NCBI GenBank assembly: GCA_051294905.1
Contig: CM119373.1
Span: forward strand, 560,001 to 624,000
Direction of reading: 5' to 3'
Length of the DNA stretch: 64,000 nt
Source of the DNA: Botryllus schlosseri
Lineage: Eukaryota
Shown here: one piece after another, positions 1 through 64,000 of the stretch
Layout of the letters: every line of letters begins with the position of its first letter
Position numbering within the stretch: the stretch's first letter is position 1
Translations under genes and position numbers: made by a program
The notes under the pieces: generated by a model
Database searches by the model: none
The model's input: the letters and a program-made list of their open reading frames with translations, nothing else
Told to the model about the DNA's origin: nothing

Positions 1-340
1 AGTTCTAGCTCTAGTTACGACTATTGTAATATGAGTAGTTGTGGTTCTGGTTCTAGTTCTAGTCCCGAGTTTTGAGAAGTGAGTACCAGTAATTCTAGTT
101 GTAATTGCTAGCTCTAAAAAATGATTAGTTCTAGTTGTAATTGTGGTTTCGAAAAGTGAGTAATTCTAGTTCTAGTTGCAGCTTTGGAAAAGAGAGTTCT
201 AGTTCTGGCTGCGAATTTACAAAAGTGAAAAGATCTAGTTCTAGTTGGGACTATTGTAAGGTGAGTAGCTCTAGTTCTAGTTGCTAGTTTTAAAAAAGTG
301 AGTAGTTGTAGTTCTAGCAATTTGAAAATCCAATAGTTTA
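1..340. repeat. (TAGTTC/GAACTA)-based degenerate minisatellite
   Basis: Recurring agttctagttctagttg...ttttgaaaagtgagt units. Same family at ~5845-6055, 7575-7950, 9200-9775, 10990-11390, 12750-12920 and 14260-14380; it produces spurious LELEL ORFs. Confidence 0.85.
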
Positions 341-385
341 TCAAAGTCAGATTCCAGTGAGTATTACAATGAATGCAAATGTCAC

Positions 386-3300
386 CTGCTCTCACGTTGC
401 GCACGTCAACTTCGATACGTTTCGCTCTAGGCTGATGAAGGTGTTTCCGCAGGTCGAGTTCCGAGGCGAGTTCTTCTCGTTTATCGCGCGACAAATCTTC
501 CGCCTTGTTGATAATCTGCTGGCTCCACAGCTCCAGATGTTCCAGGAATTGCAAGCGAATGCTGAACGAAATGCAGATGGATTTGAAAGCTGAGATGCGC
601 ATCAAAAAGATATCGTTTTTAATAAATATCTTGTACGGTAGGCCTAACGATGGCTACATACAAGCTGAGATTATAATTACGATTTTTTTAATCAAAAAAA
701 CAGAAGATTTTGACCAAAAAAAATCAAAATTTTTACATATTTTGACTTTAGAAACTTCATTTTGACAAAATTTTGACCTCATGTACGTAAATTAGGTGTT
801 TTCTCACATAATGTTGGAATTGTACCACTTATCTTCATTTCTGGGTGGAATTGTCTGTCATTACAAAGTGATTTAGCCTGGAAAAACTTTTTTGACTTAA
901 TACAAACACATTTTTTTATAAAAAAACTTTATTTTAATGAAGAATTCCAGTAGCTACATCACGCATTACGGTACAAATAATAAAATTTTTGTCGTAGCAC
1001 AACGAAAGATACTTTCCTACATTCTCGGGTAGAAAGTGTCTGTCCTTACTAACTAATGAGTAGCTTGCCAAGAATGGAGAAAGAACATTCAACGGCAGCA
1101 GTTGTTGGCTGACAACACTGAAGTTTTGGGTACACAGCTGGTGACAAACCGTGTTGCTTCTTTCTGAAAATGGTGTTTACATCGCAATTTTTCATCATGC
1201 GCTTCTTGATATAAGAACCATGCAATTCCCTCGCAGTCATGCTTCAGTTAGGATATTGCGGTACATTGAGCGTAACGCCATGACAACCTATTTGTTTCAT
1301 TTAACAATTTACGATTCACAATGAGCAGACAATGGGCCGTCTGCAACGGTAGGCCTATAAAGTAGGCTACAACCTGTAATATGTCAAATGATAAGATCTC
1401 CGACAGTGCAAACATCTACGATACAAACGGAATGCAGGTTGCAAATTTTTTTTTACTTTGTACACAATTTTGACAATGTTTTGACCTAAAGCTACGATTT
1501 TGACAATATTTTGACTTATTTTGATATGTCAACAAAAATCGCCCTTATTATAATAAACATACTTCTACAATGGATATTGTGATGAGAGAAATTACAATAG
1601 CACTTTTCCCTCGCACAGTGAAAGAATTCTGGTACAGATATTGTCGGATTTGTTTGAAAAGCTTGGAATGGATATTGTGAAGTGAACAATTTTCATAACA
1701 CTGACCCACGGAACAAAAAGCGAAATGAAAACCCGATAATTTCAGATAAAACTCACTGTTTCTTGTACTCAAACAGCGCTTCCGACGTCATGAATACTCT
1801 GCTGACATGAGACGATAGCTTCTTTTCGCCAGAATCTGTGCGATACCACGGACAAGATAAGACAGGGGGTATACAGGGGGTCAAATATAGCCTCCAGAAT
1901 TTGGTGCTTCATCAATTCAATGGAGGGTATAGGCTTTTATAGTAGTTAACAGGCTTGTAATCAAGACGGAGTCACAAGTCAATCTCACTTTCATAATTTT
2001 GACTCTAGTCAAGTCGACTCATTTTCAATTCACCACCGAGTCAAGTTCGAGTAAGTGGGTAGTGGGTCGAGTCCGAGTCATAGTGTTCAGTTTTGAGTTC
2101 TATCGGGTTGAACCCCCTTTTTTCAACGCTGCTCGAGTGATATAGAATGGCTCACATTCATAATCTCATAATTTTCCCCACTCCTGACACTTTCTGGCTC
2201 ATTATTTTCCAAGTATCAGGACTGACGAACGAAATAACAATCATGTGATGACTTTACTATTCGTCGAAGATACAATGAAATGTCTGTTTTGGCCGTCCTG
2301 GTGTAGAGTCATATGACTTGGTTCGAGCCATACACAATGACTCGAATACAAGTCGAGTCAATACACTAATGAACTCGAATGGAGTCATTTTAAGCAAAAA
2401 AATGACTCTAGCCTAGAAAAATGCGATGATCGCAATAATTTTGCCTTGTTATTGTACGTCCCATTATTGTTTCAAAATTATATACATTTTAAGTACGTTT
2501 TTTTCTAAATTTGTTGATAAGCAACAAATTCATAGCCTCGCGAGGTGGTTCATGGTAAGAAAAAGATGGTGAAGAACAGTTTTAAAGAGATGCAAACACA
2601 TCCTCAACAAATTGTACCTCGCATAATCCAAATTTTTTACGGCAACAGTTGGCTGGCCTTAAAATGCCCCAATATATCTTACCAGTAACCTCAGTCAAGA
2701 ATGCATTTCCAGACATAGCCGAAGACTTCCTGCCATCTTCCTCTGTGTCATCCACGACAATGTCGTCTGCATCAAGAGCTATTAGGATGTAGAACGAGGT
2801 GCCTTTTTGGGTTGTGATGGTTTTAAAGAGATTTTTGGATTCCTCTTGGGCTGGACTGAAATGACTCGAACTGCGTCGTAGATCCGGGTCCTGGAACACG
2901 GAAATATTCAATATTTAGTATCAGTGACGTAGAAAAGATGGGCTAATTGATGTCGGAAAATTGTCAGCTTTCGCAGATTAGATTAGAATTAGAATGATAG
3001 CTACACAGTTTTTATTCCAAATCAGATTCGAATTATAATTATAACTACACAGTTTTTATTATAATTTAGATTAGATTTTGAATTATACGTAAACAGTTTC
3101 TCCAAATTAGATTAGAATTAGTATGCTACCAACACATTTTTTTCTAAACTCGATTTAAATTTGCATTATAGCTACACAGTGTTTCCAAATTAGATTACAA
3201 TTAGGATGATAGCTATACGATTTGACCAAATTAAAGTAGAATGAGAATTATAGCTACACGTTTCTTTGCCAAATTAGATTAGAATTAGAATTATAGACGG

Positions 3301-6300
3301 ACTACAAAGTTTTTTCCAGATTAGACTAGAATTTAAATTATAGCTACATAGTTTTTCTAAATTAGATTACAATTAGAATGAAAGCCACACAGTCTATTCA
3401 AAATTAGACAAGAATTTGAATTATAGCTATACAGTTGTTCTAAATTAGATTATAATTAGAATGACAGCTACAGTTTTTCCAAATTATATTATAATTAGAA
3501 TGATAGCTACACAGTCTATTCAAAATTAGAAAAGAATTTTAATTATAGCTATACAGTTGTTCTAAATTAGATAATATAATTAGAATGACAGCTACAGTTT
3601 TTCCAAATTATAATTAGAATGATAGCTACACACTTTGACCAAATTAGACTAGAATTTGAATGATAGCTACACAGTTTTCTTCAAATTACATTGGAACTAC
3701 AATGATAGCTGCACACTGTGCACAGTTTGACCAAATTAGATTAGAGTGAGAATGATACCTACAAAGTTTTTTCCAAATTAGATTACAATTAGAATGACAG
3801 CTTCTAAATTAGATCACAATTACAGAATGCTCAAAAACTTGAAAATTGAATTCAATTCTGGATCGTCAGCTTGAGAATGGCAAATGTCTGTATGCCGAGC
3901 TTGGCTTGTTTCACACGATACACTTCTCCTGAAGTATTTTCAGGAAAACGAGGAATTAGATTAGAATTAAAATGAGATCATCGAAACATTTCAATGGATT
4001 AGAATTAGAATTATTTTAATTAGTCAACTAGGGTTATATACTTGCTAGAAATGAAAACATGCATTTGTTATTCACAATATATGATGTGAATTCACACGCA
4101 AACGTTTTCAAAATGGATTAAAATGCGAACCTCATCATTATCTGCCTGTTCCAAATTGGGTTTTTTGGCAACCGGTATTTTTCTGTCGACTTTGAAGAAC
4201 TTGCAAACTGCGTTGTCGTAATTTCCGATTTCCGACCGAATCATGTCGGGATATCTGTTGATAATGGCCAGCTGCTGCTGATTGAATTCTTCGTACCTGA
4301 GATGTAACGTTGGAGATCAAAAATGATTCAAAATAGTCACAGATACAGGCCTGAAGTGCATTTTATTTCAGCAAAAGTTCGTCACTGTGAAAGATATCAA
4401 AACTAGTTCAAGTAAAATTAGAAATAACGCTGAAAATTTGAACTAAATTGCAAGTATAAGTATTTGAACTCAAAGTAGAAGTAGCAATTGGAAGGCAGGG
4501 TTGTAACCAAGTCACAAGGATCGGAGTCACAAGTCAATCTCACTTCCACAGTTTTGACTCGAATCAAGTCGAGTCATTTTCAATTCACCACCGAGTCAAG
4601 CCCGAGTCCAAGTCATTGTGTTTACTGTTCAGTTTACGGTTGAACCCCCTTTTTTCAACCAAGCTTGAGTGATATAGAATGGCTCGCATTCATAATATCG
4701 TGATTTTTCTCAGTCCCAACAGTTTCTGGCTGTATTTTCCAAGTATTAGGACTGATAGACGAAATACTAATCATGTGGTGGCTTTACCATTTTTTGACGT
4801 TACCATGAAATGTCTGTCATGGCCGTCCTAGTCTCGAGCCATATGAGCAAGTCGAGTCAATACACAATTTGACTCGAGTCGAGTCATTTTACGCATTTGA
4901 AAAAATGACTCGAGTCAAGTCGAGTCATCAAAAAAACGTGACACAAGTCGAGTCATTACAACCCTGTTGGAAGACATTTCTACTTCAGTAGAAATAATGG
5001 GTAATTTTTTACTCAATTACAAGTATAATCAATTAATCATGTAATTACGTGAATTTGAAGAGCTTCTTGGAGGTTCAGAACTTAAATATACAATTGCATA
5101 GTGTATTGATATTGAAATGAACCTGAATATTTTCTTCCGACACTAGTCAAGGGTAATCGTCAGCAACTAGTAAAGAATTAAAAAGAACATTGGATATCAA
5201 CAATCGTACAGTACATGTGTTCTTGTGAATTCTCTCATAGCTGCTGACGATTACCCCTGGCGTGTGTCAGCCGAAAATTTACATTTCTCAATGAACTGAA
5301 TTTGCTAATCATTTCAATCTCACCCTGCGTATATGTTGTCTAGTATTTTCAAAGACTTTTCCAGGAACGTGGCCAGGTCTTCTTCCGTGCTCTCCTGCCT
5401 CAATCTGTCCAGAGTCGTGTCCAGGACGGATTCTCGTTCTTGATTGACGACATCATGCTCTTGACGACTTTCATCCAAGTCGTTCTGTTTTGTGTAACAG
5501 AATTAGTAGATTTAAATTGATTTGGAACGAAATCTCATTTCTAAGCCGATACTGATAAACATGATGATAACTAGCACCTGCAACTATAACCCCGACATAT
5601 TTATCTGATATTCGAATTCAAATGACATCTAGCTTAAGAGGCATTTTCAAACATTGAGAGCATTGATTTGAACAGCTTTACAGGCATTGCAATACTTGGA
5701 CTCGGAAATAAGCTAGATACACTGCATCTCCACGTATGTAAGGTATGAGAATTAGATAAATATTACCACTGTGGCAGTTGCACGATTACCACTATGTTAT
5801 TACTACCATGTTGTGAGTATGACGTCACAAAAATTGCAGTTCCAATTCTAGTTGCGTATTTTGAATGGTCAGCAGTTCTAGTTCCAGTTCTGGTGGATTT
5901 TGAAAAGTGAGTAGTTCTAATTCTAATTCTAGTTGCATATTTTGAATAGTGAGTAGTTATAGGTGAAGTTGCGAATTTTTAAAAATGAGTGGTTTTTTTT
6001 CTAGTTGTAGTAGCAATTTTAAAACGTTAGTAGTTCTAGTTCTAGAAGTTCTAGCGCAGTGCTTCCCAACCGGGGAGGAATTCCCCCCTTGGGGAGAATT
6101 TTGCAATTATTAGGGAGGAATTCGACTTTAGAATTGCAACGGATTTCCCAAATTGTTCATGCTCGAACTGTCATGTAGTCAACCAGTTATATCCGAACGT
6201 ATATGCTCCTTATGGCTGTTTTTTGTTTGCTGAAAGTATGTTTAGATGCTATTTGAAATTTCTTTTTCACATATAAACCCCCCACCCCTTTTTGTAACTA

Positions 6301-9300
6301 GTTCAGATGTGCTGCAGTTCGCAAGACAATTTTGTAGGCCAGCGACGGCCTCTCAATCAAATATATCCTAAGCGAGTAAATGTCGTGCGGAATCTATTAC
6401 AACAAGGCCTTCAGTGAAAGTATTTATCTTATATTTTCAAGTCAATATTTTCAGACAGTGACAGAATATTCCAACGTCATCGATTCAAGTCAAAGAGATC
6501 GCTAGCCTTGCTTTATTTTTAGTGAACAGCTACCCGATCAAAAAAAGACATGGTAAACTGGGTGCAATGTTGGCAGAAACGTAATGGGTGCCCTAAATTT
6601 CAATGATCTCCAACAGGGAATCTGATCACATGTATGTTATATATCAGGGCTGTAACCCAGTCACGAGGCTCCAAATCACAAGTCAATATCACTTTCATTT
6701 TTTTGACTCAAGTCAAGTCGAGTCATTTTCAATTCACCATTGAGTCAAGTCCGAGTCCAAGTTACCGAGCAGACGGTCGAGTCCGAGTCATGGTATTATG
6801 ACTCGTATACGAGTCCAAGTCACACTCAGGTTAACACTGTTTGGTGATATTGAATGATTTGGATTTATGATATACTAATTTTCCTCACTTTGAGCAGTTT
6901 CTTGTCGCATTGTCAAGTACCAGGATCTATAGACGAAATTCCAACAGGGTGGTAACTTTTCTGTTCTTCGAAATTACAATGAATTGTCGGTCTTGGCTGT
7001 TTTATAGTCTTGAGTCATATGGCTTGGTTTGAGTCATGCACAATGACCCGAGTCCAAGTCGATTCAATAACCAGATTGTCTCCAGTCGAGTCGAGTCGTT
7101 TCCGTATTTTGAGAAAATGACTCTAGTCAAGTCGAGTTATCAGAAAATGGTTAAACTCGAGTCTGGTCATCCCTGCTATATATGAAAGTACCACTATTGT
7201 TGGCCAAATGCATACGCAAACTTGAGAAAAAAATCGCGAGGCCAGTAAATTTATGGAGCAGTTATATTAGCGATTGGTGCATGATAAACCGAAAACACAA
7301 ATGGAAGTATGGGGGTCTGTTGAGTCAAGCTTCCCAGAATTTGTTTGATTGGGACCAAGACCATAGTTTTTGGAGGTCTACAAAGTGTTATTACAACAGT
7401 GCTAGAAACAAGCACTAGGTGCCGCCCATCTTATTCTCTCAGTCAACAGCTGTTTGCGCGGTAAAAATGACAATTTTTAATCATCGGGCAGATTTATTCT
7501 AAGTGGGGAATTTTGGCTAAAATTTTGGCCAAGGGAGGCACGAGATGGAAAAGGTTGGGAACCAACTACCCAAACTGAGTAGTTCCAGTTCTGGTTGCAG
7601 ATTTTTAAAGGGAATAATACTAATTGTAATTATAGTTGCGGATTTTAAATAATGAGTAGCTCCAGTTGTAGTTGCGATTTGCGAATTTTGAAAAGTGAGT
7701 CGTTGTTGTTCTAGTTCTAGTGGATTTTGAAAATGAGTAGTACTAATTTTGCTTAATTTTACTGATTTAGATGAGAGATTTGAAAAGCGAGTAGTTCTCG
7801 TTTCAGTTCTAATTGCAGATTTTGAAAAAGAAGTAGTACTAGTTCTTTGTATTTGCAAGTTTTAAAAACTTACTAGTTCTAATTCTAGTTCCAATTGAAG
7901 AATTTGATAAATGAGTAGTTCTAGTTTTAATTGTGATTGAACATTTTGAAAACCCAGCACGGTAGTTCGTACTTAGTCTGCCGTCAAATGCTGATCTCTA
8001 CTCAATATTATCGCTGAACCGATGGTCCGGTCCTAAGAAACACGCATCATAAAGAAACAAACCTGCAGGTTTCTTTCATTTTTGGCCAGACCGATTTCGT
8101 GAACGTCCCACAAATGCGCGGCGCCTTGAATGAATTTGAACAAGTTCTTCAATTGCATCTCCGTTCTCAGAGCCAGGCTTTCGAATATTTGCTGAAAAAC
8201 GTATTGCAGTGTTGATATTACATGCAATGATGTGTTCAAGATACTGTAAACGTCAGGATAGGTCAATGCAGTCAGCAATGCAACTCAATTACAAGTAGCA
8301 ACTAGCAATGACCAAGACATAACAAAACTCCTTCAAGAACTAAATTAAATACTTGCAAAAATACTGTTTAACAGTAAATCAGAGCTGGCTGCGATCGAAA
8401 TTGCAAGATATATCTTTTTGACTAACGTAAAATTTACGATTGAAACTACAAATAGTAAGAATCTAAGCAAATGTATGGTATTCAGTGATCATAATACAGG
8501 AGCTGTTTCACGCAGTTCTTATCACAAATTCACTCAAAATTGGTGCTCATCAAAATACTACTACCTAACTTTTAAATGCAGATTGGATTTGACGTAAATA
8601 TTTGCTCTTAAATATAATTGAATAGTATATTCATGTTGCAATGAACCCGAACATTTTCACCTGACACTAGGCAGGGGTAATCGTCAGCCTCTCGCGGAGA
8701 ATTAGAAAGTACATTGTATATGAACAATCGTATCACAAAACTTGACATCACAAGCATGAAATATTCGAAAATCCATGCTGGTGATGTCATATTTTGTGAT
8801 ACAACTGCTGATGCTTTTTCCAATTCTCTACTAGTTGCTGATGATTACCCCTGACAAGTGTCAGCCGAAAATATTCGGGTTTATTTTAATATGAAGATAC
8901 TATTCAAATGGATGTTGCGGTTCCGTACCTCCAAGAAGCTCTTCTTGAATATTAGTACAGTAGTATTTAAATGATGGTGACTCACGTCCATTTCTTCGAG
9001 TTTCTTTTCAAAAGTCCTCTGTCGTTCACCCACGAGCGGGAGCATGTGCTCGTTGACTATTCGTTGCATGCTCTCGTCGTCGCATACTTTGGAAGTGATC
9101 AGGTTTTGCTGAAATAGAACGGTACTCACATTCACACTGTGTTATGAGCATGGAGTTGTGCAAATTACTCGAGAGAGCAGGAACTTGAAATACCGTAATT
9201 ATTTTTCAAAATGCTCAACTAGAACTAGAGCTTTTGAATTTTTAAAACTAGTACTAGAACTACTACACACATTTGAAAATGCGCAATTACAACTACACCA

Positions 9301-12300
9301 CACCTATAACTACTCACTTTTCAAAACTCGAATTAAAACTAGAAAAAATCACATTTTAAAACTCGTAACTAAAATTAGAGCTAGAACTACTCAATACTCA
9401 CTACTTGAACTAGAACTACTCCCTTTTCAAAACTCGAAACTAGAATTAAAACTACTCACATTTTAAAACTCATAACTAGAGCCAGAACTACTCACCTTTT
9501 AAAACTCGTAACTAAAACTACAACTGGAACTACTAAATTTCCAAACTTCGTAACTCGTAAATAGAACTGGAACTACTCACTTTTCAAAACTGAAAACTAG
9601 AATTACCATTACAACTACCTACTTTTTAAAATATGTAACTAGAAGTATAGAGCTAATCACTTTTCAAATGTCGTAACTAGAACTAAAACTACAACTAATC
9701 ACGTTTTAAAATGGAGCTATAACTACTCAATTTTCAAAATGCGCAACTAGAACTTAAACTAGAACTACTTAAAATACAAGTGGTTAGTTGATAATCCACC
9801 AACGAGATTAGCAGATTGTGCAAGTTTGATCTCACCGCATAACCGCTTGCATATGACAGGATTTCATTTACACACCACATTTCTTTAAACAAGACGAATT
9901 TCAATCTTCAAGACATGAAATCATAATATTTGTCTTGAGCACATAAAGTCATTGAATCAATATAAGTTTGCTATGTAACCAATGAATCACCACTTGAGAA
10001 GTTAAGTAGCCATGTAAAGAGAGTGTTTTGTATGGCATACTTGTCCATTTGATACTATACAATGGAGGGCCTATTTTAGATCTAAGTTCTAGCAGTAGAA
10101 TCCAGAACACATTTTAAAAACATCATATTTTGGCTAAATATCATTTCGATGTCAGTATTATAAATGACCACTACAAATATTCACTCAAACAATCAACGGT
10201 AAGCATAATACTATGAAATATTACAATAAAATCACAATATTGTGAAAAATAGTATATCTGACGCCACACATACTATGAAGATACCTTGTATTTGTCGATT
10301 TCAGTGAGACACTGTTGACACACGTTCTCGAATTTCTCATTTAGGCAACGGATCCATTTCAAATGCAGCTGGTCGATATTCTCCTGCGCTTTTGTGAGGG
10401 CAGAATTCCATTTATATACGGATGTCTTGGTTGAAGTTGGCGGCTGGAATTGAGATTGAAATGGATTTAACTATCGTGGACTGCATACTATCTGGCAATG
10501 TGTGCAAACTTGTGCAAACTGCTGGGTTTTGAAAATGCGTAACTAGAACTAGAACTATTGACCTTTAAAAAGTCGCAACTAACTAAAACACAACCAGCTA
10601 TAAACTGATAATACGAATTACTAAATTGCAAACGAGCTATAATAACTGGAAATAGAATCATGCATTTCAAAAGGACGGGGTTTCCAGTTGGAAATGGAAT
10701 AGGTTTCACCCCTAAACCTAACTCCTAACTAGGTCACTAATAGTTTTAATAGTGATGACTCTGAGCTAGCGATGGCTGCAATTACATCGCATGTTTTCCA
10801 GTTGTTCGACAACTGAACTATTTTGTCAAATATGCAACTAGAACTAGAACTACTCAAAAATATTTTACTACCGTCATTGAAGGCCAACTGAAAACAGGCC
10901 GCGGGCCACTTTTCAAATTTGGTAGAAGCCGTAAGAACGCAATATCGATACAAAATAGGCCACACTTACGTCAGTACAACGGTCAGTAGACTAGAACTAT
11001 TCAGTCTTCAAAACTGGCAATTAGAACTAGAACTAGAAACACCCCATTTTCAAATCTGGTCACTAGAACTAGAACTACTCACTTTCAAACACTGGGACCT
11101 ACAACTAAAACCAGAACTACCCACTTTTCAAATTCGCAAACTAGAACTAGAACTACTCACTTTAAAAGACTGGCAAATAGAACTGGAACTAGAACTACTC
11201 ACCTTTAAAAACTGGCAACTAGAACTAAAACTAGAACTACCCACTATTCAAATTCGCCAACTAGAACTAGAACTACCCAATTTTAAGAACTGGCAACTAG
11301 AACTAAAACTAGAACTACCCAATTTTCAAATTCGCCTACTAGAACTAGAACTACACATTTTTAAAAACTGACAACTAGAACTAGAACTACCAGCCTAATG
11401 ATTGAGTAGCATCCGTTTGAATTATGTTCGTGAATGCCAGAAAACTCTATGCTAATGCATTTGCTACTTCAAAACTGAAAAAATTTATTTGGTCTATTGT
11501 TTTTTTTGTGCTAATTGACTTTAGCGATAGTTATATCAACAAATGATTAAATTTCTGTCAGAAAAATTTATCTATTCATGAACTTAATATATTGATATAT
11601 TCACCCTGAAGTTAAAAACTGGCTGACCATGGTCGTTGGGAAAATGACTTCTCAATGACATAATTCTTAATCACAACAGATTGTTCTATTCTCAAAATCT
11701 AACCATAGTCAGAATTCTAAATTAAGCTACTTACCTTGAATTCCAGCAATTGCCGCAATATTTCTTCTCTCTTCGCTTGCAATTCGCTTTGTTCGCTCAT
11801 GAATGTGGAGCTGACTTGACTCACTTCCGGAGGATTGCATATTTCGTCGCTTTGCATGAAGTCGCTGTCATATTTGTGATTAAAAAAGGTCATTATCGGT
11901 TTGAGAAGCAGTGTCTGAACTTGTAAAGACTTGACTTGTGTCACTGACTGGATGTATATCATCAGTTAAAAAGTTTTCAAATTCATAGTAATAACGGGCT
12001 TGACAAAATCAAGTGCCGTACCTTAGTGATACGATTCTGATTCGAGTAACAGGGTTCAAGTTAAGTATCACACATTATGACAACACAACAGCTGTGGAAA
12101 GTTGTAATATTGAGCCTTTTATGCGACCACAGAGAATAGAATGCCACATCTACATCACATTAAAGATAATTTGAATGTTTTTGGCCATGCCTAATTCATT
12201 GCACTTTGCGACAATACTGTGGGTTGCTCATGACTTCACAAATATGTTATTTCCACGAATGCGCATAGCTTTGTACTACATTTTTCGTATGCTGCAATAT

Positions 12301-15300
12301 GAACAATCAAAGTTTTTAAAAAATAGTATCGTTTCTGGTTGATAAATCAAGTCTTAGCAGCAGGGATCTTATAATGTCAGTACTTTAAAAAAATCATCTC
12401 TCACTTTTCGACTTAAATCATTAAAATAAATACTCAAATCATATTGTCCAGCCCTAACTATGAGCACAAATTTTATCCTTTTTAGCTAAAATACGCAAAC
12501 TTGATCATATCTTACATGAACCGTTGAATGGCCACATTGGCGTTTAATTTCTTCCAATGCTCAACCCGTTCGGTCCAAGTTAAGTAGAGTGTCATCTTCC
12601 GTTGAATTTCAGATTCCAGTAAATTGATCCGCAATTTCGCATAAGCTCTCCTGAAAAAATCAAATTACGCACCGAATCAATAATGATCATGATGGGAGCC
12701 AAACAGTATTGTACAAACTACCAATATAGTTAGTTGACATTCAACGAACTACTAGTTTTCTGAGTAGTTCCAGTCTAGTTGCGCAGTTTGAAAAGTAACC
12801 AGATCTAGTTGTAGTTTTAGTTGCAAGTATTGCAAGACTAGTTCTAGTTCTAGATGCAAGTTTTGAAAAATTAGTAGGCCTACCGCTAGTTCCAGTTGTA
12901 GTTGTGAATTTTGAAAAATGTTTATATACTCACATTCATATTGATTTTTAAGTGCCACTGTAAAATAATTGTGTACCGTTTCCACTTTTTTCCCGATTTA
13001 CTGCCACTTTAAGGCTCTTTTTACTGTATTTTCATGGAGATTGGCAATTCAAAAGATGTTTTTAGTTGTTTTAGGGTTAATTAATAAACTGTCTTTCGTA
13101 ACGTAACATTACTGTGATGGTTTCAAACTAGGAATGCAAAAGAACTAATAATGAAACCTATTCACTATGTGGTCACAAACAAGTTTGTTTATGATCTTGT
13201 ATAGTGCCGGTAGCTCTCATATAACGCACATGAAGTTTGCGGAGTCAATATGTCGGCTATCATTTGATAAACTTAGGTTTATAACTAAAGCCAGGCAAGA
13301 TCCAGTGCCAGAGTGATTCCATTCTGAAACCATGGTTGTAACCAAGTCATAAGGTTCCAAGTCATTTTCAATTCACCACCGAGTCAAGTCCGAGTCCAAG
13401 TCAGCTCGTGGAGGGTCGAGTCAGAGTCATAGTGTTTTGACTCGAGTTCAAGTCATTATGTTCACTGTTCAATTTTCAGTTCAATCAGGTTCAACCCATT
13501 TTTTTCAACTCTGCTTAAGTCATATAGAATGGTTCGCGATCATAACAGTGAAATTTTCCTCAGTTTCAACAGTTGGTTGTCCCATTTTCCAAGTATCAGG
13601 ACTGATAGACGAAAGACCAATAACGTGGTAACTTTAATATTACGATACAAAGTTACAACGAAATGTCTGTCTTGGCCGTCCTAGTCTCGAGTCATATGAC
13701 TTGGTTCGAATCATGCGCAATGACTCCAGTACAAGTCGAGTCAACACACAGATTCACAGAGTGAAGTCGAGTCATCAGAAATCGTGACTCGATTAGGACT
13801 CGAGTCGAGTCATGACTCAAGTCATTACAACCCTGCCAATCTCGTTACCTGTTAGCTAGAATGCCTTGGTTTGCCATCATTGACTCTCTCTCAATATATC
13901 TTTGAACGTCGACGGGCATGAGAAAGGCGATCTGCGACAGAACAGCTGCATACTTCCGAAACACGCCGGACATCTGCATTTATAAACAGTCACAATTAGA
14001 GCCTGATCGATATCGGATTTAGGACAGACAGCACATAAAACTATAACAAGTGCCATTGTCGATATTAAAAAAATATTCATTGGGGTTGTTTAAAATTACC
14101 ATTTTTTTCAGATTTTTGTGATTATCAGCTAAAATTGCACGGTTAGCTAAAACAACAATGCACGAAAAATTTGACTCGATTCTGACAAGTTAAAGTGAAG
14201 CTATAATAGTTTAAAAATTTTGAATTTGTTGGATATTTTGCAAAATAAGTAGGGCCACCAGTAGTTCTAGCTGTAGTTGTAGTTGCTAGCTTTGTACAAT
14301 GACTAGTTCTAGTTGCAAATTTTGAAAAATGAGTAGGCCCACCAGTAGTTCTAGTTCTAGTAGCATAATAGTTAGAATTTGTTATAAAAATTAAAATTTT
14401 CAATATTTACTGTCCCCATGGAATTGGTAAGCAATTAAACAAAACAATGCACATCAAATCTGGCTTAATTCCAACTGGTAGGAGCGGAGCTATTGGAGTT
14501 GAAGATCTTGGATATCAAGAAATAGCATATAATATAGGTCAACGGTCGTATCAGTCGTATGTTCTTTCCAATTCTCTACTAGTTGCTGGCGATTACCCCT
14601 GACGAGTGTCAGACGAAAATATGCGGGTTCATATCAATATGAATATATTATTCGAATGTATATTAGGCCTACAATATTTACCGCGTCAAATCTTTCATTC
14701 TCAACCATGTCGTAGGCGGCGTCTGCTTCCTCGATCCATTTCACACGCAACGGCGAATGTTCGTCGGCCGATTGCCATAGATTTTCAAGGATTTCCATAC
14801 TGAAGTTGATCAGGTCTTCGTCTTTATCAATTTCACTAAAATGTAGTGATGAATGTTACGAATTGAAATAAAATATCAAAAGATATAATTATTTAGTGAA
14901 AACAGGTGTCAAAAACTTGAGCCTTTGAGGTAACTATTGATGCCCCATTTTATTATTATACCTACAAATCAAACGTTCATTACTGTTAACAGACAGCTAA
15001 CAATGATTCAAACACTGTAATTTGAATCGAGTAATAATATTCATGATTCTAGTGGAGTAGTGAGAAATGAAGTTTTCTGGTACTGAAATTATACATTCCA
15101 TGCCAGTAGGAGTTGATTTATCAAGAATTATAGATTTGATGTTGTTTTCCACTGTGGAATTCTTGAAGCCTTGATTTGGCCGTATCACAGCATACAAAAC
15201 ATAGCACACAGCTACACACGTTACTGGAGAACGACCAATCATTCAATGATCGTGCGTTTTACTGAGCCTCCATTGTTCCACAAATAAATTGACCACAAAC

Positions 15301-18300
15301 GAAGTGATCGAAGCCTATAGTTTACGTTGTCGTTGTAAACTACTAGTAAAGTAATTCGATGGCAAACTATTTAGTTCTATTCTGTTCTTACCTTAACCAA
15401 ATCTCTTGTTAAATTGAAATTGCAGAATTTGAATATAGTTTATATAATATACTCCTCAACCATTGGCGCAGGCTCGAATTGTATGATATCAATATGTATA
15501 AATGGGTAATGTATTGCATCTCAATATTTAGTTTCTGTATTCTCTATTTTGGCTGGTAAATATAAACTGAAGCTCTGCAATTACTTACGCAGTTTAATAG
15601 TTCTATGTAAATGTGAGCGATACAGCGCCTTCTTGTATATATTTACCTATATTTTCGTTCATCGGTTCAAAATCAATGGCCACTCAATCTGTATTTCAGA
15701 CAATTAGTAAAATGAAATGACGTAATCATGCCTCATACTTCGGAAAGGCAACTTGACTTGAATTGTGACTTGACTCGTGACTTGACGTGACTTGATTCGA
15801 CTTGACTCGAGTCACCTCCAAAAATCGAGTGACTTGACTTGACTCGAGTCAAAATGCACAATGACTCGAAATGACTTGTGACTCGAAGGTAGTGACTTGA
15901 TCCCAACACTGCTGTGTAGTCGTGATCAACCCTCAGCATTGTCACAAAGTGCAATGACATAGATATTTTGCTTCAAAAACTGAACAACACGACCTTAATC
16001 GAATGAGAAACCAAGTAATATATTGTTAGTTTCAGATGTTCAACACTCTTCCTACTGTGCCACGGAGGTAGTCCAGAGCAAGACCCCAAGGTTGTATATA
16101 ATCAAGAAGGCGAGATTACCTTGTTATAAAAACAGACAAGCTTTTATAAGTTCCCTATAAAGTCACGACTCTGCTGACGCATGAGTCAGACTGTGGTTTG
16201 AGGAGGTGAAACTCTCTACCATGTTTCGAAAGTATGGATCAAATTAGTTGAGCAAACGCGGTCACTCATGGCTTGTTTGAAAGAAGACATCTCTGTCCAT
16301 GTGAATAGCATGTACTTATTCGCACTCGGTATACAATGTGGACTCCATAGGAGTCTAATAAAAACTTCTCCATTTTACAACAAAGGTATCTCTTCTTCTT
16401 GATTATAAACACGCTCGGTTGACCTGATCTCGTCTAGCTCCGTGGCGTAGTTGGTTAGGCGTTGACATTCTGAGTCCGACGATATATTACTTGTTGGTTT
16501 CGTATCCCATTGACGTTATGTTTTACAGTTTTGAAAAGTGAAGTGAAATTTTTCGGAAAAACCTACCGGTGCCAGCCGTTTAAACATAGGTAAACCGAGC
16601 TAACTACAGCAAGCTACAAATCAATTTCTGTTAAACTTAAAGTCTACCTACACAAAGCATTTACTAGTGTTGATGACAAATTAACAGAGCATATGCCGTC
16701 ACCTGAATATTTCTTGAATTTTTTTCTCATCTGCCTCAAGTTTGACTATTAGATCTTCACCGATGCTGGAAATTCTCGGCTCCACCCGCGTTGTGATCGT
16801 GCTCAGTTCGACGTGCATTTTCTCCAGCTCAATTTCATGCCTGTATATATTAATATTTATTTTTGTTACTATTTTTGTATGATTAGAAGTGGTCAAGGTC
16901 AGCAATGACCTAACTAACGTCACAGTAGATTGTTGTCATAATTAGACTCGGACAACTAGATAATTCCAGTAATGTAATCTAATTGTAATCGAATTTGCAC
17001 AATGCTTCATAGCTCTCGTTTTAATTCTAATCTAATTTGGAAAAAAAACATAGGAATAATTCTAATTCTAGTGTAATTTGATAAAACTGGGCAGCTATAT
17101 ATAAATAATTGAAGAGCTTCTTGGAGGTACAGAATTTCAATTTATAATTGAATAGTATATTGATATTGAAATAAACCCGAATATTTTTGGCTGACACTCG
17201 TCAGGGGTAATCGTCAGCAACTAGTATAGAATTGGAAAGAACATTGTATATCAACAATCGTATCACAAAATATGGCGTCACCAGCATGAAAGAGAGAGCG
17301 TTCAATGTACTATTTTTGGGTGGTACACGAACTCCTTTTGTTGACATAGTTTTGGTTGGTGTTTTTTGATAAAAGTCGACTTGAGTAACTAGGTTTCCCA
17401 TTTTCCCATCTGTTCATAGAATACTTGAGTCAAAGGCGTTGCTCGTGTACAAAAAACACCAACCAAAACTCTGTCAACAAAAGGAGTCAAATCGACTTGT
17501 GTATTACAGGATTAGGTTGGGCACAATTTTTCATGAACAAGCTAAATGTTTTCAACATATTTTTAACATTTAACATTTGTTTAACATATTGGCTCTAGTA
17601 ACCGCAGAAAGAACGTCGGCGACGAAACCATTGCACAAAATGATTGCCGCATGTTCGCCAAAATCTTCGATATTAATATGTCCTAGCGCCGAGTAATCTT
17701 GTCTTTTCCAAATGAGCCCAGCGGTATACAGAGCCGACCCGCAACACATGCAAATGACATTATTATTGACCGAATTAATTCATAAACTTTCGCGCATTAG
17801 GTCAAGGATGCACCCTGACAGAAGTCTTGTGTTTATCATTAAGCTACCTAATTCGCTCCTATCGGACGACAAAAAGGTCAATTAGGTCATCTACATTCAT
17901 GCGGTCCGCGCAATGGTCTGTAAATTTCATGTGGCCCTTTAGCCGAAAAGGTTGGCCACCCCTGCATTCATTAAAGATGATAGGCTGTATATTCATGTAT
18001 TTTTAACCATAGTTATTTCATTGCACTTTGTGACATCGCTGAGGTTGATCACGACTTCACACATAGGCCATTTCCAGTAATATGCATAGCTTTTATTACA
18101 TGTTTCGTATGCCAAGGTTTACAGACTTTTACAGTGGAAAATAGTATTGAAACTATAATTCACAATGATCAATCAACTCTTAGCGGTAAAGAAGGGTATG
18201 ATCTCAGGAATGGATCAAAATCATTAGAATTGATACTCAATTCAGACGAGACTACTCTAATCATTGGGCCCAGACCTACCAAGGACCTATACTTTGAGAA

Positions 18301-21300
18301 CCACTGTATTAAATCCCAGCTAGCTCGTTAATAACATACATAACTCAATCAATGAGACCAGCACTACTAAGAGCCCATAATTTGAGAACCACTGTGTCAA
18401 ATCTCAGTTAACTGGTTAATAGCATAACTCAATGAGATATTGTGCAAAGGAATCTGATACCACACCTTTCCTGTCTTCTTTTTGAGATTTTTTCAGTAAT
18501 GGAAGACTCGTGGTCAATCTTTTTGATGTCATTAGGTAGCCTCTGTACGTCCGCGATGTGTGGGTCCTGTTCATACTGGGAGAGTCGCCCGGCTATTTCC
18601 GCAGTAACTTGCCTGCAAAGATGATATCAGAATCAATTGTTGTGGGTTTTTGAGGTCTTGAGGCACTTGGACAACTAGATAATTCTAGTTGTTTAATTCG
18701 ACTAATTAGAGAAAAATGCAGGGAATCTAATTCTAATGTAATTTGTGAAATGTTTGAATATCTACTTTGAATCTTAATCTAATTTCTGGTTTTCCTGTAA
18801 ATGATATAGGAGAACCGCATCGGGCGAAACGAGCCTAACTTGCTTACACAGACATTTGCTGTTCTCATGCTCATAGGTAGAGCCCGACTACTATTGAATT
18901 TTCGGTCCGATACCGATAAAACCGATATCTAACACCTTCACCGATAACACCAATTATTCAGCCGTTATTTAAATAAGGTGGAATCTACCTCAAAATGCGC
19001 ATTTGAAAAACTTCAAAGCATTTATTGCTTTAGCTTTACAGCCATTGTCATACTTGAACATGAAATAAAAGGAAAGGCTCCATCTGCACAGTTTGAAAGT
19101 GTAACATACTTGAAATATAGCAACATTCTTAGTCTAGCGGTAAAGAATTAGAGTTTTCTGACTTGAAACCATTACGTTGTGACGTCACGAAAATTGCCGA
19201 TGTTTTTTCACCTCCAATGGTCGATACCGATAATTTTTTCAAAGTCTAATATCGACTTGATATCATCAGCGAACCGATAATCGGCCGGGCTCTACTTATA
19301 AGAATAAAGCATGATTTGATAGCAACGGAACTTGATCAATTCTAATGTAATCTGGGAAAAACTGCGTAGCTGTAACTCTAATTTTAATCTAATTCGGAAA
19401 AAAACTGTGTAGCTATAATTCTAATTCTACTCTAATTTGGTAAAACTGTGTAGGCCTGGTAATAATTCTAATTCTAGTCTAATTTGGAAAGAACTGTTTG
19501 TAGCTATAACTTCCATTCTAATCTAACTTTTCAACAGGGGTTAAACCCGCTCAGAGGCCAAACGCCAGACGCCAAACGCCGCGCGGCAGCCGAATGTCTA
19601 TACGGCGTTTGGCGTCTGGTTTTCTGAGACGCCGAGTAGCTATACGGCGTTTGGCGTCTGATATGGTGAGACGCCGAGTAGCTATACGGCGTTTGGCGTC
19701 TGCTATGTTCAGACGCCGAGTAGCTATACGGCGTTTGGTGTCTGTTCAGACGCCGAGTAGCTATCCGACGTTCGGCATCTGGTATGTTGAGAATAGGGTT
19801 TGATTTGAAGGTTGAGGCTTGAACAGGAGTTTTCTGCAGCTAAATCTAAGCAAACCATGTCATATCATTGGCCAGTGGGCAAGTGATTTGATGGTTGTTT
19901 CGTGTGTACCTGTTCTGTACACTGACTGTACCGTACACGCTATAAGTGAGGACATCGCGTGTGCTTCGGTGCTGGGTCGACATCGACACTGAATATCTGG
20001 CTGCTTGAGAACATACACGTTTCGTATTAGACAGGTCGTCAGTCACGTTACTACAGATACTGCATGATTTGTTGCTGGGAACTTAACCACCGCAAGAAGA
20101 TAACAGTATGTGACGTGTAGTAACAAGATATTTTATTGTTTTCTAGTAGGCCTATAGTTAGTTAGTGATTGATTCTAGACTAGACCGAAACAGATGCAAA
20201 ATCCTTTGTATCTCCACTTCTGTATCTCACTTTTTATCTCCACTGCTGTGGTAAATCAACAGTTCGCGTCACTGAGATCGTGTTCAAGACACACCTAAAA
20301 TTTCGTTTCCATATTACTCCGCAAAATTCTACACAACACAAGTATACTCCAACTGATCTTCGGTTGTGAGAAGTTCAAGGTTAAAGACCAGGATTCATGT
20401 TGGTTGGAATTGTGGAGTGCTTGCTTTGAAGGTTTGTGATGCGTTCACTTATTGAGATTTGAGAAAATTTATTTGTAATCTACTTTCACGTAATAGGCCG
20501 CCGAACTCTACCCGATGCAAACCTGGATTTTGATCATTCTCGACGAGCTTGCGAAAGCTACCGCCAGCAGTTTGGTCAAATCTTGCTTGATGCGACGGGT
20601 ATATTAGTCAATGTTGGATTAAAACCATTTTAAATACGTAGTATGTTTTGCATGCAGATGAATAAGAATTGGGAGATTATTGCATTGAATGCAGTGGTCC
20701 AAACCCAATAAAAAAGACATGAAATAGGTAGGGGAGATGTGGGACCGAAAATACTTGAAAAATTATCTGAGATAATCCTATGATTACAGTACGCGAATTT
20801 ATCTACAAATGCATGCTGGAAAAATCTTTCACACTAACAAACCAGCCATTATTTTTAATGTGAAGTGTAGGCCGTAGGGCTTGTATCAGGGTATATAATG
20901 CCACATCTTTTTTAATTCAATATCATCCTCGAGTTGACTATTTTCAATTCAATTACAATATTTATAGGGTGGGGGGGCCATAACCAAATCAAGCAAAATG
21001 TTTGAATCAACTAATCACTTAACAACAGAAACACGCCTACACATAGAGGCTGCAAAGCATAGTTTCCTGTGGTGCTTTATCACCATAACGAGGTAATTGA
21101 AGGTCAAAATGTCGATTTATGGGTAATATGTATGTGCCAATAATTTTGTTGGTTTGGGCGTAAATCGAAACATGATTTTACTCCAACATTTGAGTTGATA
21201 TAATCGAATAATCTATTTTATTCTTGAAGGTGGTCCCAGGTCCCATGGTTGTGTCACTCATGTGCCTTTGGACCTACCGAGTGGGGACCAATGATACGTT

Positions 21301-23791
21301 CGAACAACAAATTTTGAACGTTCATGAATATTTTTTGAAAAAGCGGATATTCATGTAAATGTCCAAGATACGTAGAGCTTGGATCAAAGTGTTGAGCCAG
21401 CAAAAGATATATTCTCGGCTGAAGATTTGAGGGCCAGAGATCATTTTGCAATTTTTGATCCATCGCAGGGTTGTAACCAAGTCACAAGGCTGCGAGTCAC
21501 AAGTGAATCTCACTCTTATAGTTTTGACTCGAGTCAAGTCGAGTCATTTTCAATTTACCACCGAGTCAAGTCCGAGTCCAAGTCATCGAGCAGAGGTCCG
21601 AGTCATGGTGTTATGACTCGAGTCCGAGTCCAAGTCATTGTGTTGATTGTGTTGACTGCTCACTTTCCAGTTAAGGTCATGTTAAACCCACTTTTATAAC
21701 TCTATTTGGTGATATCGAATGGTTCGCATTTATATTATACTAATGTTCCTCACATTTTGCTGTTTCTGGTCGCATTTTCAAGTACCAGTACTAATAGACA
21801 AAATCCCAATTAGGTGGTTACTATACTATTCTTCGAAATTACAATGAAATGTCGGTCTTTGCCGTCTGAGTCTCGAGTCATATGACTTGGTTCAAGTCAT
21901 GAGCAATGACTCGAGTCCAAGTCGAGGAGTCCAAGTCGAGTCAATACACAGATTTACTTGAGTCGAGTCATTTCCGTATTTTGAGAAAATGACTCGAGTC
22001 AAGTCGAGTCATCAGAAAATCGTGACTCGAGTCAGGACCACATCTTTCCTATGCAATTACGAGATTACATTTGTCAGGTATATTGATTCTAACTTGTTTC
22101 CAGGATGCGTGTGACGGCTGTGGTCGATGGACGCACGGGCACTGTTGCCCGGGGCAGCAGATACCTGATCCTGATTTTTATTGCATGCTATGTACCCAGA
22201 TGTAAATTCTGATGTTTATATATTTATTGGGGACATTTTACTGTGGTTTCGTTGCGTATTTACTAATGACTTTGACTGTGGTTTCGTTGCTTGTTTCATA
22301 ATGATTTTTACTGTGGTTCCACTGCTGATTTCTCAATGATGTTTGCTGTGGTTCCACTGCTTATTTCTTTGTGACTTTTTCTGTGGTTTCGTTGCTTGTT
22401 TCTAAATGACTTTTACTGTGGTTTTGTTGCTTGATAATTTTTACTGTGGTATTCGTTGCATATTTCTTATTGTGGTTTCATTACATACTGTATCTACAGA
22501 CTTGGGTCTGAAATTCATTGCGAGTGTACAAATAAAGGGTTGGGTTCAAGTCACGAGTCATTGCACATTTTGACTCACTCGAGTCAAGTCAAGTCATTTT
22601 AGCAAAGTGACTTGGGTCGAGTCAAGTCATACGAAAAAGGTGATTCGAGTCATCCCAACACTGATATGGGGTGGAGACAGGATTGTAACCAAGTCAATTT
22701 GACTAGAGTCATTTTCAATTCACCACCGAGTCAATTCCGAGAGCACTGGGTTGAGTCCAAGTCATGGTGTTTAATGTTCCCCCATCCAGCTCAGCTTCAG
22801 GTCACTTCTGTGGAACTGTCGGGGGTGATATCGAAGGCCTCGGATAATTCATATGTTCATTTTTCCCACTCTGAACATGTTTATTGTAACAGATAAAAGG
22901 CAGGTTTAGGGCCTATTTATCAGTCCTGATATACTATTCTTGAATAAGCCATAGAATGAGTAAATCGATTTTTAAGAAAATAACTCAGGTCAGCAAAAAA
23001 ATTGTGAGTCGAGTTAGTAGTATAACGACAGGAGGTGATCAAGTAGGTCTTTTTTTTTAATCTGAACATACAATCATTTGGGATTCTGCCAACGCCTATT
23101 ATGAAAAAAATGTAACAATATGCCATCTTCGGTATCATATAGTTGCGAGAACTCAATAGTCGCGCCATGAAAGGATTTAGCCTCTGCTCAGTTTACCGAG
23201 ACACCAAACGCCGTATAGCTACTCGGCGTCTGAACATAGCAGACGCCAAACGCCGTATAGCTACTCGGCGTCTCACCATATCAGACACCAAACGCCGTAT
23301 AGCTACTCGGCGTCTCAGAAAACCAGACGCCAAACGCCGTATAGACATTCGGCCGCCGCGCGGCGTTTGGCGTCTGGCGTTTGGCCTCTGAGCGGGTTTA
23401 ACCCCTTCTCTAACTTTTGCAACTTCATTAATTCTGATACAATCTGATTTTTAAAAACTGTGTAGCTACAATTGTAATTCTAATGCAATCTGGAAAAGCC
23501 GAAAATTTGCTAGTTGTCCAACTTTTTCCACAATATTTACCTGTATGTCACTGGATTCTCCGTTGAATAATCGTTTGGCATACCAACGGCCCATAACTTT
23601 TGTCTTGCAGTTAAAAGTTCTGTAGGAGGGCGAACTTTCTGTGGGCTTGCAGTGGACTGAAGAGCTGGAAAGCGCGTAATTCCTTTCTTTGAAGCTTGCA
23701 ACGAGTTTACTAGTTGTACTTCGGCGTCGAACATTTGCCGGTAGACTTTGCCGCTTGGTAGCACGCGGACTGGAACTTGCGTTTCAGCCAT
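386..23791 (-). CDS. CCDC180: Coiled-coil domain-containing protein 180 (CFAP76) ortholog, 15 coding exons, 3' end beyond the left edge of the window
   Basis: Exons read by hand with GT-AG sites and consistent phases (minus strand): 23541-23791, 18466-18612, 16703-16840, 14682-14835, 13849-13973, 12516-12650, 11735-11864, 10285-10443, 8986-9108, 8063-8191, 5324-5484, 4131-4296, 2683-2890, 1757-1835, 386-561. Peptides PSGKVYRQMFDAEVQLVNSL, PNDYSTENPV, LWDVHE, LDRLRQES and ELDLRKHLHQPRAKRIE match vertebrate CCDC180 as I recall it. Confidence 0.9.
1049..1240 (-). pseudogene. hAT transposase C-terminal (dimerization domain) remnant inside a non-autonomous element (~640-1546)
   Basis: Translation ...QPTTAAVECSFSILGKLL resembles the hAT PxxSAxxERxFS motif; flanked by ttttgac-rich subterminal repeats. 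Confidence 0.55.
2975..3830. repeat. ~41-bp tandem satellite (aaattagattagaattagaatgatagctacacagtttttcc)
   Basis: About 20 degenerate tandem units; related inverted copies near 17020-17100 and 19340-19530. Confidence 0.85.
4496..4966. mobile_element. hAT-type MITE (GACTCGAGTC-rich family)
   Basis: TIRs CAGGGTTGTAA...TTACAACCCTG and 8-bp TSD-like flanks ttggaagg/ttggaaga. Other copies at ~1951-2412, 6646-7175, 13333-13835, 21466-22035 and 24686-25275. Confidence 0.8.
6057..7567. mobile_element. Non-autonomous hAT-like element with a nested MITE (6646-7175)
   Basis: Ends CAGTGCTTCCCAACC ... GGTTGGGAACCAACT; interrupts the TAGTTC satellite. Confidence 0.6.
8625..8950. mobile_element. Small palindromic MITE (ctgacactag...ggggtaatcgtcagc family)
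   Basis: Inverted arms around 8640-8700 and 8820-8890; related copies at ~5056-5295, 14560-14660 and 17110-17290. Confidence 0.6.
18878..19294. mobile_element. hAT-type MITE
   Basis: TIRs TAGAGCCCG...CGGGCTCTA, internal ccgata repeats, imperfect 8-bp flanks ctcatagg/cttataag. Confidence 0.65.
22104..22205 (+). pseudogene. PHD-finger-like terminal exon inside the long-TIR element
   Basis: After acceptor ttgtttccag it reads DACDGCGRWTHGHCCPGQQIPDPDFYCMLCTQM* (CxxCxxWxHxxC...FxCxxC). Confidence 0.6.
22238..22480. repeat. ~34-bp minisatellite (ttttactgtggtttcgttgcttgtttc...)
   Basis: About 7 degenerate tandem units. Confidence 0.8.
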
Positions 23792-23977
23792 TTTATCCTT
23801 ATTTCATATAACAGTATCTCGCGGTAGGATACACTGAAATATTTGAATTCGTATCCGTCACATTTCAGTATCTTGCAGGCGGAAAGTTTCAAATGTAAGC
23901 TATAAACCGATACTTATTCACAGTTTTATGCTGTACGGTACCACGCACAGCAGCCGCAATAATTCAGTCTCAGCCGC

Positions 23978-23991
23978 GTTGCCATAGATAC
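23978..23991. promoter_or_regulatory. RFX X-box-like motif upstream of CCDC180
   Basis: GTTGCCATAGATAC, about 190 bp upstream of the CCDC180 ATG. X-boxes are typical of ciliary gene promoters. Confidence 0.55.
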
Positions 23992-24825
23992 CGCTTTTCT
24001 CATTCGGGCGTGACGATTGAGATGCTACTCGTAAAAGTCGTCTGATTTCACTCAAGACTATAGATAGTCACTTTCTATACTCAAGACAGACCAACAACAA
24101 TCATTAGGTATAATTTTCATCTGAACAAGTCACACACAATGTACAATGCGATAAGACACAATGCGTTGTAATGAACAGATCGGAGGATGCCGAACGACAC
24201 GCATCAGTAGCGAACTCTCTCACATCCACCTCGGCCTAGAGTGCCAGATGTCACTGTTCTTTTCGACGTTGATCTTTTTAACGCCGCGGTCCTTTCTACT
24301 TGTTCTTTCCATTCCTTGTGAATGCTTTCTTTCTTCGGGTCTTTTTTGTCGGGGGAAGAGGAGCCCAGATGAACCTCCGATGGGAATCGAATCCGGTCCA
24401 CCGGCTTAGTGAGCACTTATCGTTACCACTACGCGACCTATCGATCTCGCTTCCCATGACATGCCGCCCTATTTCTTGTCGCTTTCTTTTTCTATACTAT
24501 CTTCTTTACTTTCATTCAGTGTGCATGCCTCCTCTTTACATCGCCTAGGCCAACGTGGGTATGTCAGATTCCATAGACTACTCCTTGTCGCTTCGACATC
24601 TTCCTGTCTTTTCATTGTATCGCATTTTTTGTGGTGTATTGAACTGATAAAATTGCTAATAAACCAATGATGATGATGATGGTGCCAGGGTTGTAACCAA
24701 GTCACAAGGTGGCGAGTCACAAGTCAATCTCTCTTTTGTAGTTTTCTCTCAAGTTACGTTGAGTCATTTTCAATTCACCACCGACTCAAGTCCGAGACCA
24801 AGTCATCGAGCAGAGGGTCGAGTCC

Positions 24826-25095
24826 GAGAGAGAGAGAGAGAGATATGATATTCTTTCTCGCCTGCACCATCGAGATGCTTTGGCGACGGAGTTGCGATAC
24901 GGCCCCATGAGGTCATCTAGTCTGCGCCCCCGTTTTTTTTTTCTCCTCCATGCTATCCGTGATTGCTGAGCGCCTAGCAGGATAGCTGCGGATACCATTT
25001 TTCGAGTCTTTGGTATGACCCCCGGCCGGGGATCGAACCCACGACCTACCGCTCGAGAAGCCGGACGCATAACCATTACACTATCTCGCTCGGTC
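24826..25095 (-). mobile_element. tRNA-derived SINE (Meta-domain-like core) with (TC)n tail
   Basis: Minus strand: A box TAGTGTAATGG, B box GGTTCGATCC, then GTCATACCAAAGACT...AAAATGGTA...GGCGCTCAGCA, and a microsatellite tail. Confidence 0.75.
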
Positions 25096-25693
25096 TTGAG
25101 TCATATGACTTGGTTCGAGTCATGCGCAATGAATCGAGTTAAAGTCAAGTCAATACACAGTTTGACTCGTGTCGGGTCGAGTCATATCCGTATTTTGAGA
25201 AAATGACTCGAGTCAAGTCGAGGCATCAGAAAATCGTGACTCGAGTCGAGTCATGACTTGAGTCATTGCAACTCTGCATAATGTGATATAAAAGACACAA
25301 GGCGATGTAATGAAGAGATATGTGGCGGCCGCAACGGCCAAGTGGTACGATCTCAATACTGACATCCGTGTCCGATGTAGCCAGTGCAGGTGTGCTGTGC
25401 AGATTCAAATCAATTTATTTCTAACAGTTTGTATAATTTTTATTTCTTTTAGTAGGGCTAGCGTACGTCCAACTTCAGGAGGATTTGACCTCCTTTTTCA
25501 AGAAATTAAAAACGTTCTCATGTCTGGCAATTTGTCCTCCCTTATAGCTTTGACATCCAGACGATTCTACAGGCACCACTAAAAATGAAATGAATGACGC
25601 TAATTTTTCGGCGGCCGCAGTGACCCCAAGGACGACTAAAAATGGCGTTACTGCGGGTACGTGTCTGTGGAATCAGACACCCACCTTGGCCTA

Positions 25694-26659
25694 GGGGGTG
25701 GGCAAACTACGGCCCGCGGGCCGCATGCGGCCCTCGACACCGTTTTGTGCGGCCCGCGATGGTATAAAGAAATTTATCAAAAATATTGATAAAATGCGTA
25801 CTTAAAATCGAGTTATTGCAAGGACTGGATTAACCTTTTTCTTAGTATATTTCACCATAATAATTTTAAGACAGTGGTTGTCAAACGGAGGGGCGCACCC
25901 TCCTTGGGGGTCGTGAAAGTATTTGAAGGGGACGCGAAGCTGAGCTCAACTTAAATTCTTTTCGCGCTCCGCGCCATTCACATACAATTCTAGGGTAAAT
26001 ACTTCCTATATTACTTTCATGTTCAATTTCTGGCGCGACAGCCCGATCTCAAGGCCCACGCAGTTTGAAAGATTTCAACCGGTAAATATCACAGAAATCC
26101 TAAACAACATTGACATAATTCGGATCACGAGTGTGATTTCAGATTAGCCAGTCCAGGTTTAATTATTTCAGTGGTGTGCTTATAATAACGATTCACGCGT
26201 GTCTTAGGTAGATTCGTTTTCTGTAAGCGTACAATTAGGGGATTTATATTTTATCGACACATAGTAGAAGCGCATTTGAAGCTAACATGGTTATGATGCT
26301 TTCGGCATTGTGTGTCTTGGAGCTGTACCAAAAGTGGAATTGGTAAATCTATGAACAGATCGCTGTTCTCAGATTTAAATTTCAGTCCGTTTCTAGGAAT
26401 CGGGACAACCGACAAATTGGTTATTGCGGTCGACCAGCCTATGAAATCTCGCCACAGTTTCTCACGCTTGTCCCATTCATCAAAGTAATGTTTGGTTTGT
26501 ATTGAATAAGCATATATATTATCTCCATGTCATCACTATATGATAAAATGAAACACCACAACTGCGTTTTGGTGTATAGTCCCAATTTTATATAGTGCGG
26601 CCCGCGAATGGATTCAGATGTCGAATGCGGCCCGCGAGCTCTAAAGTTTGCCCACCCCC
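25694..26659. mobile_element. hAT (Charlie-like) MITE
   Basis: TIRs GGGGGTGGGCAAACT...AGTTTGCCCACCCCC, gcggcccgc subterminal repeats, and ggcctagg duplicated at both ends. It splits a repeat whose intact inverted copy is at ~24445-24580. Confidence 0.75.
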
Positions 26660-27221
26660 GGCCTAGGCGATGTAAAGAGGGGGGCATGTACACTAAATGA
26701 AAAGTAATTAAGATAGTATAGAAATAAGCAAGCGATAAAAATGGGCTGGCAAATCATGGAAGGCGAGATCGATAGGTCAGTCGTGGTCCGTTAGTAATTG
26801 CTTGTATTTTAGGGTTGCCATACGTCCTCCTTTTTCGGGTTTTTGAAAATGTCCTCCGAATACGCCTAAATGTCCTTCTTTTTGAGATTTTGTCCTCTTT
26901 TTAGGAATTTCGGTCAAATTGATGGTAAAATTCGACTAAGATGCCGCAGATCGGCACCGAAGTGACGCTCCGGCGGGTATTCCGGGAGCTTACCGAAAGT
27001 GGACCTCTTTTTTATTTAGTCAACCACCCGACAATGTGAAGGAAAAAAACTTAATTTTTGGCACAGAACGATACAGATGACCTTATTTTATTTTTAGTCA
27101 ACCGACTACGAAGTGGTAGAAATTTACCACTTTTTCAGGATTTCCGATTTTCCACCGGTATTCTGTGTTTGAAAATTTTGAAAAACTGTCCTCCTTTCCC
27201 TATTAGTAATTGCTTGTATTT

Positions 27222-27540
27222 CCACTTGATTATGGAGAATTGGACATGCTCGTCGACTGTTGGAAGGCCGGCGGGATACTGTTACACACATCGGGTCCGG
27301 CATATTTAATGGAGCGATGATCTTTTCGGTTGATCATATGATATTTGGACGACGTGGACGCGCGTGTGTTGTACTTGTGCGCTTTTGATTCCAAGGTAAA
27401 AAAAAAAGTCATTGAAATATTCGGGGCCACGACCGCAGTGGAACTGATACATAAACTTGGCGATTTCTAGTTTCCGCATATTTTCTATGTTTAGGACACC
27501 GAGTCTCTTCAGCAGCGACTTGTTGGGTTCAGGTGCATTA
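27222..27540 (-). mobile_element. 3' fragment of a non-LTR retrotransposon (CR1/L2-group ORF2 C-terminus)
   Basis: Frameshifted translation LGVLNIENMRKLEIAKFMYQF...HKYNTR...RSIKYAGPDVCNSIP. Confidence 0.6.
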
Positions 27541-30500
27541 AATACCTACATTACACGAGGAACACTGAATGTAATTCGAGAGAGTATGAGTCAAAGAAGA
27601 GTAAAAAGAATGAATATGACGAAGCACAAAATTTAGGAAAATGCACTTGATCTCATAGGGAACAAGTGCATCTAATACCAATAAAATTTGACGTATAAGC
27701 GCAAAGAAAATGGTGGAAATGTAGTGTAGAGTATTCTGAACTTGAAGTTATTAATGTAGAATACGTGTACCAATAATAATTACCAGAAACAGACAAAAAT
27801 GACGATTGGAATAATTCGTCGGCCATTTTGATTGAATCGAAATGTGAACTCGACGCCGCATCTATAATCATCGAACTGCGGCAACATTTTTAAATCTGGC
27901 CCGATAGAATGAATATCCGTTAAAAGCCCGTTGACGTGCGAGGCAAATTCAGGAAGTTAGGGAGTCAAATTTCATAATGGTTGCCATATGGTAACAAAGA
28001 GATGCAGTAAAGTTAACCTAACGACTTACAGCCGAGTTTGGAACGTACCAAAGTAATCTGACCCGTCACCAATGTTACCTCAAATTTTTCACGAACCTAC
28101 GCGAAAACGCCAACCCACTGCGCAGGCCCTAGGACAGCTGCGCGCAACCGTTTTCCCATAGGGTAATAAACCGAACTTCTGGGGGACTTCGCCCGCCTGA
28201 CTCTCCTCAGGCTATACGCTTTTCACCGCCACTAATCAGCTATGTCTGGTCTTCGTTTAGCGGGCGTTCCGACTAAACGCGCGAAGCGCCTAAAATTTTC
28301 TATAATTCATGATCAAATCGGCCAATATCATCGGGAATTGCGTATATTGCTATCGATTTTAAGTCCTGTCTATGCTCACGTAATCACATTTATAGGCATA
28401 ATCCTGTCCATGCTCACGTAATCATGCTTATAGGTAAAATGACGCCCTTACATGATGCTATTTCGTGACCTCCTACCCGATATGCCAAAAGGTATTGAAA
28501 TATGGACACAAGTAACTTTGATTCCGCTGCGACGGTATGGTGACGTATTATGGATTAATATACAAGGCAGGCGTACATGCATGAGAACGCACTTGCAACC
28601 GAAACATGCGATCGATATAGGCATATCGCGGTAAAACATTGATGTGACGTCTTAATACCGGCAATGCACTCATCACTATCAAGACATACAGTCAGATATA
28701 ACGATACGAATATTCTAGTCTGATTGAAGCAAAAACAAGACCAGCGTATGACCTTATCGATAGAGGATACCCGTTCAAACGGATCGAATAAATTCACAAA
28801 TTTGTGCTGCTTAGAAGCTGATCTAATGCAGCGCCGTATAGTGGTGCATTTTTCGATCAACGTTGGCAAAAGAATGGACATCTTCAACAATATTGGTGCT
28901 TGTACTTGCATGTTCGGCATATCGTCCGACATCACCGTACGTGGTCAGAATTCACCCGATGGAAGTGATGACTTCGAAAATTCGCGGCATTTAACTGTAC
29001 AGTAAATCTTACAATATATTCAGGCTACGCGGAGAGGATTATTTATTAGTTTCCCGCAGTCAATTTCGAACTGGCCCATTGTTAGTTATGACTTTGAACC
29101 ATATTATTTCGCCATTTCCACTAAGGATTGCGCTATTGATATGATATCAGACAGTATCGGTGAACTGAATGTTAGGAAGCTTGCGTTGTACACAACAAAA
29201 TGGGCGGTCTATATCTACGTTACAGGGAATGAGTGCGAGTGTTAGATCAAGCCCGTAATACCTGTACGGCCCGGGCCGGACCAAATTGGCACTGCACCAG
29301 GTTCAGGCTGGCTTAAAAATGGATCACCGGTCAGACAACGGTCAATCTCACTGACCCCAAATTTAAATGAGAACAATCGTCGTCATTATTAAGGAAGTGC
29401 GAACCGTGGTTTGATTATCACGCTTAGATTGGGTGCGCGATCTTCGGGTTCTCTGTCGTATTGGAGGCGGGCTCCATTGCATGAATATCTGCTGATCTTC
29501 AGAAGTGCAGACGTACAAATTAGTATGATCAAAGCCGCATACTGCGAGTTATAAAGAGTTGTTTGTGTGCGAGGTGGGCTTTGAGATCTGATGTGCGGCA
29601 GCTTAGCTGATTTGTTGGTTGGGGACGCAACATGAGATAACGATGTTGCCTGCAATATGGTTGCTACATGACGAAACTCGCGCGAAACGGCTACTTCCTG
29701 ACCAGGGAACTCAAAGCCTATCGATCTAAGGCAACTAAGATAAAATAAACACACGCTCAGCTCATGCACCCAGCATAATTTTATAGAGAATAATTTTGCA
29801 TTTATTTAATCCTTCGAGGTAATCCGAAAGGAATGCACTCCTTACCCCAATAACCAGAAAATGTGGACTGTTAGGCGACACTCTTCGTCATGAAGAGAGG
29901 GATATTTTATAAATCTTGGCCGCATGCAAGTATTCTGATCTTAGCATTGCGACATTGTGTTTGACGTGGACCTTGTGCGCCGTTGGTGGAGAGGGCGAAT
30001 AATCTCAAATGAGATGATTTACGAATAAGCGCTCGGTTTAGTTATACCCTGAGAATAGCGTAAGGAAGGACCCAGTCGTGGATAAAAGATCCATGAGCTT
30101 GCTATGCCTCAATATAACATAAAAAGAACAATTGTTAAGACATGTGTTATCAATTTATGTGCCGCAATCGCGGTTGCGAAAAGCTCGGTTGAACTTTGTG
30201 TGTGCAAAATGAAACAACAGCGCCCGCCTGCGGCCTAACGGGATAGGTAAGCGGTAAGGGCCCTTTTGATAAAAAGAGAGGCTATATGTGATCTTCTAAG
30301 TCGGCGATTCGGCCAAAAATGGGCCAGCGAGGCGTAAGTCATACAAGGTATGAAATACTAGCGTGAATTGCCGCATACGGGATACTGTAATGTTGAACTA
30401 CAACGCGATTGTTGCCGGATCAAAATGGCGCCTGAAATTTTCATTCAAAATGGCGCTGCTAGGACCGAAACTGCGGACCCTCGAGTTGCGCGCGAGTCAT

Positions 30501-33500
30501 GGCTCGTGGTCATTGATAAAGCCTAAGGCGGACCAAATTGGGCACGCCGACAGGATGTTTAACAGCGTTGTAGCCAGAGAACAATTGGTCAATTGCCACC
30601 AGCTGGAACACGAATAATTACTCATAAAGGGTATAGAGAGGAATGACTCGATACTAACTAGACCCGAAATTAGTTTCCAGCTATTAAGGAGAGGAAGCTC
30701 TGGTTTATCCTTTGAGTCAGAAACCCATATAATCGGCCGCACAACGCAGCCCAATTCAGTCCGATTTTTGGGCTCGAACACGACGCAGCAGAGTGGAAGC
30801 TTAGAAAGAAACGTAGCTGCGCGCGGGGCTGCGGCTGACACCAGGGCTACACCAAGGATCAAAGGCGCCGGGTTGAGTACCTTATAAATATTCCGTGTCC
30901 CATGTAGCAGTGCTAACGCAGTTGCGGTCATAGAAGGGTGGAGCCTTGGTCGGCTGTCTACGCGTTTGAAGTAGTGCGCATTAAATCGTCTTGTTAGTGC
31001 ACCACACCAAATATGTTCCCGATTGTAGAATTTCGGCCTGTGCCTTCTTTGGTTACCATGTCAATTGCCCTAAATCGTGTTGGCCCTTTCAGTGTGAATC
31101 TGCGCCCCTGTGCTCACAGATGTAAGCGGCTTATGGTAAAAGTTCGGGGACAGCCCGCGGGCCGCTTGCACCCATGCCTATGTTTCGGACAGGCCGCGGC
31201 GAAATTTGGACGTTTCAAGTGTTGAACAAAATATTTAAAGGCCACGTACCTTTCAAATAAAAAAGGTTGAAGTTCGCTCTAAAGTTGCTGTGGAAATCCT
31301 GGCGAAATTCGCCATAATATAACTCACAATATTACAAATTACGGTTGGCCTAAGGGGATCCTCATGGAATGTCTGTTTTTTTCATGTCCAACGTAAAATA
31401 CTATCATAAGTAATTTGGATTTTTTTGGCGGTTGTGGGATTCTCGTTTATGAAAAACCGTCGAATGGGGGCCACTTGGAATTACTATATTTAATATCCCT
31501 ATTATTAATCCCGCGGCCCGCGGCAACCCCAAGGCTTGGGAAAGGGGCCCGCGAGCGTGTCCGAGTTAAGAGTCTCTGGGTAGAATATGGAGGCGTGAAA
31601 ATATAAAATAATTGACTTGGTAAAATAGGCCTTGGAGCCTTGACGGCTGCCGTAAGTGTAGGGAGGTGTTTGATTTAGGTGCATGCTAGTTGTAAATTTT
31701 CAATGGCTCTTTCAAATATTTACCCCTGACAGGTACCCTGAAACGAGAGTCGTCTACCGTCGAATATTAGTACCTATTCTAGAGACGTATTAGGTATGAG
31801 GAGAGGCGAAATCGGGCCTAGAATTGTTGCGATAAATCCGACACACAGGAACGCCGCCGGTGAAGAAAAAATCACACTACGTGATAATTACGATGATAGA
31901 TCGTACAGCTTCCAATCGGAAAATAAGCGAAGGTTGAATAAAATATTTTTGTCACACTTTTGTCTAGGCTGGCATCCCTCCAGCTGGGATTTAGTCCCTA
32001 AATCAGAGCATCCGTCGCGGACTTATGGACGGCGCGGAGGACGGTGTCCTTATTGCCACACGTCCAAGATGGGCTCTGTTTCAGTAGGGATTAGATAGAT
32101 TGTAGTTAGGGTGGGATAGGTCCATTTTTAGATGATTACTCTTTAGTAATCTTGGGCCCAAGGTCCAGCACTCGTACCGATGGCAACTAAACCTTATGTG
32201 GAGTTGCTTCATGTGCCGTAGATCTCTCCGAGGCATTGCATGGCCCATTGCACGAGTCATGGCACACATCGGTCCGGGTCTAGGCTAAGGCATGGAAAAA
32301 TTTTGTAGGGACGGAATTAGAATAGGTAGGGCGAAATCTAGGAAGCGTAACGTCCTTGGTTCAAAAGGAACCTTAAAAACCCACGAGGGTGTATAGGCAT
32401 AATACCGGCCAATTCGTGGCTAGTAGGGGAGTTTTGAGTGACGGTGAGGTAGTTTGTAAAATTAGTAATAATTGCACAGATTGCGAACTTACAAGACCGG
32501 CCAGAGATTGACTATAGTCTGGCCGCCTCTGTTGAGATGTGGTGACTAAAATATCAGTCCCGACGCAGTATACGAAATCCACTAGTCGGTCTCCTTTTGG
32601 TAGACCTTTGTATCAAAAGTAGAAATTTTCTACACGCTTTGCACAACATGCCGTTCGATTGCTCACTTGTAATAAGGTTACCCCTTTGTAATTGAGCCGG
32701 ACTGCATTTGCCATTATAAGATAAAGTTTCCTACGCAGTTTGCGTCAACTACGAAACCTAGGCCTGGTCTAAACTTTCGATAATAGGGTGTCCAGACGTT
32801 GAATGGTTCATCCCTTTCAAACTGGCCCGCGACATAGTAAATAGTTGTCGCAAAAATGCGGCATTGCCGCGGTATAATGATAACCTACATACATCCTCCG
32901 AATCGGTTGCGCTGTGTGAGTATATGTGCTGAGTTATGAAACAACAACTTTCCTCGGAACCACAAATATCGCCGACGCATAATCTTGTAATTGGGAATGA
33001 GGATCCCATCTTGCTTTCCTGGAATAGGGTCTGATTATAGTTTCCTCGGACCTTTTTACCAAAAGTTGAAATCCATTCTCAGAGCGAACTGCGTCAACTG
33101 TCACAATAATTCTGTGTTATGAAAAGGTAAATACGAGTGTTTTCCGAGTGGTATTACTGAGATTGCGACAATATAGGATGATGTACTGAAGAGAGCGTAA
33201 AATATAGTACGACTTGCAATTTGGGCATAGTGTTGTCTCGCAACGTAACTCCTAGAATTAAATATTGTTGTCAAAAATGGATCCCTCGAGATGTGATTAC
33301 TGAGCTAGCCGAACGATTGTATTGGTCAGGCCGCAGCGTATAAAACGTGATTCACATATGAATTCCGGAACGAAACTTCGGAAAGAATCTGAGATTAGCC
33401 GAGTTATGACTTTGTCCAGCCTCCTTGTGATTTCTCTTCTTCCTGTCAAATTGATGGCACGCCTGGCAAAATTGCAGACTATCATAATTGTTAAAGTTGG

Positions 33501-33599
33501 TCCAATGACTACGGCCGCGTTGTTTTCTGAGCGGCGTGGTGGTCGTCGATGCCGACGCTTTGAGTGGCCTGCATTGAACAAATATAGTTTATTTAAATC

Positions 33600-34710
33600 C
33601 AGAGTTGGTCAAGGTAGTCAAGAAATCTACTCAAGTAGAGGTAGCGACGAAGAAAGCTACTCAAATACGAGTGGAAGTACTTCTTCTTTAAGCAACCTAA
33701 AACTACTTGAAGTGGAAGTAGAATTAACTGACTTTATATCTACTCAAGTAAGTAAGTAGTTTTGAAAACAGCCTTAATTCGTTCGCATGGACTGTCAAAA
33801 GCTGCGAATTGAGCACGTGCAGGGAGCTTGATTCGTATTGATGCATCCCAGGAGGTATCAATTTTCAACATAATAAGTATTGTTTCGCATCATGGGATGC
33901 AAATTATAGTACTGATATGAAAATGCGATACTTATCTTTTGTTTACTGGAACACCCCGTTTTTAGAGAATGTCATGGGATGGCGCCCTACCCCATATTAT
34001 AAGGCCACAAGTTTAGGCGAAGAGCAATACGTAGAAAATGTATCGGATACGGTTACATCACTTTACGTGATTATTATACGGTAATTAAAATGAAATACCA
34101 ATACCACTTCTAAAAAGCGGAGAATATATTTCCTGTATTTTGTCTACAAAGTTTAAAAGGTCATCTGCTAAAATAGGTGTAACGTTCAAAAAAAAGCTGG
34201 ATTTTTCAGATTATCAAGACACGTAACGGGCTGCTAGATTATAATATGATAGTTAATTGCTAGATTGCGAAACGTAGTTTCAAATGTTGTGGTGGGCCAT
34301 ATTTACTGTGATTAAATATTTGATATGGGCGACAATGCGGTGTGAGAGGAACCAAGCGATCCGGTACCTAAATTACATTCACTGATACTTTCATGAAAAC
34401 ATATTTGTCACTCCATCACTACTATGCGCGAAGCGCAATAAAATTTCTGGGCTTTACTTGACTTTTTGAATATTAGATGTTGGTACTCCATGAAAACAGC
34501 CCCGGGGTTCCTCAGGCTATCTTCCTGATTGGAAGATTAAGCTACTTCTACTTGACAAACTGAAAATAGCGAAAAGTAAGTAAGTAGATCACAAAATATT
34601 ACGAAGTAATAGTAGAAAAATTCAGATCCACTTGAGTAAGTACCATAAGTAGAGGATAACTACTTGAGTACTTCGAAAAAGTAGAAGTACTTCGTTACTG
34701 ACCACCTCTG
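33600..34710. mobile_element. hAT-type MITE (CAGAGGTGGTCA TIR, agtagaagt-rich)
   Basis: Ends CAGAGTTGGTCA...TGACCACCTCTG with imperfect 8-bp flanks tttaaatc/cttaaatt. Shorter copy at 44988-45231. Confidence 0.7.
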
Positions 34711-37700
34711 CTTAAATTCGAGCGGAGGCCTAAAGCATAATACGACATCAATTAGTTACAATCCTATGTATTAATAGATAAATACGGTATGTGTTATTAG
34801 ACCTAAAATAAATGACCAATTGACCATTCTTCTAGTGGAAGAGGGTAGTAGCCCTATATCGTAGGGAGAAATTCGACAAAATGGGGAACTGAGTAGGCTC
34901 CTGGTTGAAATTTGGCATGTTTTGTATGAGAGGTGCGGATTTAAGTAGTTTGAAAACTACTTTTCAAAAAACTACTCGACAGCGGCCCGCGCCAATTGCT
35001 TGGTCTTGATTTCAAAAAGGGCTACTGCAGGCCTGAAAAACCTATATCCAGTGCCTAGAAACTACTTTTCGAATGCACGCCGGATAAACTAGAATAGTAA
35101 ACCGGACCTCTCCGTTATGATGTATAGTGACCCATAACTCAATGTAGGGGTTTGACCCCAGCATTGGTAGAATAAATGGATTGTGTTTTGATAATATTTT
35201 TCGGGATATTTGGCTACCATTTGGACGATAGTTGTGCAGTAATTTTTCGTGTACCTGAAGCCTTGAGTCTGAGTGGTTACCGAATGGTGCAATTCTTAAC
35301 GATAAAAGGTTGGGATAAAAGGTTGGGATCGTGATCATTACAAAATATTGTCACCCAGTTTCACATCTACCCGAATGCGAACACAGCTTGACAAGCAATA
35401 CTCAAATGTAGGGGGTCCCTGATCTGTTGATATCAAGACAATCACGTACAGCATGTGCAGACCCGGTATTGAGATCCTTGTAGAAACATCAGAAGAGGTG
35501 GCCGAGAGTCTTTACTGTGATTTTGTTCCTGCAAAAATTGAGAGAAAATTTGCTTCAAGAACTGGCAATTAAAGATTACTTTTAAATTAGTATCTGTAAG
35601 AACTAGTTTGGTATGAAATGATAACAGGTTTCGGAACTAGACTAGCAAGATATATGGAGTGGATTCTGGAATCTATGCGACCCTGTATTATGGTCCTTGG
35701 CGTTCAGTTAAAACTGAGCGATAGAGCGATTAGAAAATGGATTAACGATATATTACCTATGGCAGTTGGCTGAATAAATAGTACTGTTATTTTTCAAGTG
35801 AAAATAATTTCACAAGTGACTAATAATTGAAGCTGCGAATACTTGAATATTTTTCCCCGCCATTTCTGCGTCATGTATGTGGTATTTGCTTGCTCGGATT
35901 GATTGTTATGGGACCCCAGAACAACTTTGTGCAACCCCAGAACAGCAACGGCCAACTAAGACCTAATACACGGCTTCACCACTTCTTGTTAATTATTAGA
36001 CTGAATGAACCTGCCAAGGTGACTTATGGCTATTGCCTTAAATGAGAAAAATGTTTTTTTGAAGCGTAGGGACTGAACTTTGTTTGTGTGAGGACTTATT
36101 AAATTAGTGTACTCAAGGACATTAAACACTATCCAAATTACTTCATGTTATGGCTAATATACTTTCCAAGTAGGTACTACGTTCAAGTTGAATCTGTAGA
36201 TAGGACAGCACGCGACGTGACGCGCACTGATGGGGGTTTCGCGAGATCTGGGTACACAATGATACGGACAAAATAATACATACCACGAGTTGGAGGTTTG
36301 AGGCAGTGGTGTCGGACTCAAATGGCGTCCCGGGCCGGATTCAGGCTTTCCAATCGCTCGCGGGCTGGTCAGCTGATAAAATAGCAAGTAACAGCATGTG
36401 TTCACGTACAATGGAATTGGCAAATTGCTATGGTATGGGTTGACATATTCTACTCGCTAGTCCAGCACATGTGTTGTGGGGGGCACAGGATACTTGATTG
36501 ATAATAAGTTGGGTCAAATCCTTGTAAACTACACAGGATAGTTTCAATTTGGCGTTCCACTTTTGCAAGAATGAGCACTCATCAGTCGGGGTTGTGGCCG
36601 GGTCAAGTCAGCAATCAAGTTCGGATTCAACTGCTCAGTTTCCTATTGAAGTCTTGCTAATAATAATTTAATTTACTGTTGGCAGTTTATAGCCGCGTAA
36701 ATTGAATCCTAGTAGTTTGATAACTTTGCTGTTATTCAAAATTACAATGAAATGTTGATCTTGATTGTCTGAAATTTGAGACATGCGCCTTGATCTATGA
36801 TGGATGTCGAGTTCGCCGCGAAATCGCAGCGCCATGGTCATAATAAATAATTTTTGAATAATTGTTACATAACGGGTTACGGATATGAGTTTACCTTGCC
36901 GAATGAGCGGTATTCCTGCCGCTCGGCCTGAGTGATAGCTGGTCCTTGTGGGGATGCTATGATGTTCAGTGCGGTTTCTGTAAAAGGAAGACTGATTATT
37001 GCCCAACGATCTCTACAGTCCAAAGGTGGTCATAATGGCAGCATTGTTACTTGGATAGGCTGAGAGCTGTTGAAGTACTACCTGCGAATTTCTGCTTGAT
37101 TGTGGGTAGGATTACCTCGGAACTGCATCACCAATGTGTTGCGAGTTCGAGTCATACCAGAGTAACTACAGAAGGGGTGGTCTTCAGGCTACCGGTCGGC
37201 GGTTGCGAAACAGAAGTTGACCCGGTGTGGGTAACCATAGTGGTCCTGGACATCACAAAATTCTACCCGGGCATGTTGATAGTTAAAAAGTAGTTCGAAT
37301 ACTCGCCTGTTTGATCAGGCAGTAGAAGTAGATGGGACTGACGTGAGTACTCCGAACTAGTGGAAGTACCTATTACCACTGTCTCCAGCGTGAATGTTGA
37401 CAGCAAACTCACTCACCTAACATCGGTCGTTTGTTCGCCGTTCTGCGCTCAACATTGACCGTTTGGATATGGCATTGGTTGCGGAGAACTTTACGACGAA
37501 CCATGCTTATACCGTAGTCTTTGACCGAATTCAAATTCGCGCGGTTTCTGAATTCTTTCTTGTGTCAGTCGGTGCATCGTAGCAGGGGGTAGATTTGTGT
37601 TGGCTGCTGAGTAGCTGGAAGTGCCGATAGGACTCTTTTGCTATGATTTGATCTGTAAAATCAATATACAAATGACTTGAATTCATGCCGATATTGGGTG

Positions 37701-37803
37701 TAATTAGATAAGGTAATTTTTACCCGTATAGTAAAATGGAGCTCTATATCACCTGGCTAGAATCCTTGTATAGATTGTGTAATTAAATAATTGTGGTGCT
37801 AAA

Positions 37804-38460
37804 ATGAGGGAACTCGGAACAGTGGATTTAATTCCTAGACATGAATCCACGAACTGGGACAATCTACGGAGCATTTATTACTCCTTGGACAGTTGGGATT
37901 TAGGAACCTATGAAACACGCGAAGAAAGGATGAATTTTAAAAGAGCTGTGTGGGATATAATTTCAGACAGAAATGATTGGTGTAAGAGACGGGACGATGG
38001 CCTCTTGACGAGAGTGTCATTGTACGATGAAATATCCCAGAGAACATTGAATATAATGTGCAATATATTGGACGATATTTTGGAACTAAGAAGTAGTGAT
38101 CCATATGATGCAGGGAGGCGCATAATGATTTACGAACTAATTCGAGGCGTGGTTATTAAGGCGACGGATATAAGAGTTTCGAAGAATTGCTACAAAACAC
38201 TCAATAGCTGCAACATGCATGAGGGGGTCGAGGAGTGGGGATGTCAACACGATCTGGGAGTAGTAGGTCATTCCATTGTAGATCACGGACGGACTGTCAG
38301 GATAAGAGAATTGACTTTACGCCCTGCCCCTGTAGAAGGAGCAAGTGTTGATATTGATGCGATGGTGCCTCAAAACATTTTGCACGTTGGCCCACACGAT
38401 TGTATATGTGATGGTGAATGCGACTGTATACAAATAAGAACACCGTATGAATTGAGATGA
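37804..38460 (+). CDS. Intronless orphan ORF, 218 aa, paralog of 39555-40067
   Basis: ATG start; shares RIMIYELIRG...T...V.K..Y.T with the neighbouring ORF (RVMIYELLRG...T...V.K..Y.T). Confidence 0.55.
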   Translation: MRELGTVDLIPRHESTNWDNLRSIYYSLDSWDLGTYETREERMNFKRAVWDIISDRNDWCKRRDDGLLTRVSLYDEISQRTLNIMCNILDDILELRSSDPYDAGRRIMIYELIRGVVIKATDIRVSKNCYKTLNSCNMHEGVEEWGCQHDLGVVGHSIVDHGRTVRIRELTLRPAPVEGASVDIDAMVPQNILHVGPHDCICDGECDCIQIRTPYELR

Positions 38461-39575
38461 TATCTGCAATCGGTATCAAAGTTTGGCTCGCTTGAAACAG
38501 GAATGCTTGATGTTTAAAAATAGGGTCAGAACTCACCTGAGGTTTGGAATTTGAAAGTTAAAATAATGGGTGATCTTTGAGTCTGGAAATCATAGTGCAA
38601 TCAGTGTTGGTCCAGATTAGTTGCACTGGGCAATGTCTGAATAATGTCCCGAATGAATTAACCTTGTGTACAGATTGAATACTGTGGGATAAATAGCCAG
38701 ATAATAGGACTTGAGTCAGGGTTTGACTCGGTTTATTTAAGTCACCTTTTCTCTGGTTTAGGTTGTCTTGACTTCGGAGATGTGAGTCGATGAGTGGCTG
38801 GATCGCGGCGCCTTGTATACGTTCTGAATTGTATAACCTGTGAGGTACAATCCATTATTGAATGATCGGGCGCTTATTGTATCACAAATGAGTTGAATTA
38901 CCTTGTCTAGACAGTGGTAAAGTGATATAGTCTGCTAGTAAGGTGTCTTGATTCTATAAGAGGCTAACAGTACTCATTGCACGCTTCGTGAACCTCTGAT
39001 ATGTATGTACCAGCGGTTATTAGTCTTTTTGGAAATAGTACTTATAGGTTGCACTATGTTGCATCCAAGTCTGTACTAAGCAGAGCAGTCCACCATCTTT
39101 TAATAACAACTACTCAACGCACTTAGTTTTAGGTCGCCGCCTATGATGTGTGTAATTGGCCAAATCCTTTTGGAAAGCCAGGCCGGAGAAGCTGAGCCAC
39201 TGAATTATTGACCCAAGGGCACAGTGTGTTTTTTGAGAGGTGTTTGTAGGTCCCTAGTTTTGAGGCCTAATAGTATTGACAATCAATGTGAACTTGAGGG
39301 ATTGAATTGGTCCCGATTTTGAGGCATCACTTCATCAGTGGGACTCCCCAATTCCCACTCTCCTACTTGAAATAGTTTACTCTGCCTTACCAAATTGTGG
39401 GAGAATATAAGCGTGAGTGTATATAATGAATTGGATGCCTTGCAAATGGAAAAGGCCAGATTGCACCAATTAGAGAAAGTCGTTTTTCCTGTATAACACA
39501 GCGGAACTTTGTTTGTGGGCTGACTGCTATTTTTCTTGTATTAAGATTGTGTAATTGTACAATTGTAAAACCAAA

Positions 39576-40067
39576 ATGGATTACATAGAGATCACTAACC
39601 AAATGGTTGGAGAATATGCGCATGAGTTAACTAGAATATATAATGAATTGGATGCCCTGCAAATGGAAAAAGACAACTGTCGTGAACAGATTTTCAAAAA
39701 TACGGCTACGATAATAAAGAGAGCGCTGAAAAACAGACAGCGTCTAAGTTGTCTGGCAATTGCTAAAGATAATAAAAAGGACTTGATGGATGACATCAGA
39801 TATATTCTGTTGGAAATTGAGGGTATGAAGGGGCAGGAACGAGTGATGATATACGAACTCCTGCGTGGATACATATCGTACCATACTGGGTTCGTGGTGC
39901 CAAAAAGTTCGTACAGAACGCGATCAAAAATTATGGAGATTTGGAAAACTAACGAACAAATAAACTGGACTTATGACCCAGAATTTGTGTGGGAAAAAGA
40001 GGAAAGAAGAAAAACGATTTTCTTGGTGATTCCACCGGAGGAAGACAAAGAAAATCAGGGATGTTAA
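39576..40067 (+). CDS. Intronless orphan ORF (~163 aa from ATG), paralog of 37804-38460
   Basis: MDYIEITNQMVGEY...RVMIYELLRG...; a decayed partial duplicate of its 5' end is at ~39389-39457. Confidence 0.55.
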   Translation: MDYIEITNQMVGEYAHELTRIYNELDALQMEKDNCREQIFKNTATIIKRALKNRQRLSCLAIAKDNKKDLMDDIRYILLEIEGMKGQERVMIYELLRGYISYHTGFVVPKSSYRTRSKIMEIWKTNEQINWTYDPEFVWEKEERRKTIFLVIPPEEDKENQGC

Positions 40068-43000
40068 TCATGATTATACGGAATGAAACACTTAAATGCG
40101 AAATACTGAACAATCATGTATGTGTATAGATTTGACTTGGCGTAATGGGGGCGACGATCAAACTGACCCTTCCGGTATCTTGTGCCTGAACCTGGTATGC
40201 GTCCAAATTCTTGACAATGCGCCGATGTGATCTGTCGAGATTAATCAATCATTCAATGACCTTGTGGGTAGCATTGTGTTGAACTAGTAGTAGGGTGATG
40301 TAGCCTACATGCAGTGTATCTTGACTAACCCCCTTGGGTGGTCTAGATCGAGTAGTGTTGCTTATACATTAAAATTAAATTGTGGTAGATAATTCTGGAC
40401 TGGCAGTTACATGCGTGTTGGAGCCAGTGTGGCTTGACTTGACTCGGGCCACTTTGCGAGGGTGACTTGTCTTGACTCGGCGCTTCGAGAAGTGCGGATT
40501 GACTCGTGACTCAGGCAGAATTTAATAAGATAATTTCGAGTCATCAATAAGTAAATGGTGTTTATTTACATTGCGAAGTGTTCGCCATTATCAGGCCTCT
40601 TGTATGATTGAGTCAATGAATATAATCATGAGCTTATATTCTCACATAGGTGAATGGGTGTTGCACTGTACTATGTGAATTTGGCTTCGTATTCAATCAT
40701 CTGTTTTGGCTGATAACACAGACGGCAGCAAATGTTTTGGATTTAACTTTGTATTATTTATTAAATTCAAGGAAAAAGGTTAATTAATCTGTCTGTCACA
40801 CAAAATGTTATCACTTTGAAATTTGAATCATCATTCGTACTTCAAAAAATTCAATTCAACTGAACTGTGACTTGACTTGACTCACCACCTTCGAAAAACG
40901 ATTGACTCATTGAGCTCAGTCTAGATCAACTATGACTCGAGATTATTCGTGACTTGAATACCAGCACTGAGTACTATGCGAGCACGATCGATATCAGCAT
41001 TTTTTCGGCATAATCAACTCTTTAACTCTTGATTGTTATCTAATTCGGATAAATGGGGGCTCGTCTGTAGTTAGAGCTGTATAATACAACGACTTAAAGT
41101 CATGTCTCTACCTTAAAGATTCAACCTTACTCACTGGTGGTTTAACTCTGGCTTGACTTAGCACATTCAAAATGTCCGGTGACTCAAGGCAGTGAATGAA
41201 TCCCAGCACTGGTAGTGAGTAGTTCAGGAGGTGTATCTCACCGACTGCCGTTAGAGGGGCAGGGTTGCGCTAGAATTCAAGAAAATTGTGTTAAAAGTCT
41301 AGCAAAAATGGCAGTGAAAACAATTGCATTAATAACCATTGGAGAATTATTAGGTTCTGTTGTAGTACCTAGTTCCTGCTGGTTTCCCCCAGGACCTCAC
41401 AGGGGAGCTACTCTTGGCAGCTTTAACAAAATCAGTGGCCTAAAGGGAATGTGACCCTACCCTTCATATGCTGGCGCTTGGGTGAACTTGGCAGGTAGTT
41501 GAGCTTCTTGCTCTCAAACCATTGTGTCATAGATAACACCGACCCTAGCTGAAATATTGGATTTAAGTTGCAGGAAAAATTGGCGTAAAACCTGGAGAAG
41601 ACTTATTTGCAAGGGCATGGCCGAATCAAAGTCAAATAGATTCTGGATCGTTGTAACTAAACATGTTTTTTTTCTAAAAAGAAAAATGCTATCGGTAACC
41701 ATGGGTAACGTTATTGGGGTCATTTCGCATTGGCCCGACAATGTGTCGCATCTTGTAGTCTGAAAAATGGTCTCACATTTCCCCAACCCAATATACCTAT
41801 GCGCATGTAATTGCAAACTTTGGAGACTTCCAGTCCTTTCATTACTCTCCTACTTGAAATGGTTTAACCTGCCTTATCGGACAATTGTACAAGCTCTGTT
41901 TGAAAATTTGGATACGTACACAGCAGGGGGTGATGGGACAGATTTGGTCTTATGGTCTTAGAGTGACTTCTAGGAAGAAAAAGGTAATATGTATGCCCCA
42001 CAAAAGATCGAATATTCCTGTATTTCGAAGTGCTGAAGAATTTTCTGTGCAGGATCCAGGATGCGTTATTTTTTTCAATGAAAATTTCAATTGATGCTGG
42101 CTAGTGCGTAGCGTGTGAAAAATCGGCAGGGCTGTGGCTAAAGGTTGTCTCGCTCTACCAATCTCACCACCTAGAAGACAAATCCTGTGGTGTGAACGCC
42201 ACAGGAGTTCCTGAGGCATAACATATCATTGGTTGATGCTTATGTTGGGTAAATATCCAGTTTATAGACCATGATGTGCATAGATTAGCAAACTTTCTTG
42301 CGAAAATAAGATTAAAAAACCGATACATTAAAATTTGTCTCAGCAAGCTGGGTATAAGCGCTCTTGAATAGCTCTTGAATGTGTCAATTTTCCAGAATCA
42401 TTTTCAGGACCGCCAACTATGCTGCCTCGTTGATTAACAACATTTGCCAGTAAGATGGGACCAAAGATACTGACAGGGCAAGACTGTCGCAATAACCACA
42501 ATATGTCTTATAGACATTTATTAGTCTTGATGCGTTTTGTTAGTCTTGTTTTTGGGACCAAGCAATAGTGACAATTGTATTTGGTCTCAAAAAGCTGAAT
42601 CCGTCTTAATTTTAGGACCTTAATTCGTCAGTGAAACCAAAATTACTGAAAATGAGACCAAATCATCCTCATTTCTTGAATTTGAGACATTTGTAAAATT
42701 TTTGTAAAATATCGGAGAGTTGTAGACACCTAATATGCACTATGTAGATTGCCTTGATGAGGCTAACATATTTGTATAATTTTAAAGTGAGTTAAAATTG
42801 CGGATCGCAGGCGGGAATTCTTGACAACTTAGCACTGGATCAGTTTTTGGGCCCAGTTAATTATGGCAATTTGTATTGATATTGAATGTAGGGAGGACAA
42901 ATCATTGAATTTATATCCAAACGAAATCTAGGCTAGAATTATCCGATCTTCCCTAAATTTTTCTCGTGTTATAGAAGAGAGAGGTCTGGTCACACACATG

Positions 43001-46000
43001 CTTAAATGTCCAGTTCTAAAATGATTTTGTTATATGTCAGGTGACCTATTGCCAATGCCCAGTGCCTTGGCTGTTAAGAAACCTGCTGAATCTGAATTCA
43101 ATCCTGTATGGAATCGGTGTGCTGTGCTCACACTGTATTCTATTTTTTAGGAAAATCATCACTGCTCACCTGATATATCAGGCAGTTCCAATCAGGAATT
43201 CAATTAGGTAAAAGGAGTACTTACCAGGAAGACCCATGAATTTCAGATTGGATCCCAACATAGTGAATATAGGCTGTTGGGTATCCAAGAGAAGTGACTA
43301 ACTAACATTATGGAACCACTTAGTTATGATGATGATCTGAAATCCTGAAATATAAAGGTTATGGAAAAATAAGATAAATTTATATTATCAGGAATAATCC
43401 GGGGTAGTGCCTTTGTTGTAATTTCACTGATATTGAATGGATCTTGGTGATCTAATCGACTAAGGAAAGGTGCTGAAGCGTCCTTAGTCTTCTGTATGAA
43501 AAAATATGTGATATAGCAGTAGAGTTTTAGCAGGGCAGTATTGATCGACTGACCTGATAAATCGCAGCTTGCCAGGGAAGGTGATGCGCGTCTAGTATCA
43601 TAGATTCAGGCTGTGCCATTGTGTTGAGATTGTTTACCGTAAGAAGAACTAAATCAAAATTCTACTTTTACTATGGCTGGCTCGTGATGCGATAAGTTGC
43701 ACTACGATCTGGCTAAAACCCTATGAAATCTCGGTTCATTGTTTGGAATGGGTCCTGCGCGGCTACATTCTGGGTCTGTGGCCCAATGTCAGGCTGGGAT
43801 GACACCGATATACGACCGAATAACCAGAGTTTGAATCCCAGGTTCGCCGTTAACCGAGTTCGCCGTCAACCGCTGGCCATCGGCCGAATTTCCTATGCGG
43901 AAAAAAGATGCGCGTTATTTTAAATATGGCGATATGCCGTTATTGTAACAATTATCGATTGGCCTCGGTACGAAGATATCACTAGTAAACCAAAATGGCG
44001 CCAGCTAATATTTAATGCTAGACTGCTTAGATAGCTCCCTTCATGGGTAAAAGGAAGCAAAGTGGTGGTAGCCGGCCTACTAAACCTTGAGTTGTGACAT
44101 CTTGGAAAAGGGCGCGTGTTCGTCGTATATTTTGGGTTGGCTCGGCTAATTCGCAAAAGAATGAATTGAACTGGTTCTATTGGCCAGGCGGAGACATAAA
44201 TGAACTATCACGTGACGCAAAATAGAATTGGTGGGTCAATTTCGAAAATCATCCAGCGTCCAGGGTCGGTCAAGTCGCTCTGACTGCGGTCGTATGTGCT
44301 GTACACACTAAGATAAGTGGTACCCATGCTGATGTTACCGACCCAGTGAACTTCACGTGCGGTTTAGAGTTAGTTGTGATGGCGAGTCCTCGTTTTGCAG
44401 AATATAGTTGATTGATATAATAAGTGCTTGTTTTGCAAAGCATAATTGATGAGGACTTGCATTGATTCGATTAAAAGGTTGGTTAATTGTGTATTTCATT
44501 GAATAGATTGAGTTCATTTCTCTCTATCGCCTGGCCGACGTATTACTTGAATTTATCCGCCCTAAGTATATGGGGGACCACGCAATTCTCACTTAACCCT
44601 AAACGACTAGGGGTTTACTATTACGTGATTGCTCAGGTGGGGTCAAAATGACCCCATCAGTTTATATGCTTCTTGTGTTACCAACTTCGCTGACCCGCTG
44701 TATAATAACCTCCTACAAGACGTTATAATGAGGAATCTTCTTCTTTTGAACCCAACTGTCTGCCTATTTCAAAGATTCCTCCTCAAGGCATGGCACCATA
44801 ACACAAATGGCGAGGTGGGGTCAGACTGACCCCATCAGATCTGAAGGCTTGTGGTCATGCCTCATTGACTCCATGTGACATAAACAATGCGAAAGAGCCA
44901 TGAGCAGTCGTAATCGTTCCGATTGCAATGAGGAGAAAAGTACTTAGTCTGCCCGCTATACTTTCGAAGAATAGTCTGACACATGCTCAGAGGTGGTCAA
45001 AGTAGTCGCCGTCGCTGCTCAAGTAGAAGTAGAAGTAACGCCGGAATTTCTACTCAAGTAGAAGTAGGAGTAAGTAGGTATTCTACGCATATTTTTGCCT
45101 CCAAAACAGAAAACGGTCAAGTAGAAGTAGAATTAGTCCAAAAGCATAACTACCTAAAAGGTAGCGTGAGTCGGGAAAATCTACTTCGAGTAATTCAAAA
45201 GGTAGAAGTACTCCGTTGGTGACCACCTCTGCATGCTCAATCAATAGCTCATAGCGGCGAGGTATTAGCGATAGTCAGCAACTGTATTATTCTGATTGAT
45301 AGTGTATAGCACCATTTAGGATTACATGGATGGCAAGAACAATCCGACCGCACATGAAAATATGGATCGCGGATTTGTTCACCTGGGGTCAATTTTGACC
45401 CCAACCTTAGTGATGGCGGGTTGAGGTCATAATGCATTCACTATTTGTTACTTACTTCAGAGATAGGGGCGGCTAGGTCTGTATTGAGCGGTATGTGCTG
45501 CGGACCTTTGTGTGGAATCATCGCTGACCATAGCTTTGTCGAAAAACAGCCTATCGTATCATAAGCCCACGTATAGATATCATCATTCCATGACGTTCTA
45601 AATGCCGCAATCTCTGCCTAAGGAAACGTGCGATCACGCCTCGAAAGCTGCTAAATAGGGCAAACGGACTGGTGGTGATTAGACTACCAGACAAGCCGAG
45701 ACAACTAAATTAATAAGGCTATAGCTGATAGGGAATTAGGACAACGCAATAATTCGGCATCCCTGTCTAGCTCAACTTAACGGAAGAAGAATTTGAGTCA
45801 GAATACAGTGAAACTGGAGAATAGCTCTAAAGTAGAAGCTGTATTCTTGTATTTCATTTATTATATACACGGATTTATTATACGGTTACACAAAATTTGT
45901 GTTAAGTTCCAGAAAGTAAAGACATTGTATCGTGATTGAATCGCTAAGTGTGCCCCTGAAATACCATCTCGGGGACTACGGATAGTTCATGTACTCGAAT

Positions 46001-47393
46001 ACAAGGCTGCGCAATTCCCACCTTATATACAAAAATGATTTTTCGAATAAGCATAGAAACTGTATTGTCTTTAGTGAAAGTCCACTCTACGTCTATTGTC
46101 TGTTGTGTTGAGATTATATTAAATCACACGGTATAAATGCAATTGAGGACGCACATTGTAGTGAATGATTTGTTTTAACGCCACAATCATTTACGAGAGT
46201 AATGTGGTCCAATTGCAATAGCCCTTCCGCCCGAAAAGTCGTCACAAGAAGGAGAAGATAGTAGCAAAAAGCGGGTAACTTTCCCAGACCCCCTGCCCCG
46301 TGAAAAACCACCCTATTCTCATTATTAAATGTTTTGCTAATCTATTAATTATATTTGAATTTTTAATTTACTTACATTTTTCCCTTTTTATTTGGTCCTC
46401 GCTACAGTCGGCTCCGCGAGATATTAGTGAGATATCTACGAGACATTTTTAAAACTGTTTTAAATTGCTGCTTATTTATTATATGTATATATATTATATT
46501 TTTTTTTTGAAATCCCGATCGTGACGAACGCACAATACATCAAGAATTTCATATAGATATGAAATTTACTATTATTGACTATATCTAAACCGCAAATGTA
46601 AATCTATGTAGAAGACATACTCCCATGCCTGCCTCTCGGCACCCCCCTCACTCCGTGGATACAAATGGCACCGCTTGGCACTTACCAAATGGTAAGAGGT
46701 GTCTTTTTACGAGTGTATGACGGTTTATATTAATTGAGAGAAATTAAGCCTATCAGGTGCTCACGTAATGGAGTTATGTAGATTGTAGCGGTCGCTGCAA
46801 CGGCTTGTTGCAAGACACGCTGGTATAGTGCTTGATTGGAGTCGACGCTACAGCTTACAGTTCCTGTTGTACGCACTAGTCACTGACTAATGACCGCTCT
46901 GAGTATACTCTTGCAATCCTGATCACACACGCAGATCCAAGGAGCTTTCTTTACTAGCACAGAACAGCCAAATAGTAGTAATTAGTGGTCAGAAACTTGT
47001 AGATTTACCAGGTTCAAATCATACTGCGGTTCGATAAGAAATAGAAAGAATAAATGAAGCGAAATGGAGCCAATTGTCTATCTTACGACTGAAGCGCGAC
47101 CGCGCCGACCTCTTATGCGGGCTCTGAGAACACGTGCGCCGCAGACTAACTGTGTCGTCACAGCTTGTGGTTTCGAGAGCAGGGATATGTTTAGATATCC
47201 CGGTTCGAGAGTGACCTATTTACGCTTTCGCGCACAACGGAATTGGGACAGTCATTTACATAGATAAATAATGAGCACGACTCTCGGCACTTCCTATCCA
47301 GTATAGTACTTTGGTTAACTATGGGAAAACCTCGCCTCCCACTTGACATGTTGTAAGTGTGCTGGAAGGGGTGTGACCGTTGATAATGCCTGT

Positions 47394-47411
47394 AAAAGAA
47401 AGGGGGGAAGG
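47394..47411 (+). promoter_or_regulatory. Candidate polypurine tract (plus-strand primer)
   Basis: AAAAGAAAGGGGGGAAGG, nearly the retroviral A-tract/G6 PPT pattern. Confidence 0.45.
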
Positions 47412-47994
47412 CTGGGATGGAGAGATATATTAAATTGTGTATATACGCGTATTGTATCATAGTATAATACCCACTAAGATAAAAATCCTAAAAAATAAAA
47501 ACCTATTGTGAAAAAAAAATATAAAATGAATTAATCTTGAAATATGTACATAAGATATAAAAACTTACAAAAGAGAAAACTAAAGATAAAGGTTATACGG
47601 AGCATAAAATCATCTTCAAAAAAAAAAAAAACAATAAAAGAATGCCTTTGTGGGGGGCAAGATGTTTCTTTTGCGTTTACTAGGTTGCTTCATTTTGAGC
47701 GCCGTCAGTGGCTGTTTTTTTATTCAGTCCGTGTTGCGCTCAACTGTAAGCTGCCGGAAACTGTTACCGCACGTGATACATGCAGCCGGTTGACCGCAAC
47801 AGCGCTAACATATGAGCTGTATAAAGCATGAACTCGACTTGCTCTGCGTGAAAAAAATACCATAGTAGTTGGACTGGACCTGGGCTTCGCACACTTAGAA
47901 AAATATCCAATCAAGCGAAAGTGGTCGATTTAAACTTTTCTATATGTGCATATTTAAGGTTTATTGCATCGATAACAAACGCTAAAATATTAGT

Positions 47995-48501
47995 ATGTGC
48001 CTGGGCTTGCGTTGCAAAGAACCCGAGACGGAGCACCTAATATCGAAACCTCAAAAAGAGGACTTTATCGATCACGGACTAAAGTCGTTGAAATTTCTCA
48101 TGACAACACAATCGTTAACAGATCATCTTTATGATATATTTAATGACGATTCCAGTCTACGATATCGCTATTGGGAAAGAAATAGCGGCTTCCAAACGTG
48201 CGACAGTGATTGGGCTGGTAAAGAACTCGATGAAAACGAGTGGGAAGATACTTACGCAGGGAGCCTTCATCCTGAAGGACCTCTTCAAATGGCGTTCGCA
48301 GATATCTGCATAAACTGGGTAAAAGCCTTGAAAATGGCGAACCCCGAGTGGGTAGAGATACTAAGTGATGAGAAGACTGAACGTAATCTCGTAAAATGGG
48401 TGATCTTCCCCGAAGTCCAGATTTATGCGTACGCGGAAACGCGTTCACTGTCGCTAGAGGAAGCTGACTGTCACTATATGGCACTGAAAGTATCGAAATA
48501 A
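47995..48501 (+). CDS. Orphan acidic 168-aa ORF, probable accessory gene of the retroelement
   Basis: ATG-initiated, intronless ORF in AT-rich DNA; stop overlaps AATAAA; lies 140 bp upstream of array 1. Confidence 0.5.
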   Translation: MCLGLRCKEPETEHLISKPQKEDFIDHGLKSLKFLMTTQSLTDHLYDIFNDDSSLRYRYWERNSGFQTCDSDWAGKELDENEWEDTYAGSLHPEGPLQMAFADICINWVKALKMANPEWVEILSDEKTERNLVKWVIFPEVQIYAYAETRSLSLEEADCHYMALKVSK

Positions 48502-48640
48502 AGCATTTCGATTCGATAAAATTTATCAAGTGCAGGAATTACGATAGTTAAAAGACCCCCGTATTTATGATAACGAAGATTGTTTGAAATCATAAGAATT
48601 GCGAAATTTTAAATATAAAAATAGGTTTAAAAAACTGGAT

Positions 48641-49088
48641 ATCCGTACCTTGATGTTAGATCCTGGATAAGACGGACAGATTTTCCAAAATGATAAGGAT
48701 AGTATCCACAATAGATGGATGGAGATCCGTACCTTGATGTTAGATCCTGGATAAGACGGACAAATTTTCCAAAACGATTAGGGCAAATATAACAGATGGA
48801 TAGATATCCGTACCTTGATGTTAGATCCTGGATAAGACGGACAGATTTTCCAAAAGTTTAGGGCTACTAATATAATGTACATCCGTACCTTGATGTTAGA
48901 TCCTGGATAAGACGGACAGATTTTCCAAAACGATTAGGGCTAATATAATTAATGTACATCCGTACCTTGATATTAGATCCTGGATAAGACGGACAGATTT
49001 TCCAAAATGTTAAGGACAATATCCACAATGGATATAGATCGGTACCTCGGTGGTAGACCCTGGTGAAAGACCGACAGATATTCCAAAA
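48641..49088. repeat. Array 1: six copies of a 50-bp hairpin-forming repeat separated by 25-34-bp variable linkers
   Basis: ATCCGTACCTTGATGTTAGATCCTGGATAAGACGGACAGATTTTCCAAAA at 48641, 48725, 48806, 48881 and 48958 (0-1 mismatch), plus a diverged copy at 49038-49088. Confidence 0.95.
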
Positions 49089-50824
49089 CGTTTAGGGCAC
49101 TACCATAGCGATTTACAACGTGACTACGTTGTGAATTGCTATGGAACTACATAAGTTGAATAAAAATGAATATTATAACCGGAAATAATAGGCCTATAAC
49201 ATTAGGAATACCTCAGGCCAGTACTGCTAATATAAAGACCTTAGAAAAGTAACCCATGGTTGAATTTGTCCACACATTCGTTTTTCGAAACTGATGTGCC
49301 GATGATTGAGTATGACATTAGAATAAGACCCGCCTTGTATGCACATTCGTTTCACGAAATGGATGTGTCTGACAAGTGCACTTATGGCACCATGATCAGT
49401 ACGTGCATGCAAATTATTGTATTTTGGCAACGTTACGATAACAAATGACGCAGTATTCTGATATGTGTGTATTTAATGTCCTCCCTGTGCGCATTGAGTG
49501 TATCTACAACTTATATGACAAGAAGAGCGTCTCAAAAACATGCCAATGATTTAATGACCTGCTCTCAATAAGACCATAAGACTGAATGAAGTGATGAAAT
49601 GGCATGAGAGTATCGATATGAACTGGACATTCTGTTGGCATTAATGAACGGCTTGGCGGTACCAACTCTAAAATTACTATTCGACAGTCCCGCAAAACTG
49701 CTCCCCTCGATAGAATCTAGGGCTTAATGAAGTCAAATGAACGAGATGAGAAGAAATCCGGCACCATGAATCACTGCTCAGCAAGGACCAGCGAACCAAA
49801 GGTTGGAACGTGCCAAACAATGCCCGCAAGAAGTCGCGTTGAAGACAGCGGAGAAAAGAGGCGATCAAGACGGCTGCAAAATCAAGAAGAGATACGCAGA
49901 AGGATCGTTTCATCAGCAAGGGAGTTGAAGAAATCGGGTTCGAAATAGATGCACAAGACAAAGTACCCAAGCGTACAGTTGCCAAATACGTCCTTTACAT
50001 ACGATGATGGAGGTCGGAGAGGGTGCGTTTGGCGAACAACGACATGAATCTATCTGCGGCATGATGACGAGACGCGTGAGTCATAACAGGACATTGATAT
50101 TTTCACGTGATGGTTACTTTGATGTATTATTGTATAGTGACGCCATTTTGTTCAAGCGCGGCCTTTACTGTATCTTTGATCAATACCATCAGGTTGCTTT
50201 AAAATGGCGCTAACATTTTATGTCGTAGATATGTGTATGGGTTAGTGAACATTTAATATGTGAATAATTGGTTGTTACTACAGTAATATGATAGCGAATA
50301 CTATGCCTGTAGGCTTTACTTAGGCGTTATACACCGACCACGCCCTATGTTAGTGTCGGGACCCTTCACCCTAGCGGGATAGAAGCTTAGGATTAGAAAT
50401 GGTTAGGGATTTCTTCAGAAAACCCGTAAAAGGGACCCTGGGTATCTAACAGTGTTCGAATAAGCAACACCTTTGTTAAGGGTAGTATCATCAAGTGCAC
50501 TTTAATTGGCATATGGCCATGTTAATCGGGTCAACGATACAAAGTCCTTAATGTTGGAACCTCCCGGAGTTACGCGTTATAACTAGCTACGCACCCTTAG
50601 ACTAAGCTAGGAACCTCTACCTTATTGGAGCATGTGTAGAGTTAAAGATTCGTGGTAAATCAGATCTATTATTTGTGAGACACGGTACATACGAATGAAT
50701 AAAAAGCTTATATACACCGATACAAAGGAACCCAGAGATATAACAGATAGTGATTAAAACATTGGATCGTGCATGACTATTGTGATTGAATGGTGTGTCA
50801 TGTAGCGATATGTCATGAATGAAC

Positions 50825-51053
50825 TTTATGGCAGGAAAGGCCGACACATTCATTAGATGTGTAAACTAACCTCGGAGCTGCTTTACGGCAGGACAGGCCG
50901 TCACATGCATTATATGTGTAAACAAACCTATGAGCTATTTTACGGCAGGAAAGGCCGTCACATTATTTATATGTGTTAACAAACCCTGAAAGATACCACT
51001 TCGGCAGGAAAGGCCGTCGCATAGTTTATATGCGAAAACAAACCTTGGAGTAT
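50825..51053. repeat. Array 2: four ~57-60-bp units, each with two adjacent hairpins
   Basis: Consensus tttACGGCaggaaagGCCGT-CACAT(n7)ATGTG-taaacaaacc; units start at about 50825, 50882, 50939 and 50999. Confidence 0.9.
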
Positions 51054-51180
51054 TTAAAATACATTTAATCGTGCATGAATATGAATAGGTTTAAGCTTTA
51101 TCTTGTGTTATAATTGATGGATATTTTATATGCCAATTTAACCGAGTTTTGCTTAGATACCTCATTCTGTCTGCATGATA

Positions 51181-51262
51181 ATGATTGGAGTATTTGGTTG
51201 TATTAAAGGCTTAATTACACGTTATATAAGACTAGTTTAGAACTCTGGACCTAAGGGTCATT
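51181..51262 (+). promoter_or_regulatory. Candidate LTR core promoter (inverted CCAAT, TATA, Inr-like)
   Basis: ATTGG at ~51184, TATATAA at 51223-51229 and TCATT at 51258-51262, about 200 bp upstream of the PBS. Confidence 0.45.
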
Positions 51263-51438
51263 GTCTGATACTGAAAGATACCACTACTGCAACTACTGCT
51301 GCTTCAATCAACACCCACGGACGTCGTCTGGACAATACAGCGCAATAGAAGGTCAACTCCTCACCGCGAAATAATCCGAACCAAGTGTGGACGACTCGCA
51401 TAACAATCGTTATCGGAGCTGCACTATAAAGACATTAT

Positions 51439-51456
51439 TGGAGCCATCGGCGAGAT
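51439..51456 (+). promoter_or_regulatory. Primer-binding site, tRNA-Thr-like
   Basis: TGG-A-GCCATCG-GCGAG-AT has the layout of the reverse complement of CCA, a U discriminator, a 7-nt acceptor strand, a 5-nt T-stem and the T-loop end. The GCGAGAT part matches the T-arm of vertebrate tRNA-Thr(TGT) as I recall it. It lies just upstream of ORF0/gag. Confidence 0.65.
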
Positions 51457-51485
51457 TATTCCGGTGAAAAAACGGTGACCTATTA

Positions 51486-51821
51486 ATGTGCGCGAAGACG
51501 ACCCTCGTGAGAATCGTGCTCGGAGTGACGGTAATCACTTCTGTTATATCTCTGCTAATAACGTTGGCGTCGGTCTACGTACACCTCGTGCCAGTATTCT
51601 TTCCCACGACAAACCCTGAAGGTCTCTCTAACGACGTCACTACAACGGCCGAAGCACTTGCTGTCCCACGTAACGGATTTGCTGTGGCAATCGCCAACGG
51701 AACCGAACCAGTTATCTTCGGAAGGTATTCCGTACCTACAACGCAAGGGCGAGTGATCGAAAACAACACAACCACGTCCGTGCGTAATCTGTTTCGAAAC
51801 GGTACTTCCCATAACCAATAA
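51486..51821 (+). CDS. ORF0: 111-aa predicted type II membrane glycoprotein
   Basis: N-terminal hydrophobic stretch IVLGVTVITSVISLLITLASVYV, then a Thr-rich tail with NGT, NNT, NTT and NGT sequons. Confidence 0.65.
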   Translation: MCAKTTLVRIVLGVTVITSVISLLITLASVYVHLVPVFFPTTNPEGLSNDVTTTAEALAVPRNGFAVAIANGTEPVIFGRYSVPTTQGRVIENNTTTSVRNLFRNGTSHNQ

Positions 51822-51874
51822 AAGGTACGGGACTAAGATTCAGACAATCAACCGTTACATAAAATTTGCGAAAA

Positions 51875-54739
51875 ATGCTAAAATTATTCAAAAAAAGGAA
51901 TAAGTCGTCGAAGGCGGCAGGCGAGCTCGAGCAGGGCATCAAGCTACTGAAAGCAACACAAAAACGCCACGAAGACGTCAGACAACAAGAAAGACAGATG
52001 GCAAAAGACGTGGCTGAACAAACGAAGGTACTAAAAGAAGTCAAATCAACACTGCCCGAGACAATGAAGGGGCTGGAAAAGGCCAAGAAAGAAGTCAGGC
52101 GAGCTCAAGCCGACCTCAAAGCAGTATGCGACGCGACTTCGAAGGTTAGCGGGAAAGTCTCCACTGAAGTCCTCAGTGAGATTCTGAAATCGGAATTTGA
52201 ACTGGGCAAAGCCCATGCCCAAGTGGTTGGAGATAAACCACCACCACCTTCTTCCCTGTCCGTAATGGCTACAACACCTCCCCCGGCGTATGATCCACCC
52301 GTTGGGAAATCGTCCAGGGCAACAGCGCCACTACCCACGTTTACAGTCCAAAAGGGCCTGGATTGCCATACCGTAACTACAGTCTACCCTACGTTGCCCG
52401 GTTCCAAGCCGAGGTCGCTATCAGATTCTCATCCAAAAACGACTCCATGTTTTCCGGTTTGGAATGGAACACGCCCCGAAAGACGAAGGGGGAACCCAGT
52501 CGATACACCCAGTCTATTTCAGCTGAGTAGAACCGGAACAGACACTGGACCAGATTCAGACGAGGACTATGCGCACGCTCGAGAACGGCTCGGAGCATGG
52601 CTCGACGATCAACGAGCAGCCGAAGGAACCCGGACCAGGACACAAGGTGCGGCCAGCACTCCAACAAGGCGCGTTACCTTTCAGGAAGGGAGAACGAACT
52701 ACCGACAAGGCGAAAGCGAAGAGCCCGAAGATTCGGGGGAAGATACTGACGCCCAATTGGACAGACTAGGCAGACAAATAGCGGAGGCACGGGAGGCCAT
52801 TCGGGAAACCACGCGGACGCTTCAGCGGGACTCTGGTCGGCCCAACCCAAGCGAACCCGCAGAGGATATGTCGGACATTGCTGAATACCTCAGATTACCT
52901 CGATACGCATCTACCCCAAGAGAAAGCGAAGGTAGATCGAGACTTCCGCGAGAACAACCGCCAAATGATGCCGTGAACCCGGTGTTGACTACGCCCGAAA
53001 GGTTCCAGTCGGAAAAGGAGATGCTGCAGCTAATGATGGACCCTGGGGATATGCCACTTCTAAAGTGGATGGCTAATACGATGAGACGTATACGACACGG
53101 TGAGGGCGGCACTGATACTGATATCATCCTGGCTAATGCCATGCAGAAGAAGTTGAGAAGTGCGGGTCGCCTCAAACAAGCTAATCAGCTAGGGAATTTC
53201 TTCAACACCAACTCGGGAAATGCAAAATGGGTCTCGGTCATGAAATCATTGTCGCTATCCAACCCGCAAGGCTTGGTAAACAATGAAAAGGTCATCAACG
53301 ATTTCCGAAGGAACTATCAGTGGGAAGACGAACCTCTTCCGCTGTTGAATAGCGCCCTAAAACAACTAGAGATAGATATGGAAGCTGAAATCAAAGAAAA
53401 TCCGGATGGGCTGCGACTCTTCCGCAACCTAAGGCAACGATTACCAGAAGCACTTAGGCTGCTGATGCGGGGATGGGATAGCAGGTCCTGGCAAGAGGTG
53501 GCGGAGGATTTACAGCTGTACTGGAATTCTGAGTTTTTGGATGAACAAGAGGTACGTCCCACCGCTCGAGAGACCAGAAAAACGCGTGAAACAATGTCAC
53601 CCCTACCACCTGTGCACATATATAATGTTCAGCCTACAGGACCCATGATGCACAGTTACCCTACTCACGGGGGTGGAAATGGACGAATAAACACCCCTTC
53701 CCCACCGACTACACCGTCACTTCCAATGGTGCAACCACCCTCACCCCAACAACCTCCGCACATGATCGGGGGGACACCACCCAGACCGTCGGGGAATATG
53801 TCGCCACAGCAGCCCGTCGGCGTCGGGCAAGCGTCGCAGCCACGACGTGGCCCTCCTCGCGGCGCAAAGACCAACCGTTTTCCTACCAATGTAATGAGTG
53901 GAAATAGGTTTGGCAGACAGGGCCCGGCTCCCAGGGCCAAATCTTCCCGAACACAAAATGGGCGCAACGCATCGAATGGACCCAACGTTCCACCAACACG
54001 GAACTCCAGATCTCCTCAAACAAGTCAGGGGCCAAGTACTTCGAACCGGAGACCTCGGATGGTGAATACGCAGGACTCTGGAATTGGCGGGGACAGCCAG
54101 GAAATCACGCCGGCTAGCAGTCAGGAAGCCCTCCGCATCGCGGAGAGCCAAGGTGAGAGGTATAATTTTCTTGGGAACCCCAACATTTTCGCCCCTCTAG
54201 GCTTGTATCTGAACCCCCCTCAGGGGCAGTCCTTATCCGTATGTTATTATTGTAAGGCCCCGGGACACCAATCCCGTAATTGCGTGGCAAAATTCGTGCT
54301 TTGGCTAAATGAGGAGGTGATTGCCAAGGATGATACTTTAGGTTGGGTAGTTCGCAAACGAATACGACCGGTACCTCCGCGCGTAAAGGAGTCCACAAAA
54401 CGCAACTGGGAGCCTTTCCTTGCAAGGAATAACATATTGACGGTCCCGGATCTCGACCGGTACCTTGCCACCCAAGGTTCTCCCTCTCTGACACAGAGAA
54501 CTGCCTTGTGCGAGGCCTATTATGACTCTAGGCCAAAAAACAGAGATAGAACCCACTGGCATGATAGGGACCAATGGGGTCCTCAGGGACCGGCTGTACA
54601 ACCGAACCAGGGCAATAGCCGAGTGGCCTGGACGGAACCGCTATATCGTCGTCCTCCACGTCGCTATGACGCCTCGCACTGGACGGATGAGGAACTTGAA
54701 CAAGGCTTGAGACTCTCAAAAAACGACTGGGGGTGCTGA
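51875..54739 (+). CDS. gag: Gag-like polyprotein (~954 aa from ATG)
   Basis: Basic N-terminus, coiled coil, PPxY late-domain-like PPPAY, helical capsid-like middle, Pro/Arg-rich linker and CCHC knuckle CYYCKAPGHQSRNC. Directly precedes pol. Confidence 0.85.
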   Translation: MLKLFKKRNKSSKAAGELEQGIKLLKATQKRHEDVRQQERQMAKDVAEQTKVLKEVKSTLPETMKGLEKAKKEVRRAQADLKAVCDATSKVSGKVSTEVLSEILKSEFELGKAHAQVVGDKPPPPSSLSVMATTPPPAYDPPVGKSSRATAPLPTFTVQKGLDCHTVTTVYPTLPGSKPRSLSDSHPKTTPCFPVWNGTRPERRRGNPVDTPSLFQLSRTGTDTGPDSDEDYAHARERLGAWLDDQRAAEGTRTRTQGAASTPTRRVTFQEGRTNYRQGESEEPEDSGEDTDAQLDRLGRQIAEAREAIRETTRTLQRDSGRPNPSEPAEDMSDIAEYLRLPRYASTPRESEGRSRLPREQPPNDAVNPVLTTPERFQSEKEMLQLMMDPGDMPLLKWMANTMRRIRHGEGGTDTDIILANAMQKKLRSAGRLKQANQLGNFFNTNSGNAKWVSVMKSLSLSNPQGLVNNEKVINDFRRNYQWEDEPLPLLNSALKQLEIDMEAEIKENPDGLRLFRNLRQRLPEALRLLMRGWDSRSWQEVAEDLQLYWNSEFLDEQEVRPTARETRKTRETMSPLPPVHIYNVQPTGPMMHSYPTHGGGNGRINTPSPPTTPSLPMVQPPSPQQPPHMIGGTPPRPSGNMSPQQPVGVGQASQPRRGPPRGAKTNRFPTNVMSGNRFGRQGPAPRAKSSRTQNGRNASNGPNVPPTRNSRSPQTSQGPSTSNRRPRMVNTQDSGIGGDSQEITPASSQEALRIAESQGERYNFLGNPNIFAPLGLYLNPPQGQSLSVCYYCKAPGHQSRNCVAKFVLWLNEEVIAKDDTLGWVVRKRIRPVPPRVKESTKRNWEPFLARNNILTVPDLDRYLATQGSPSLTQRTALCEAYYDSRPKNRDRTHWHDRDQWGPQGPAVQPNQGNSRVAWTEPLYRRPPRRYDASHWTDEELEQGLRLSKNDWGC

Positions 54740-54761
54740 TTGATCCGGTAAATCAGCTCCC
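54718..54761 (+). promoter_or_regulatory. -1 ribosomal frameshift signal (gag-pol)
   Basis: A_AAA_AAC at 54718-54724 in the gag frame, a 6-nt spacer, then stem GGGuGCUGAUU/AAUCAGCuCCC (54731-54761). Pol is in the -1 frame and open from 54711. Confidence 0.85.
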
Positions 54762-57700
54762 AGACAATTTGTTACCCCAACACGCAAAAACTGTACATAA
54801 TGCTTCTTTACCCCTATTTACATTTCTTGATACACCGGATAACCCACTACAGCCAGACTTTACGGAATTATTCGGCGGTCGGCTCTTGTATTTGGTTGAC
54901 ACCATAACGGGAACTAAATTCTTGGCCGACACGGGAAGCATCCCCAATTTAATAATGAAAAATGATGTAAAAACCATGTATCCCAAGAGCTGGGAGGAAC
55001 GGCAACCCTTAGATATGAAATCACGCGGTATAGGGGGCTCTTCCCACGTTGACTCCTTGGTAATTATTGAATTCGATGGACTACCGGTTCCATTTGCGAC
55101 CGGGAAAGGAGTCCCTCTCAATATTATTGGGTTGAAATGGATTGATCAGGTACAACAATTACCGAACATAGCGACTGAATTTAAAACTCCGTCTAATGCA
55201 AACGAAGAGTTGTCTTTAGTAACACTACATGACGAGATCTCGTGCGATCAACGGGATGGAACCAGAGTCGGAAACAGTCCTTGCAACGCTGCTACCGACG
55301 ATGGGTTGATGGAAGCTGCGAAACAGATAAGCGTCGAGTCGGCGCGCCGGTCATCATCGCCGGCCGTCGCCGCTGGCGCAAGTGTCGAGATGGCAATCGC
55401 CACTGGCGCGGACGACGGGTTGGTAAATACCACTAACGTCGAAAAAAACCTACGGGAAACCCCTAGTGTTGGGACAGGTAGCTCTGCTGGCACTAGGCAA
55501 GAGAGTGTCGGGTCAGGTCGCCCTGCTGGCACTAACCAAAGACGTGTCGAGACAGGAATCCCTGCTGGCACCATTAATGAAGACGTCGAGCGCGGAATCC
55601 CGGCTGACGTAAATAAGGACCTGCACGAGAAAACTGGTCCTGAAAGCTCACGTGGATGCACTTGTTCGAATAACTGTAACAATTCGGCCCAAAGATGCAT
55701 GACGACAGCCACAGTTATGAGTAATTTCCCAAAAGGTTCAAACGAAGCAGCTATTGTCGGTCAACCGGACGCATGTCCAGGCGCATCCGACAAGGAGTCT
55801 GGGGATTTTAAGATGCGCGTCTCCCCAGAAACAGGGCCCCCGGCGGAGAATGAGTCCGTCGGCGTGACGGTAGGTGTGGGCACGCACCGAGCTCAGAGGT
55901 CAGATTGGATAGGTAGGGAATCCCCGCTGACAACGAAGAACCTCGCCCTCTCTCCACCAACACCAAAACCCCGTTTATCACGTGATTCGCATCGGCCGAT
56001 AACTGGTCCTCTTACCACGTACACATTACAACAAGGCACCAGTCCCAGCGTTAAGACGGAACTCGAAAGTCTCTGTGCACAATCGGTAGCACTGGCAAAG
56101 CTTCCATACAAACCTCCTGATCTAACGACCCCGGAAAATACCATCATTGCCGACGAAGTTTGGAAAGCCGTCTATGAGCCTTTCGCAGCTGAACTAGAGG
56201 ACCTGCGTGGCCACTTACGAGCCCCTCAAGCCATGAAGTATAAGTGTGACATAGAACTCAGGGATCCCTCGACTAAGCCTTTTGTTTCTGGACCTTATAA
56301 TCTGAAAGGGGAGGGCCAGGCGAAGGCGTTAAAAGAAGCAGTGGACAACTTCTTGGACCTGGGAATAATTGAGCAAGGATTTGCCGAATGGAAACTGGCC
56401 ATCTTTGTCGTCCCACAAAAAATGAATGAAAGACAGAAGCAGGAGGACGGGTGGAAGCAATCATGGAGAGTCGTACAGAATCTCCAGCCCCTGAACGCTG
56501 CTATAAAGTCAATCGAAGTCCCTCCACCCTTAGTACCAGATGTAAAACAACTCGCCCAGGGAAGAGAAGTGCTCTCCCTGCTGGATTTGAAGAAAGCCTA
56601 TTTCCACATGGATATCACGGAAAGATCCAAGCAATATGTGGGGATAGCAATCAAAGGAATGCACGTAAGATGGCGCAAGATGGTGATGGGATTGAAGACC
56701 GCGGTTGCTCTTTGGAGCGCTAACATGCAAGAATGCGTGGTGAAGCCCATCACGGAAAGGTACCGTCAACACATGAAGCAAAATGGCCGATCGGATGAGG
56801 AGAATGCGACGCCTATGGAGGCCTACATAGACGACATTTTCCTTAGCACAAAAACGGTAGAGGACCATTTGCTTCTCCTACGACTGGTATTTGAACAACT
56901 TGCAAAAATGAAATTGACGCTCAGCATCAATAAATGCTTTATTGGAAAACGGAGAGTAAATCTGCTGGGAGCGACCCTGACGGGGAAAGAGATCGAGGTG
57001 CAGCCCGAGAGAATAAGGGCGCTGCGAGAGCTCTCACCACCCCGAAATATATATGAATTACGGGGATGGATCGGCGCTCTACGCTACATCTCGGAGCACA
57101 TCCCAGAGTTGAGCTTGAAGTTGGCAAAATTTGATGCACTAACGGGAAAAGTCCCAGCGACTCGAGGTAAAATGACACCGGTACTTTGGACCGAAGAATT
57201 AATGCAGGACTACAAGACAGCTCAAGCCGCACTCGACAGTACCAAGGTACTGTATCATCTGGATTCAGGACTTCCCATTTTCGTGGAAACTGATGCATCA
57301 GATGTAGGGTTTGGCTCCGTAATTTTTCAAACGGATGTGGGGGAAAAACCCCCTTTCAAGGAGGTGTATCCGGTCGCTTACTACAGTCAAAAGTGGGTAA
57401 CCCCGACGGCTAAAGCCTATGACCCATGCACCAAAGAGCTTAAAGCCCTGAAGGATTCAGTGGAGAAATGGCAGTCGATGCTGCGCGCCTTACCCTTCAC
57501 TATAATTACTGACAACATGGGAGTTTTTGGACTCCTGAAAAGAATGACAGATGAGGCAAAAAACCCGAGCCCAAAGCCATTGATTCAAAGGTGGCTAAAT
57601 CATCTCTCCGGATTCCAGATAAAAGAGGTAATCCATTTGAGCACGTTCCAAGTGTTTACTTCAGATGGATTGTCCCGATCCTATTGGATGGAAATGGCTG

Positions 57701-58266
57701 CTAGAGATGATGACCCTCATGTCTGGGCCACCCTCCCGGGACACAAAGAATCTCAACAAGAGAAAATACAGCGAACCCTGATGTTCCACTGTCGGCACGA
57801 GTATTGCGCAAACTCTGTCGATGGATACCACCCCTGGGAAGAAGTTCGCGGAATAATCAAAGACAAGCTGCGACAAGACCTCGGGATAACTGAAATCGAG
57901 GATATCATGGCCAATTGCGACAGGGCAGTGATGTCCAGTGAAGGCCTGGCTGCAGCGCACGGGCACACCAAAGGGATGCCACCTCCGTACGAAGAGTACC
58001 TGGGCGATGACATGCTGTATCACATAACGACGGATGAAGGTGCCCGTCAAATCATTGATACCCAACTACACAGAATGAACCGACGGTTCATCCATTTGAG
58101 TAAGATTAACACAACGAAAGCACGTGGGCGTAGAACGGTTCTGAGAATGAGGGCGAGCGACCTCAGAAGGATAGGTCTACGACTCTTACAGTCGCATAAT
58201 CACGAGGTAATACTGTGCGAAGGGCCAATACCGTCAGAGTATATACTGATGGAAAACCTGGCCTAG
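54733..58266 (+). CDS. pol: Pol: aspartic protease, long low-complexity linker, reverse transcriptase, RNase H and a C-terminal Tpt1/KptA-like domain; no integrase
   Basis: FLADTGS (PR); LLDLKKAYFH, MVMGLK and AYIDD (Ty3/Gypsy-like RT); VETDASDVGFG, KELKAL, IITDN and DGLSR (RNase H); CRH...HGHT...LYHIT...MNRRFIHLS...IPSEYI (Tpt1-like). Confidence 0.92.
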   Translation: MLIDPVNQLPDNLLPQHAKTVHNASLPLFTFLDTPDNPLQPDFTELFGGRLLYLVDTITGTKFLADTGSIPNLIMKNDVKTMYPKSWEERQPLDMKSRGIGGSSHVDSLVIIEFDGLPVPFATGKGVPLNIIGLKWIDQVQQLPNIATEFKTPSNANEELSLVTLHDEISCDQRDGTRVGNSPCNAATDDGLMEAAKQISVESARRSSSPAVAAGASVEMAIATGADDGLVNTTNVEKNLRETPSVGTGSSAGTRQESVGSGRPAGTNQRRVETGIPAGTINEDVERGIPADVNKDLHEKTGPESSRGCTCSNNCNNSAQRCMTTATVMSNFPKGSNEAAIVGQPDACPGASDKESGDFKMRVSPETGPPAENESVGVTVGVGTHRAQRSDWIGRESPLTTKNLALSPPTPKPRLSRDSHRPITGPLTTYTLQQGTSPSVKTELESLCAQSVALAKLPYKPPDLTTPENTIIADEVWKAVYEPFAAELEDLRGHLRAPQAMKYKCDIELRDPSTKPFVSGPYNLKGEGQAKALKEAVDNFLDLGIIEQGFAEWKLAIFVVPQKMNERQKQEDGWKQSWRVVQNLQPLNAAIKSIEVPPPLVPDVKQLAQGREVLSLLDLKKAYFHMDITERSKQYVGIAIKGMHVRWRKMVMGLKTAVALWSANMQECVVKPITERYRQHMKQNGRSDEENATPMEAYIDDIFLSTKTVEDHLLLLRLVFEQLAKMKLTLSINKCFIGKRRVNLLGATLTGKEIEVQPERIRALRELSPPRNIYELRGWIGALRYISEHIPELSLKLAKFDALTGKVPATRGKMTPVLWTEELMQDYKTAQAALDSTKVLYHLDSGLPIFVETDASDVGFGSVIFQTDVGEKPPFKEVYPVAYYSQKWVTPTAKAYDPCTKELKALKDSVEKWQSMLRALPFTIITDNMGVFGLLKRMTDEAKNPSPKPLIQRWLNHLSGFQIKEVIHLSTFQVFTSDGLSRSYWMEMAARDDDPHVWATLPGHKESQQEKIQRTLMFHCRHEYCANSVDGYHPWEEVRGIIKDKLRQDLGITEIEDIMANCDRAVMSSEGLAAAHGHTKGMPPPYEEYLGDDMLYHITTDEGARQIIDTQLHRMNRRFIHLSKINTTKARGRRTVLRMRASDLRRIGLRLLQSHNHEVILCEGPIPSEYILMENLA

Positions 58267-58353
58267 GATGCGGGGTGACGCAGCCGTCGAGATTTAACTG
58301 CTGGGAAGTGGTCGATCGTTAAAGGAACTTGTACTTTTTTATTTACTTTTCAG

Positions 58354-59315
58354 ACTCCTTCGTCGAGGATTACAATGTGCTGCGATTGGTGGAAATGGGG
58401 GCCTTACCCCATACACGCGATTGCATCCCTTTTTTAAGAAGCCGGGGTCTACTGAGAAAACAAATGATATGCAGAAAATGCTCAAGATGGATGAAGGAAG
58501 AACGGACTACCGAGAGAATTTCGGACGGATGGAGATGGAGGTGCTCTCCTTGTAAAACCACTGCTACTATCCGCAAGTACTCGTTTTTTTCAAAAAGCAA
58601 ACTTGGGTTACCCCAGCTGCTAGTATTAAGTTATTTTTGGGCCCAAGACTCTCTACAAATTCAAATGGCCCATGAGGCCGAGATCAGCGCACGTACGACG
58701 GTAGAATGGTCTGGACAACTGCGCAAGATATGCTCTGCTTACATACAAAGACGTAAACGGAAATTAGGCGGGGTTGGCCGAACTGTAATCCTGGACGAAA
58801 CTCACTTGGCCAAACGGAAGCGGGCAGCTGGTAGCGGCCAACAAGCAGTGAAGGCTGTCTGGGCTTTCGGTGGCCTGGACCGAGGTACCGGTGACATGTT
58901 TGTGGAGATCACATCTGACCGAACAGCGGACGTTCTGAAAAGACTTATAATTAAGAATGTAGCCAGAGGTTCGACCATTCTGACAGATGGCTATCCATCG
59001 TATAAGGGCATTGAAAGTTGGGGGCAGGGCTATAAACATGGATCAGTTGACCACGCCACCACGTTCAAATCTGCCCAAGGCGTTCATACCAATGATTTGG
59101 AGGCATGTTGGGGCTCGCTGAAATATCATTTACACAGGTCGAGGGGTTTAGCACGCCATTTACTAGCCGATTACGTGGGGGAGTGGCTTTGGAAGAGAAG
59201 ATACCCCCGTAAAAAAAGGTTTGGGGCTCTGTTGAGAACGATATCGCTTGACCCACGGTATTGCAATGACGACCCTAGTGATCAGATCCCTGACGCACAA
59301 GGTGATTCTCATTAA
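58354..59315 (+). CDS. IS1595/ISXO2-family (Merlin-type) DDE transposase, probably expressed from a spliced RNA (first in-frame ATG 58395)
   Basis: Zn ribbon CRKC...WRCSPC, RKYSFFSKSKL, catalytic ILDET / ILTDGYPSY / HTNDLEACW, H..VDH and Y..EWLWK. Preceded by the acceptor tttttttatttacttttcag ending at 58353. Confidence 0.9.
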
Positions 59316-59431
59316 AGCCCAGAGAAGCCTTTAGCAACAAAGAAAGGAAGTTAACAACAGACCGGACAATGTATGTTTCTATTTTTTTGCAGACAATAAT
59401 TAAATCATATTCAATATAAGATAATAAGCTT

Positions 59432-59572
59432 ATGCATTGGGGACCGACGCCTATACCGTCTCAATGGACTACGCTATTTATATTCTGCCTGTCGTTATTG
59501 GTTTCAGTTGCACACCTGATTGCTTGTTGTCTGAGGCGGCGGGCTTCGTGCCGAGATCCGGAGATACTGTAG
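59432..59572 (+). CDS. 46-aa single-pass membrane peptide overlapping the env start (not in ORF track)
   Basis: First ATG after the acceptor at 59392: MHWGPTPIPSQWTTLFIFCLSLLVSVAHLIACCLRRRASCRDPEIL*. Confidence 0.4.
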   Translation: MHWGPTPIPSQWTTLFIFCLSLLVSVAHLIACCLRRRASCRDPEIL

Positions 59573-62046
59573 CAAGCAGGGCCCGAACCTTTACTCAGGG
59601 TACACTGGGTGAATTCAACGGCTCACTACCTGACGACTGGGTTCGGCTAAATGATACGCAATGGGAAACCTACGACCTGATGAGTGCTTTCAATAAGACA
59701 GGGAAACGTCATGTGTACAGGCGACCAACACTGTTTCATAGTGAATCTTTTGGTTACGTGGTGGCCGAACGGGTGTCATTGCAGCAAATGGCGTTCCCAC
59801 AAGGGCGATATTGGTCGAATGTACGGGACTTTGAACGGACCTGCTTATGCCAACGAAAACTAGGCCAAATTTCGCCAAACCTAACCTTTACCGTTCTTGA
59901 CCAGGAAACTGTGTTCGTACGCCCAATAGGACATGGGGTCAGGATACGGTGGTTTTGGGACGAGACCTGGGAAACGTCTAGGCAGAAATGGAGGGCTGGG
60001 GCTGAAGTGGACGAGTGGTCCCATGTGAACGATACCTTAATGGCAATGACCAAATTCAAGTTGATCATGTTACGAGCCTTCGCGGGGTTCTCAGCGGTGA
60101 GATCGACTTGTAGGACAGAGCGCATGACAAAAGATACATGGAACTGGACTCAGGTTGATCGATGGAATAAATATAACGCCAGTAGCTCGAGCATTGCGCA
60201 TTGTTGGCCGAGTAACGTGCTTTGGGCCGGAACATATTCAATAACCTACGACTGGAAGACTCGCACGGCAGACAAACGCCTGGTGTCGTCAACGCCAGAT
60301 TCACGCGGCACCTGTGTTTTTTGTGATATCACAGGGATAATTTCTGCTTTAGAACCGAGCCAAGCAGACATAATAATACAAGAAATAGATACCATTCGTG
60401 CGGAATCCGCATGGGAACGTAAGTGGCATCCTATGCAAAACTGCCGAGCTACGTCAGGACTGATCACCCAGGAAAACTATGAACACCTTTGGCAGGTCGT
60501 CCATCACTCACCAACCTTATCCGGTAAGGGCCTACGCAACATCGTGCATCCTCCATCATGTAATTTTTGGCCGACGCAGAACAAGAGTAAGTGGGGGGAC
60601 TTGCCCACCTCGAATTTTCCTCGAAGGATTAGATGGATACAGGCGTCCTTATCGAACTGGAAGGGTCAAGATGACCAAGGGCTTGGTTGGGATAACTTGT
60701 TCGACGGACCTGCCGAAAAACCAGCCGCACCCAACGACATACTGCCTATTTGGCGAAAGCACCCCTCTTTGGTTGCGGATGATCCTAGGTGTCAGGAACG
60801 GATAAGTGGTAGCGACTGTCAAGATCCGGTCGGGGGCCCTCAGTTGAAGGCGGCCTTTTGGGATCAGGTGCACTTCGACCCTGAGCGTAACCGACCCCGT
60901 TTTCCGGGAGGTCCTATAGAAATAAAAGGAGACATCGCACATAATAATAGGAGGATTGGGGGGAAACGTAGACGTAAACGATTCCTCTTCGGCCTACTGG
61001 CACTAATCTTTGCCGTCGTGTCAGTTGTCGCTGTTGTCGCAACTGTATCTTCCCAACTGCATAAAGAAACTGAGGACCTGAGTCATCAAATCAACGACAG
61101 AATGATCCAGGCTACGGAGAGATCAACCGAACTAGGGAAAAAGATAAACGAACTCTCCCAAATCCAAACAGCGCAACAACAAAAGCTGGACCGATTGGTT
61201 GAAAACATGGAGGTAAGAGCATCACTGACGGACAGACGATTGGTGTGGATGCAGAAAATGGTGGAGAAAAACCGACAAATGATATTGCGGCAGGCTACCA
61301 TCACCCTCGCTCAGTTTCAAAGTTTCACAGAGGTGAGCGACGCTGAACTTGCCGTCGACCGCTTGGTCATGAAAGAATTAGCTAATTTGACCGGAAAGTC
61401 CATATTCGATTCGAGTAAGGTCTATCTTACACAGATTCGGAAAGGGACATTGCAGGTGCGGGAGCATGCTCAGCAGTTATCCGCCTATAAAGATACGTAT
61501 GTAAATGAGACAAACGACATCAGTAGTAAACTCCGAGCCAACAGGCTTCGTCTGAACCAGGCTCAAGAAGAAGTGGATCTCAGTATACAGGTATGGAAGG
61601 AAGACCTGAACCGGAGTGTGTTCGTAAATATCTCCGACTGGCGCTACGAGAATGTGTCAGTAGCCCCCTTCGAGTTTGCTGGGGGGGAAGAATTTATGAA
61701 GAACTTTGGCAAAACGATAGAAGAGATGGCGAACGGTGCCGGAAGTCTGATAGAATCGGTCGGAAACGGTGCCGGTAACCTCCTACAAAAGGGACTTGGA
61801 GCAATCGGAGGTCTGTTTGGAAGTGGACTGAGTGGCATTTTTTCGGGCCTCGGATCCATCCTCCTCCCCTTGGGACTTGTACTGGGTGCGGTGATTATCT
61901 TATTCTGTTGTGTCAGGTATCACAGCCTATGCTGTCCCAAGTTAAAATCTAGCGTACAAAGGCGGAACACTAACGCCCAACTTGCAATGTATATAACGTC
62001 GACACCATCTTACACCGTAAAGCCCAGGCCCATAGTGCGACGGTAA
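59464..62046 (+). CDS. env: Envelope fusion glycoprotein (class-I-like)
   Basis: Signal-like N-terminus MDYAIYILPVVIGFSC, many N-glycosylation sequons, furin site KRRRKR (60964-60981), fusion peptide FLFGLLALIFAVVSVVAVV, heptad repeats, Gly-rich pre-TM region, TM ILLPLGLVLGAVIILF and a Cys-Cys tail. Confidence 0.88.
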   Translation: MDYAIYILPVVIGFSCTPDCLLSEAAGFVPRSGDTVASRARTFTQGTLGEFNGSLPDDWVRLNDTQWETYDLMSAFNKTGKRHVYRRPTLFHSESFGYVVAERVSLQQMAFPQGRYWSNVRDFERTCLCQRKLGQISPNLTFTVLDQETVFVRPIGHGVRIRWFWDETWETSRQKWRAGAEVDEWSHVNDTLMAMTKFKLIMLRAFAGFSAVRSTCRTERMTKDTWNWTQVDRWNKYNASSSSIAHCWPSNVLWAGTYSITYDWKTRTADKRLVSSTPDSRGTCVFCDITGIISALEPSQADIIIQEIDTIRAESAWERKWHPMQNCRATSGLITQENYEHLWQVVHHSPTLSGKGLRNIVHPPSCNFWPTQNKSKWGDLPTSNFPRRIRWIQASLSNWKGQDDQGLGWDNLFDGPAEKPAAPNDILPIWRKHPSLVADDPRCQERISGSDCQDPVGGPQLKAAFWDQVHFDPERNRPRFPGGPIEIKGDIAHNNRRIGGKRRRKRFLFGLLALIFAVVSVVAVVATVSSQLHKETEDLSHQINDRMIQATERSTELGKKINELSQIQTAQQQKLDRLVENMEVRASLTDRRLVWMQKMVEKNRQMILRQATITLAQFQSFTEVSDAELAVDRLVMKELANLTGKSIFDSSKVYLTQIRKGTLQVREHAQQLSAYKDTYVNETNDISSKLRANRLRLNQAQEEVDLSIQVWKEDLNRSVFVNISDWRYENVSVAPFEFAGGEEFMKNFGKTIEEMANGAGSLIESVGNGAGNLLQKGLGAIGGLFGSGLSGIFSGLGSILLPLGLVLGAVIILFCCVRYHSLCCPKLKSSVQRRNTNAQLAMYITSTPSYTVKPRPIVRR

Positions 62047-62128
62047 CCAATCTCCGACGAAGCTCTCTTAACCCTCATGCTTAACTAAACACAACTATAT
62101 GAATTACAGATTTTCACGTTAAACTAAT

Positions 62129-64000
62129 ATGCCAATAATTAACTACCTGTACAAATGGAAAGGACTACAAAGATTGCTGCTGTTAATCCCGTGGGCTTGT
62201 TTTGTGAAAACCCAAACTGGCGAAAACCTACTACCCTTATCTGCCATGACCGTGGGGTCCGTCGACGACTTTAATTTTACGGGATGGATACTTTTCGACG
62301 TCCCACCAAAGCCGCAAAGAGTTCCGTTGTCACGGCTTTTTATATTAGGAGGGGACTGGCCTCGAAGGGACATTCGACGTCACTATCAGATACAGGTTGA
62401 CGACTCGGCGTTTGGTCCGTTGAAAGCCGCACCGCAAAGTTTATACAAATTACTGACACCCATATCATCCATAGGATCCCAAAACGCCAGGTATTGGAAT
62501 GAAACCTGGGCGTATGAACGGGAGTGTGTGTGCAGAAGGACTGAGTCGTGGATATCGCCGGATCTGAACCCTGCGGACTACTATACTCAAAAAATAAAGT
62601 ACCGACGTGACGGCAGACTGGGAGTGATACATCTCTGGAGGTACGTAGAAACCCGAGTCTTGCATTCTCTACCCCTCGAGACATTACAACGACTAACCGT
62701 ATATAAGACAATGATCATAAATTTATTGGAACAATATGAAACAGTGGAAGCAAATTGTCGCTATCAGTTCGGGCGTCATATAGGATGGGATATCGGACAG
62801 AATAGATTCAGCCATTGTGTTGCTCACAAAAAACGTCGAAGTAGAGTGATGTGTATAGAGTGCTACTTCATGGGGGAGCAACCGGTTGAGAATTTCTTGC
62901 CCCTAGATTTTGTAATACAGGAAGTCGATCCCGGTATTATTGGGAACCCGCCGGATAAGCGGAGAACCTTTTCTAGCAATCAATGGCCCGACAGAGCTCC
63001 TCTGCCGAAGATAAGCGAGAATCTGGTATGGCTACAAGCAAGGAACGAGACATATTCGGAACATTGGCATGTGATGTTCGACGGACGAAAAACCGATACG
63101 GCATTCCTACGCACGATGGCGAAACCCCAACCTTCAGGCATGGCAATGTATGACTCTTACCCAGTTCTTTTGCATAATAGATCGCGGTGCGGACTAAAGG
63201 AAAATAGACAAGTTTGTTCAACGGCTGTTGGAGATCTCAAAACAGCCTTACTATTCAATAGAGTATTATTCGACCCTTTCGAGGGGCAGGCCGTGTTTGC
63301 GGACCCTCGGCAAGGTGCAATGCAAATTGCTGCCCCTGAAAACCGAACGCGGACGGAAATACTTTTACCAACCCTGGGTAACCAAACTTCCTGCTTGATT
63401 TCAAAAGGGTGGGAAACGTTCATACTATCCCCGTCTCGAGAGACACCCGATGGAAATGGACGGGGGGGTATCAAAACCTGGCTATCCCGTCTTGGGGTAC
63501 AATACGCAGAAGAGACAAAGAAACACTTGTCACAACTGAAGGTTCGAATAAGGGGAGGCGTAGAAACGCAGCGAGAAAGACCCGTCTCGCGGGGACAACT
63601 TGAGGAGTTATCCGTGAGGTATAACCTTACCCTACGACCGACATTAGTAGAACAAGTAAAATTATTAAATACGATACTTCTGGATTATATGGCCACACAA
63701 AAGCTAATTCAGGCAGAAGTGGGGGACGAAAAGTTATTTCAGTCTCGATGGATCTATCGGGGGACGTTTTGTGAAGGTTCCCTGGTCTATACGCCATATG
63801 CCTATAGGAATAATGCGGGGGAGAGATCCACCGCTCGAACGGTGATATTAACCGCAACTGATGACCGTGGAAACCATCACGCAAGGATCACATGGACCCC
63901 CGAAGTTCCGCAAACTACTTCGATGATGGTGGGCAGTACGAACACAGAAGCTTTGGGAAATGGGCGTGGCGTAACACCAAGTGAAAAAAGGAAACCAACA
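62129..64000 (+). CDS. Second env-SU-like glycoprotein, at least 624 aa, 3'-partial (absent from ORF track because no stop in window)
   Basis: Open from ATG 62129 to the window end. Signal-like LQRLLLLIPWACFV. RYWNETWAYERECVCRR aligns with env RYWSNVRDFERTCLCQR, and YPVLLHNRSRCGLKENRQVCSTAVGDLKTALLFNRVLFDP aligns with env HPSLVADDPRCQERISGSDCQDPVGGPQLKAAFWDQVHFDP. Confidence 0.85.
   Translation, partial: MPIINYLYKWKGLQRLLLLIPWACFVKTQTGENLLPLSAMTVGSVDDFNFTGWILFDVPPKPQRVPLSRLFILGGDWPRRDIRRHYQIQVDDSAFGPLKAAPQSLYKLLTPISSIGSQNARYWNETWAYERECVCRRTESWISPDLNPADYYTQKIKYRRDGRLGVIHLWRYVETRVLHSLPLETLQRLTVYKTMIINLLEQYETVEANCRYQFGRHIGWDIGQNRFSHCVAHKKRRSRVMCIECYFMGEQPVENFLPLDFVIQEVDPGIIGNPPDKRRTFSSNQWPDRAPLPKISENLVWLQARNETYSEHWHVMFDGRKTDTAFLRTMAKPQPSGMAMYDSYPVLLHNRSRCGLKENRQVCSTAVGDLKTALLFNRVLFDPFEGQAVFADPRQGAMQIAAPENRTRTEILLPTLGNQTSCLISKGWETFILSPSRETPDGNGRGGIKTWLSRLGVQYAEETKKHLSQLKVRIRGGVETQRERPVSRGQLEELSVRYNLTLRPTLVEQVKLLNTILLDYMATQKLIQAEVGDEKLFQSRWIYRGTFCEGSLVYTPYAYRNNAGERSTARTVILTATDDRGNHHARITWTPEVPQTTSMMVGSTNTEALGNGRGVTPSEKRKPT

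Follow-up and report, generated by a model that had tools for sequence, protein, structure and literature searches.

A structured, non-CRISPR hairpin array in a giant reverse-transcribing element with DNA-transposon ends in Botryllus schlosseri

Introduction

RNA export elements and direct repeats have precedent in the 3′ and LTR regions of retroviruses (PMC7551171). HTLV-1 RxRE, the RSV direct repeats, the MPMV CTE and the MLV gamma-CTE are cis elements, either repeated or with a defined structure, that lie towards the 3′ end of gag-pol-env RNAs (PMC7551171 and PMC4330393), and the array described here, array 1, is alike in this respect. It also shares a purine-rich internal loop and repeated units with retroviral 3′/LTR export elements. 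It differs from them in being built of tandem units, 2–16 per copy among the arrays analysed, in not being universal within its family, and in that no Rev/Rex-like partner was identified. The CTE, which binds NXF1/Tap, features AAGACA in an internal loop (PMC4330393); this hexamer was found in 0 of 175 array units on either strand, and membership of array 1 in the CTE class was rejected on that ground. A further precedent is provided by the Pol III miRNA cassettes of foamy viruses and BLV (PMC3993851). Array 1 likewise groups hairpins at the U3 position within a retroelement, but it has no canonical or relaxed B box, its terminator run is not conserved (TTTT is absent from the distant homologue described below), its stems are far shorter and its units are homologous repeats.

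The element that carries array 1 also invites comparison with known systems. Merlin/IS1595 transposons (PMC8101967) have terminal GG, an 8-bp target-site duplication (TSD) and a DDE_Tnp_IS1595 domain, all of which recur here. Imperfect terminal inverted repeats (TIRs) are known in that group, and PMC8101967 quotes lengths of 24–462 bp, against ~21 bp in the host element. The host element departs from Merlin/IS1595 in its length of 10–42 kb and in carrying gag, RT/RNase H, a primer-binding site (PBS), a polypurine tract (PPT) and env-like ORFs. With Ty3/gypsy elements, errantiviruses, caulimoviruses, DIRS elements and Kuafuorterviruses it has in common a tRNA-primed RT/RNase H Pol, a zinc-knuckle gag and the order PPT–U3–R–U5–PBS. 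Unlike LTR elements, caulimoviruses and DIRS elements, it has a Tpt1-like C-terminus and transposon ends, and neither an integrase or tyrosine recombinase nor an LTR pair was found. Kuafuorterviruses are LTR-flanked elements of 5–6 kb with an integrase and an IADD, VADD or LADD motif (PMC11673190). The host element, with a YIDD motif and neither LTR pair nor integrase found, was not assigned to them, its length being a further difference. Teratorn is a piggyBac transposon fused to a herpesvirus genome, a virus-like genome that integrates by means of a borrowed DNA transposase and the matching ends; in the host element the transposase is Merlin instead, and its partner is reverse-transcribing. 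No description of such an element was found in the literature searched, which comprised listings and the opening parts of abstracts and left most subscription journals and Repbase Reports outside its scope, and no similar U3 repeat was found in it either.

Here we analyse a stretch of 64,000 nt from Botryllus schlosseri (the window), in which a sequence-only reading had described a CRISPR-looking array of six hairpins. Array 1 is real and structured, and it is not CRISPR. Its host element, which may be of a new kind, is the larger finding.

A tandem array of short interrupted hairpins

Array 1 occupies 48641–49099 on the + strand and comprises six units, each consisting of a 35-nt interrupted hairpin, a CCAAAA segment, an AGG segment and a variable tail that often forms a hairpin of its own. 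The units start at 48641, 48725, 48806, 48881, 48958 and 49038, a period of 75–84 nt (TRF score 518), and homology extends to ~49099. The array is non-coding on this strand, with 11–12 stops in each frame. The six units and the linkers of 34, 31, 25, 27 and 30 nt given by the sequence-only reading were recovered. Its description of the units as 50-bp hairpins holds in part: the array is real, and the hairpin is limited to columns 2–36, with 9–10 pairs. The sequence TTTTCCAAAA, placed after the hairpins by that reading, actually lies within the 50-mer. The sixth unit (49038–49088, + strand, with a 1-nt insertion) had been regarded as a diverged copy and is instead a member of a widespread second class, type B, which accounts for 56 of 175 units and is no product of decay.

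A degenerate pattern of the unit core gave 245 matches in the 495 Mb of genome searched, versus 0 for a reversed control. Thirty array loci were fetched, of which eight were left out as overlapping duplicates, so that unit counts refer to 22 loci. Extraction yielded 180 units; five that were out of register because of indels, window unit 6 among them, were dropped, and the remaining 175 collapse to 84 distinct cores. At the 22 non-overlapping loci, arrays contain 4–16 units each with periods of 63–84 nt, and one further family has an array of two units.

The linkers are homologous tails that are used repeatedly and differ in this from unique spacers. Only 59 distinct sequences make up the 157 internal tails, 115 of the 157 are common to more than one locus, and identical tails recur inside single arrays. 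The AGG segment opens the tail in 168/175 units. The 22 commonest tails are 13–34 nt long, and about half of them end in a small hairpin of their own.

Right after array 1, at 49103–49144, stands a longer, near-perfect hairpin with a chance-level Rfam match to a miRNA (E 5.4). Sequence resembling it trails the last unit in many copies.

Covariation and strand preference of the hairpin

The hairpin spans ~35 nt in helices of 4–5, 2 and 3 pairs, with a mean energy of −7.2 kcal/mol (68 of the 84 distinct cores keeping all ten pairs). Its outer stem, columns 3–6 with 32–35, is 99–100% paired across the distinct cores. The two double changes named in the window by the sequence-only reading, one in the outer and one in the inner stem, were found at columns 4:34 and 13:21. 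Outer-stem double changes occur at 3:35 (1 core), 4:34 (19 cores) and 5:33 (2 cores); pair 13:21 is A-U in 64 cores and G-C in 20, and these changes represent few independent events, with 4:34 and 13:21 belonging to one class split. Pairs 8:26 and 9:25 are near-invariant. A distant single-copy homologue, from a subfamily with 86% RT identity (nhmmer E 0.003), preserves 7 of 9 pairs with identical spacing and the same fixed unpaired bases, and its 6:32 pair has changed to G-C; its surroundings cannot be aligned to the window. Covariation across more copies was accordingly recovered, with a double change at each of the four outer-stem pairs among the 175 units and this homologue. The pair set was chosen from these same sequences.

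Column pairs whose commonest state is Watson–Crick number 290, of which 37 show a double change; six of these 37 are at least 99% paired, and four of the six fall in the named structure. Alleles common to at least two loci number seven at the 18 paired columns versus 33 at the 32 unpaired ones. Pairing is kept in all four pair states of shared alleles, and 7 of the 12 states confined to one locus disrupt it; the numbers are small. In the loop, UAG is retained in 172/175 units while columns 15–16 vary freely. The structure is also recovered preferentially on one strand: RNAalifold finds the hairpin on the + strand and misses it on the − strand, and the outer-stem pair probability is 0.91 versus 0.68. 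Including the tail, which competes with the hairpin, lowers the + strand value from 0.91 to 0.42. Folding is not better than that of shuffled sequences (z −1.0 to +0.9 per unit and −1.1 over the full array). In one family a unit has become a near-perfect hairpin, so that complementary changes could also be created by template switching without selection. Nonetheless, the concentration of variation at unpaired columns and the covariation support the view that a single-stranded structure is under selection, as had been proposed from the window. A scan with a structure descriptor returned two further matches in the window and one in L039, which were taken as chance for want of support from a profile search.

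An internal LTR-equivalent

Array 1 had been placed upstream of retroelement genes, and its position can now be given as between a PPT-like tract and the candidate R, which the PBS follows. The order of features on the + strand is PPT, a 168-aa ORF, array 1, array 2, leader mimic, U5, PBS and gag, which puts array 1 in the U3-equivalent, at the predicted 3′ end of the element RNA. The putative PPT, and thus the start of the U3-equivalent, is an A/G run at 47394–47411, one of only two such tracts in 27.5–64 kb. Similar tracts lie upstream of the array at 15 of 27 other array loci scanned, some of which overlap and some of which are short of upstream DNA. Within the U3-equivalent, the accessory ORF of 168 aa (47995–48501) has a homologue in the main subfamily; it has no Pfam family, and its matches in an atlas search all scored below 0.85. 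Array 2 (50823–51050) has four units, each of 57 nt and with two hairpins, among which changes look compensatory, and its homologues are single-copy in three other subfamily copies.

The predicted start of R, at 51184–51207, is an element-encoded spliced-leader mimic, of which 23 nt are identical in five subfamily representatives with diverging flanks. Bulk RNA contains 71 reads with the template-switch oligo directly before 51184 that diverge soon downstream. The passage of the reads from a shared leader into different sequences fits a host spliced leader, which we take to be probably the ascidian one. The reads at 51183 were rejected as marking an element start site: 96% of the reads placed from that run continue unlike the element, which points to trans-spliced mRNAs of the host and not to element transcription. 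The PBS at 51439–51456 matches without mismatch the complement of a host tRNA-Thr(CGU) 3′ end, made up of the 15 nt that close the gene and the added CCA (one match, 0 in the control). The sites following U5 in the subfamilies at L038, L039, L084 and L085 differ, and presumably fit tRNA-Ile and another tRNA-Thr. The roles of PPT and R at 47394 and 51184 are predicted from sequence.

A giant element with retroelement genes and transposon ends

The host retroelement is 38.2 kb long and lies on the + strand from 27526 to the window's end at 64000 and for 1,757 nt past it, to G000:C3:625757. Both ends are sharp. The left 8-bp TSD (27518–27525) is followed by the left imperfect TIR, which extends to 27546, begins with GG and matches the right end at 15/21 bases. 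Element ends have the form GG...CC, and a perfect 8-bp TSD was present in 9 of the 12 end pairs examined, with 7/8 bases in two more; the right end was not found for the remaining one. No long direct repeat lies between the element ends in the manner of a flanking LTR pair. Copies span 10–42 kb, and the genome contains 52 full-span RT matches at least 85% identical.

All genes lie on the + strand. The gag-like ORF (51863–54739) contains a single zinc knuckle, whose PF00098 match (E 5e-4) falls narrowly short of the cut-off. It is followed by pol (54700–58266), with a protease-like motif recognized by eye, RT, RNase H and, at ~57750–58230 where an integrase would be, a C-terminal domain like Tpt1/KptA RNA 2′-phosphotransferase. 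The Tpt1 match is below the Pfam cut-off in the window (E 5e-5) but passes it in several relatives found in other assemblies. One of the relatives that share the domain also adds an exonuclease/endonuclease/phosphatase domain. No rve-type integrase was found by Pfam in pol, where a stop follows the Tpt1-like domain, or in the relatives. Next come a Merlin/IS1595-family DDE transposase (58323–59315; PF12762, E 9e-13, above the cut-off) and an env-like ORF (59428–62046), in which a basic cleavage site, a hydrophobic stretch, long helices and a C-terminal hydrophobic segment were recognized by eye. The env-like ORF has no Pfam match, and a single-sequence model of its C-terminus is of low confidence (pLDDT 56, pTM 0.22). 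The last long ORF begins at 62123 and runs beyond the window's end at 64000, and it has no Pfam family.

Among solved structures the best RT match is 8r0s, 'Enzymatic polyprotein', which we take to be a caulimovirus RT, followed by Ty3 and foamy-type entries. General RT relatives are 25–32% identical, and a separate group of ~25 proteins or fragments from other assemblies reaches 34–70%, several of them with the Tpt1-like domain. Searches of viral contigs with the core pattern gave 0 matches, and searches of metagenome contigs with Pol gave at most one weak, unrelated-looking match.

Subfamilies and circular permutation

In the main-subfamily copy at C10:4938397-4977597 the element ends lie between pol and the transposase, and a perfect TSD was present in both main-subfamily copies checked. 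The order in this subfamily is transposase, env-like ORF, last ORF, accessory genes, leader mimic, gag and pol; counted from the leader mimic, gene order is the same in both subfamilies. This permutation leads us to propose a DNA intermediate that is circular, with an RNA running across the joined transposon ends. In a main-subfamily copy, unbroken reading frames encode an LRR protein, another transposase of Merlin type, an IAP with three BIR domains and a RING, and a ubiquitin-conjugating E2 (L046:3177-4214, L046:4886-5830, L046:7043-8734 and L038:1-477). A long inverted repeat with arms of at least 600 bp (L048:2700-3897) abuts the left end of the C10 copy.

Array 1 is unevenly distributed among these elements. 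By-eye comparison found no exact core match near RT in any of 19 main-subfamily copies on C1–C7, and profile searches covering the non-coding DNA of the C10 copy and three further 8-kb stretches, two from copies at 85% and one from a copy at 63%, found no motif; the motif is therefore not universal. Wider conservation is seen for the units of array 2 and for the leader mimic. Two RT-less copies with long arrays retain the leader mimic and an intact-looking PBS. Arrays of RT-less copies, with a median of 8 units, are not significantly longer than the others (median 6; 15 versus 7 loci; p 0.14). No U5/PBS match was found in the 10-kb family, which suggests that some derivatives may move as plain DNA transposons.

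A bolder reading, which we hold with about even confidence, is that array 1 is a new RNA motif of an undescribed class of giant, reverse-transcribing and probably enveloped elements. A tRNA-primed RNA would begin at the built-in leader copy and be copied into a circle with one LTR; the Merlin/IS1595 transposase would open this circle at the internal ends and integrate it with an 8-bp TSD; and the array would be an export or protection signal for RNA that has to escape trans-splicing. If true, the circle model would constitute a new route of retroelement integration, distinct from integrase and tyrosine recombinase, and would explain why LTR-based annotation misses such elements. The host element would also be an example of mobile DNA dealing with trans-splicing in its host. 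As its ends, primer site and gene order indicate, parts for reverse transcription and for DNA transposition travel in it as one 10–42 kb unit, with more than 50 RT-bearing copies in this one genome, and array 1 offers a covariation-supported motif with a natural 2–16-fold variation in copy number.

Possible functions of the array

What is observed of array 1, namely the repeat, its covariation, strand preference and position and the distant single-copy homologue, we would explain, with moderate confidence, as a multivalent protein-binding RNA element for the export or stability of unspliced RNA. Each unit would be a small cis-acting structure in the 3′, U3-equivalent part of the sense RNA, with an interrupted hairpin that fixes a UAG loop and a purine-rich bulge ahead of the conserved single-stranded CCAAAA and AGG segments. 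The unit would most likely bind a host or element protein that aids export or stabilization of the long unspliced RNA. Repetition would supply more binding sites, and slippage or template switching would change their number. An RNA spanning the array, its binding by protein and the outcome for export or stability are all predicted steps of this reading. Points against it are the patchy distribution of the motif, the scarcity of array 1 RNA, the small number of independent double changes, the competing tail, the hairpin-perfected unit and the array lengths of RT-less copies.

Retroviral U3 direct repeats have a unit length similar to that of array 1 and a variable copy number, and array 1, with its 63–84 bp units, shares their position. 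It may thus be a set of enhancer repeats acting as DNA, with stems left behind by template switches as the element was reverse-transcribed, a reading that we consider unlikely although the position fits. It would account for the location of the array in the U3-equivalent, between PPT and R and 2.1–2.5 kb upstream of the predicted start site, and for the hairpin-perfected unit. RNA from array 1 is also scarce, with a depth of 0 in bulk library X23 (6% of the run read) and 0–0.95 in single-cell library X21 (3%); depth over array 2 in X21 is 176–444, on one strand and largely from related copies. A GGAAA site is present on the − strand in 108/175 units, but type B and the distant homologue lack it, and a GATA site occurs in only 3 of 175 62-nt units. 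Readings of the unit as a Sm, GATA or NFAT site were rejected, as the sites occur in only part of the units. Moreover, four adjacent outer-stem pairs have changed on both sides while internal mismatches remain unconverted, and the paired-column covariation and sense-strand folding preference set array 1 apart from retroviral U3 direct-repeat enhancers.

The array could also be an accessory cluster of non-coding RNAs, in which units, freed or transcribed as RNAs of 60–85 nt, serve as decoys for host proteins or as a source of small RNAs; we regard this as doubtful. Like the swappable accessory genes nearby (IAP, LRR, E2), the motif is restricted to certain subfamilies, and miRNA clusters of foamy viruses occupy U3 (PMC3993851). 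Libraries X23 and X21 would miss short RNAs. The Pol III or pre-miRNA origin that had been offered as an option is not borne out by the units, in which a T4 run is present in only 111/175 and a canonical or relaxed B box in 0/175 on either strand. The stems, of 4–5, 2 and 3 pairs, are too short; stems of 2–5 bp are not known to be a Dicer/Drosha substrate. Rfam provides no match for the unit: scans of the window region and of three other loci returned 3 and 1 chance matches (E 3–9.9), none a ribozyme.

The fixed unpaired bases and the variable-length tail hairpin, with possible extra pairings of columns 8–10 with the tail AGG and of 24–26 with CCA, would suit a pseudoknot or small self-cleaving ribozyme of a new type. 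In that case the Tpt1-like domain, present in Pol across the lineage, would clean up 2′-phosphate ends after cleavage and ligation. This is improbable, given that the 24–26/CCA pairing is broken by an allele common to 13 loci, that no ribozyme family was found in Rfam at E≤10, and that the hammerhead core CUGANGA occurs in 0/175 units, strict or relaxed, on both strands. Cleavage within U3 would in addition cut the genomic RNA, subfamilies with the same Pol lack the motif, and no read ends pile up in array 1, where depth is near zero.

That neither unit nor array is selected, array 1 being a neutral minisatellite, seems very improbable. Folding energy is at shuffle level, the motif is dispensable in several subfamilies and the genome is rich in tandem repeats of 35–84 nt, but neutrality sits poorly with the covariation, with variation mostly at unpaired columns and with a distant homologue conserved amid unalignable DNA. 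A CRISPR-like memory array with acquired spacers, suggested by the look of repeats and linkers, can be dismissed, since its tails are homologous and reused within and between arrays, being neither unique nor unrelated, and no Cas-type family was found by Pfam in nine ORFs of the window or in 11 from a related copy.

Neighbouring sequences

Several other repeats accompany the element. A 478-bp insertion at 46784–47261 is missing from sister copies and elsewhere occurs in pairs ~2.8 kb apart, like a solo LTR from a different family. A 1.1-kb segment of the element (33600–34714) is kept at 91–93% identity in many short derivatives. To the left of the element, at 25696–26660, lies a MITE-like element of ~1 kb, present in many copies across the genome, whose subterminal motifs are palindromic and GC-rich; the 30-bp 'terminal repeat' seen at 25710 was set aside as part of this separate MITE. 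Dispersed minisatellite families of 35–42 nt populate window positions 1–24000 (e.g. 2969–3802, 9304–9711 and 10990–11389). In host DNA downstream of the element, a pentraxin-like ORF was recognized by eye on the − strand (L031:5232-5942).

What the first reader, a model, noticed from the sequence alone, without database searches (positions are those of the whole stretch)
50825..51053. Second array: four double-hairpin units with covariation just upstream of the TATA box
Seen: each unit has stem A (ACGGC-aggaaag-GCCGT, near-invariant loop) abutting stem B (CACAT-n7-ATGTG, loop different in every unit). In unit 4 stem B becomes CGCAT/ATGCG, a compensatory pair. A conserved aaac(a/t)aacc(c)t tail follows, and its CCT could pair with loop AGG. 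The 15-mer ctgaaagataccact (50986-51000) recurs at 51271-51285. Inference: a repeated structured RNA module (three-way junction or pseudoknot, e.g. nuclease-blocking or protein-binding), unrelated in sequence to array 1.
Basis: partly seen in the sequence, partly recalled or inferred. Interest (0 to 1): 0.7.

Follow-up and report, generated by a model that had tools for sequence, protein, structure and literature searches.

The report
Hairpin repeats beside a retroelement leader
Four repeats of a small two-hairpin fold, probably RNA, sit just upstream of a DNA copy of the sea-squirt spliced leader inside a retrovirus-like mobile element; three of the four spacers between them copy short downstream stretches, which hints at a role in how the element copies itself.

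Summary
The four units are real (57, 57, 59 nt apart). Their shared abutting hairpins beat 5000 of 5000 column shuffles, but the single compensatory pair is not significant alone, stem A is weak in context and the pseudoknot has no covariation. The 'TATA box' is not supported: it overlaps an 11-nt match to a DNA copy of the tunicate spliced leader (SL) at 51184-51208, and other copies lack it. New here: three of four spacers start right after the tail CC and repeat downstream sites exactly (10, 15, 11 nt; null maximum 8-9), one being SL bases 2-12. One RNA library covers the array about 14-fold more than other bins; strand unknown. The array lies upstream of gag, RT-RNaseH-Tpt1, an IS1595-like transposase and env-like ORFs. 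Best reading (0.35): a plus-strand RNA module at which the element's reverse transcriptase switches template, the spacers being landing pads or footprints. Rivals: exonuclease block, protein-binding platform, DNA enhancer, neutral repeat. No Rfam match. The scan had already noted this element family, SL-headed retroelements and a 12-unit covarying array elsewhere in this genome.

The parts
50823..50871 (+). Unit 1: stem A 50829-50832/50840-50843, loop A 50833-50839, stem B 50845-50849/50857-50861, A-rich linker, tail CC 50870-50871
   Evidence: other copies differ from this one at 50829 and 50844
50880..50928 (+). Unit 2 (loop A has one A-to-C change)
50937..50985 (+). Unit 3 (a 2-nt deletion in loop B at 50968 is seen in part of the copies of all 4 runs)
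50996..51044 (+). Unit 4 with the double change in stem B (51019/51033)
   Evidence: a contig of run X7 covers 50970-51205 with one other letter and one gap
50872..50881 (+). Spacer 1, exact 10-nt repeat of 51413-51422
50986..51000 (+). Spacer 3, exact 15-nt repeat of 51271-51285
51045..51055 (+).
51184..51208 (+). DNA copy of the tunicate spliced-leader exon, with one extra A; not followed by GT
   Evidence: matches 'Chordata 1' in PMC3795323 Table 1; 71 RNA reads carry the library's template-switch oligo before 51183 and reads leave the window into unrelated sequences after about 51216
51271..51285 (+). Downstream partner of spacer 3, preceded by A
51413..51422 (+). Downstream partner of spacer 1, preceded by A
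50698..50703 (+). AATAAA, 125 nt before the array (candidate poly(A) signal)
   Evidence: 5% of positions in 27000-52000 have one 100-160 nt upstream
50754..50820 (+). Block before the array, present again in diverged form at 51054-51122
51223..51230 (+). TATATAAG, the only TATAWAWR match between 48700 and 52200
48636..49102 (+). Array 1 (six units of about 81 nt), different sequence, 138 nt after an AATAAA; context only
51486..51821 (+). 111-aa ORF, first ATG after the SL copy; stop codon inside AATAAA
51866..54739 (+). gag-like ORF with zinc knuckle (E 5e-4, just under the Pfam cut-off)
54733..58266 (+). pol-like ORF: RT, RNase H, Tpt1/KptA-like domain; no integrase domain detected
58329..59315 (+). 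IS1595/ISXO2-like (Merlin-type) DDE transposase
   Evidence: E 9e-13
59437..62046 (+). Envelope-like ORF (basic cleavage-like site, hydrophobic segments by eye; no Pfam match)

Best explanation
Each unit is a compact plus-strand RNA module: hairpin A and hairpin B stack end to end, and an A-rich linker brings the tail CC(U) back to the GG in loop A, giving a small three-stemmed pseudoknot whose 3' edge is the CC. The array belongs to the element's reverse-transcription cycle. The element has a reverse transcriptase but no integrase and, by earlier notes, no LTRs, and its host replaces RNA 5' ends with the SL. A cDNA that runs off such a 5' end needs a matching sequence to re-anneal to. The 10-15 nt right behind each CC is identical to a downstream leader site (in one case the SL itself), so the module would pause or hold the enzyme next to a landing pad, or at least be the hot spot where such switches happened and left the spacers as footprints. 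Shown: units, pair-preserving variation, spacer repeats and their register, SL copy, RNA coverage in one library. Inferred: strand, pseudoknot, any role of the enzyme, that 51270 and 51412 are or were RNA 5' ends.
For: Pairing constraint: 0 of 5000 column shuffles; no broken pair in 4 of 4 units, simulated chance 0.0003-0.0009 (this counts shared changes more than once). The junction base pairs in 4 of 4 units, with stem A in two and stem B in two; the loop-B closing position reads U-G, G-U, U-U, A-U, which pairs in 3 of 4 units on plus and 1 of 4 on minus. Spacers: exact matches of 10, 15 and 11 nt in 3 of 4 spacers, none reached by 300 random windows each; expected anchored matches 1.5e-4, 5e-7, 2.4e-4; all three start right after CC, all three partners follow an A. 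SL copy. Contigs exist with the SL end joined to 51352 (X1, 60 letters on the short side) and spacer 4 joined to the SL (X7, 23 letters; one X23 read). Precedent for short direct repeats plus a stem-loop in place of LTRs: hepatitis B virus DR1/DR2 and epsilon (PMC7694973, passages). A 5-bp G/C stem with an adenosine-rich loop is typical of small pseudoknots (PMC5449628, passages).
Against: Spacer 2 has no partner downstream (best match 7 nt, reached by 68 of 300 random windows). Spacers of array 1 show no comparable repeats (best 6-10 nt, AT-rich). Local duplication is evident here (block 50754-50820 recurs at 51054-51122), so the repeats may be duplication debris. No RNA start is seen at 51270 or 51412; depth there is near zero. 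Unphased variants at 50873 and 51414 go together in X1 (83% and 73% of depth) but not in X7 (100% and 25%). The joints rest on single contigs flagged 'between: not known' and could be deletions or splicing. Stem A is unstable in context; the pseudoknot would have only 2-3 pairs and shows no covariation. The RNA library is unstranded in practice and 297 of 305 reads fit only in part.
Confidence: 0.35

Rival explanations
1. Tandem block against 5'-to-3' exonucleases (xrRNA-like). After cleavage at the upstream poly(A) signal the modules stop Xrn2/Xrn1, keep Pol II running and preserve the downstream RNA until it gets an SL.
For: Compact tandem fold; both arrays begin 125 and 138 nt after AATAAA (background 5% each, range chosen after the fact; 14% for 20-200 nt); an xrRNA placed after a poly(A) site stabilises downstream RNA and raises Pol II occupancy (PMC6938672, passages); operons face this problem (PMC2777434, passages); SL joined near 49873 in 3+3 RNA reads shows trans-splicing on element RNA.
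Against: Defining features of classes 1-3 and of the coremin motif are absent; no Rfam match; frameshift-type pseudoknots of this size did not stall Xrn1 (PMC10321173, passages); RNA reads extend upstream of the array (12 reads at 50749) and no pile-up of ends was listed; Ciona operons mostly lack intercistronic DNA and AATAAA (PMC1488885, passages); does not explain the spacer repeats.
Confidence: 0.2
2. Multivalent protein-binding RNA platform (packaging by the Gag zinc knuckle, nuclear export or control of trans-splicing) that marks RNA still carrying the region upstream of the SL.
For: Invariant purine-rich loop A beside a freely varying loop B; the array has 7 ATGs whereas 51184-51485 has none (chance about 0.002), so RNA with the array would translate poorly; retroviruses use repeated RNA elements for export (PMC7551171, passages); three TGCATG words flank the array (their reading as Rbfox sites is recalled).
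Against: The AAGACA of a CTE is absent; two of the three TGCATG words come from one local duplication; no binding data; does not explain the spacer register.
Confidence: 0.15
3. DNA-level enhancer repeats upstream of a promoter (U3-like or like the palindromic repeats of large invertebrate DNA viruses, recalled); the palindromes are sites for dimeric proteins.
For: Position 170-400 nt upstream of TATATAAG at 51223; TTTAYGG in 3 of 4 units and AGGAA in 3 of 4 (their reading as Hox/Cdx and ETS sites is recalled); weak folding energy.
Confidence: 0.15
4. Neutral minisatellite; palindromes are kept symmetrical by template-switch repair, and the spacer matches are duplication leftovers.
For: Unit number varies between copies (joints 50907-51027 and 50929-50875); local duplications; one double change is within chance.
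Against: 14 of 17 minimal changes fall outside the 18 stem columns and none breaks a pair; in the expressed diverged copies the array tail is kept while the flanks differ.
Confidence: 0.1
5. Tandem self-cleaving ribozyme of an unknown class.
For: Tandem small folds in retroelements are often ribozymes (recalled); the pol ORF carries a Tpt1-like domain that acts on RNA ends.
Against: No Rfam match down to E 10 in 44000-64000; by eye no hammerhead, HDV-like, twister or pistol core (motifs recalled); no RNA end pile-up listed.
Confidence: 0.05

Closest known systems
Hepatitis B virus epsilon with DR1/DR2 (PMC7694973, passages)
   Same: LTR-less, integrase-less reverse-transcribing genome in which a stem-loop and short direct repeats of the RNA 5' end guide template switches; here an 11-nt repeat of SL bases 2-12 lies 140 nt upstream of the SL copy.
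   Different: Four modules instead of one, each with its own spacer; no terminal-protein domain detected; the 5' end is host-supplied; nothing here shows priming.
Three-stemmed H-type pseudoknots, e.g. coronavirus frameshift element (PMC11262651, passages); small luteoviral pseudoknots (PMC5449628, passages)
   Same: Order stem 1, loop, stem 1', abutting extra hairpin, A-rich linker, pairing back to the loop; 4-5-bp G/C stem 1.
   Different: Non-coding (stops in all three plus frames), stem 2 only 2-3 bp, four bases between stem 2 and stem 1', tandem.
Exoribonuclease-resistant RNAs: classes 1-3 and coremin (PMC12397905, 10.1101/522318, PMC10321173; passages)
   Same: About 45-50 nt, tandem, non-coding, one conserved and one variable loop (as in coremin).
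   Different: No three-way junction, no T-loop with long pseudoknot, no YGAD loop; hairpins abut and the linker follows hairpin B.
Constitutive transport element of betaretroviruses (PMC4330393, PMC7551171; passages)
   Same: Repeated RNA unit in a non-coding part of a retroelement.
   Different: No AAGACA internal loop, no long two-fold stem.
SL-headed retroelements and giant Merlin-ended retrovirus-like elements noted earlier by this scan in the same genome (unchecked AI notes)
   Same: Same gene set; DNA copy of the SL in front of retro genes; a covarying 12-unit array in another giant element.
   Different: Those notes, as shown to me, do not mention spacers that repeat leader sites; I could not compare sequences.

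Membership tests
Class 1/2 (flaviviral) xrRNA | Three-way junction plus double pseudoknot forming a ring | tested here: not met
   Feature from PMC12397905; units have two abutting hairpins and no closing helix shared by all four; no Rfam match
Class 3 (plant virus) xrRNA | P1-P2 stem-loop with T-loop L2B in the apical loop, long pseudoknot, AGY motif before its 3' strand | tested here: not met
   Loop A is 7 nt, pseudoknot at most 3 bp, linker has no AGY
Coremin xrRNA | Hairpin 1 with YGAD loop, conserved 9-nt spacer, then hairpin 2 | tested here: not met
   Loop A is AGGA(A/C)AG and the hairpins abut
Any xrRNA (functional definition) | Stalls Xrn1 without protein | not testable with these tools
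   Needs an in vitro digest
Three-stemmed H-type pseudoknot | Extra hairpin inside the loop that crosses stem 1 | tested here: met
   Hairpin B abuts stem A in 4 of 4 units
Three-stemmed H-type pseudoknot | Stem 2 actually forms | tested here: inconclusive
   AGG/CCT possible in 4 of 4 units, no variation; folding tools used do not model pseudoknots
-1 frameshift pseudoknot | Lies in overlapping ORFs after a slippery site | tested here: not met
   All three plus frames have stops within the array
Constitutive transport element | AAGACA in symmetric internal loops | tested here: not met
   0 occurrences in 50800-51100
Known small ribozymes in Rfam | Match to a family model | tested here: not met
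   Two weak unrelated hits in 44000-64000 at E up to 10, neither in the array
Hepadnavirus DR1/DR2-epsilon system | Short direct repeat of the RNA 5' end upstream of it | tested here: met
   51045-51055 equals 51185-51195
Hepadnavirus DR1/DR2-epsilon system | Polymerase binds the stem-loop and primes by protein priming; switches occur at the repeats | not testable with these tools
   No terminal-protein family among the Pfam hits; no direct test
Tunicate SL RNA gene | SL exon followed by GT donor and Sm site | tested here: not met
   Exon copy is followed by GC; donor consensus from PMC3795323
TATA-box core promoter at 51051 | TATAWAWR consensus kept in other copies, start site 25-30 nt downstream | tested here: not met
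   No consensus match (consensus recalled); differs in X23 and X9; no start listed there

The most novel reading that the evidence does not exclude
The array is a repeat-spacer cassette of strand-transfer acceptors that replaces the LTR R region in an LTR-less, transposase-integrated retroelement living in a trans-splicing host: each structured repeat holds the reverse transcriptase, and each spacer is kept identical to one of the element's alternative RNA 5' ends, one of them the host's spliced leader.
Probability: 0.15. Interest if true: 0.85.

Novelty: new variant of a known kind. Interest (0 to 1): 0.55.

Why it matters
How a retrovirus-like element without LTRs or integrase completes reverse transcription, and how any retroelement copes with a host that cuts off and replaces RNA 5' ends, are open questions. 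The array gives a 50-nt RNA and three exact 10-15 nt pairs that can be tested in a tube. Even under the rival readings it would be an uncatalogued structured RNA motif in an animal mobile element. If the repeats are only duplication debris, interest falls to that of a conserved hairpin minisatellite.

Tried and rejected
No genome is held for this window, so other copies were seen only through one read lay, which showed 40 of 548 substitution rows, 12 of 69 indel rows, 15 of 23 joints and 24 of 314 loose ends; phased covariation could not be counted. Run search: no RNA holder listed among indexed runs. Pattern scan of viral contigs: 8 loci, 0 of 8 with hairpin B and tail. Tandem pattern in prokaryote genomes: 1 locus, a 72% GC repeat without hairpin B. 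Relatives of pol: 5 close proteins of 114 hits; loci in viral contigs 9, all 22-24% identical; metagenomes 6, of which 2 close but beginning inside gag; prokaryote genomes 0. Descriptor scan of the window: the 4 units plus 4 unrelated single hits in host sequence. Look-ups of earlier findings by sequence found nothing. Sigma-70 and terminator scan is not meaningful for this host. Rejected: coding role, frameshift signal, SL RNA gene, CTE, the TATA box at 51051. A recalled likeness to the CTE sequence and to a luteoviral loop motif could not be confirmed letter for letter (one search found the motif in none of the 12 listed papers). Paper searches listed nothing on this element type or this motif; the library lacks most subscription papers, and I opened no supplements.

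Full report
Observation. In a gap-free 45-column core, 9 pairs (4 in stem A, 5 in stem B) hold in 4 of 4 units; 14 of 17 minimal changes lie outside the 18 stem columns, and the 3 inside keep the pair (one C-G to U-G, one double change A-U to G-C). Random placement of the same numbers of changes leaves all pairs intact with chance 0.0003-0.0009, a figure that counts shared changes more than once and uses stems chosen from these units; shuffling whole columns, which avoids that circularity, gave two abutting shared hairpins of this size in 0 of 5000 trials and at any spacing in 1 of 5000. Against a strong structure: a single double change arises in 27-38% of simulations, folding z-scores are -0.3 to -1.7 per unit and -1.36 for the array, and stem A has low pair probability in context except in unit 4 under a span limit, while stem B is firm in 3 of 4 units. 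Two details favour a single plus strand: the base between the stems pairs in 4 of 4 units, moving from stem A to stem B, and the first and last bases of loop B pair in 3 of 4 units on plus but 1 of 4 on minus. The AGG/CCT pairing is possible in all units but invariant, so it is untested.

Context. Downstream lie a 111-aa ORF, a gag-like ORF with a zinc knuckle, a pol-like ORF with RT, RNase H and a Tpt1/KptA-like domain but no integrase hit, an IS1595-like DDE transposase and two large envelope-like ORFs. Five database proteins are close relatives of the pol C-terminal part (37-46% identity; 4 of 5 carry the Tpt1 Pfam mark). Earlier unchecked notes describe this as a family of giant elements with inverted ends and 8-bp target duplications, without LTRs, in a sea-squirt genome; I confirmed the gene set and found no LTR-like repeat within the window but could not see the ends. 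All 4 laid runs cover the array and its flanks, so it is part of a multi-copy element present under three organism labels.

The TATA box is something else. In the raw RNA run X23, 71 reads carry the library's template-switch oligo (recognised from memory) before 51183, and reads at this place leave the window into unrelated sequences. The stretch 51183-51208 equals the 'Chordata 1' spliced leader of PMC3795323 Table 1 with one extra A (passages). These reads are host trans-spliced mRNAs, not proof that this copy starts a transcript. The copy is followed by GC, not GT, so it is not an ordinary SL RNA gene. The supposed TATA box at 51051 overlaps an 11-nt match to SL bases 2-12 and the start of a diverged duplicate of the block before the array; loose ends in X23 (16 reads) and X9 keep the unit tail and the first ten bases of this spacer, with one change in X23, and then differ. 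A consensus TATA (TATATAAG) lies at 51223. There is no ATG from 51184 to 51485 (chance about 0.002), while the array has 7.

The spacers. Starting exactly after the invariant tail CC, spacer 1 equals 51413-51422 (10 nt), spacer 3 equals 51271-51285 (15 nt) and spacer 4 equals 51185-51195 (11 nt); each partner follows an A, and each is the longest anchored match in the whole window on either strand. None of 300 random windows per spacer reached these lengths (maximum 8-9). Spacer 2 has no such partner, and array 1 shows nothing comparable. The order is nested: the first unit matches the farthest site, the last the nearest. Single contigs join the SL end to 51352 (X1) or 51382 (X7) and spacer 4 to the SL (X7, plus one X23 read); the tool flags these 'between: not known'. 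Variants at 50873 and 51414 would alter spacer 1 and its partner at the matching base; they are both common in X1 but not matched in X7, and they are unphased, so this is inconclusive.

Transcription. X23 depth, both directions summed, averages 19.6 in the three bins over 50756-51127 and 1.4 in 26 other bins (the SL bin left out); the same comparison in the contigs of X9 gives 36 and 19. Array 1 has no reads. Caveats: one library, about 6% read, both directions equally covered, 297 of 305 reads fit only in part, so many come from diverged copies in which the array may simply be the part that still aligns; DNA carry-over is not excluded. SL is joined near 49873 in 3+3 reads from 2 starts, showing plus-strand element RNA upstream of the array in some copy. 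No pile-up of molecule ends was listed.

How it may work. I commit, at 0.35, to a role in reverse transcription. An element with RT but no LTR still has to move its cDNA from the RNA 5' end to another template position, and in this host the 5' end is often the SL. Hepatitis B virus solves the LTR-less problem with a stem-loop and short direct repeats (PMC7694973, passages). Here a structured unit whose 3' edge is the CC is followed by a copy of a leader site. Either the spacers are acceptors kept by selection, or the enzyme pauses at the structure's edge and switches there, leaving 10-15 nt duplications. Both versions predict that the CC is paired. All of this paragraph is inference. The exonuclease-block rival (0.2) rests on both arrays starting 125-138 nt after AATAAA and on the precedent in PMC6938672 (passages); it fails every known class test and small frameshift-type pseudoknots did not stall Xrn1 (PMC10321173, passages). 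A protein-binding platform (0.15), a DNA enhancer (0.15), a neutral repeat (0.10) and a ribozyme (0.05) remain.

Comparison and novelty. It works most like a small three-stemmed pseudoknot coupled to DR-type repeats; it is not a member of any xrRNA class, CTE, frameshift signal or Rfam family that I tested. Searches listed no paper on this motif or element type; I saw those results as listings and abstract starts only, the library is partial, and no supplements were opened. Papers read as passages: PMC12397905, PMC3795323, 10.1101/522318, PMC3691228, PMC10321173, PMC5449628, PMC2777434, PMC4330393, PMC7551171, PMC7694973, PMC11262651, PMC6938672, PMC1488885; none was read whole. Motif readings (Hox, ETS, Fox, Rbfox, TATA, ribozyme cores, Tpt1 residues) are recalled. 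The scan had already noted the element family, SL-headed retroelements and a 12-unit covarying array on other pieces of this genome; those notes are leads, not support.

Verdict. Real, probably functional, probably plus-strand RNA; mechanism open. New variant of a known kind; interest 0.55. The boldest reading, a repeat-spacer cassette of strand-transfer acceptors that includes the host leader, has probability about 0.15 and interest 0.85.

Noticed in passing
window 48636-49102: Array 1: the outer stem TCCGT/ACGGA becomes TCGGT/ACCGA in unit 6, and short contig pieces of X7 and X9 suggest a third form; loop CCTTGAT can pair with the tail ATTAGGG and TGGA with TCCA, a possible double pseudoknot (by eye). 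No RNA reads in X23.
   Followed up: partly
window 57720-58200 (pol C-terminus): Tpt1/KptA-like domain fused to RT-RNase H (E 5e-5, below the Pfam cut-off); the RH pair is invariant in 6 of 6 aligned proteins but a later arginine of the usual motif (recalled) is not conserved. Role unknown.
   Followed up: partly
window 51817-51875: AATAAA overlaps the stop codon of the 111-aa ORF and is followed by TTCAG 30 nt before the gag ATG, an operon-like junction; AATAAA also overlaps the stop of the ORF at 47995-48501.
   Followed up: no
window 51202-51207: The extra A in the SL copy creates ATTAAA, a variant poly(A) hexamer; about 10% of X1 depth lacks it.
   Followed up: no
window 50624, 51184, 51412, 51437: Four AT(C/T)GGAG words, the start of the SL, cluster around the array; 12 in the whole plus strand.
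   Followed up: no
window 49870-49873: SL joined to element RNA here in 3+3 reads; the ORFs that follow are short in this copy.
   Followed up: no
window 54733-54739 and 62123-64000: gag and pol overlap in different frames; a second large glycoprotein-like ORF runs off the window end.
   Followed up: no
window 37804-38460 and 39555-40067: Two ORFs of 218 and 170 aa without Pfam match that share a stretch like 'MIYELxRG', possibly paralogous accessory genes.
   Followed up: no
window 55465-55571: 39-nt tandem repeat (2.8 copies) inside the pol ORF, between the N-terminal part and RT.
   Followed up: no
window 1-25300: Dense host minisatellites of 35-42 nt and a dispersed repeat of about 150 nt; inverted 208-nt arms at 19536-19743 and 23199-23406.
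   Followed up: no
window 49040-49159: Lowest folding z-score of the scan (-5.7 on plus, 30 shuffles), at the last unit of array 1 and its flank.
   Followed up: no

Follow-up and report, generated by a model that had tools for sequence, protein, structure and literature searches.

Mobile elements are sorted by the way they integrate: retroelements depend on an rve integrase, a tyrosine recombinase or target-primed reverse transcription, and transposons with terminal inverted repeats (TIRs) depend on DDE transposases. In DIRS and Ngaro elements the rve integrase is replaced by a tyrosine recombinase, and pararetroviruses have genomes of less than 10 kb. Typical Merlin elements are a few kb long and leave a target site duplication (TSD) of 8-9 bp; TIRs together with an 8-bp TSD are the signature of Merlin/IS1595 enzymes, not of retroviral integrases. 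Merlin transposases are defined by the DDE_Tnp_IS1595 domain (PMC4202319), Merlin is paired with IS1016 (PMC5718144; 10.1101/2021.09.26.461848), and Terminons are giant retroelements with many ORFs (PMC5718144). Teratorn of medaka, 180 kb long, is a piggyBac transposon fused with a herpesvirus, bounded by TIRs and multiplied in the genome; the review describing it has neither 'Merlin' nor 'IS1595' (PMC10175614). Likewise, a survey of env-carrying retrotransposons (PMC13524379) has none of the terms transposase, terminal inverted, phosphotransferase and giant, nor either of two phrases for integrase loss. Our literature searches found no description of a retrovirus-like gene set and a Merlin-type transposase in one element, in keeping with the statement of an initial annotation of the present locus that no family with such a layout was known.

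The locus lies in a stretch of 64,000 nucleotides of the Botryllus schlosseri genome (GCA_051294905.1, contig CM119373.1, positions 560,001 to 624,000), here called the window. The initial annotation, made from the letters of this stretch, described a compact 12.5-kb retrovirus with a primer-binding site (PBS) at 51439, extending to position 64000 or beyond. Comparison of colinear copies, which it had proposed as the way to define ends and TSD length, corrects this extent: the repeated unit spans 27526-65757 on the + strand, 38,232 bp, its 3' end lying 1757 bases beyond the window (L011:1757). The flagged genes are the right-hand third of this 38.2-kb element, which belongs to a large family with several architectures. 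Five copies share a sharp 3' end with the sequence ...GTGCACTAGTTCC, and homology at the 5' side begins at 27520-27551 in 39 other places of the genome, mostly at 27523-27526. With the termini set independently by this copy comparison, the ends form an imperfect inverted repeat of 32 bp; in an alignment anchored there, 24 of 32 positions match (75%; binomial P 4e-9 to 2e-7). The inverted repeats are of the GG...CC type, and GGnnCnnnTGCA starts recur in other copies. Identical 8-mers stand directly outside both termini. Such duplications are present in four of the five elements tested: the window copy (8/8), a second chromosome-3 copy (8/8), a chromosome-16 copy (7/8) and a 9,961-bp element with identical termini (8/8), inside which there is no listed reverse transcriptase (RT) or transposase hit; in the fifth, whose 5' junction was not found, no TSD was found. 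The mobile unit is thus bounded by ~32-bp imperfect inverted repeats and inserts with an 8-bp target duplication. Enclosed with the flagged genes is ~24 kb of further sequence upstream of gag. Self-comparisons (44001-84000, and 27001-64000 against the 3' end) revealed no LTRs: no direct repeat joins the ends or flanks the gag-env block. The primer-binding site is rejected as well; no LTR lies upstream of 51439, the window holds no tRNA genes, and the 17-mer occurs in three versions among six aligned copies in which the flanking blocks are invariant. The features are collected in the table.

Table. Features of the element and its borders, in window positions (numbers above 64000 lie beyond the window)
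Feature	Position	Strand	Remarks
5' TSD copy, ACTTGTTG, 8 bp	27518..27525	.	identical 8-mers directly outside both termini
Element body inside the window	27526..64000	+	colinear copies
5' TIR, GGTTCAGGTGCA...	27526..27557	+	partner is the last 32 bases, 65726-65757 (L011)
Accessory ORF, 225 aa	37783..38457	+	38% identical to a 220-aa family C ORF (L030:79-738)
Accessory ORF, 170 aa	39555..40064	+	weak paralogue of the 225-aa ORF; E 4e-4 to L030:79-738
Insertion of ~478 bp, private to the window copy	46784..47260	.	absent from other copies
Accessory ORF, 171 aa	47986..48498	+	57% identical to L030:1958-2470, family C
24-mer identical to the host spliced leader	51183..51206	+	~280 nt upstream of ORF0
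ORF0, 111 aa	51486..51821	+	one TM-like segment, 3 N-glycosylation sequons
gag, 954 aa	51875..54739	+	CCHC knuckle at 54242-54283
pol	54700..58266	+	PR-RT-RNase H, then Tpt1/KptA-like domain
Slippery heptamer A_AAA_AAC	54718..54724	+	inside the gag/pol overlap
Protease DTG	54922-54939	+	pol motif
RT YIDD	56824-56835	+	pol motif
RNase H TDAS	57286-57303	+	pol motif
Polypyrimidine tract + CAG, 3' splice-acceptor-like	58330..58353	+	upstream of transposase ATG; putative, from sequence only
IS1595/Merlin-type DDE transposase, 306 aa	58395..59315	+	N-terminal CxxC...CxxC zinc ribbon; D134, D198, E236
env1, 860 aa	59464..62046	+	signal peptide, RRKR furin-like site at aa 503, C-terminal TM
env2	62129..64000, on to 65269	+	1,047-1,049 aa in other copies
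3' TSD copy, ACTTGTTG	65758-65765 (L011:1758-1765)		identical to the 5' copy

The gene array described at the outset proved real. ORF0, gag, a -1 frameshift, pol, an IS1595/Merlin transposase, env1 and env2 follow one another on the + strand as uninterrupted ORFs, with the slippery heptamer and Pfam domains in place. The zf-CCHC match of gag reaches 20.4 bits, slightly below the Pfam cut-off of 20.8, and its language-model features lie closest to the Retrotrans_gag/Ty3_capsid clusters; these features, as a lead only, mark gag as a candidate capsid protein. The pol frame is -1 relative to gag with a 40-nt overlap, and the heptamer is followed by a stem-loop (~54727-54762) that scores weakly better than shuffles (z -1.6). 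Since the first ATG in the pol frame (54955) lies downstream of the protease DTG, pol can be made only as a Gag-Pol fusion. Pol matches the Pfam families RVT_1, RT_RNaseH_2 and RT_RNaseH. Among solved structures its PR-RT-RH part is best matched by 8r0s (E 6.4e-16), followed by Ty3 (4.6e-12); the name of the 8r0s entry, 'Enzymatic polyprotein', we take to be the UniProt name of the caulimovirus polymerase. Among the best eight pol homologues elsewhere, with 41-53% identity, none has rve and five have Tpt1. The other 36 matches, of at most 28% identity, include 28 with rve, the more distant homologues being Ty3/Gypsy polyproteins. By these comparisons Pol appears to be a distinct lineage that lacks integrase in other assemblies too, and the occurrence of integrase-less RT-Tpt1 polymerases in those assemblies may, more tentatively, point to an old lineage present in several species.

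Directly after RNase H, in the usual place of the integrase, the C-terminal 170-190 aa of pol (~57700-58263) are Tpt1/KptA-like, a domain that the earlier sequence-only reading missed. The matches are to NCBIfam (E 3.9e-10 over positions 5-180 of 183), Pfam (E 4.3e-5) and PDB sequences, the profile scores falling below the curated cut-offs. An AF2 model of the domain has a pLDDT of 76.7, and every Foldseek match listed at E <= 0.001 is a Tpt1/KptA entry (probability 1.00, TM only ~0.5); the titles of the matched entries include complexes with DNA and with 5'-phospho-ADP-ribosylated DNA. The model accordingly predicts a two-lobed Tpt1 fold for the Pol C-terminus. The catalytic set of Tpt1 is Arg-His-Arg-Arg. 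In all five aligned domain sequences the RH, GH(T/S), HxT and R..H motifs are kept, and the position aligned with the Tpt1 Arg before GHS is Ala, Val, Asn or Lys in 5/5, the alignment being uncertain there. A literature search found, among the papers listed, none joining Tpt1/KptA with a retroelement.

As first described, an ISXO2-type DDE gene sits between pol and env. It matches Pfam DDE_Tnp_IS1595 with E 7.6e-13 (49.2 bits, cut-off 27) and the NCBIfam IS1595 family model with E 6.8e-20 (71.9 bits, cut-off 75), and the catalytic D134, D198 and E236 are invariant across eight transposase sequences. No private TIRs were found around this gene, so an independent insertion of the transposase is not indicated. 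Neither rve (PF00665) nor PF17921 was detected in pol or in the other ORFs of 75-80 aa or longer across 26000-74000, an interval that includes 8.2 kb downstream of the element, and the ORFs scanned hold no tyrosine recombinase or GIY-YIG. Both the lack of an rve integrase in pol and its absence beyond the window thereby hold. The initial annotation had named three observations as contrary to its reading, namely sister copies with a normal integrase, an integrase downstream and private TIRs of the transposase; none was found in the form in which it named them.

Env1 carries a hydrophobic peptide right after its furin-like site and long predicted helices, and its features are closest to class I viral fusion glycoproteins (score 0.90); as a lead only, it is a candidate fusion glycoprotein. 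Env2 is distantly env1-like in its N-terminal part, continues into a Ser/Thr/Pro-rich stalk and ends in a TM anchor; no internal furin site or fusion peptide was found in it. Acceptor-like sites similar to that before the transposase precede env1 and env2, putatively.

Is there an RNA stage? The 24-mer upstream of ORF0 can be identified as the host spliced leader from RNA reads that consist of a 5' adapter, the 24-mer and many different continuations. It is conserved across the six regions upstream of gag that were aligned from families A and B, whose RTs are ~60% identical, and has 236 exact copies in the genome, many of them ~5 kb upstream of RT matches in families A-D. Related families bear IAP, E2 and LRR genes. 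In family C these ORFs are uninterrupted, and all ORFs of at least 150 aa lie on one strand over ~23 kb. The one-strand ORFs, the uninterrupted cargo and the conserved 24-mer may be read as signs of a stage as RNA. The RNA runs showed neither an RNA nor a cDNA intermediate, and depth on the coding part is low in them: near zero in four runs and at most 2.8x on pol-transposase in one. Over the whole stretch, RNA depth peaks at the private insertion of the window copy, which resembles an abundant trans-spliced RNA and whose reads run on into the reverse complement of the spliced leader. The 225-aa accessory ORF matches no Pfam family.

The linkage of RT and transposase, a check proposed at the outset, is borne out across the genome: 60 of 66 RT matches lie no more than 60 kb from an IS1595 transposase. 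Four architectures are represented among these pairs, and in nearly all of them the two genes share a strand. In all six close copies the transposase follows the RT by ~2.1 kb with the same junctions. The linkage holds between families in which RT is 59-62% and transposase 41-42% identical, and in families B and C the three genes transposase, env1 and env2 stay together, with 56-70% identity. Other families have gag-pol and transposase-env1-env2 13-38 kb apart and in a different order, and in one family B copy gag-pol is inverted and the RT portion missing; given these varying positions, the modules are separable. Some families have two divergent transposase paralogues, and element size ranges over 38-45 kb. 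Two family C copies have the same 3' terminus directly after pol, and L027 shows 5'-subterminal similarity. Nested repeats are common in this genome, as seen in a hAT insertion within the transposase gene of one copy; the window copy and the chromosome-16 copy have private insertions. All five ORFs are open in five of six close copies. With dS up to 0.30, dN/dS is 0.07-0.13 for transposase, 0.10-0.23 for pol, 0.12-0.31 for gag, 0.10-0.23 for env1 and 0.42-0.62 for env2; by pol domain it is 0.07 for both RT and RNase H, 0.15 for the protease and 0.22 for Tpt1. Purifying selection has maintained the ORFs, RT and transposase included, through lineage divergence, and the transposase is the most strongly constrained gene.

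Taken together, the element is probably a hybrid, in which an integrase-less Ty3/Gypsy-like gag-pol and two envelopes are permanently coupled to one or two transposases within a unit that a Merlin-type transposase inserts. On a double-stranded DNA form, the transposase would bind the terminal repeats and carry out the strand transfer of an integrase. Gag-Pol made by -1 frameshifting, env1 for fusion and env2 for attachment would provide a particle-forming, RT-dependent stage that could amplify the element and carry it from cell to cell. Downstream genes may be expressed from spliced or trans-spliced mRNAs, and the Tpt1/KptA-like domain may act on phosphorylated nucleic-acid ends of a replication intermediate. 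The RT may copy the whole element; a genome of 38-45 kb is, to our knowledge, far larger than any known reverse-transcribed genome, and we know of no mechanism by which a transcript lacking LTRs or terminal redundancy could restore the two TIRs. The hybrid could have arisen either from a retroelement that swapped its integrase or from a giant Merlin transposon that acquired retroviral genes. Of the integration-module swap first proposed, an integrase-less RT lineage tied to a transposase stands, and the swap itself is one of these two possible directions.

A giant Merlin-type DNA transposon pure and simple, which captured gag, pol and env from an endogenous retrovirus and is not copied by the RT, is the strongest alternative, and we consider it unlikely. 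The captured genes would then serve, for example, to make particles carrying DNA or RNA between cells, or to act against the host. TIRs and the 8-bp TSD enclose everything, LTRs and PBS are lacking, the length of 38-45 kb and the cargo genes suit such a transposon, gag-pol changes its position relative to transposase-env between families, and the transposase is the most constrained gene. The ~10-kb element agrees with simple DNA transposition in trans: it shares the ends and has a perfect TSD, and no RT or transposase hit is listed within it. In idle passengers it would nevertheless be hard to explain why the frameshift apparatus is intact and why RT and RNase H (0.07) match the transposase in constraint. 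Moreover, the RT lineage is tied to the transposase across deep divergence, this Pol lineage is integrase-less in other assemblies too, the listed ORFs all run in the same direction and the cargo ORFs have no interruptions. Juxtaposition by nesting or by chance, of an ordinary LTR retroelement or endogenous retrovirus with an independent Merlin transposon or a separately inserted transposase gene, would suit a genome so rich in nested repeats (the hAT insertion and private insertions above), yet it is highly improbable given that no LTRs flank the gag-env block and no TIRs the transposase, that junctions are identical in 6/6 close copies, that transposase-env1-env2 adjacency is kept between families, and that RT-transposase linkage is found in 60/66 cases with no rve remnant. 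Least probable of all is a pararetrovirus-like episomal virus that exists mainly as circular or linear extrachromosomal DNA, reverse-transcribes a pregenomic RNA as Caulimoviridae or Hepadnaviridae do, and uses the transposase only to enter and leave chromosomes: the integrase-less Pol, the 8r0s match and the permuted gene blocks agree with it, and an excised circle would supply the terminal redundancy lacking in the linear copy, but the remoter homologues of pol are rve-bearing Ty3/Gypsy proteins, and the families compared share both termini, which makes the differing gene orders rearrangements and not circle opening points.

Returning to the hybrid, a wider claim is conceivable, and we put it forward tentatively, as rather doubtful in its entirety: that these elements form a new class of enveloped, reverse-transcribing, virus-like elements of 38-45 kb, by far the largest of their kind, which lack LTRs and integrase, are inserted by a Merlin/IS1595 transposase with 8-bp duplications, possess a polymerase with a Tpt1/KptA NAD-dependent end-modifying domain, use the spliced leader to express or disguise their RNAs, and carry anti-apoptosis and ubiquitin-pathway cargo. 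In deeply diverged families, one unit bounded by TIRs and a TSD contains both a Merlin-type transposase and an intact retroviral gene set under selection; this would be a direct case of integration-module exchange between the two major classes of mobile DNA in eukaryotes. Does a cut-and-paste transposase stand in for integrase, what is the upper size of a reverse-transcribed genome, and what role has a Tpt1/KptA domain in a polymerase? These questions are testable. Annotation pipelines based on LTRs and integrases will miss such elements.

The element shares with Merlin/IS1595 (IS1016, ISXO2-like) the DDE_Tnp_IS1595 domain with its zinc ribbon, the TIRs and the 8-bp TSD, and a shorter derivative, possibly non-autonomous, exists here (9,961 bp). 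Unlike Merlin, it is 38-45 kb long, contains gag, PR-RT-RH-Tpt1, two envelopes and host-like cargo, and has TIRs that are only 75% matched. Like env-carrying Ty3/Gypsy retroelements (errantiviruses, Metaviridae) and retroviruses, it has a gag with CCHC, a -1 frameshift, PR-RT-RNase H and then env, with the same RT and RNase H Pfam families and the YIDD and TDAS motifs, and the furin site, hydrophobic peptide and TM segment of env1 resemble those of class I fusion proteins. Unlike them, it lacks LTRs, a conserved PBS, an rve integrase and an HHCC finger, has TIRs and an 8-bp TSD, ends its Pol in a Tpt1-like domain and adds ~24 kb of extra sequence and cargo genes. With the Tpt1/KptA RNA 2'-phosphotransferases that domain has a full-length match and motifs in common, but here it is fused to a retroelement polymerase. 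The pararetroviruses Caulimoviridae and Hepadnaviridae also have a PR-RT-RNase H polymerase without integrase, but no transposase, TIR/TSD insertions or class I-like env pair. From DIRS/Ngaro and Terminons it differs in RT type and termini, its integration signature being that of a DDE transposase. Teratorn likewise places a virus gene set inside a TIR-bounded unit with a cut-and-paste DDE transposase; there the unit is 180 kb, against 38-45 kb here, where the partner is reverse-transcribing and Ty3/Gypsy-like and the transposase of Merlin type. The element would thus be the retroelement counterpart of the herpesvirus-piggyBac fusion.

Every long open reading frame (ORF) between 51.4 kb and the window end is carried by the plus strand of a chromosome-scale contig (C3, the window being C3:560001-624000), in a eukaryotic host assembly of 495 Mb. 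The initial annotation had read this array as gag-(-1 frameshift)-pol-transposase-env-env2, an order that is therefore confirmed by the ORFs, by Pfam and NCBIfam matches and by the frameshift heptamer (see table). The frame of pol is -1 relative to gag, and the heptamer A_AAA_AAC, at 54718-54724 within the gag/pol overlap, is followed on its 3' side by a 13-bp stem-loop (z -1.6). The pol frame has its first ATG only after the protease DTG motif (54922-54939), so that Pol can be made solely as Gag-Pol. The motifs YIDD and TDAS are both found in pol, and the C-terminal end of RNase H, SDGLSRS, runs without a gap into a Tpt1/KptA-like domain. The 306-aa ORF is an IS1595 family transposase in NCBIfam as well (E 6.8e-20). 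As claimed, this DDE gene lies between pol and env; Pfam finds no retroviral integrase (rve) domain in pol, nor in any other ORF of the array. Downstream of the window, rve is absent from the ORFs of the next 10 kb and from env2, the whole of which was taken from a sister copy. Nor does the transposase gene look like an independent insertion, as private terminal inverted repeats (TIRs) bracketing it were looked for and none were found. Across the upstream 24 kb (26000-51500), 54 ORFs of >=75 aa yield no credible Pfam family.

Gene array of the element in window coordinates, with pairwise dN/dS between copies (dS up to 0.30)
Feature	Position	Strand	Pfam	dN/dS
ORF0	51486-51821	+		
gag	51875-54739	+		0.12-0.31
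pol, whole	54700-58266	+	RVT_1, RT_RNaseH_2, RT_RNaseH	0.10-0.23
pol, protease				0.15
pol, RT				0.07
pol, RNase H				0.07
pol, Tpt1				0.22
transposase, 306 aa	58395-59315	+	DDE_Tnp_IS1595, E 7.6e-13	0.07-0.13
env1	59464-62046	+		0.10-0.23
env2	62129-65269 (ends beyond window)	+		0.42-0.62

Where, then, does the element begin and end? Five close copies, whose transposases are 90-97% identical, are colinear with the window far past the region flagged initially. In all close copies the 3' end is at 65757 (sequence ...GTGCACTAGTTCC), and the flanks beyond are unrelated. Upstream, homology extends via 48-29 kb to about 27550, and with a short boundary-spanning query 39 other places in the genome start matching at 27520-27551, mostly at 27523-27526. 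The termini match as inverted repeats at 24 of 32 positions (P 4e-9 to 2e-7), and the 8 bases directly outside the two ends of the window copy, ACTTGTTG, are identical. Given the copy-defined ends, the TIR and the 8-bp duplication, the element therefore spans 27526-65757, or 38,232 bp, and the extent first assigned to it, 51439..64000, is not borne out. An exact search with the 3' terminal 13-mer did not find the 5' TIR partner, which emerged upon aligning the termini set by copy comparison. Long terminal repeats (LTRs) are rejected, as two self-comparisons reveal no direct repeats linking the ends or flanking gag-env.

Target site duplications, tested in other elements by pattern from the predicted duplications, are present in four of five elements tested. 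The match is 8/8 in the window copy, in the second copy on the same contig (38,383 bp, GAAAATTT on both sides) and in a C2 element with the same termini (C2:14911032-14920992, 9,961 bp, AAATTTTG on both sides), and 7/8 in the C16 copy (41,707 bp, GGATTTTT versus GTATTTTT); the pattern search did not find the 5' junction of the C12 copy. No RT or transposase match is listed inside the 9,961-bp element. A second unit of ~10 kb, at about C2:2246312-2256284, shares these termini at both ends and likewise has no RT or transposase match listed inside; both C2 units are candidate non-autonomous derivatives.

Repeats occur around and within the element. Just upstream lie a ~3.4-kb repeat family (20001-23410; at least 10 copies, 87-90% identity) and a ~970-bp family (25695-26670; at least 20 copies, ~91% identity). 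Tandem repeats with units of ~80 bp and ~57 bp (48636-49105 and 50824-51055) are found inside the element upstream of gag, and a 134-bp repeat pair in its 3' untranslated part (L011:1432-1645, numbered from the first base after the window). On the minus strand, 3.5 kb past the 3' end, a 236-aa ORF with pentraxin/laminin-G-like domains (L011:5235-5942) is probably a host gene exon.

A genome search with the RT part yields 93 matches, from which we retained 66 long ones (identity >=47%), leaving out 27, of which 13 were fragments and 14 belonged to an unrelated class (26-28% identity). The transposase set comprises 89 of 129 matches, the 40 left out being fragments and matches of <=35% identity. 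Among the matches listed, a transposase lies within 60 kb of RT in 60/66, almost always on the same strand; only the best candidates were scored, and linkage and family counts are lower bounds. Of the six RT without a nearby transposase, one lies on a short contig, three have an RT identity of ~91-92% and two of 47-48%. Four architectures are distinguished. In family A (six copies, the window included) the transposase lies 2.1 kb downstream of RT and is 90-100% identical to that of the window. In family B it lies ~22.8 kb upstream (69% identity), and family C has two paralogous transposases, one 30-53 kb upstream of RT, mostly 35-38 kb (63%), and one ~13 kb upstream (43%). Family D (RT 59-62%, transposase 41-42%) has it 15-18 kb upstream in most copies and 31-36 kb in two. 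The transposase-env1-env2 trio is kept in B and C, with env1 56-70% identical, and gag-pol is not next to it; one B copy carries gag and pol minus the RT part, inverted, upstream. Two family C copies have the 3' terminus of the window element <=~300 bp after pol, and the same ends therefore bound modules in different order.

From end to end, the C-terminus of Pol matches RNA 2'-phosphotransferase in NCBIfam (E 3.9e-10) and in Pfam (E 4.3e-5), as well as PDB entries 7kw8 and 9ld3. An AF2 model of the Tpt1 part, with a 5-sequence alignment as input, has a pLDDT of 76.7, and every Foldseek match listed at E <= 0.001 is Tpt1/KptA, DNA complexes included. For PR-RT-RH the best solved structure is 8r0s 'Enzymatic polyprotein' (6.4e-16), with Ty3 and foamy virus next. 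The best eight Pol homologues in a large protein collection (41-53% identity; ENA assemblies, contigs <=2.5 Mb) include none with rve and five with PF01885, and rve is present in 28 of the remaining 36 matches (<=28% identity). Thus the integrase-less RT-Tpt1 polymerase is a separate lineage, found beyond this window. No fused Tpt1-bearing proteins came up when the Tpt1 part by itself served as query in a word-based search. In one RT-Tpt1 homologue, P0008, the C-terminus runs on into an Exo_endo_phos (AP endonuclease-like) stretch; the gene model may here have joined two adjacent elements.

The transposase has a CxxC...CxxC zinc ribbon, and D134, D198 and E236 are invariant in eight sequences. 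An exhaustive profile search retrieves 6,614 relatives with E <= 0.001, of which 111 reach E <= 1e-30; a word-based search gives just 6 matches. Of the close relatives found, only one is named, a protein of Ciona intestinalis that is itself uncharacterised (37% identity). Env1 has a signal peptide, a C-terminal transmembrane segment and, at aa 503, an RRKR site with a hydrophobic peptide after it. Its AF2 model (pLDDT 32.6) is unusable for fold, and long helices are predicted there only; a language-model look-up places it nearest class I fusion glycoproteins (0.90), as a lead only. Env2, whose N-terminal domain is distantly related to that of env1, has a Ser/Thr/Pro-rich stalk and a transmembrane anchor, lacks a fusion peptide and resembles an attachment protein. 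For gag, the central part falls nearest the Retrotrans_gag/Ty3_capsid clusters (0.92, again a lead only).

We find that gag, pol, transposase, env1 and env2 are all open in five of the six family A copies. In the sixth, the C7 copy, a hAT-type transposon (L022:705-3853), whose 641-aa ORF encodes hAT dimerisation and zinc-finger domains, interrupts the transposase gene and env2 is broken, split in two. On these dN/dS values, with dS up to 0.30, the divergence mostly accumulated in lineages needing all these genes. Relationships among copies vary from gene to gene, a sign of recombination: the C1 copy, for instance, sits with C12 for gag but with C16 for env1.

Uninterrupted plus-strand ORFs of family C encode an LRR protein, an IAP that has three BIR domains and a RING, and an E2 ubiquitin-conjugating enzyme. 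On chromosome 10, L029:7163 to L030:9769 of this family is a dense plus-strand ORF array in which these three are accompanied by a second IS1595 transposase and several ORFs without family. Two ORFs of the upstream 24 kb in the window, 37783-38457 and 47986-48498, have homologues among those of family C, and in family A the C1 and C7 copies have LRR genes upstream.

A primer-binding site (PBS) had been placed at 51439; it is rejected because its sequence varies between copies, with three versions among six sequences. Invariant in the same six aligned gag-upstream regions are a CTATAAA block near 51424 and a 24-mer at 51183-51206. Four RNA-seq runs from two studies, of the same species label, were mapped on 44001-64000, and depth over the coding part is near nil (maximum 2.8x, in pol-transposase, in a single run). 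Hundreds of reads carry a 5' adapter, presumably a template-switch oligo, then the 24-mer, then many differing sequences. Because adapter and 24-mer are joined to so many different sequences, the 24-mer is the host spliced leader; the host performs spliced-leader trans-splicing, with a leader of the 24-mer plus G. Its genome holds 236 exact copies versus 0 for a control, mostly dispersed, with a few pairs 0.4-4 kb apart. The leader lies ~5 kb upstream of RT matches in families A-D, and GT does not follow it in most copies. The embedded leader may be re-acquired via trans-spliced, reverse-transcribed RNA, or else be retained because it mimics a leader or is a captured gene for one. Polypyrimidine-AG sites, which are putative splice acceptors, lie upstream of transposase, env1 and env2 (near 58353, 59390 and 62108).

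Two insertions also touch on trans-splicing. RNA depth over the stretch peaks in a ~478-bp insertion (46784-47260) that sister copies lack, and reads starting there continue into the spliced leader in reverse complement. The insertion resembles an abundant trans-spliced RNA copied on the minus strand, either as a retrocopy or in the manner of a SINE. The C16 copy has a ~4.1-kb insertion relative to the window (L032:4980-9128) that starts with a near-exact spliced leader in opposite orientation, which suggests that a trans-spliced mRNA was retrocopied into the element.

We did not find a description of an RT-plus-IS1595 or RT-Tpt1 element in the open-access text searched. The element is a TIR- and TSD-bounded 38-kb unit without LTRs or integrase, in which RT-transposase linkage is persistent and all genes are selected. 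Is it a pure DNA transposon carrying retroviral cargo? This main rival accords with the element size, with the ~10-kb derivative and with there being no known way to rebuild the ends from RNA, yet RT and RNase H are very strongly constrained and the RT-transposase linkage runs deep, both of which argue against it. On the favoured reading, integration is probably carried out by the transposase, and gag, pol and env would supply a particle-forming, RT-dependent stage.

Follow-up and report, generated by a model that had tools for sequence, protein, structure and literature searches.

The C-terminal end of the Pol polyprotein encoded in the window, by which we mean the entire 64,000-nt stretch of Botryllus schlosseri DNA analysed here, is almost certainly a real and complete domain of the Tpt1/KptA family, fused directly behind reverse transcriptase (RT) and RNase H. 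The domain lies at positions 57763..58266 on the forward strand, where it takes up the final 167 codons of pol and the stop codon, its RNA lobe being N-terminal and its NAD+ lobe C-terminal. An earlier note on this DNA had proposed a Tpt1/KptA-like domain here from a series of motifs, namely KIQRTLMFHCRH, DGYHPWEEV, DR, AAHGHT, LYHITT, LHRMNRRFIHLS, and SHNHEVILCEGPIPSEYI, all of which were present in the translation of 57763-58266, and the proposal was borne out by profile searches and structure prediction alike. Specifically, the Pfam model PF01885 (PTS_2-RNA), with a curated cut-off of 26 bits, matched residues 4-153 of the domain piece at 27.9 bits (E 2.9e-6), covering profile positions 8-176 of 177. 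A phmmer search of PDB chains with the single domain placed Tpt1 entries on top (best E 8.5e-4), and when a profile of 16 copies was compared with the PDB, all 11 matches were RNA 2'-phosphotransferases (best E 1.4e-14). Additionally, the AlphaFold (AF2) model of the domain had a mean pLDDT of 84.5, and the best 22 rows that Foldseek returned for it were all Tpt1/KptA at TM 0.76-0.79, headed by the KptA chain 9lda_A (E 3.5e-10, TM 0.76/0.78 over 181 columns). The predicted fold has two lobes, a winged-helix RNA lobe and an ADP-ribosyltransferase-like NAD+ lobe, corresponding to the Tpt1 lobes defined in PMC6333775, which describes the N-lobe as an RNA-binding fold of the winged-helix type.

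The residues on which Tpt1 chemistry depends could be located individually. In the alignment of the 16-copy profile, R29, H30, R72, and R125 of the 185-aa domain piece fell on R16, H17, R64, and R119 of RslTpt1 (chain 7kw8), all four of which are reported as essential in that enzyme (PMC6097658). On the forward strand of the window, the Arg-His pair of the tetrad is encoded at 57793..57798 (Pol 1032-1033, in FHCRHE), the third residue, an Arg, at 57922..57924 (Pol 1075, in NCDRAV), and the fourth, also Arg, at 58081..58083 (Pol 1128, in RMNRRFIHLS). The earlier note had suggested that candidates for a tetrad of Arg-His-Arg-Arg were present, and they proved to be CRH on R16-H17, DR on R64 of the RslTpt1 KKRF (K.RF) motif, and MNRR on R119. 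Among the 16 aligned copies, the first Arg was retained in 15, and the His and the third and fourth Arg in all 16; the tetrad was also seen by eye in eight Pol relatives from other assemblies. R64 has a distinct part in RslTpt1: the requirement for it is selective for step 2, in which the phosphate is actually removed, and its loss slows that step ~210-fold but step 1 only threefold (PMC6097658). In the NAD+ lobe, H105 and T107 were invariant across the 16 copies and aligned to LFHGT of 7kw8, as the equivalents of RslTpt1 H99 and T101, two residues chosen for alanine scanning in PMC6333775.

The broader parallel that had been drawn with the canonical Tpt1 motifs stood in part: the motifs were present and the tetrad aligned, but where the canonical RA.QGHS motif has its Arg, which is not a tetrad residue, all 16 copies had Ala. 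A pairwise alignment of a single copy had given the impression that the third catalytic Arg was replaced by Ala; this was discarded, the tetrad Arg being that of K.RF and not that of RA.QGHS. In the same 7kw8 alignment of the Pol-Tpt1 profile, the region of RslTpt1 R137/H138 appeared as an insertion. The 16 copies also had Cys and His residues of their own, with no counterpart in canonical Tpt1, of which C33 and H41 were invariant and H27 nearly so. We infer that the domain is probably a catalytically active NAD+-dependent phosphotransferase.

The domain proved widespread. Tpt1-domain matches numbered 140 in this genome, 52 of which lay in Pol open frames 1000 aa or longer, and PF01885 scored above its cut-off in 17 of 20 divergent related Pol frames, reaching 44.6 bits. 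The tetrad and the NAD+-lobe His and Thr were invariant or nearly so in lineages down to 29% identity, and both lobes were retained at full length, as judged from the alignment of the profile to the PDB and from Foldseek. For the 11 of 16 pairs with unsaturated dS, dN/dS of the domain was 0.10-0.29. Across this large and diverse element family, the domain is kept by purifying selection in each lineage. Moreover, all eight close Pol relatives in other assemblies, which were found with the RT-RNase H region as query, had the Tpt1 domain (five by precomputed Pfam annotation and three by our own profile), so that the conservation in sister elements raised in the earlier note extends beyond this genome. 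With Pol residues 1000-1188 as the query, a search for homologous proteins had accepted none of 331 candidates. The domain decayed in deletion derivatives that had lost RT-RNase H: in L024 the first Arg was changed to Gly, and L027 and L032 fell below the PF01885 cut-off. In a quick tree, the retroelement-type Tpt1 domains formed one clade (SH-aLRT 93), the tree being drawn from a quick search only, with the host's own Tpt1 excluded by the length filter. The canonical Tpt1 genes of the host form an expanded set at C3:19.31-19.43 Mb with canonical motifs, and scored 156-180 bits, in contrast to 28-50 bits for the Pol-Tpt1 domains.

The pol open frame encodes 1188 aa (54700..58266, forward strand, as are the other genes of the element) in the order protease-RT-RNase H, with the Tpt1 domain directly after RNase H. 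The protease was recognised by its aspartic protease motif only (LADTGS, 54925-54942), RT at about 56443-56979 (RVT_1, E 1.5e-16), and RNase H at about 57187-57615 (RT_RNaseH_2, E 4.9e-18). The Pfam RVP protease was found in the L033 lineage only. Pol is without an integrase domain: rve (PF00665) was detected in none of the five window frames and none of 28 frames of related loci, and it is not listed for the eight close relatives. Upstream, a gag-like open frame of 958 aa (51863..54739) has a CCHC zinc knuckle, for which zf-CCHC gave E 5.2e-4 and 20.4 bits, just under its cut-off of 20.8. The two frames overlap by 40 nt, pol being in the -1 frame, and the overlap contains the slippery heptamer A_AAA_AAC (54718..54724). 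By analogy with the well-established frameshift sites of retroviruses, this heptamer would drive a -1 frameshift, through which the Tpt1 domain would be made as part of Gag-Pol.

Further genes flank this pair. A small open frame upstream of gag (51468..51821) has a hydrophobic segment and no Pfam family; it is kept in the L017 lineage (L036:2947-3429), and the two have a similar N-terminal peptide. It is preceded by a conserved non-coding block (51373..51430, forward strand) ending in CTGCACTATAAA and 86% identical to the L017-lineage sequence at nt 26-82 downstream of the AAGG point. On the other side, env-like glycoprotein 1 (59428..62046, 872 aa) has a C-terminal hydrophobic anchor and no Pfam family; as a weak lead, its language-model features resembled those of class I viral fusion proteins (score 0.90). 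Env-like glycoprotein 2, a distant paralogue of the first (BLASTP E 2e-6), begins at 62123, continues through 64000, and runs past the window to L009:1272, for a total of ~1049 aa that include a membrane anchor and a region rich in Ser and Thr.

Between pol and the first env-like gene is a transposase gene of the IS1595/Merlin DDE type (58323..59315, 330 aa), directly after pol and with an N-terminal CxxC...CxxC arrangement. It matched PF12762 (DDE_Tnp_IS1595) with E 8.9e-13 and 48.9 bits, and the L025 copy did so with E 6.8e-15. The genome had 121 matches to this transposase, and a same-strand match was located within 60 kb of 48 of the 52 long Pol-Tpt1 frames. Every Pol-Tpt1 lineage had IS1595-like DDE transposase genes, and in some there were two paralogous ones.

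The ends of the carrier element accord with the transposase. The whole mobile element spans 38,232 bp on the forward strand, from 27526 through 64000 and on to L009:1757, equal to window position 65757, and other copies are homologous to it from window 27545-27551 up to 65757/65758. Its termini are imperfect 21-bp inverted repeats that are GG-terminal (GGTTCA... / ...GTTCC); the 5' repeat, GGTTCAGGTGCATTAAATACC, is at 27526..27546, and the GGTTCA terminus was also present in two other copies. An 8-bp target-site duplication, ACTTGTTG, occupies 27518..27525, its second copy lying just outside the window at L009:1758-1765. Perfect 8-bp duplications flanked all three copies for which both ends were recovered, the other two being those on C3 (GAAAATTT) and C12 (CAAAGTTC); two more copies were recovered at the 3' end only, and for the C13 copy (L017 lineage), a pattern search aimed at its 5' junction gave 12 matches, none of them on the C13 contig. 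Merlin-type inverted repeats and 8-bp duplications bound the window's lineage of Pol-Tpt1 elements. Whether the inserted molecule is excised DNA or cDNA, the sequence fits both.

Several other candidate boundaries were rejected. An alternative 5' inverted repeat at 27659 was a chance-level match, and apparent short A-rich tails past the 3' end were merely target flanks. Simple 7.36-kb elements with only gag and pol and with precise 5' ends were an artefact of one rearranged copy: the sequence upstream of the supposed 5' end was common to 11 of 12 copies, the leader continued for at least 2.9 kb, and transposase genes were situated 13-39 kb upstream.

The first 24 kb of the element is ORF-poor, and between 27656 and 51818 there are 44 open frames that reach 75 aa or more, none with a Pfam family. 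The leader upstream of gag contains five 81-nt tandem repeats (48636..49033, forward strand) and a second array of four 57-nt repeat units (50824-51053), and the leader of the L017 lineage has a comparable repeat array. Long terminal repeats (LTRs) were found neither in the window element, where there was no long direct repeat common to both sides, nor in the L017 lineage, in which each copy had the 3' terminal 290 nt a single time (16 matches) and nothing near any 3' end matched the 2.9-kb leader. This Pol is not that of an LTR retrotransposon: LTRs and rve are absent, and inverted repeats, 8-bp duplications, and a separate IS1595-like transposase are present instead.

For the role of the domain, we tentatively prefer the NAD+-dependent removal of a 2'-phosphate from the template or primer RNA of the element, a reading to which we give a little less than an even chance. 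The Tpt1 domain is delivered in cis, in the same open frame as RT-RNase H, and because of this tethering its probable place of action is the replication complex, with the nucleic acid used by RT as substrate. It would perform the canonical two-step Tpt1 reaction, step 1 being ADP-ribosylation of the 2'-phosphate, and would take the 2'-phosphate off the element's RNA or its primer, where a cleaved 3' end may bear it, or a junction formed by RNA ligation or repair. With it gone, RT would have a clean 2'-OH/3'-OH substrate to copy or extend.

We looked for a source of such a 2'-phosphate and found none in the window or the loci scanned. At gathering score, no Rfam family, including no self-cleaving ribozyme, was detected in the window or 14 loci, and relaxing E to 1 in L036 and L017 added a chance tmRNA match only. 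ARAGORN identified no tRNA-like gene in 13 loci, and among the element's open frames Pfam recognised no candidate partner (RNA ligase, 2H phosphoesterase, kinase, macro, or Nudix domain). The fungal-type tRNA ligase domains PF09511 and PF08302 had no matches in the host genome, in a search for which the controls were blank too. One of five 3' ends folded better than its shuffles (L017, z -3.65), and the conserved 72-nt leader block at window 50322-50394 had no fold better than shuffles. Four sequencing runs with sparse cover yielded 10 partial reads, in one raw RNA run, and no junctions of 3' end to 5' end, a cover too thin to weigh for or against such junctions.

The same observations can be set beside a second reading, rather unlikely but credible, in which the domain would carry out step 1 only and place ADP-ribose on 5'-monophosphate ends of RNA or cDNA, as TRPT1/KptA does in vitro. 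Such ends would come from RNase H cuts and primer removal, and the cap would block exonucleases, or host ligases that circularise linear cDNA before insertion by the DDE transposase. RNase H activity surely yields 5'-phosphate ends, so that the substrate is certain to be at hand for a domain placed directly behind RNase H, and no 2'-phosphate source emerged from the Rfam, ARAGORN, and Pfam scans. The element also needs intact ends, because insertion goes through defined inverted repeats. Mammalian and bacterial enzymes of the Tpt1 family are reported to ADP-ribosylate 5' ends (PMC12678800, PMC10415124), and these TRPT1/Tpt1 enzymes also keep the tetrad, so that conservation of the tetrad cannot separate 2'-phosphate removal from 5' capping. 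However, the counterpart of RslTpt1 R64 is invariant in all 16 copies, which is more readily expected if selection maintains both steps of the reaction than if it maintains capping only, and the element encodes no de-capping enzyme (macro, NADAR).

It is distinctly unlikely, in our judgement, that the domain is directed at the host or serves in counter-defence, whether by mending or modifying host RNAs such as nuclease-cut tRNAs, consuming NAD+, or ADP-ribosylating host nucleic acids. In PMC9503650, KptA carried by phages and large viruses is taken to serve in tRNA repair following attack by the host, and the expanded host Tpt1 set hints that 2'-phosphate or ADP-ribose RNA chemistry matters in this organism. 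Yet viral KptA repair works with a ligase and a 2H enzyme according to the same source, neither of which was seen in the element; fusion to the Pol C-terminus would put the domain in the particle and not free in the cell, and the host already owns Tpt1 enzymes.

Still less probable is a non-catalytic domain surviving as an RNA-binding winged helix or a structural part of Pol, for example holding a tRNA primer. The winged-helix RNA-binding fold of the Tpt1 N-lobe (PMC6333775), the clade's own invariant Cys and His (C33 and H41, with H27 nearly so), and the loss of the RA.QGHS Arg would suit such a part, but not the near or full invariance of the four tetrad residues and the NAD+-lobe His and Thr down to 29% identity, the full-length retention of both lobes, or the decay of the domain where RT-RNase H is lost (L024, L027, L032). 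That the domain is an artefact, whether an open frame arising by chance or read-through of a host Tpt1 exon confined to this copy, might have been suspected from a window copy only 1.9 bits above the Pfam cut-off, but is refuted by the 140 genomic matches (52 in open frames 1000 aa or longer), relatives scoring up to 44.6 bits, the PDB matches of the 16-copy profile, the Foldseek matches, dN/dS well under 1, and host Tpt1 genes that are clearly different (156-180 bits, canonical motifs).

Returning to 2'-phosphate removal from the RNA or primer of the element, this role can be joined to the architecture of the carrier in a wider reading that we consider unlikely as a whole. Pol-Tpt1 would mark an undescribed class of giant (~38 kb and more) hybrids of retrovirus and DNA transposon, in which an IS1595/Merlin transposase and inverted repeats would have replaced integrase and LTRs, and Tpt1 would be an obligatory replication enzyme that clears the 2'-phosphate resulting from cutting and rejoining of the very long genomic RNA or of its primer, as at a ligation junction that closes a circle. 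Across such a junction, RT could copy both ends with no need of LTRs.

We found no literature linking Tpt1/KptA/PF01885 to retroelements, none linking IS1595/Merlin to reverse transcriptase elements, and none on integrase-less Ortervirales of animals; Tpt1 is unmentioned in PMC12440569 and PMC13524379. The chemistry of Tpt1 is well understood, and according to PMC6333775 it has no known physiological substrate outside fungal and plant tRNA splicing. Here, a selfish replicon keeps Tpt1 fused to RT across deep divergence, providing a concrete setting in which a 2'-phosphate or 5'-phosphate of nucleic acid must matter and bearing on the substrate of animal-type Tpt1. Known alternatives to LTRs and integrase are tyrosine recombinases (DIRS) and target-primed insertion; from its sequence, the carrier element appears to take a third route that dispenses with LTRs and retroviral integrase, using Merlin-type ends and transposase. 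The puzzle is how a 38-kb unit with defined inverted repeats is reproduced through RNA, if at all, and Tpt1 may be part of the answer.

Among known systems, cellular Tpt1/KptA/TRPT1 enzymes have in common with the Pol domain the fold, the tetrad, the GH(S/T), (L/V)(Y/F)H.T, and (V/I)H(L/F)(S/T) motifs, and a length of ~170-180 aa. Unlike these free-standing enzymes, Pol-Tpt1 forms the C-terminus of a protease-RT-RNase H polyprotein; it is only ~20% identical to solved Tpt1 enzymes, has Ala in place of the RA.QGHS Arg, and has clade-specific invariant Cys and His. Positive-strand RNA viruses of invertebrates likewise have a Tpt1-family domain in a replicase polyprotein, a likeness drawn from description: KptA is reported inside the polyproteins of Beihai picorna-like virus as well as of Botrylloides leachii nidovirus, where it is read as RNA processing or repair (PMC9503650). 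The same source reports KptA in jumbo phages, sawfly nucleopolyhedroviruses, and Bodo saltans virus, with no reverse-transcribing element named among the carriers; those carriers are RNA or DNA viruses, whereas the carrier of Pol-Tpt1 is reverse-transcribing.

With Ty3/Gypsy elements (Metaviridae), the Pol-Tpt1 elements share the Gag zinc knuckle, the -1 frameshift, and the protease-RT-RNase H order. Gypsy-type Pols are the nearest relatives after the elements' own clade, at ~22-26% identity, and there is a wide gap in score between the two, with E 1e-103 or better within the clade and 1e-23 or worse beyond it. Ty3/Gypsy elements have integrase and LTRs, whereas the Pol-Tpt1 elements are without both and have Tpt1 in the place of integrase. 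With Merlin/IS1595 transposons they share the DDE_Tnp_IS1595 transposase and its N-terminal Cys-rich segment. The reported hallmarks of that group are terminal 5'-GG inverted repeats and 8- or 9-bp target-site duplications (PMC8101967), and the window element has the 5'-GG, imperfect repeats of ~21 bp, and 8-bp duplications. In contrast to the few kb of Merlin/IS1595 transposons, it extends over 38 kb and adds gag, pol-Tpt1, and two env-like genes. Finally, Teratorn is a giant virus-transposon hybrid that combines piggyBac with a herpesvirus, and it likewise has the integration system of a DNA transposon carrying a virus-like gene set; the Pol-Tpt1 element, by contrast, has an RT-based, retrovirus-like viral part and an IS1595/Merlin-type transposase.

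The open frame of the polymerase (Pol, 54700-58266, + strand) is a single frame of 1188 aa that ends in the Tpt1 domain, and the in-frame translation of window positions 57763-58266 on the + strand comprises 167 residues and a stop. Pfam placed RVT_1 at Pol residues 582-760, RT_RNaseH_2 and RT_RNaseH at 830-972, and the RNA 2′-phosphotransferase family Tpt1/KptA (PF01885) at 1020-1173; an aspartic-protease motif, LADTGS, was read near the Pol N-terminus, with no protease call by the Pfam scan in this copy. Searched alone, the last 167 residues matched PF01885 at 27.9 bits (E 2.9e-6, cut-off 26 bits), covering profile positions 8-176 of 177. A profile of 16 of the 28 copies, with nine near-duplicates and three degenerate copies left out of the alignment, matched 11 PDB sequences at E ≤0.01, all of them RNA 2′-phosphotransferases (best E 1.4e-14). 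When the AlphaFold2 model of the domain built on this alignment (mean pLDDT 84.5) was compared with the PDB by Foldseek, the 22 best matches were all Tpt1/KptA proteins; both lobes aligned with substrate-bound forms, at TM scores of 0.74-0.79. The 16-copy profile, run on 1.84 billion representative proteins, gave 1539 matches at E ≤0.001, mostly of about 180 aa, the size of free-standing Tpt1. The earlier note had recognized a Tpt1/KptA-like domain at the Pol end from motifs, every one of which is present in the translation, and its assignment is borne out by both the Pfam and the structure-prediction checks.

The essential residues reported for Runella slithyformis Tpt1 (RslTpt1) are Arg16, His17, Arg64, and Arg119 (PMC6097658), and their equivalents in the profile alignment were R29, H30, R72, and R125 of the C-terminal 185-aa piece (Pol 1032, 1033, 1075, and 1128). 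H30, R72, and R125 were invariant across the 16 aligned copies, while R29 was kept in 15, the exception being a deletion derivative, L024. Positions matching His99 and Thr101, residues of the RslTpt1 NAD+ lobe (PMC6333775), were invariant in these copies too. The previously proposed Arg-His-Arg-Arg candidates thus stand, as does the parallel with the other Tpt1 motifs, except that the RA.QGHS arginine is alanine in 16/16 copies. The loss of one catalytic arginine to alanine, as read from a first pairwise alignment, was wrong: Arg64 is within the KKRF motif, not IRANQGHS (chain 7kw8 numbering). The clade also had Cys/His positions of its own, with C33 and H41 invariant and H27 nearly so. Over the last 185 codons, dN/dS (Nei-Gojobori) was 0.10-0.29 for 11 of the 16 pairs, those with unsaturated synonymous distance, values that are rough in that three of the eleven pairs have dS >1.8. 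The tail of Gag-Pol, beside RNase H, is therefore a real, complete, and selected Tpt1 domain, and appears, as far as sequence can tell, to carry what an active Tpt1 needs.

The 495-Mb Botryllus genome contained 140 matches to the domain at E ≤0.001, down to ~31% identity, of which 52 lay in open frames ≥1000 aa long. Among 20 divergent loci, the match-bearing frame had PF01885 listed in 19 cases (up to 44.6 bits), 17 of them over the cut-off, confirming conservation in sister elements; the three loci that fell short (L027, L031, and L032) are internally deleted, decaying derivatives. These three and L024 (contigs C2, C1, C9, and C15, respectively) have frames of 853-907 aa that have lost RT-RNase H and kept a decaying Tpt1, with the first tetrad Arg replaced by Gly in L024 and, for the other three, Pfam scores that are missing or under the cut-off. 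Additionally, the domain occurred by itself in 162-aa open frames at several sites (G000:C3:18168227, C7:23759023, C13:15715620, and C5:17542652).

In a search of 5.8 billion proteins, the RT-RNase H part of Pol had 45 matches at E ≤0.001. The first eight, from other assemblies, had E-values of 1.5e-163 to 6.9e-103 and 41-53% identity; PF01885 was precomputed in five, the remaining three had the Tpt1 domain by our own profile, with tetrad motifs readable in the sequence, and rve integrase was listed in none of the eight. From the ninth onward (E 9.8e-24 or worse), matches were mostly Gypsy-type Pols with PF00665. One Pol relative, a predicted protein of another assembly (P0005, 967 aa), had an AP-endonuclease-like Exo_endo_phos segment (PF03372) after Tpt1, either through genuine fusion or because the gene model runs into a neighbouring gene. 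A quick maximum-likelihood tree built from 145 domains placed every one of the 26 labelled retroelement-type rows in a single clade (SH-aLRT 93), joined there by three short fragments of this type that had no label. The Tpt1 genes belonging to the host were canonical (LLRH, DRFEI, IRATQGHS; 156-180 bits) and clearly unlike the Pol domain. Outside the window, they formed an expanded cluster at G000:C3:19313502-19429401, plus C14:5157418-5158249, with two apparently whole copies (179.9 and 156.1 bits) and at least 10 partial matches in 120 kb, and a further one on C14.

The carrier element comprises 38,232 bp on the + strand, from window position 27526 to position 1757 of L009, the locus continuing the window beyond 64000; comparison with other copies gave this 3′ end and a homology onset at 27545-27551. 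Its termini, 5′-GGTTCAGGTGCATTAAATACC and GGTATATAGTGCACTAGTTCC-3′, match as inverted repeats at 15 of 21 positions (by-eye count), and the 8 bp ACTTGTTG are present on both sides. Two more copies with both ends shared these termini and were each flanked by a perfect 8-bp duplication of their own, GAAAATTT and CAAAGTTC (3/3 in all), and in a further two the 3′ end alone was found. That other lineages were short gag-pol-only elements was ruled out, the sequence upstream of the supposed 5′ end being common to 11 of 12 copies; the misreading arose because one copy was rearranged. In one copy on C13 (L036:385-2943), an env2-like frame directly adjoins the gag leader, and two other copies have this junction sequence 20-21 kb farther upstream, pointing to the loss of 20 kb between 9-nt repeats (AAGGAAAAC). 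Other repeat families lie beside the element in window 1-27500, where 20000-23354 and 25696-26662 each have many genome-wide copies at 88-92% identity.

Within the element, gag (51863-54739, +), an open frame with a CCHC knuckle, overlaps pol, in the -1 frame, by 40 nt, and an A_AAA_AAC heptamer was read ahead of pol in the overlap (54718-54724, +). An IS1595-type DDE transposase (58323-59315, +; PF12762, E 8.9e-13) lies 3′ of pol, followed by open frames for env-like glycoprotein 1 (59428-62046, +) and its distant paralogue, env-like glycoprotein 2 (62123 to L009:1272, +). Pfam detected rve integrase in 0/5 window frames and 0/28 frames of relatives, and no LTRs were found in the element or the related copies compared. 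The 5′ 24 kb had no recognizable gene, none of its 44 frames ≥75 aa long having a Pfam family; this ORF-poor part included two small paralogous frames of 225 and 170 aa (37783-38460 and 39555-40067), likewise with no Pfam family. A 72-nt leader block (50322-50394) had 92-95% identity between lineages and flanks of merely 72-84%; it had no predicted fold better than shuffles and may be a promoter or binding site.

The IS1595-type transposase of the element had 121 matches in the genome, and 48 of the 52 long Pol-Tpt1 frames had one on the same strand ≤60 kb away. Each lineage had a characteristic spacing: +0.6 to +1.0 kb for the window lineage, roughly -23 to -25 kb for the L016 lineage, and roughly -14 and -37 to -39 kb for the L020 group, whose units had two paralogous IS1595-like genes upstream of the Tpt1 domain, ~43% and ~63% identical to that of the window (e.g., C2:29160798 and C2:29179062). 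All lineages shared a ...GTTCC 3′ terminus, shortly after pol or after env. Because of this co-occurrence, the lineage-typical distances, and the common ends, the association of Pol-Tpt1 with the transposase and such ends, read at both termini in three copies, appears old and systematic. Insertion of the element is best explained by the DDE transposase. Copying of the 38-kb unit by way of an RNA intermediate, if it occurs, would require both inverted repeats to be regenerated without LTRs.

From its sequence and position, we infer that the Tpt1 domain is catalytically active and operates as part of the replication complex. Our preferred, still tentative, reading is that it would perform the canonical reaction, taking a 2′-phosphate off template or primer RNA, since the arginine selectively needed for the second step, Arg64 in RslTpt1 (PMC6097658), is invariant. 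Counting against this reading, no 2′-phosphate source was found: neither a ribozyme nor a tRNA-like end, nor a partner ligase or phosphoesterase, nor any junction reads, several of these blanks being uninformative. ADP-ribose capping of 5′-phosphates, the main rival, is less probable and on balance doubtful; such phosphates inevitably arise from RNase H cleavage and primer removal, and capping could protect putative linear cDNA ends needed by the transposase. A host-directed role, such as the counter-defence function once suggested, seems improbable, and a non-catalytic role for a domain with a conserved tetrad more improbable still.

Our literature search found no paper that connects Tpt1/KptA to reverse-transcribing elements, or retrovirus-like gene sets to transposases of the IS1595/Merlin type. 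A review of viral NAD+/ADP-ribose systems describes KptA as absent or rare in eukaryotic viruses, lists no retroelement, and reports KptA recruitment into polyproteins of large invertebrate RNA replicons (PMC9503650). The hallmarks described for Merlin/IS1595 transposons are terminal GG, inverted repeats of such size, and 8- or 9-bp duplications (PMC8101967), and the window element resembles them in its 8-bp target duplications and in its imperfect inverted repeats with terminal GG. What is new is the arrangement: the enzyme family is familiar but its architecture is not, and the mobile-element modules that carry it, each of a known kind, occur in a new combination.

What the first reader, a model, noticed from the sequence alone, without database searches (positions are those of the whole stretch)
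58267..59400. The transposase looks like a resident spliced gene, not an inserted transposon
Seen: only ~87 nt separate the pol stop from the acceptor and ~115 nt separate the transposase stop from the next ORF, and I find no inverted repeats or duplications there. Strong polypyrimidine-CAG acceptors precede both the transposase (AG 58352-58353) and the env region (AG 59391-59392). Catalytic DET, TDG and NxxE motifs are intact. Inference: retrovirus-style subgenomic spliced mRNAs. A Pol-transposase fusion would need a phase-1 donor in pol.
Basis: partly seen in the sequence, partly recalled or inferred. Interest (0 to 1): 0.8.

Follow-up and report, generated by a model that had tools for sequence, protein, structure and literature searches.

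The report
Retrovirus-like element with transposon ends
The transposase belongs to a 38-kb virus-like mobile element, probably in a sea squirt, that has capsid, reverse transcriptase and envelope-like genes but no integrase and no long terminal repeats; it is inserted like a cut-and-paste DNA transposon, a mix of the two great classes of jumping genes that I found in no paper.

Summary
Observation confirmed; interpretation right in essence but the fusion partner is Gag, not Pol. The IS1595/Merlin transposase is a fixed gene of a 38,232-bp element (window 27526 to C3:625757) carrying gag, an integrase-less PR-RT-RH-Tpt1 pol, the transposase and two env-like ORFs. No LTRs. The whole element has imperfect GG..CC inverted ends and an 8-bp target duplication (22 of 24 elements exact). 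The phase-1 acceptor is kept in 33 of 33 copies and the ORF has no conserved start before it. A frozen phase-1 donor in gag (54153) predicts a 1079-aa Gag-transposase. In 42 of 51 copies the order is permuted (transposase-env first, gag-pol last), so that splice needs the ends joined. The host spliced leader precedes gag, and identity between copies switches exactly there, as expected of strand transfer. Best reading: a reverse-transcribing element with a circular phase that uses a Merlin transposase as integrase. Splice junctions, circles and particles are not shown; RNA reads barely covered the sites. The scan had not noted this on other DNA.

The parts
27518..27525 (+). Left copy of the 8-bp target-site duplication (right copy follows the element end at C3:625758-625765, outside the window)
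27526..27546 (+). Left terminal inverted repeat, begins GG; 15 of 21 bases match the right end
27526..64000 (+). The element, 38,232 bp; it runs on to G000:C3:625757 (window equivalent 65757), where homology to other copies stops sharply
47986..48501 (+). 171-aa ORF of unknown function; in other copies it is followed by a second transposase with its own Met (tnpB), which this copy lacks
48636..49033 (+). Internal tandem array, 5 x about 81 nt
50824..51053 (+). Internal tandem array, 4 x 57 nt, just upstream of the leader copy
51184..51208 (+). Copy of the host spliced-leader exon (one extra A here); point at which identity between copies switches
51249..51263 (+). Conserved short hairpin with variable loop about 40 nt after the leader copy (15 of 16 element-type loci, 0 of 5 other leader-bearing loci)
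51468..51821 (+). 117-aa ORF with hydrophobic N-terminus; similar ORF in families B and A2; no Pfam match
51875..54739 (+). gag: capsid-fold domain at about 52979-53560, CCHC zinc knuckle at 54242
54150..54158 (+). Conserved phase-1 splice donor in gag (GT at 54153-54154), upstream of the zinc knuckle
54700..58266 (+). pol, overlapping gag in the -1 frame: protease motif DTGS, RT (YIDD), RNase H, C-terminal Tpt1/KptA-like domain; no integrase
58330..58353 (+). Polypyrimidine tract and CAG acceptor, phase 1
58354..59315 (+). IS1595/Merlin DDE transposase exon (tnpA), CxxC..CxxC finger, DET/TDG/NDLE
59370..59392 (+). Acceptor 71 nt before the env ATG
59464..62046 (+). env-like membrane glycoprotein: N-terminal hydrophobic signal, 14 N-glycosylation sequons in the open frame, basic cleavage motif at 60967 followed by a hydrophobic peptide, long helices, C-terminal membrane segment
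62129..64000 (+). orf5, second membrane-protein ORF, weakly similar to the env N-terminal half (24% over 160 aa, E=2e-6); ends at C3:625272

Best explanation
A giant reverse-transcribing, envelope-bearing element that has replaced integrase and LTRs with a Merlin/IS1595 transposase and its terminal inverted repeats. SHOWN: the whole element is inserted with the Merlin signature; pol has no integrase; gag, RT, transposase and env are kept together under purifying selection. INFERRED, strong: the transposase is made as a Gag(1-763)-transposase fusion by splicing 54152 to 58354 (4,201-nt intron, in frame, 1079 aa), which keeps the capsid domain, drops the zinc knuckle and pol, and would carry the enzyme into the particle as Gag-Pol carries integrase. 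INFERRED, moderate: the expressed template is a circle with right and left ends joined, on which the order is always leader-gag-pol-transposase-env-orf5. The genomic RNA starts at the spliced leader and ends at a second copy of it, which serves as the terminal redundancy for strand transfer. The new DNA is integrated by the transposase at the joined ends. The same ends can also be moved as ordinary DNA transposons, as the short derivatives suggest.
For: Exact 8-bp TSD in 22 of 24 elements, one mismatch in 2. No integrase in pol here or in three outside relatives. Capsid fold: 14 of the top 16 VIA-align rows are retroviral or retrotransposon capsids, best Z 6.6, rmsd 2.9 over 87 residues. dN/dS RT 0.03 (one pair), transposase 0.05-0.13, env 0.21-0.29. 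Acceptor fixed in 33 of 33 while the N-terminal coding region varies synonymously; no conserved phase-1 ATG exon between left end and acceptor in 24 B-order loci. Donor codons CAA-GGT-GAG frozen in 19, 18 and 19 of 19 rows while nearby Gly, Gln, Glu, Ala and Pro codons vary; GGT also in 5 of 5 family-D rows and a marine-metagenome relative; the one loss is in a gag-protease-only deletion family. Order: 42 of 51 transposase-first, 7 pol-transposase, 2 without RT; the pol-transposase order occurs in two subclades, one of them sister (100/99) to a transposase-first element. Exact leader 22-mer 4-7 kb upstream of RT in 22 of 27 copies in the listed range (read by eye). Identity switches at the leader in 6 of 10 chosen pairs, in both directions (97/75, 96/61, 96/62, 97/71, 93/73, 56/99).
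Against: No spliced read at either acceptor; raw RNA depth there was 0-1.2, and contigs of two runs of uncertain type cross the env acceptor unspliced. No joined right-left junction in the assembly. A 38-80 kb RNA genome would be at or above the largest retroelements cited (30-40 kb, PMC10175614 passages). Nine short derivatives (3.5-33 kb) on C2-C5 have the ends but no RT, no transposase and no exact leader copy in the lists; four of them were checked and have exact TSDs, so DNA-level movement occurs. No primer-binding site or polyadenylation signal at the leader was identified. The codon CTT six positions after the donor is also invariant. The pairs showing a switch at the leader were picked after seeing the matrix and are not independent. 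Capsid Z-scores are under the tool's trust level; env has no family match and its model is poor. Family D lacks a uniform acceptor (1 of 2 loci) though it keeps the GT.
Confidence: 0.62

Rival explanations
1. A giant Merlin DNA transposon that moves only by cut-and-paste and carries a captured gag-pol-env module; the module makes particles or serves the element in some other way, but the 38-kb unit never passes through RNA.
For: Merlin ends and 8-bp TSD on all elements; many RT-less, leader-less derivatives have spread; large size; a second transposase with its own Met in many copies.
Against: RT dN/dS 0.03 and RT more conserved than the transposase; breakpoints at the leader; donor and acceptor on opposite sides of the ends in 42 of 51 copies; a family of about 14 copies keeps an open gag with RT deleted, as RNA-packaged parasites do (the comparison is recalled).
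Confidence: 0.22
2. The Gag-transposase message is made from integrated linear copies by back-splicing or by trans-splicing between two transcripts; no DNA circle is needed.
For: Donor downstream of acceptor is the geometry of back-splicing; the host has trans-splicing machinery; no joined ends in the assembly.
Against: The circle of RNA would be 11-79 kb and uncapped; this does not explain the permuted order or the switches at the leader.
Confidence: 0.08
3. Both acceptors take the host spliced leader in trans; the transposase starts at the conserved Met before the first CxxC (58464) and there is no fusion.
For: Likely true for env, whose acceptor precedes its own ATG.
Against: About 35 codons between acceptor and Met are conserved as protein with synonymous change; phase and spacing are fixed in 33 of 33; homologues start near the Tyr; the frozen gag donor is left unexplained.
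Confidence: 0.05
4. One reading: a Pol-transposase fusion, or a Merlin recently inserted into an LTR provirus.
For: Position right after pol, where integrase normally lies.
Against: No strong phase-1 donor in pol; no TIR/TSD around the ORF; no LTR pair; element transposases lie in a clade (99/97) apart from a free Merlin of the same genome.
Confidence: 0.03

Closest known systems
Merlin / IS1595 DNA transposons (PMC8101967, passages read)
   Same: DDE_Tnp_IS1595 transposase, ends starting 5'-GG, 8-bp TSD; highly imperfect TIRs are reported for one family.
   Different: Here 23-80 kb, with gag, RT, env-like genes, often two transposases; the main transposase has no start of its own and a donor in gag.
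Teratorn (piggyBac-herpesvirus composite; PMC10175614 and PMC6431247, passages read)
   Same: Virus-like gene set bounded by the ends of a cut-and-paste transposon whose transposase is a resident gene; circular intermediate proposed; ends relocated by recombination.
   Different: Partner is a reverse-transcribing element, not a DNA virus; transposase is Merlin, and appears spliced onto Gag.
Env-bearing Ty3/Gypsy elements (Metaviridae), incl. Oikopleura Tor (PMC4402516, passages) and planarian Burro (PMC6431247, passages)
   Same: gag with capsid fold and zinc knuckle, -1 overlap with PR-RT-RH pol, env-like gene behind a splice acceptor, large size (Burro).
   Different: No integrase, no LTRs, 8-bp TSD and TIRs; RT only 22-25% identical to integrase-bearing relatives; Tpt1/KptA domain ends pol.
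Caulimoviridae (pararetroviruses; features recalled)
   Same: PR-RT-RH without integrase; circular DNA template and terminally redundant RNA in my model; best PDB sequence match of the RT is 8r0s 'Enzymatic polyprotein' (E 2.6e-15; that this is cauliflower mosaic virus is recalled), close to Ty3 and foamy virus matches.
   Different: Animal host, env-like genes, precise transposase-made insertions, far larger.
Kuafuorterviruses (PMC11673190, parts 1-2 of 3 read)
   Same: Divergent animal reverse-transcribing lineage.
   Different: They have LTRs, integrase, 5-6 kb and an xADD motif; here YIDD.

Membership tests
Merlin/IS1595 transposons | DDE_Tnp_IS1595 transposase with intact DDE motif | tested here: met
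Merlin/IS1595 transposons | 8-9 bp TSD | tested here: met
   22 of 24 exact 8 bp
Merlin/IS1595 transposons | TIRs with terminal 5'-GG | tested here: met
   GG..CC in all 24; imperfect, 12-15 of 21 in family A
Merlin/IS1595 transposons | Single transposase gene, no retroelement genes | tested here: not met
Merlin/IS1595 transposons | Movement by DNA cut-and-paste | not testable with these tools
   suggested for short derivatives only
Ty3/Gypsy LTR retrotransposons (Metaviridae) | Gag with capsid fold | tested here: met
   14 of top 16 rows capsids, Z 5.2-6.6, modest; Foldseek top two rows Arc, E 0.7-0.9
Ty3/Gypsy LTR retrotransposons (Metaviridae) | PR-RT-RH order | tested here: met
   protease by motif only
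Ty3/Gypsy LTR retrotransposons (Metaviridae) | Integrase at the end of pol | tested here: not met
   Tpt1/KptA instead
Ty3/Gypsy LTR retrotransposons (Metaviridae) | Flanking LTRs | tested here: not met
Ty3/Gypsy LTR retrotransposons (Metaviridae) | tRNA primer-binding site and polypurine tract | not tested
   no host tRNA set was compared
Ty3/Gypsy LTR retrotransposons (Metaviridae) | RT nests in the clade | not tested
   no RT tree with references; only distant matches
Kuafuorterviruses | LTRs, integrase, xADD motif | tested here: not met
Caulimoviridae | Pol without integrase | tested here: met
Caulimoviridae | Movement protein, about 8-kb genome (recalled) | tested here: not met
   no such Pfam match among the ORFs scanned; 38 kb
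Caulimoviridae | Circular DNA replication form | not testable with these tools
   assembly has no joined ends; reads not searched for junctions
Teratorn-like composites | Virus gene set bounded by transposon ends with TSD | tested here: met
Teratorn-like composites | piggyBac transposase and herpesvirus core genes | tested here: not met
Class I viral fusion glycoprotein (env) | Signal, basic cleavage site, fusion peptide, heptad helices, membrane anchor; fold | tested here: inconclusive
   motifs present; feature search lists spike, Fusion_gly and haemagglutinin clusters at 0.88-0.90 with low recognition; model pLDDT 39, fold search uninformative

The most novel reading that the evidence does not exclude
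A new lineage of animal reverse-transcribing viruses with 25-80 kb genomes that have no integrase and no LTRs. They package a Merlin transposase as a spliced Gag fusion, use the host spliced leader as the strand-transfer repeat, and integrate as a permuted form whose transposase gene, in most copies, is split by the element's own ends and so is complete only after circularisation.
Probability: 0.5. Interest if true: 0.96.

Novelty: categorically new. Interest (0 to 1): 0.88.

Why it matters
It joins class I and class II mobile elements in one long-lived unit: about 50 near-complete copies in several families, with transposases 56-100% identical and some sister copies 99-100% identical. It would show that a retro-type particle can swap integrase for an unrelated DDE enzyme and drop LTRs, and that a host spliced leader can act as the R repeat. 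It would be a reverse-transcribing counterpart of Teratorn, with genome sizes beyond known retroelements. LTR-based and integrase-based screens would miss it. Relatives of the RT-RH-Tpt1 pol at 40-47% identity exist in other assemblies, so the lineage is not confined to this genome. The key predictions are single PCR or read-junction tests. 'Not in print' rests on the library searches; Repbase reports and most subscription journals were not searchable.

Tried and rejected
LTR search between window and 40 kb downstream: none. TIR/TSD around the ORF: none. Phase-1 donor in pol: none strong. Small first exon inside the left end of B-order elements: no conserved candidate in 24 loci. The 87-nt pol-acceptor spacer is not a recognisable remnant of the B-type ends (scores within shuffles). 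Integrated right-left junction: 0 matches. RNA: no RNA holder listed; four runs laid on 49100-64000 gave no joint at 54152, 58354 or 59393, with raw depth near zero there; not evidence either way. Env fold: single-sequence model poor, viral fold search meaningless; one close env homologue only. Relatives with genomic context outside this genome: one metagenome contig that ends inside pol, nothing in viral contigs, one weak 27-residue match in a bacterial bin; so linkage of RT and transposase elsewhere is untested. Ends of family A2 not located. tRNA genes and Rfam families in the element: none. Kuafuorterviruses rejected. The tree used 46 rows; one free Merlin locus (L096) was missed by the script, and 30 of 150 outside hits were included. 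No supplements were read; the Merlin survey's supplementary tables could hold a related entry.

Full report
WHAT IS THERE. The window lies in a 495-Mb animal assembly, probably a sea squirt: the leader sequence below matches the 'Chordata 1' spliced leader (PMC3795323, one passage) and unchecked earlier notes say the same. Five long ORFs run on + from 51863: gag, pol, an IS1595/Merlin transposase, and two membrane-protein ORFs. Pfam finds RT, RNase H and a Tpt1/KptA domain in pol but no integrase; the Tpt1 match is backed by PDB sequences (E 5e-4) and by outside relatives above the curated cut-off. A model of the central Gag domain (pLDDT 71, six-row alignment) ranks retroviral and retrotransposon capsids in 14 of the top 16 rows, though at Z 5.2-6.6 only.

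THE ENDS. There is no LTR pair. Homology to other copies stops sharply at C3:625757. The eight bases after that point recur at window 27518-27525, directly before an imperfect inverted copy of the end. I paired left and right ends by coordinates and fetched 23 more elements. 10 of 11 family-A-type elements and 11 of 12 script-read B-type elements have an exact 8-bp duplication, the other two one mismatch; a 13th B element, missed by the pattern, is exact by eye. GG ends and 8-9 bp TSDs define Merlin (PMC8101967, passages).

RESIDENT AND SELECTED. The transposase has 121 matches in the genome. Env follows it directly in 29 of the best 30 loci and also in the distant family D. 50 of 54 RT copies at 84% or more have it within 90 kb. 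dN/dS is 0.05-0.13 for the transposase, 0.21-0.29 for env and 0.03 for RT (8, 8 and 1 unsaturated pairs). Element transposases fall in one clade with a few outside proteins (99/97), apart from a free Merlin of the same genome; tnpA and the Met-bearing tnpB are separate subclades.

THE SPLICE. The CAG lies 17 nt before the conserved Tyr/His codon, in phase 1, in 33 of 33 tnpA loci down to 56% identity. The following codons are conserved as protein, and no Met is shared before codon 37; tnpB and outside homologues have a Met at about this point. An upstream coding exon is therefore needed. From leader to transposase the only donor of 6 bits or more is in gag at 54153, in families A, B and A2. 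Its three codons are frozen in 19, 18 and 19 of 19 rows while neighbouring synonymous sites vary, and the GT persists in family D and a metagenome relative. The single loss is in a family that kept gag and protease but lost RT and transposase. Joining 54152 to 58354 is in frame: 1079 aa. This is inference from conservation. RNA reads did not test it: four runs gave almost no raw coverage of the genes and no joint at these sites, and two contigs cross the env acceptor unspliced.

THE PERMUTATION. Only 7 of 51 tnpA copies follow pol. In 42 the element reads left end, about 290 bp, acceptor, transposase, env, orf5, 11-79 kb to RT, pol stop, about 260 bp, right end. There the donor lies far downstream of the acceptor, and no substitute exon is conserved in the left end. 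With the ends joined, the order becomes gag-pol-transposase-env, as in the window, with an intron of similar size (about 4.7 kb by my sum). The right-end cassettes of A and B are homologous (score 96-116 against shuffle maxima of 38-46); the left ends only weakly. The pol-transposase order occurs in two subclades, so the ends appear to have moved more than once, although the ends of A2 were not found. No joined ends are in the assembly, as expected if circles are transient, but this is also no support.

THE LEADER. Reads beginning with the template-switch oligo align at 51183-51216 and run on into other mRNAs (71 and 224 reads): this is the host spliced leader. An exact 22-mer of it lies 4-7 kb upstream of RT in 22 of 27 copies within the listed range, including families at 60% RT identity. 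Flanks diverge, the leader does not. In 6 of 10 pairs examined in blocks, identity changes abruptly at the leader, in either direction. That is what template switching between two packaged RNAs at a terminal repeat would leave. Leader copies also sit inside apparent LTRs of another element (L078, L079). Caution: the genome has 614 leader-like matches, and unchecked earlier notes describe leader-headed and leader-targeting LINEs and SINEs. Here the downstream side stays homologous, with a conserved hairpin (15 of 16 loci), which argues against such insertions, but DNA recombination at a short shared repeat is not excluded.

AGAINST AND OPEN. Short derivatives with the same ends and exact TSDs lack RT, transposase and an exact leader, so the ends also move at DNA level. 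An RNA of 38-80 kb would be exceptional. No primer site was identified. Env is a fusion protein by motifs and a weak feature match only. Linkage of RT and transposase outside this genome is untested.

COMPARISON. It is not a member of Metaviridae or Kuafuorterviruses (no integrase, no LTRs). It meets the end and enzyme criteria of Merlin but not the single-gene plan. It works most like Teratorn, with a reverse-transcribing partner, and, if the circle model holds, like a pararetrovirus that has gained precise integration. Ten library searches (listings seen, passages read for PMC6431247, PMC10175614, PMC8101967, PMC4402516, PMC3795323, parts 1-2 of PMC11673190) showed no description of such an element.

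VERDICT. Real, multi-copy and conserved. Anatomy and Merlin-type insertion about 0.95; Gag-transposase splice about 0.8; full circular, leader-primed retro cycle about 0.55-0.6.

Noticed in passing
window 57730-58263: Tpt1/KptA (RNA 2'-phosphotransferase, NAD-using fold) fused to the end of a retro pol, kept in all families and in outside relatives P0001 and P0003; function unknown, perhaps RNA-end repair or ADP-ribosylation.
   Followed up: partly
L088-L091; absent from window after 48501: A second Merlin transposase (tnpB) with its own Met lies upstream of the leader in many copies; possibly a nuclear excision enzyme beside the particle-borne one.
   Followed up: partly
L055, L056, L065-L067 and L031:2480-2660: Right-end cassette holds a conserved AP-1/Maf-like palindrome and a second conserved motif; could drive transcription across joined ends (motif name recalled).
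   Followed up: no
G000 C6:4.99 Mb, C4:17.57 Mb, C2:35.73 Mb, C8:26.98 Mb and about ten more; L124: A family with leader, open 954-aa gag and protease, but RT, transposase and most env deleted; the one copy read has lost the gag donor.
   Followed up: partly
L069, L071, L081: The leader copy is followed by a repeat of its last 11 bases in three loci.
   Followed up: no
L078-L080, L082: Small element with two identical repeats 1.8 kb apart that contain the spliced leader and are followed by a TGG-starting site: probable LTR element with the leader at the start of R.
   Followed up: no
window 59393-59400 and 29 loci: The first bases after the env acceptor follow a fixed pattern with a stop codon at positions 5-7; no matching donor found.
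   Followed up: partly
window 46784-47260: About 477-bp insertion present in this copy and absent from sister copies.
   Followed up: no
L009 / L066, G000:C16:20.63-20.66 Mb: A B-type element is inserted, with an exact 8-bp duplication, inside the gag gene of a family-D element on the opposite strand.
   Followed up: partly
window 37783-38460 and 39555-40067: Two ORFs (225 and 170 aa) inside the element that seem to share a motif; no Pfam match.
   Followed up: no
L031:6235-6942 (-) and L034:8694-9377 (-): Host pentraxin/laminin-G exons downstream of the element.
   Followed up: no
window 1-25000: Host region dense in 35-44 nt minisatellites and dispersed 130-200 nt repeats in both orientations.
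   Followed up: no

Follow-up and report, generated by a model that had tools for sequence, protein, structure and literature searches.

A probably fusion-dead env paralog adjoins the env gene of a retrovirus-like element in Botryllus schlosseri

Retroviruses and env-bearing retrotransposons are, to our knowledge, described with one env whose product both binds and fuses. Some retroviral env products are non-fusogenic and block receptors, such as Fv4, Refrex-1 and suppressyn, which have an SU-type head but no functional fusion subunit; these are host-domesticated genes of defective proviruses and are close in sequence to the env that they block. Virions are known to retain glycoproteins that no longer fuse, as shown by the F-like protein Ac23 of group I alphabaculoviruses (PMC4864199) and by coronavirus HE (PMC8878323). 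Ac23 is a homolog of class I fusogens that has no furin site and has lost fusion while being kept on the budded virion, and its deletion gives similar titres with slower killing (PMC4864199). Coronavirus HE derives from a class I fusogen, of which the receptor-binding head remains (PMC8878323). Envelope-carrying Ty3/gypsy elements bear ENV proteins of F type or gB type (PMC13524379). Together with the tunicate Tor elements (PMC4402516), they are described as having three ORFs, an integrase and LTRs; their Env is glycosylated, cleaved by furin and equipped with a fusion peptide, and is made from an RNA that is spliced or internally started.

The window analysed here (the whole stretch of 64,000 nucleotides from the B. 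schlosseri contig CM119373.1) contains an element that resembles the Ty3/gypsy env and Tor elements in its gag-pol-env order and in belonging to invertebrates, tunicates included. It differs from them in carrying an IS1595-type transposase, a Tpt1-like domain and two env paralogs, the second of which is called ORF2 (Table 1). Where Ty3/gypsy errantiviruses end pol with an integrase, the present element has an IS1595-type transposase in an ORF of its own after pol, and no integrase family was found in pol with Pfam. The nearest solved relatives of the reverse transcriptase (RT) are entry 8r0s and the Ty3 Gag-Pol and Pr125Pol entries. The Tpt1/KptA-like (RNA 2′-phosphotransferase) domain occupies pol residues 935-1088 (57757-58218) and matches PTS_2-RNA at E 4.3e-5, below the Pfam cut-off. 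Kuafuorterviruses, described with an IADD, VADD or LADD motif in RT, an integrase in pol and a length of 5-6 kb (PMC11673190), were ruled out, given the YIDD motif, the missing integrase and a coding block that alone exceeds 12 kb. The terms ‘two env’ and ‘transposase’ are absent from the main text of PMC13524379, whose supplements list the element structures. The ‘two Env’ of a zebrafish ERV (PMC8672886) refers to two elements and was ruled out as a pair of the present kind. A literature search that was thin on subscription journals found no paper on a fusogenic env paired with a fusion-dead paralog.

Table 1. Positions in the window of the coding sequences of the element and of the parts of ORF2.
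Feature	Position	Strand	Details
Small ORF	51486..51821	+	111 aa; N-terminal hydrophobic segment; no Pfam family
gag-like ORF	51875..54739	+	954 aa; zinc knuckle (zf-CCHC E 5e-4, just under cut-off)
pol	54955..58266	+	RT (RVT_1 1.3e-16), RNase H (RT_RNaseH_2 4.4e-18), C-terminal Tpt1/KptA-like domain
IS1595/ISXO2 (Merlin-type) DDE transposase	58395..59315	+	PF12762 E 7.6e-13; stands where an integrase is expected
env	59464..62046	+	860 aa; SU, RRKR 503-506, fusion peptide 507-525, heptad helices, Gly-rich pre-TM region, TM 799-817, tail
Spacer	62047..62128	+	82 nt; two branch-point-like motifs; weak yAG at 62107-62109, a possible splice acceptor
ORF2 (env paralog)	62129..64000	+	624 codons seen; open at window end, no stop
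Probable signal peptide of ORF2	62129..62218	+	aa 1 to about 30; basic start, short hydrophobic core aa 16-26
SU-homologous head of ORF2	62345..63307	+	aa 74-393 (hhalign); 8 aligned cysteines
Two long predicted helices of ORF2	63461..63712	+	aa 445-482 and 488-528 (AlphaFold2, local pLDDT about 46-57); first amphipathic
Block common to ORF2 and P0005	63707..63796	+	ORF2 aa 527-556, P0005 about aa 490-524 (MAFFT and relaxed hhalign)
S/T-rich stretch of ORF2, probable mucin-like stalk	63821..64000	+	aa 565-624

The original prediction placed a reading frame of at least 624 codons 82 nt downstream of env, and this is what is found: the ATG of ORF2 follows the env stop at that distance, and the frame runs to the end of the window without a stop. 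At the local base composition, 624 open codons would arise by chance with a probability of about 6e-16. The signal peptide is called by hydropathy only (2.59 at aa 16 in an 11-residue window), with a similar peak at aa 9 of P0005, a complete relative described below. Seven N-glycosylation sequons are counted, where several had been announced. The motif R-X-[K/R]-R is absent from residues 1-624, and no 19-residue hydrophobic window exceeds 1.0 across the same residues, so that neither a fusion-peptide-like nor a TM-like segment appears; in env, such windows reach 3.03 at 507 and 2.95 at 799. A basic cluster in the SU part of ORF2 (aa 233-239) holds a minimal R-X-X-R at 236-239, which no hydrophobic peptide follows and which is not seen at the equivalent place in P0005. 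Mucin-like stalks are rich in serine and threonine, and the composition of the last residues seen in ORF2 suggests a probable stalk of this type: serine and threonine make up 27% of residues 565-624 versus 13% of the whole protein, and 33% of P0005 residues 530-615 versus 15%, the like part of env having 12%.

ORF2 is a true paralog of the SU part of env, as the sequence comparisons confirm. BLASTP aligns env 95-246 with ORF2 at E 2e-6 and finds a further block, collinear with the first, at E 0.23. The Smith-Waterman score of env SU against ORF2 is 96, while shuffled sequences give a mean of 39 and a maximum of 60 (0/1000 reach the observed value); the N-block and the C-block of SU taken alone score 89 and 60, again with no shuffle in 1000 as high. 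In the same pairwise test, the env TM subunit has no match in ORF2 (195/1000). Comparison of profiles by hhalign, env-type SU against ORF2-type heads, gives a probability of 99.93% and E 1.2e-35 over env 73-483 and ORF2 74-393, the rows of these profiles having been collected with ORF2 as query. The Cys-anchored blocks first noticed in both proteins are present, and the alignment is significant pairwise as well as between profiles. ORF2 cysteines 133, 135, 210, 230, 242, 245, 354 and 363 align with env cysteines 127, 129, 216, 247, 284, 287, 443 and 452. That the frame is open and eight cysteines are retained at an SU identity of about 22-24% indicates prolonged selection on a head that is folded and disulfide-bonded.

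Relatives are scarce. An unindexed phmmer search with ORF2 gave 6 matches among 1,835,955,588 proteins; the relatives are singletons or pairs from Logan or ENA, and P0005 may not lie behind an env. P0006, P0007 and P0008 are of env type, with a hydrophobic peptide after R-X-[K/R]-R, and their pairwise alignments with env SU range from E 1e-42 to 1e-72; P0009 is a fragment from the N-terminal end. The motif R-X-[K/R]-R is present in P0001, P0003, P0006, P0007 and P0008. In contrast, P0004 (a fragment) and P0005 (complete) run past SU into ORF2-like sequence. P0005 has 722 residues, a signal-like start, 12 sequons and a TM helix at aa 664-682 (window 2.84) followed by a tail; over its full length it has neither R-X-[K/R]-R nor a hydrophobic segment between SU and anchor. 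The SU parts of ORF2 and P0005 are 23% identical, and P0005 scores 134 bits against the env-type P0008 and 84 bits against ORF2. The same plan in P0005, together with its TM helix, speaks for an uncleaved glycoprotein that is anchored in the membrane, and against both a second fusogen and a secreted decoy. We regard the anatomy of ORF2 as likely to be that of a fusion-dead, probably anchored env paralog. The original claim of a duplicated SU-type glycoprotein without furin site or fusion peptide stands in its anatomical part, and the anchor of P0005 argues against a purely secreted decoy. Of the other searches, pattern scans of viral and metagenome contigs gave 4, 89, 206 and 602 pattern matches with no relative confirmed, word-index protein searches returned 0 matches for ORF2, 1 for env and 0 for alignment A2, and ORF2 matched nothing in Pfam (E up to 1), PHROGs or PDB sequences.

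The sequence that follows the head had been taken as unrelated to env. The furin site and fusion peptide of env are indeed missing there, while ‘unrelated’ is possibly too strong a word. The AlphaFold2 model of ORF2, poor overall, has a hairpin at aa 541-560 besides the two long helices, the first of which is a possible remnant of the TM-subunit heptads; the heptad moment of ORF2 peaks at 1.06 at aa 456, and P0005 has a heptad signal at a like place. The block common to ORF2 and P0005 lines up with the best-conserved stretch of the env TM subunit (env 638-669). This match has an hhalign E of 0.15, and its score of 21.7 is equalled or exceeded by 9/300 shuffles, but two control segments from SU score 21.0 and 23.0. 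Among eight env-TM windows, the best-conserved one found a collinear place in both proteins, not above chance (155/400 and 53/400; joint 68/400), and a window with a joint 1/400 matched non-collinear places. It is somewhat more probable than the contrary that ORF2 residues 445-556 or so are a degenerate TM-subunit remnant, ORF2 being then a copy of a whole env and not of SU alone; with controls that were not passed, this reading is suggestive only.

The duplication appears to be old. In SU trees, ORF2 and P0005 join at 89/86 and 80/83, both on long branches; P0003, P0004 and P0010 (near-copy or fragment) were left out, and P0009 entered only the tree with the 89/86 join. Constraining ORF2 and the neighbouring env as sisters is rejected (p-AU 0.0021), in a test that shares any long-branch pull, and no DNA similarity between the two genes is detected (best E 0.17), which together rule out a recent tandem copy of the neighbouring env. 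A common origin of ORF2 and P0005 is neither shown nor rejected by a join supported at 80/83 between long branches. The simplest reading of these sequences would be one old duplication, before the split of env P0001 from P0007, then faster change in the fusion-dead copy. The read-derived substitutions listed, at least 8 (5 in env, 3 in ORF2), comprise 4 synonymous and 4 non-synonymous changes and are too few to judge selection.

Structural comparison provides leads rather than assignments. With 6-7 sequences, AlphaFold2 reaches a mean pLDDT of 38.4 for env and 40.7 for ORF2; fold searches with these low-confidence models return generic helical hairpins and coiled coils only (Z up to 8.7 and 7.6) and exclude no family, and Foldseek finds no match at E 0.001 or better for either model. 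In the ESM Atlas, the best value for the ORF2 head (0.80) lies within the range of shuffled proteins. No Pfam family matched env SU; features of the env TM part lie nearest to HA2, spike S2 and F (0.82-0.84), which is no more than a lead. With the env model (pLDDT 38), HE chains come out among the high ranks, at E 5e-3 in BFVD and 0.1 or worse in the PDB, again a lead only. For the ORF2 model they do not rank high. HE and HEF are marked by a lectin domain set into a sialate O-acetylesterase domain, and ORF2 has no Pfam or PDB-sequence match to them. As for baculovirus F, no Pfam family links it to ORF2 at E up to 1, and the models are too poor for a fold comparison.

ORF2 would work like Ac23 and coronavirus HE, a likeness that need not mean membership of either family. 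ORF2 resembles Ac23 in the loss of the furin site, yet Ac23 coexists with GP64, an unrelated fusogen that replaced F (PMC4864199), whereas ORF2 lies in a reverse-transcribing element directly behind its own paralog, which appears intact. The HE of coronaviruses and toroviruses, unlike a member of the ORF2/env pair, was acquired from another virus, is unrelated to the adjoining spike and has an esterase (PMC8878323). The difference from the domesticated receptor blockers is of another kind: ORF2 is a second gene inside the element and deeply diverged from its partner env.

The role of ORF2 is much less supported than its anatomy, and its function is what we infer from the latter. The env gene would have been duplicated long ago, one copy keeping the SU-type head and losing the furin site and fusion peptide. 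The product of this copy would be an uncleaved type I membrane glycoprotein with a signal peptide, an SU-like head, a helical neck, an S/T-rich stalk, and an anchor and tail beyond the window, the anchor being postulated from P0005. Made from a spliced message, it would stand beside env on the particle or on the surface of the producer cell, where the head, raised on its stalk, would bind a receptor or glycan for attachment or tethering and leave fusion to env. We give an even chance to this reading, in which ORF2 is anchored, stays uncleaved and serves for attachment through a stalked SU-type head beside a fusogenic env. The broader proposal is more tentative and falls somewhat short of even: an ancient duplication of a single env in transposase-integrating, retrovirus-like elements of invertebrates may have led to two-glycoprotein entry, with a furin-activated class I fusogen and a stalked attachment protein.

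Several other roles have been considered for this protein. The anatomy of ORF2 fits a receptor blocker equally well, in which the anchored head occupies or down-regulates the env receptor in the element-carrying cell and so excludes superinfection, as non-fusogenic retroviral env products are known to do by blocking receptors. At 22-24% identity and on a long branch, the receptor specificity of env is unlikely to have been kept, however; interference could come from env itself, and a mucin-like stalk fits outward display, all of which makes this role unlikely. It is less probable still that ORF2 regulates env, its helical neck co-assembling with env oligomers and restraining, shielding or chaperoning the fusogen, which would spare the host cell from fusion or killing. 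In its favour are the long amphipathic helices after SU in ORF2 and P0005 and the common block opposite the best-conserved env TM stretch; against it, this block lacks significance (hhalign E 0.15, and SU controls of 21-23 against 21.7).

A shed or secreted protein, serving as an immune decoy or as a glycan screen that protects from host lectins and complement-like defences, is a slightly poorer candidate than a regulator. The 7 sequons, the S/T-rich part and the lack of an anchor in the 624 residues seen would suit it, and the basic cluster at 233-239 could be cut; this cluster sits among conserved cysteines, however, and the complete P0005 ends in a TM helix and tail. Least probable by our estimate is a second complete fusogen, with a cleavage site and fusion module beyond the window or a trigger other than furin. 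ORF2 is cut off by the window end and helices do follow its SU part, but in the env-type P0001, P0006, P0007 and P0008 little sequence separates the end of SU from the site and the hydrophobic peptide, whereas the roughly 230 residues of ORF2 seen beyond SU contain neither, and complete P0005 has no hydrophobic segment between SU and anchor.

Such two-glycoprotein entry, if true, would amount to a paramyxovirus-like division of labour drawn from two paralogs within a reverse-transcribing element. Fusion-dead Ac23 (PMC4864199) and HE (PMC8878323) sit beside an unrelated fusogen, whereas ORF2 and env are paralogs in one such element. A stably kept, deeply diverged pair, of which one member is fusogenic and the other not, would show how gene duplication can assign attachment and fusion to separate proteins, and would make this step testable with two neighbouring genes. 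Two maintained surface glycoproteins would also argue for a real extracellular stage of a transposase-bearing element, spread as infectious particles.

Contigs of two public runs, X1 and X11, cover all bins of ORF2 at env-like depth (in X1, 21-47 over ORF2 and 28-103 over env), and their pieces are 90-99% alike, as expected of alleles or several copies. One X1 contig (62025-62532) spans the spacer and the start of ORF2 without gaps. No indel in ORF2 is found among the 12 listed from the X1 and X11 contigs, and none of the read-derived pieces listed extends past 64000. Another X1 contig, of low depth (2.96), omits 210 bases of the neck and stalk region of ORF2 (63682-63891), possibly as a deleted copy or through an assembly error.

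A spliced message for each gene is plausible from the sequence. The acceptors before the transposase and env have 16/20 and 15/20 pyrimidines and are among the three most pyrimidine-rich of the 296 yAG sites in the element; the candidate acceptor of ORF2 has 8/20 pyrimidines before it and lies 20 nt upstream of the ATG, with no ATG between. A precedent for a spliced env message exists in the tunicate Tor3a (PMC4402516). Two single-cell RNA runs, of which about 3-4% was sampled with low power, give a depth of 0-0.06 over ORF2 and 0-0.2 over env and no splice joint; gag and most of pol are equally empty in this sample, whose libraries may read transcript ends only. Late in pol, a GTAAG donor (phase 1, codon 1049) is compatible with the strong acceptor of the transposase (phase 1; region 58100-58353), and the transposase frame is open for 24 codons upstream of its ATG. 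Splicing of pol to the transposase could place the latter at the usual site of the integrase in Pol, with loss of part of the Tpt1-like domain. A strongly hydrophobic ORF of 46 codons (59432-59572) overlaps the start of env in another frame and has the first ATG after the env acceptor; it may encode a small membrane peptide, or be a sign that the env start of this copy is not the original one.

At 51183-51208, 278 nt upstream of the first ORF, the ‘Chordata 1’ spliced-leader exon consensus (PMC3795323) is repeated almost exactly, with one A added, and is followed by GC instead of GT; this copy points to a tunicate host. Run X24 contains 104 reads in which a template-switch-like adapter immediately precedes 51183; past about 51207-51216 these reads diverge, a pattern expected of trans-spliced mRNAs of the host. 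The segment may have arisen by reverse transcription from the 5′ end of a trans-spliced RNA, and would then be evidence of an RNA stage, or it may mimic the leader. Repeats occur at several places in the window. Upstream of the coding block are tandem arrays of about 5.8 copies of an 81-bp unit (48638-49102) and of 4 copies of a 57-bp unit (50823-51050), the latter drawing many partly matching RNA reads, and the N-terminal region of pol has a 39-bp tandem repeat (55465-55571). Contig depth peaks sharply at 55461-56362, a region that would be common to many more copies or to another repeat. Finally, two ORFs of no known family, at 37804-38460 (218 aa) and 39576-40067 (163 aa), have a block of 27 residues in common that is 48% identical (E 1e-5), and are possibly accessory paralogs of the same element.
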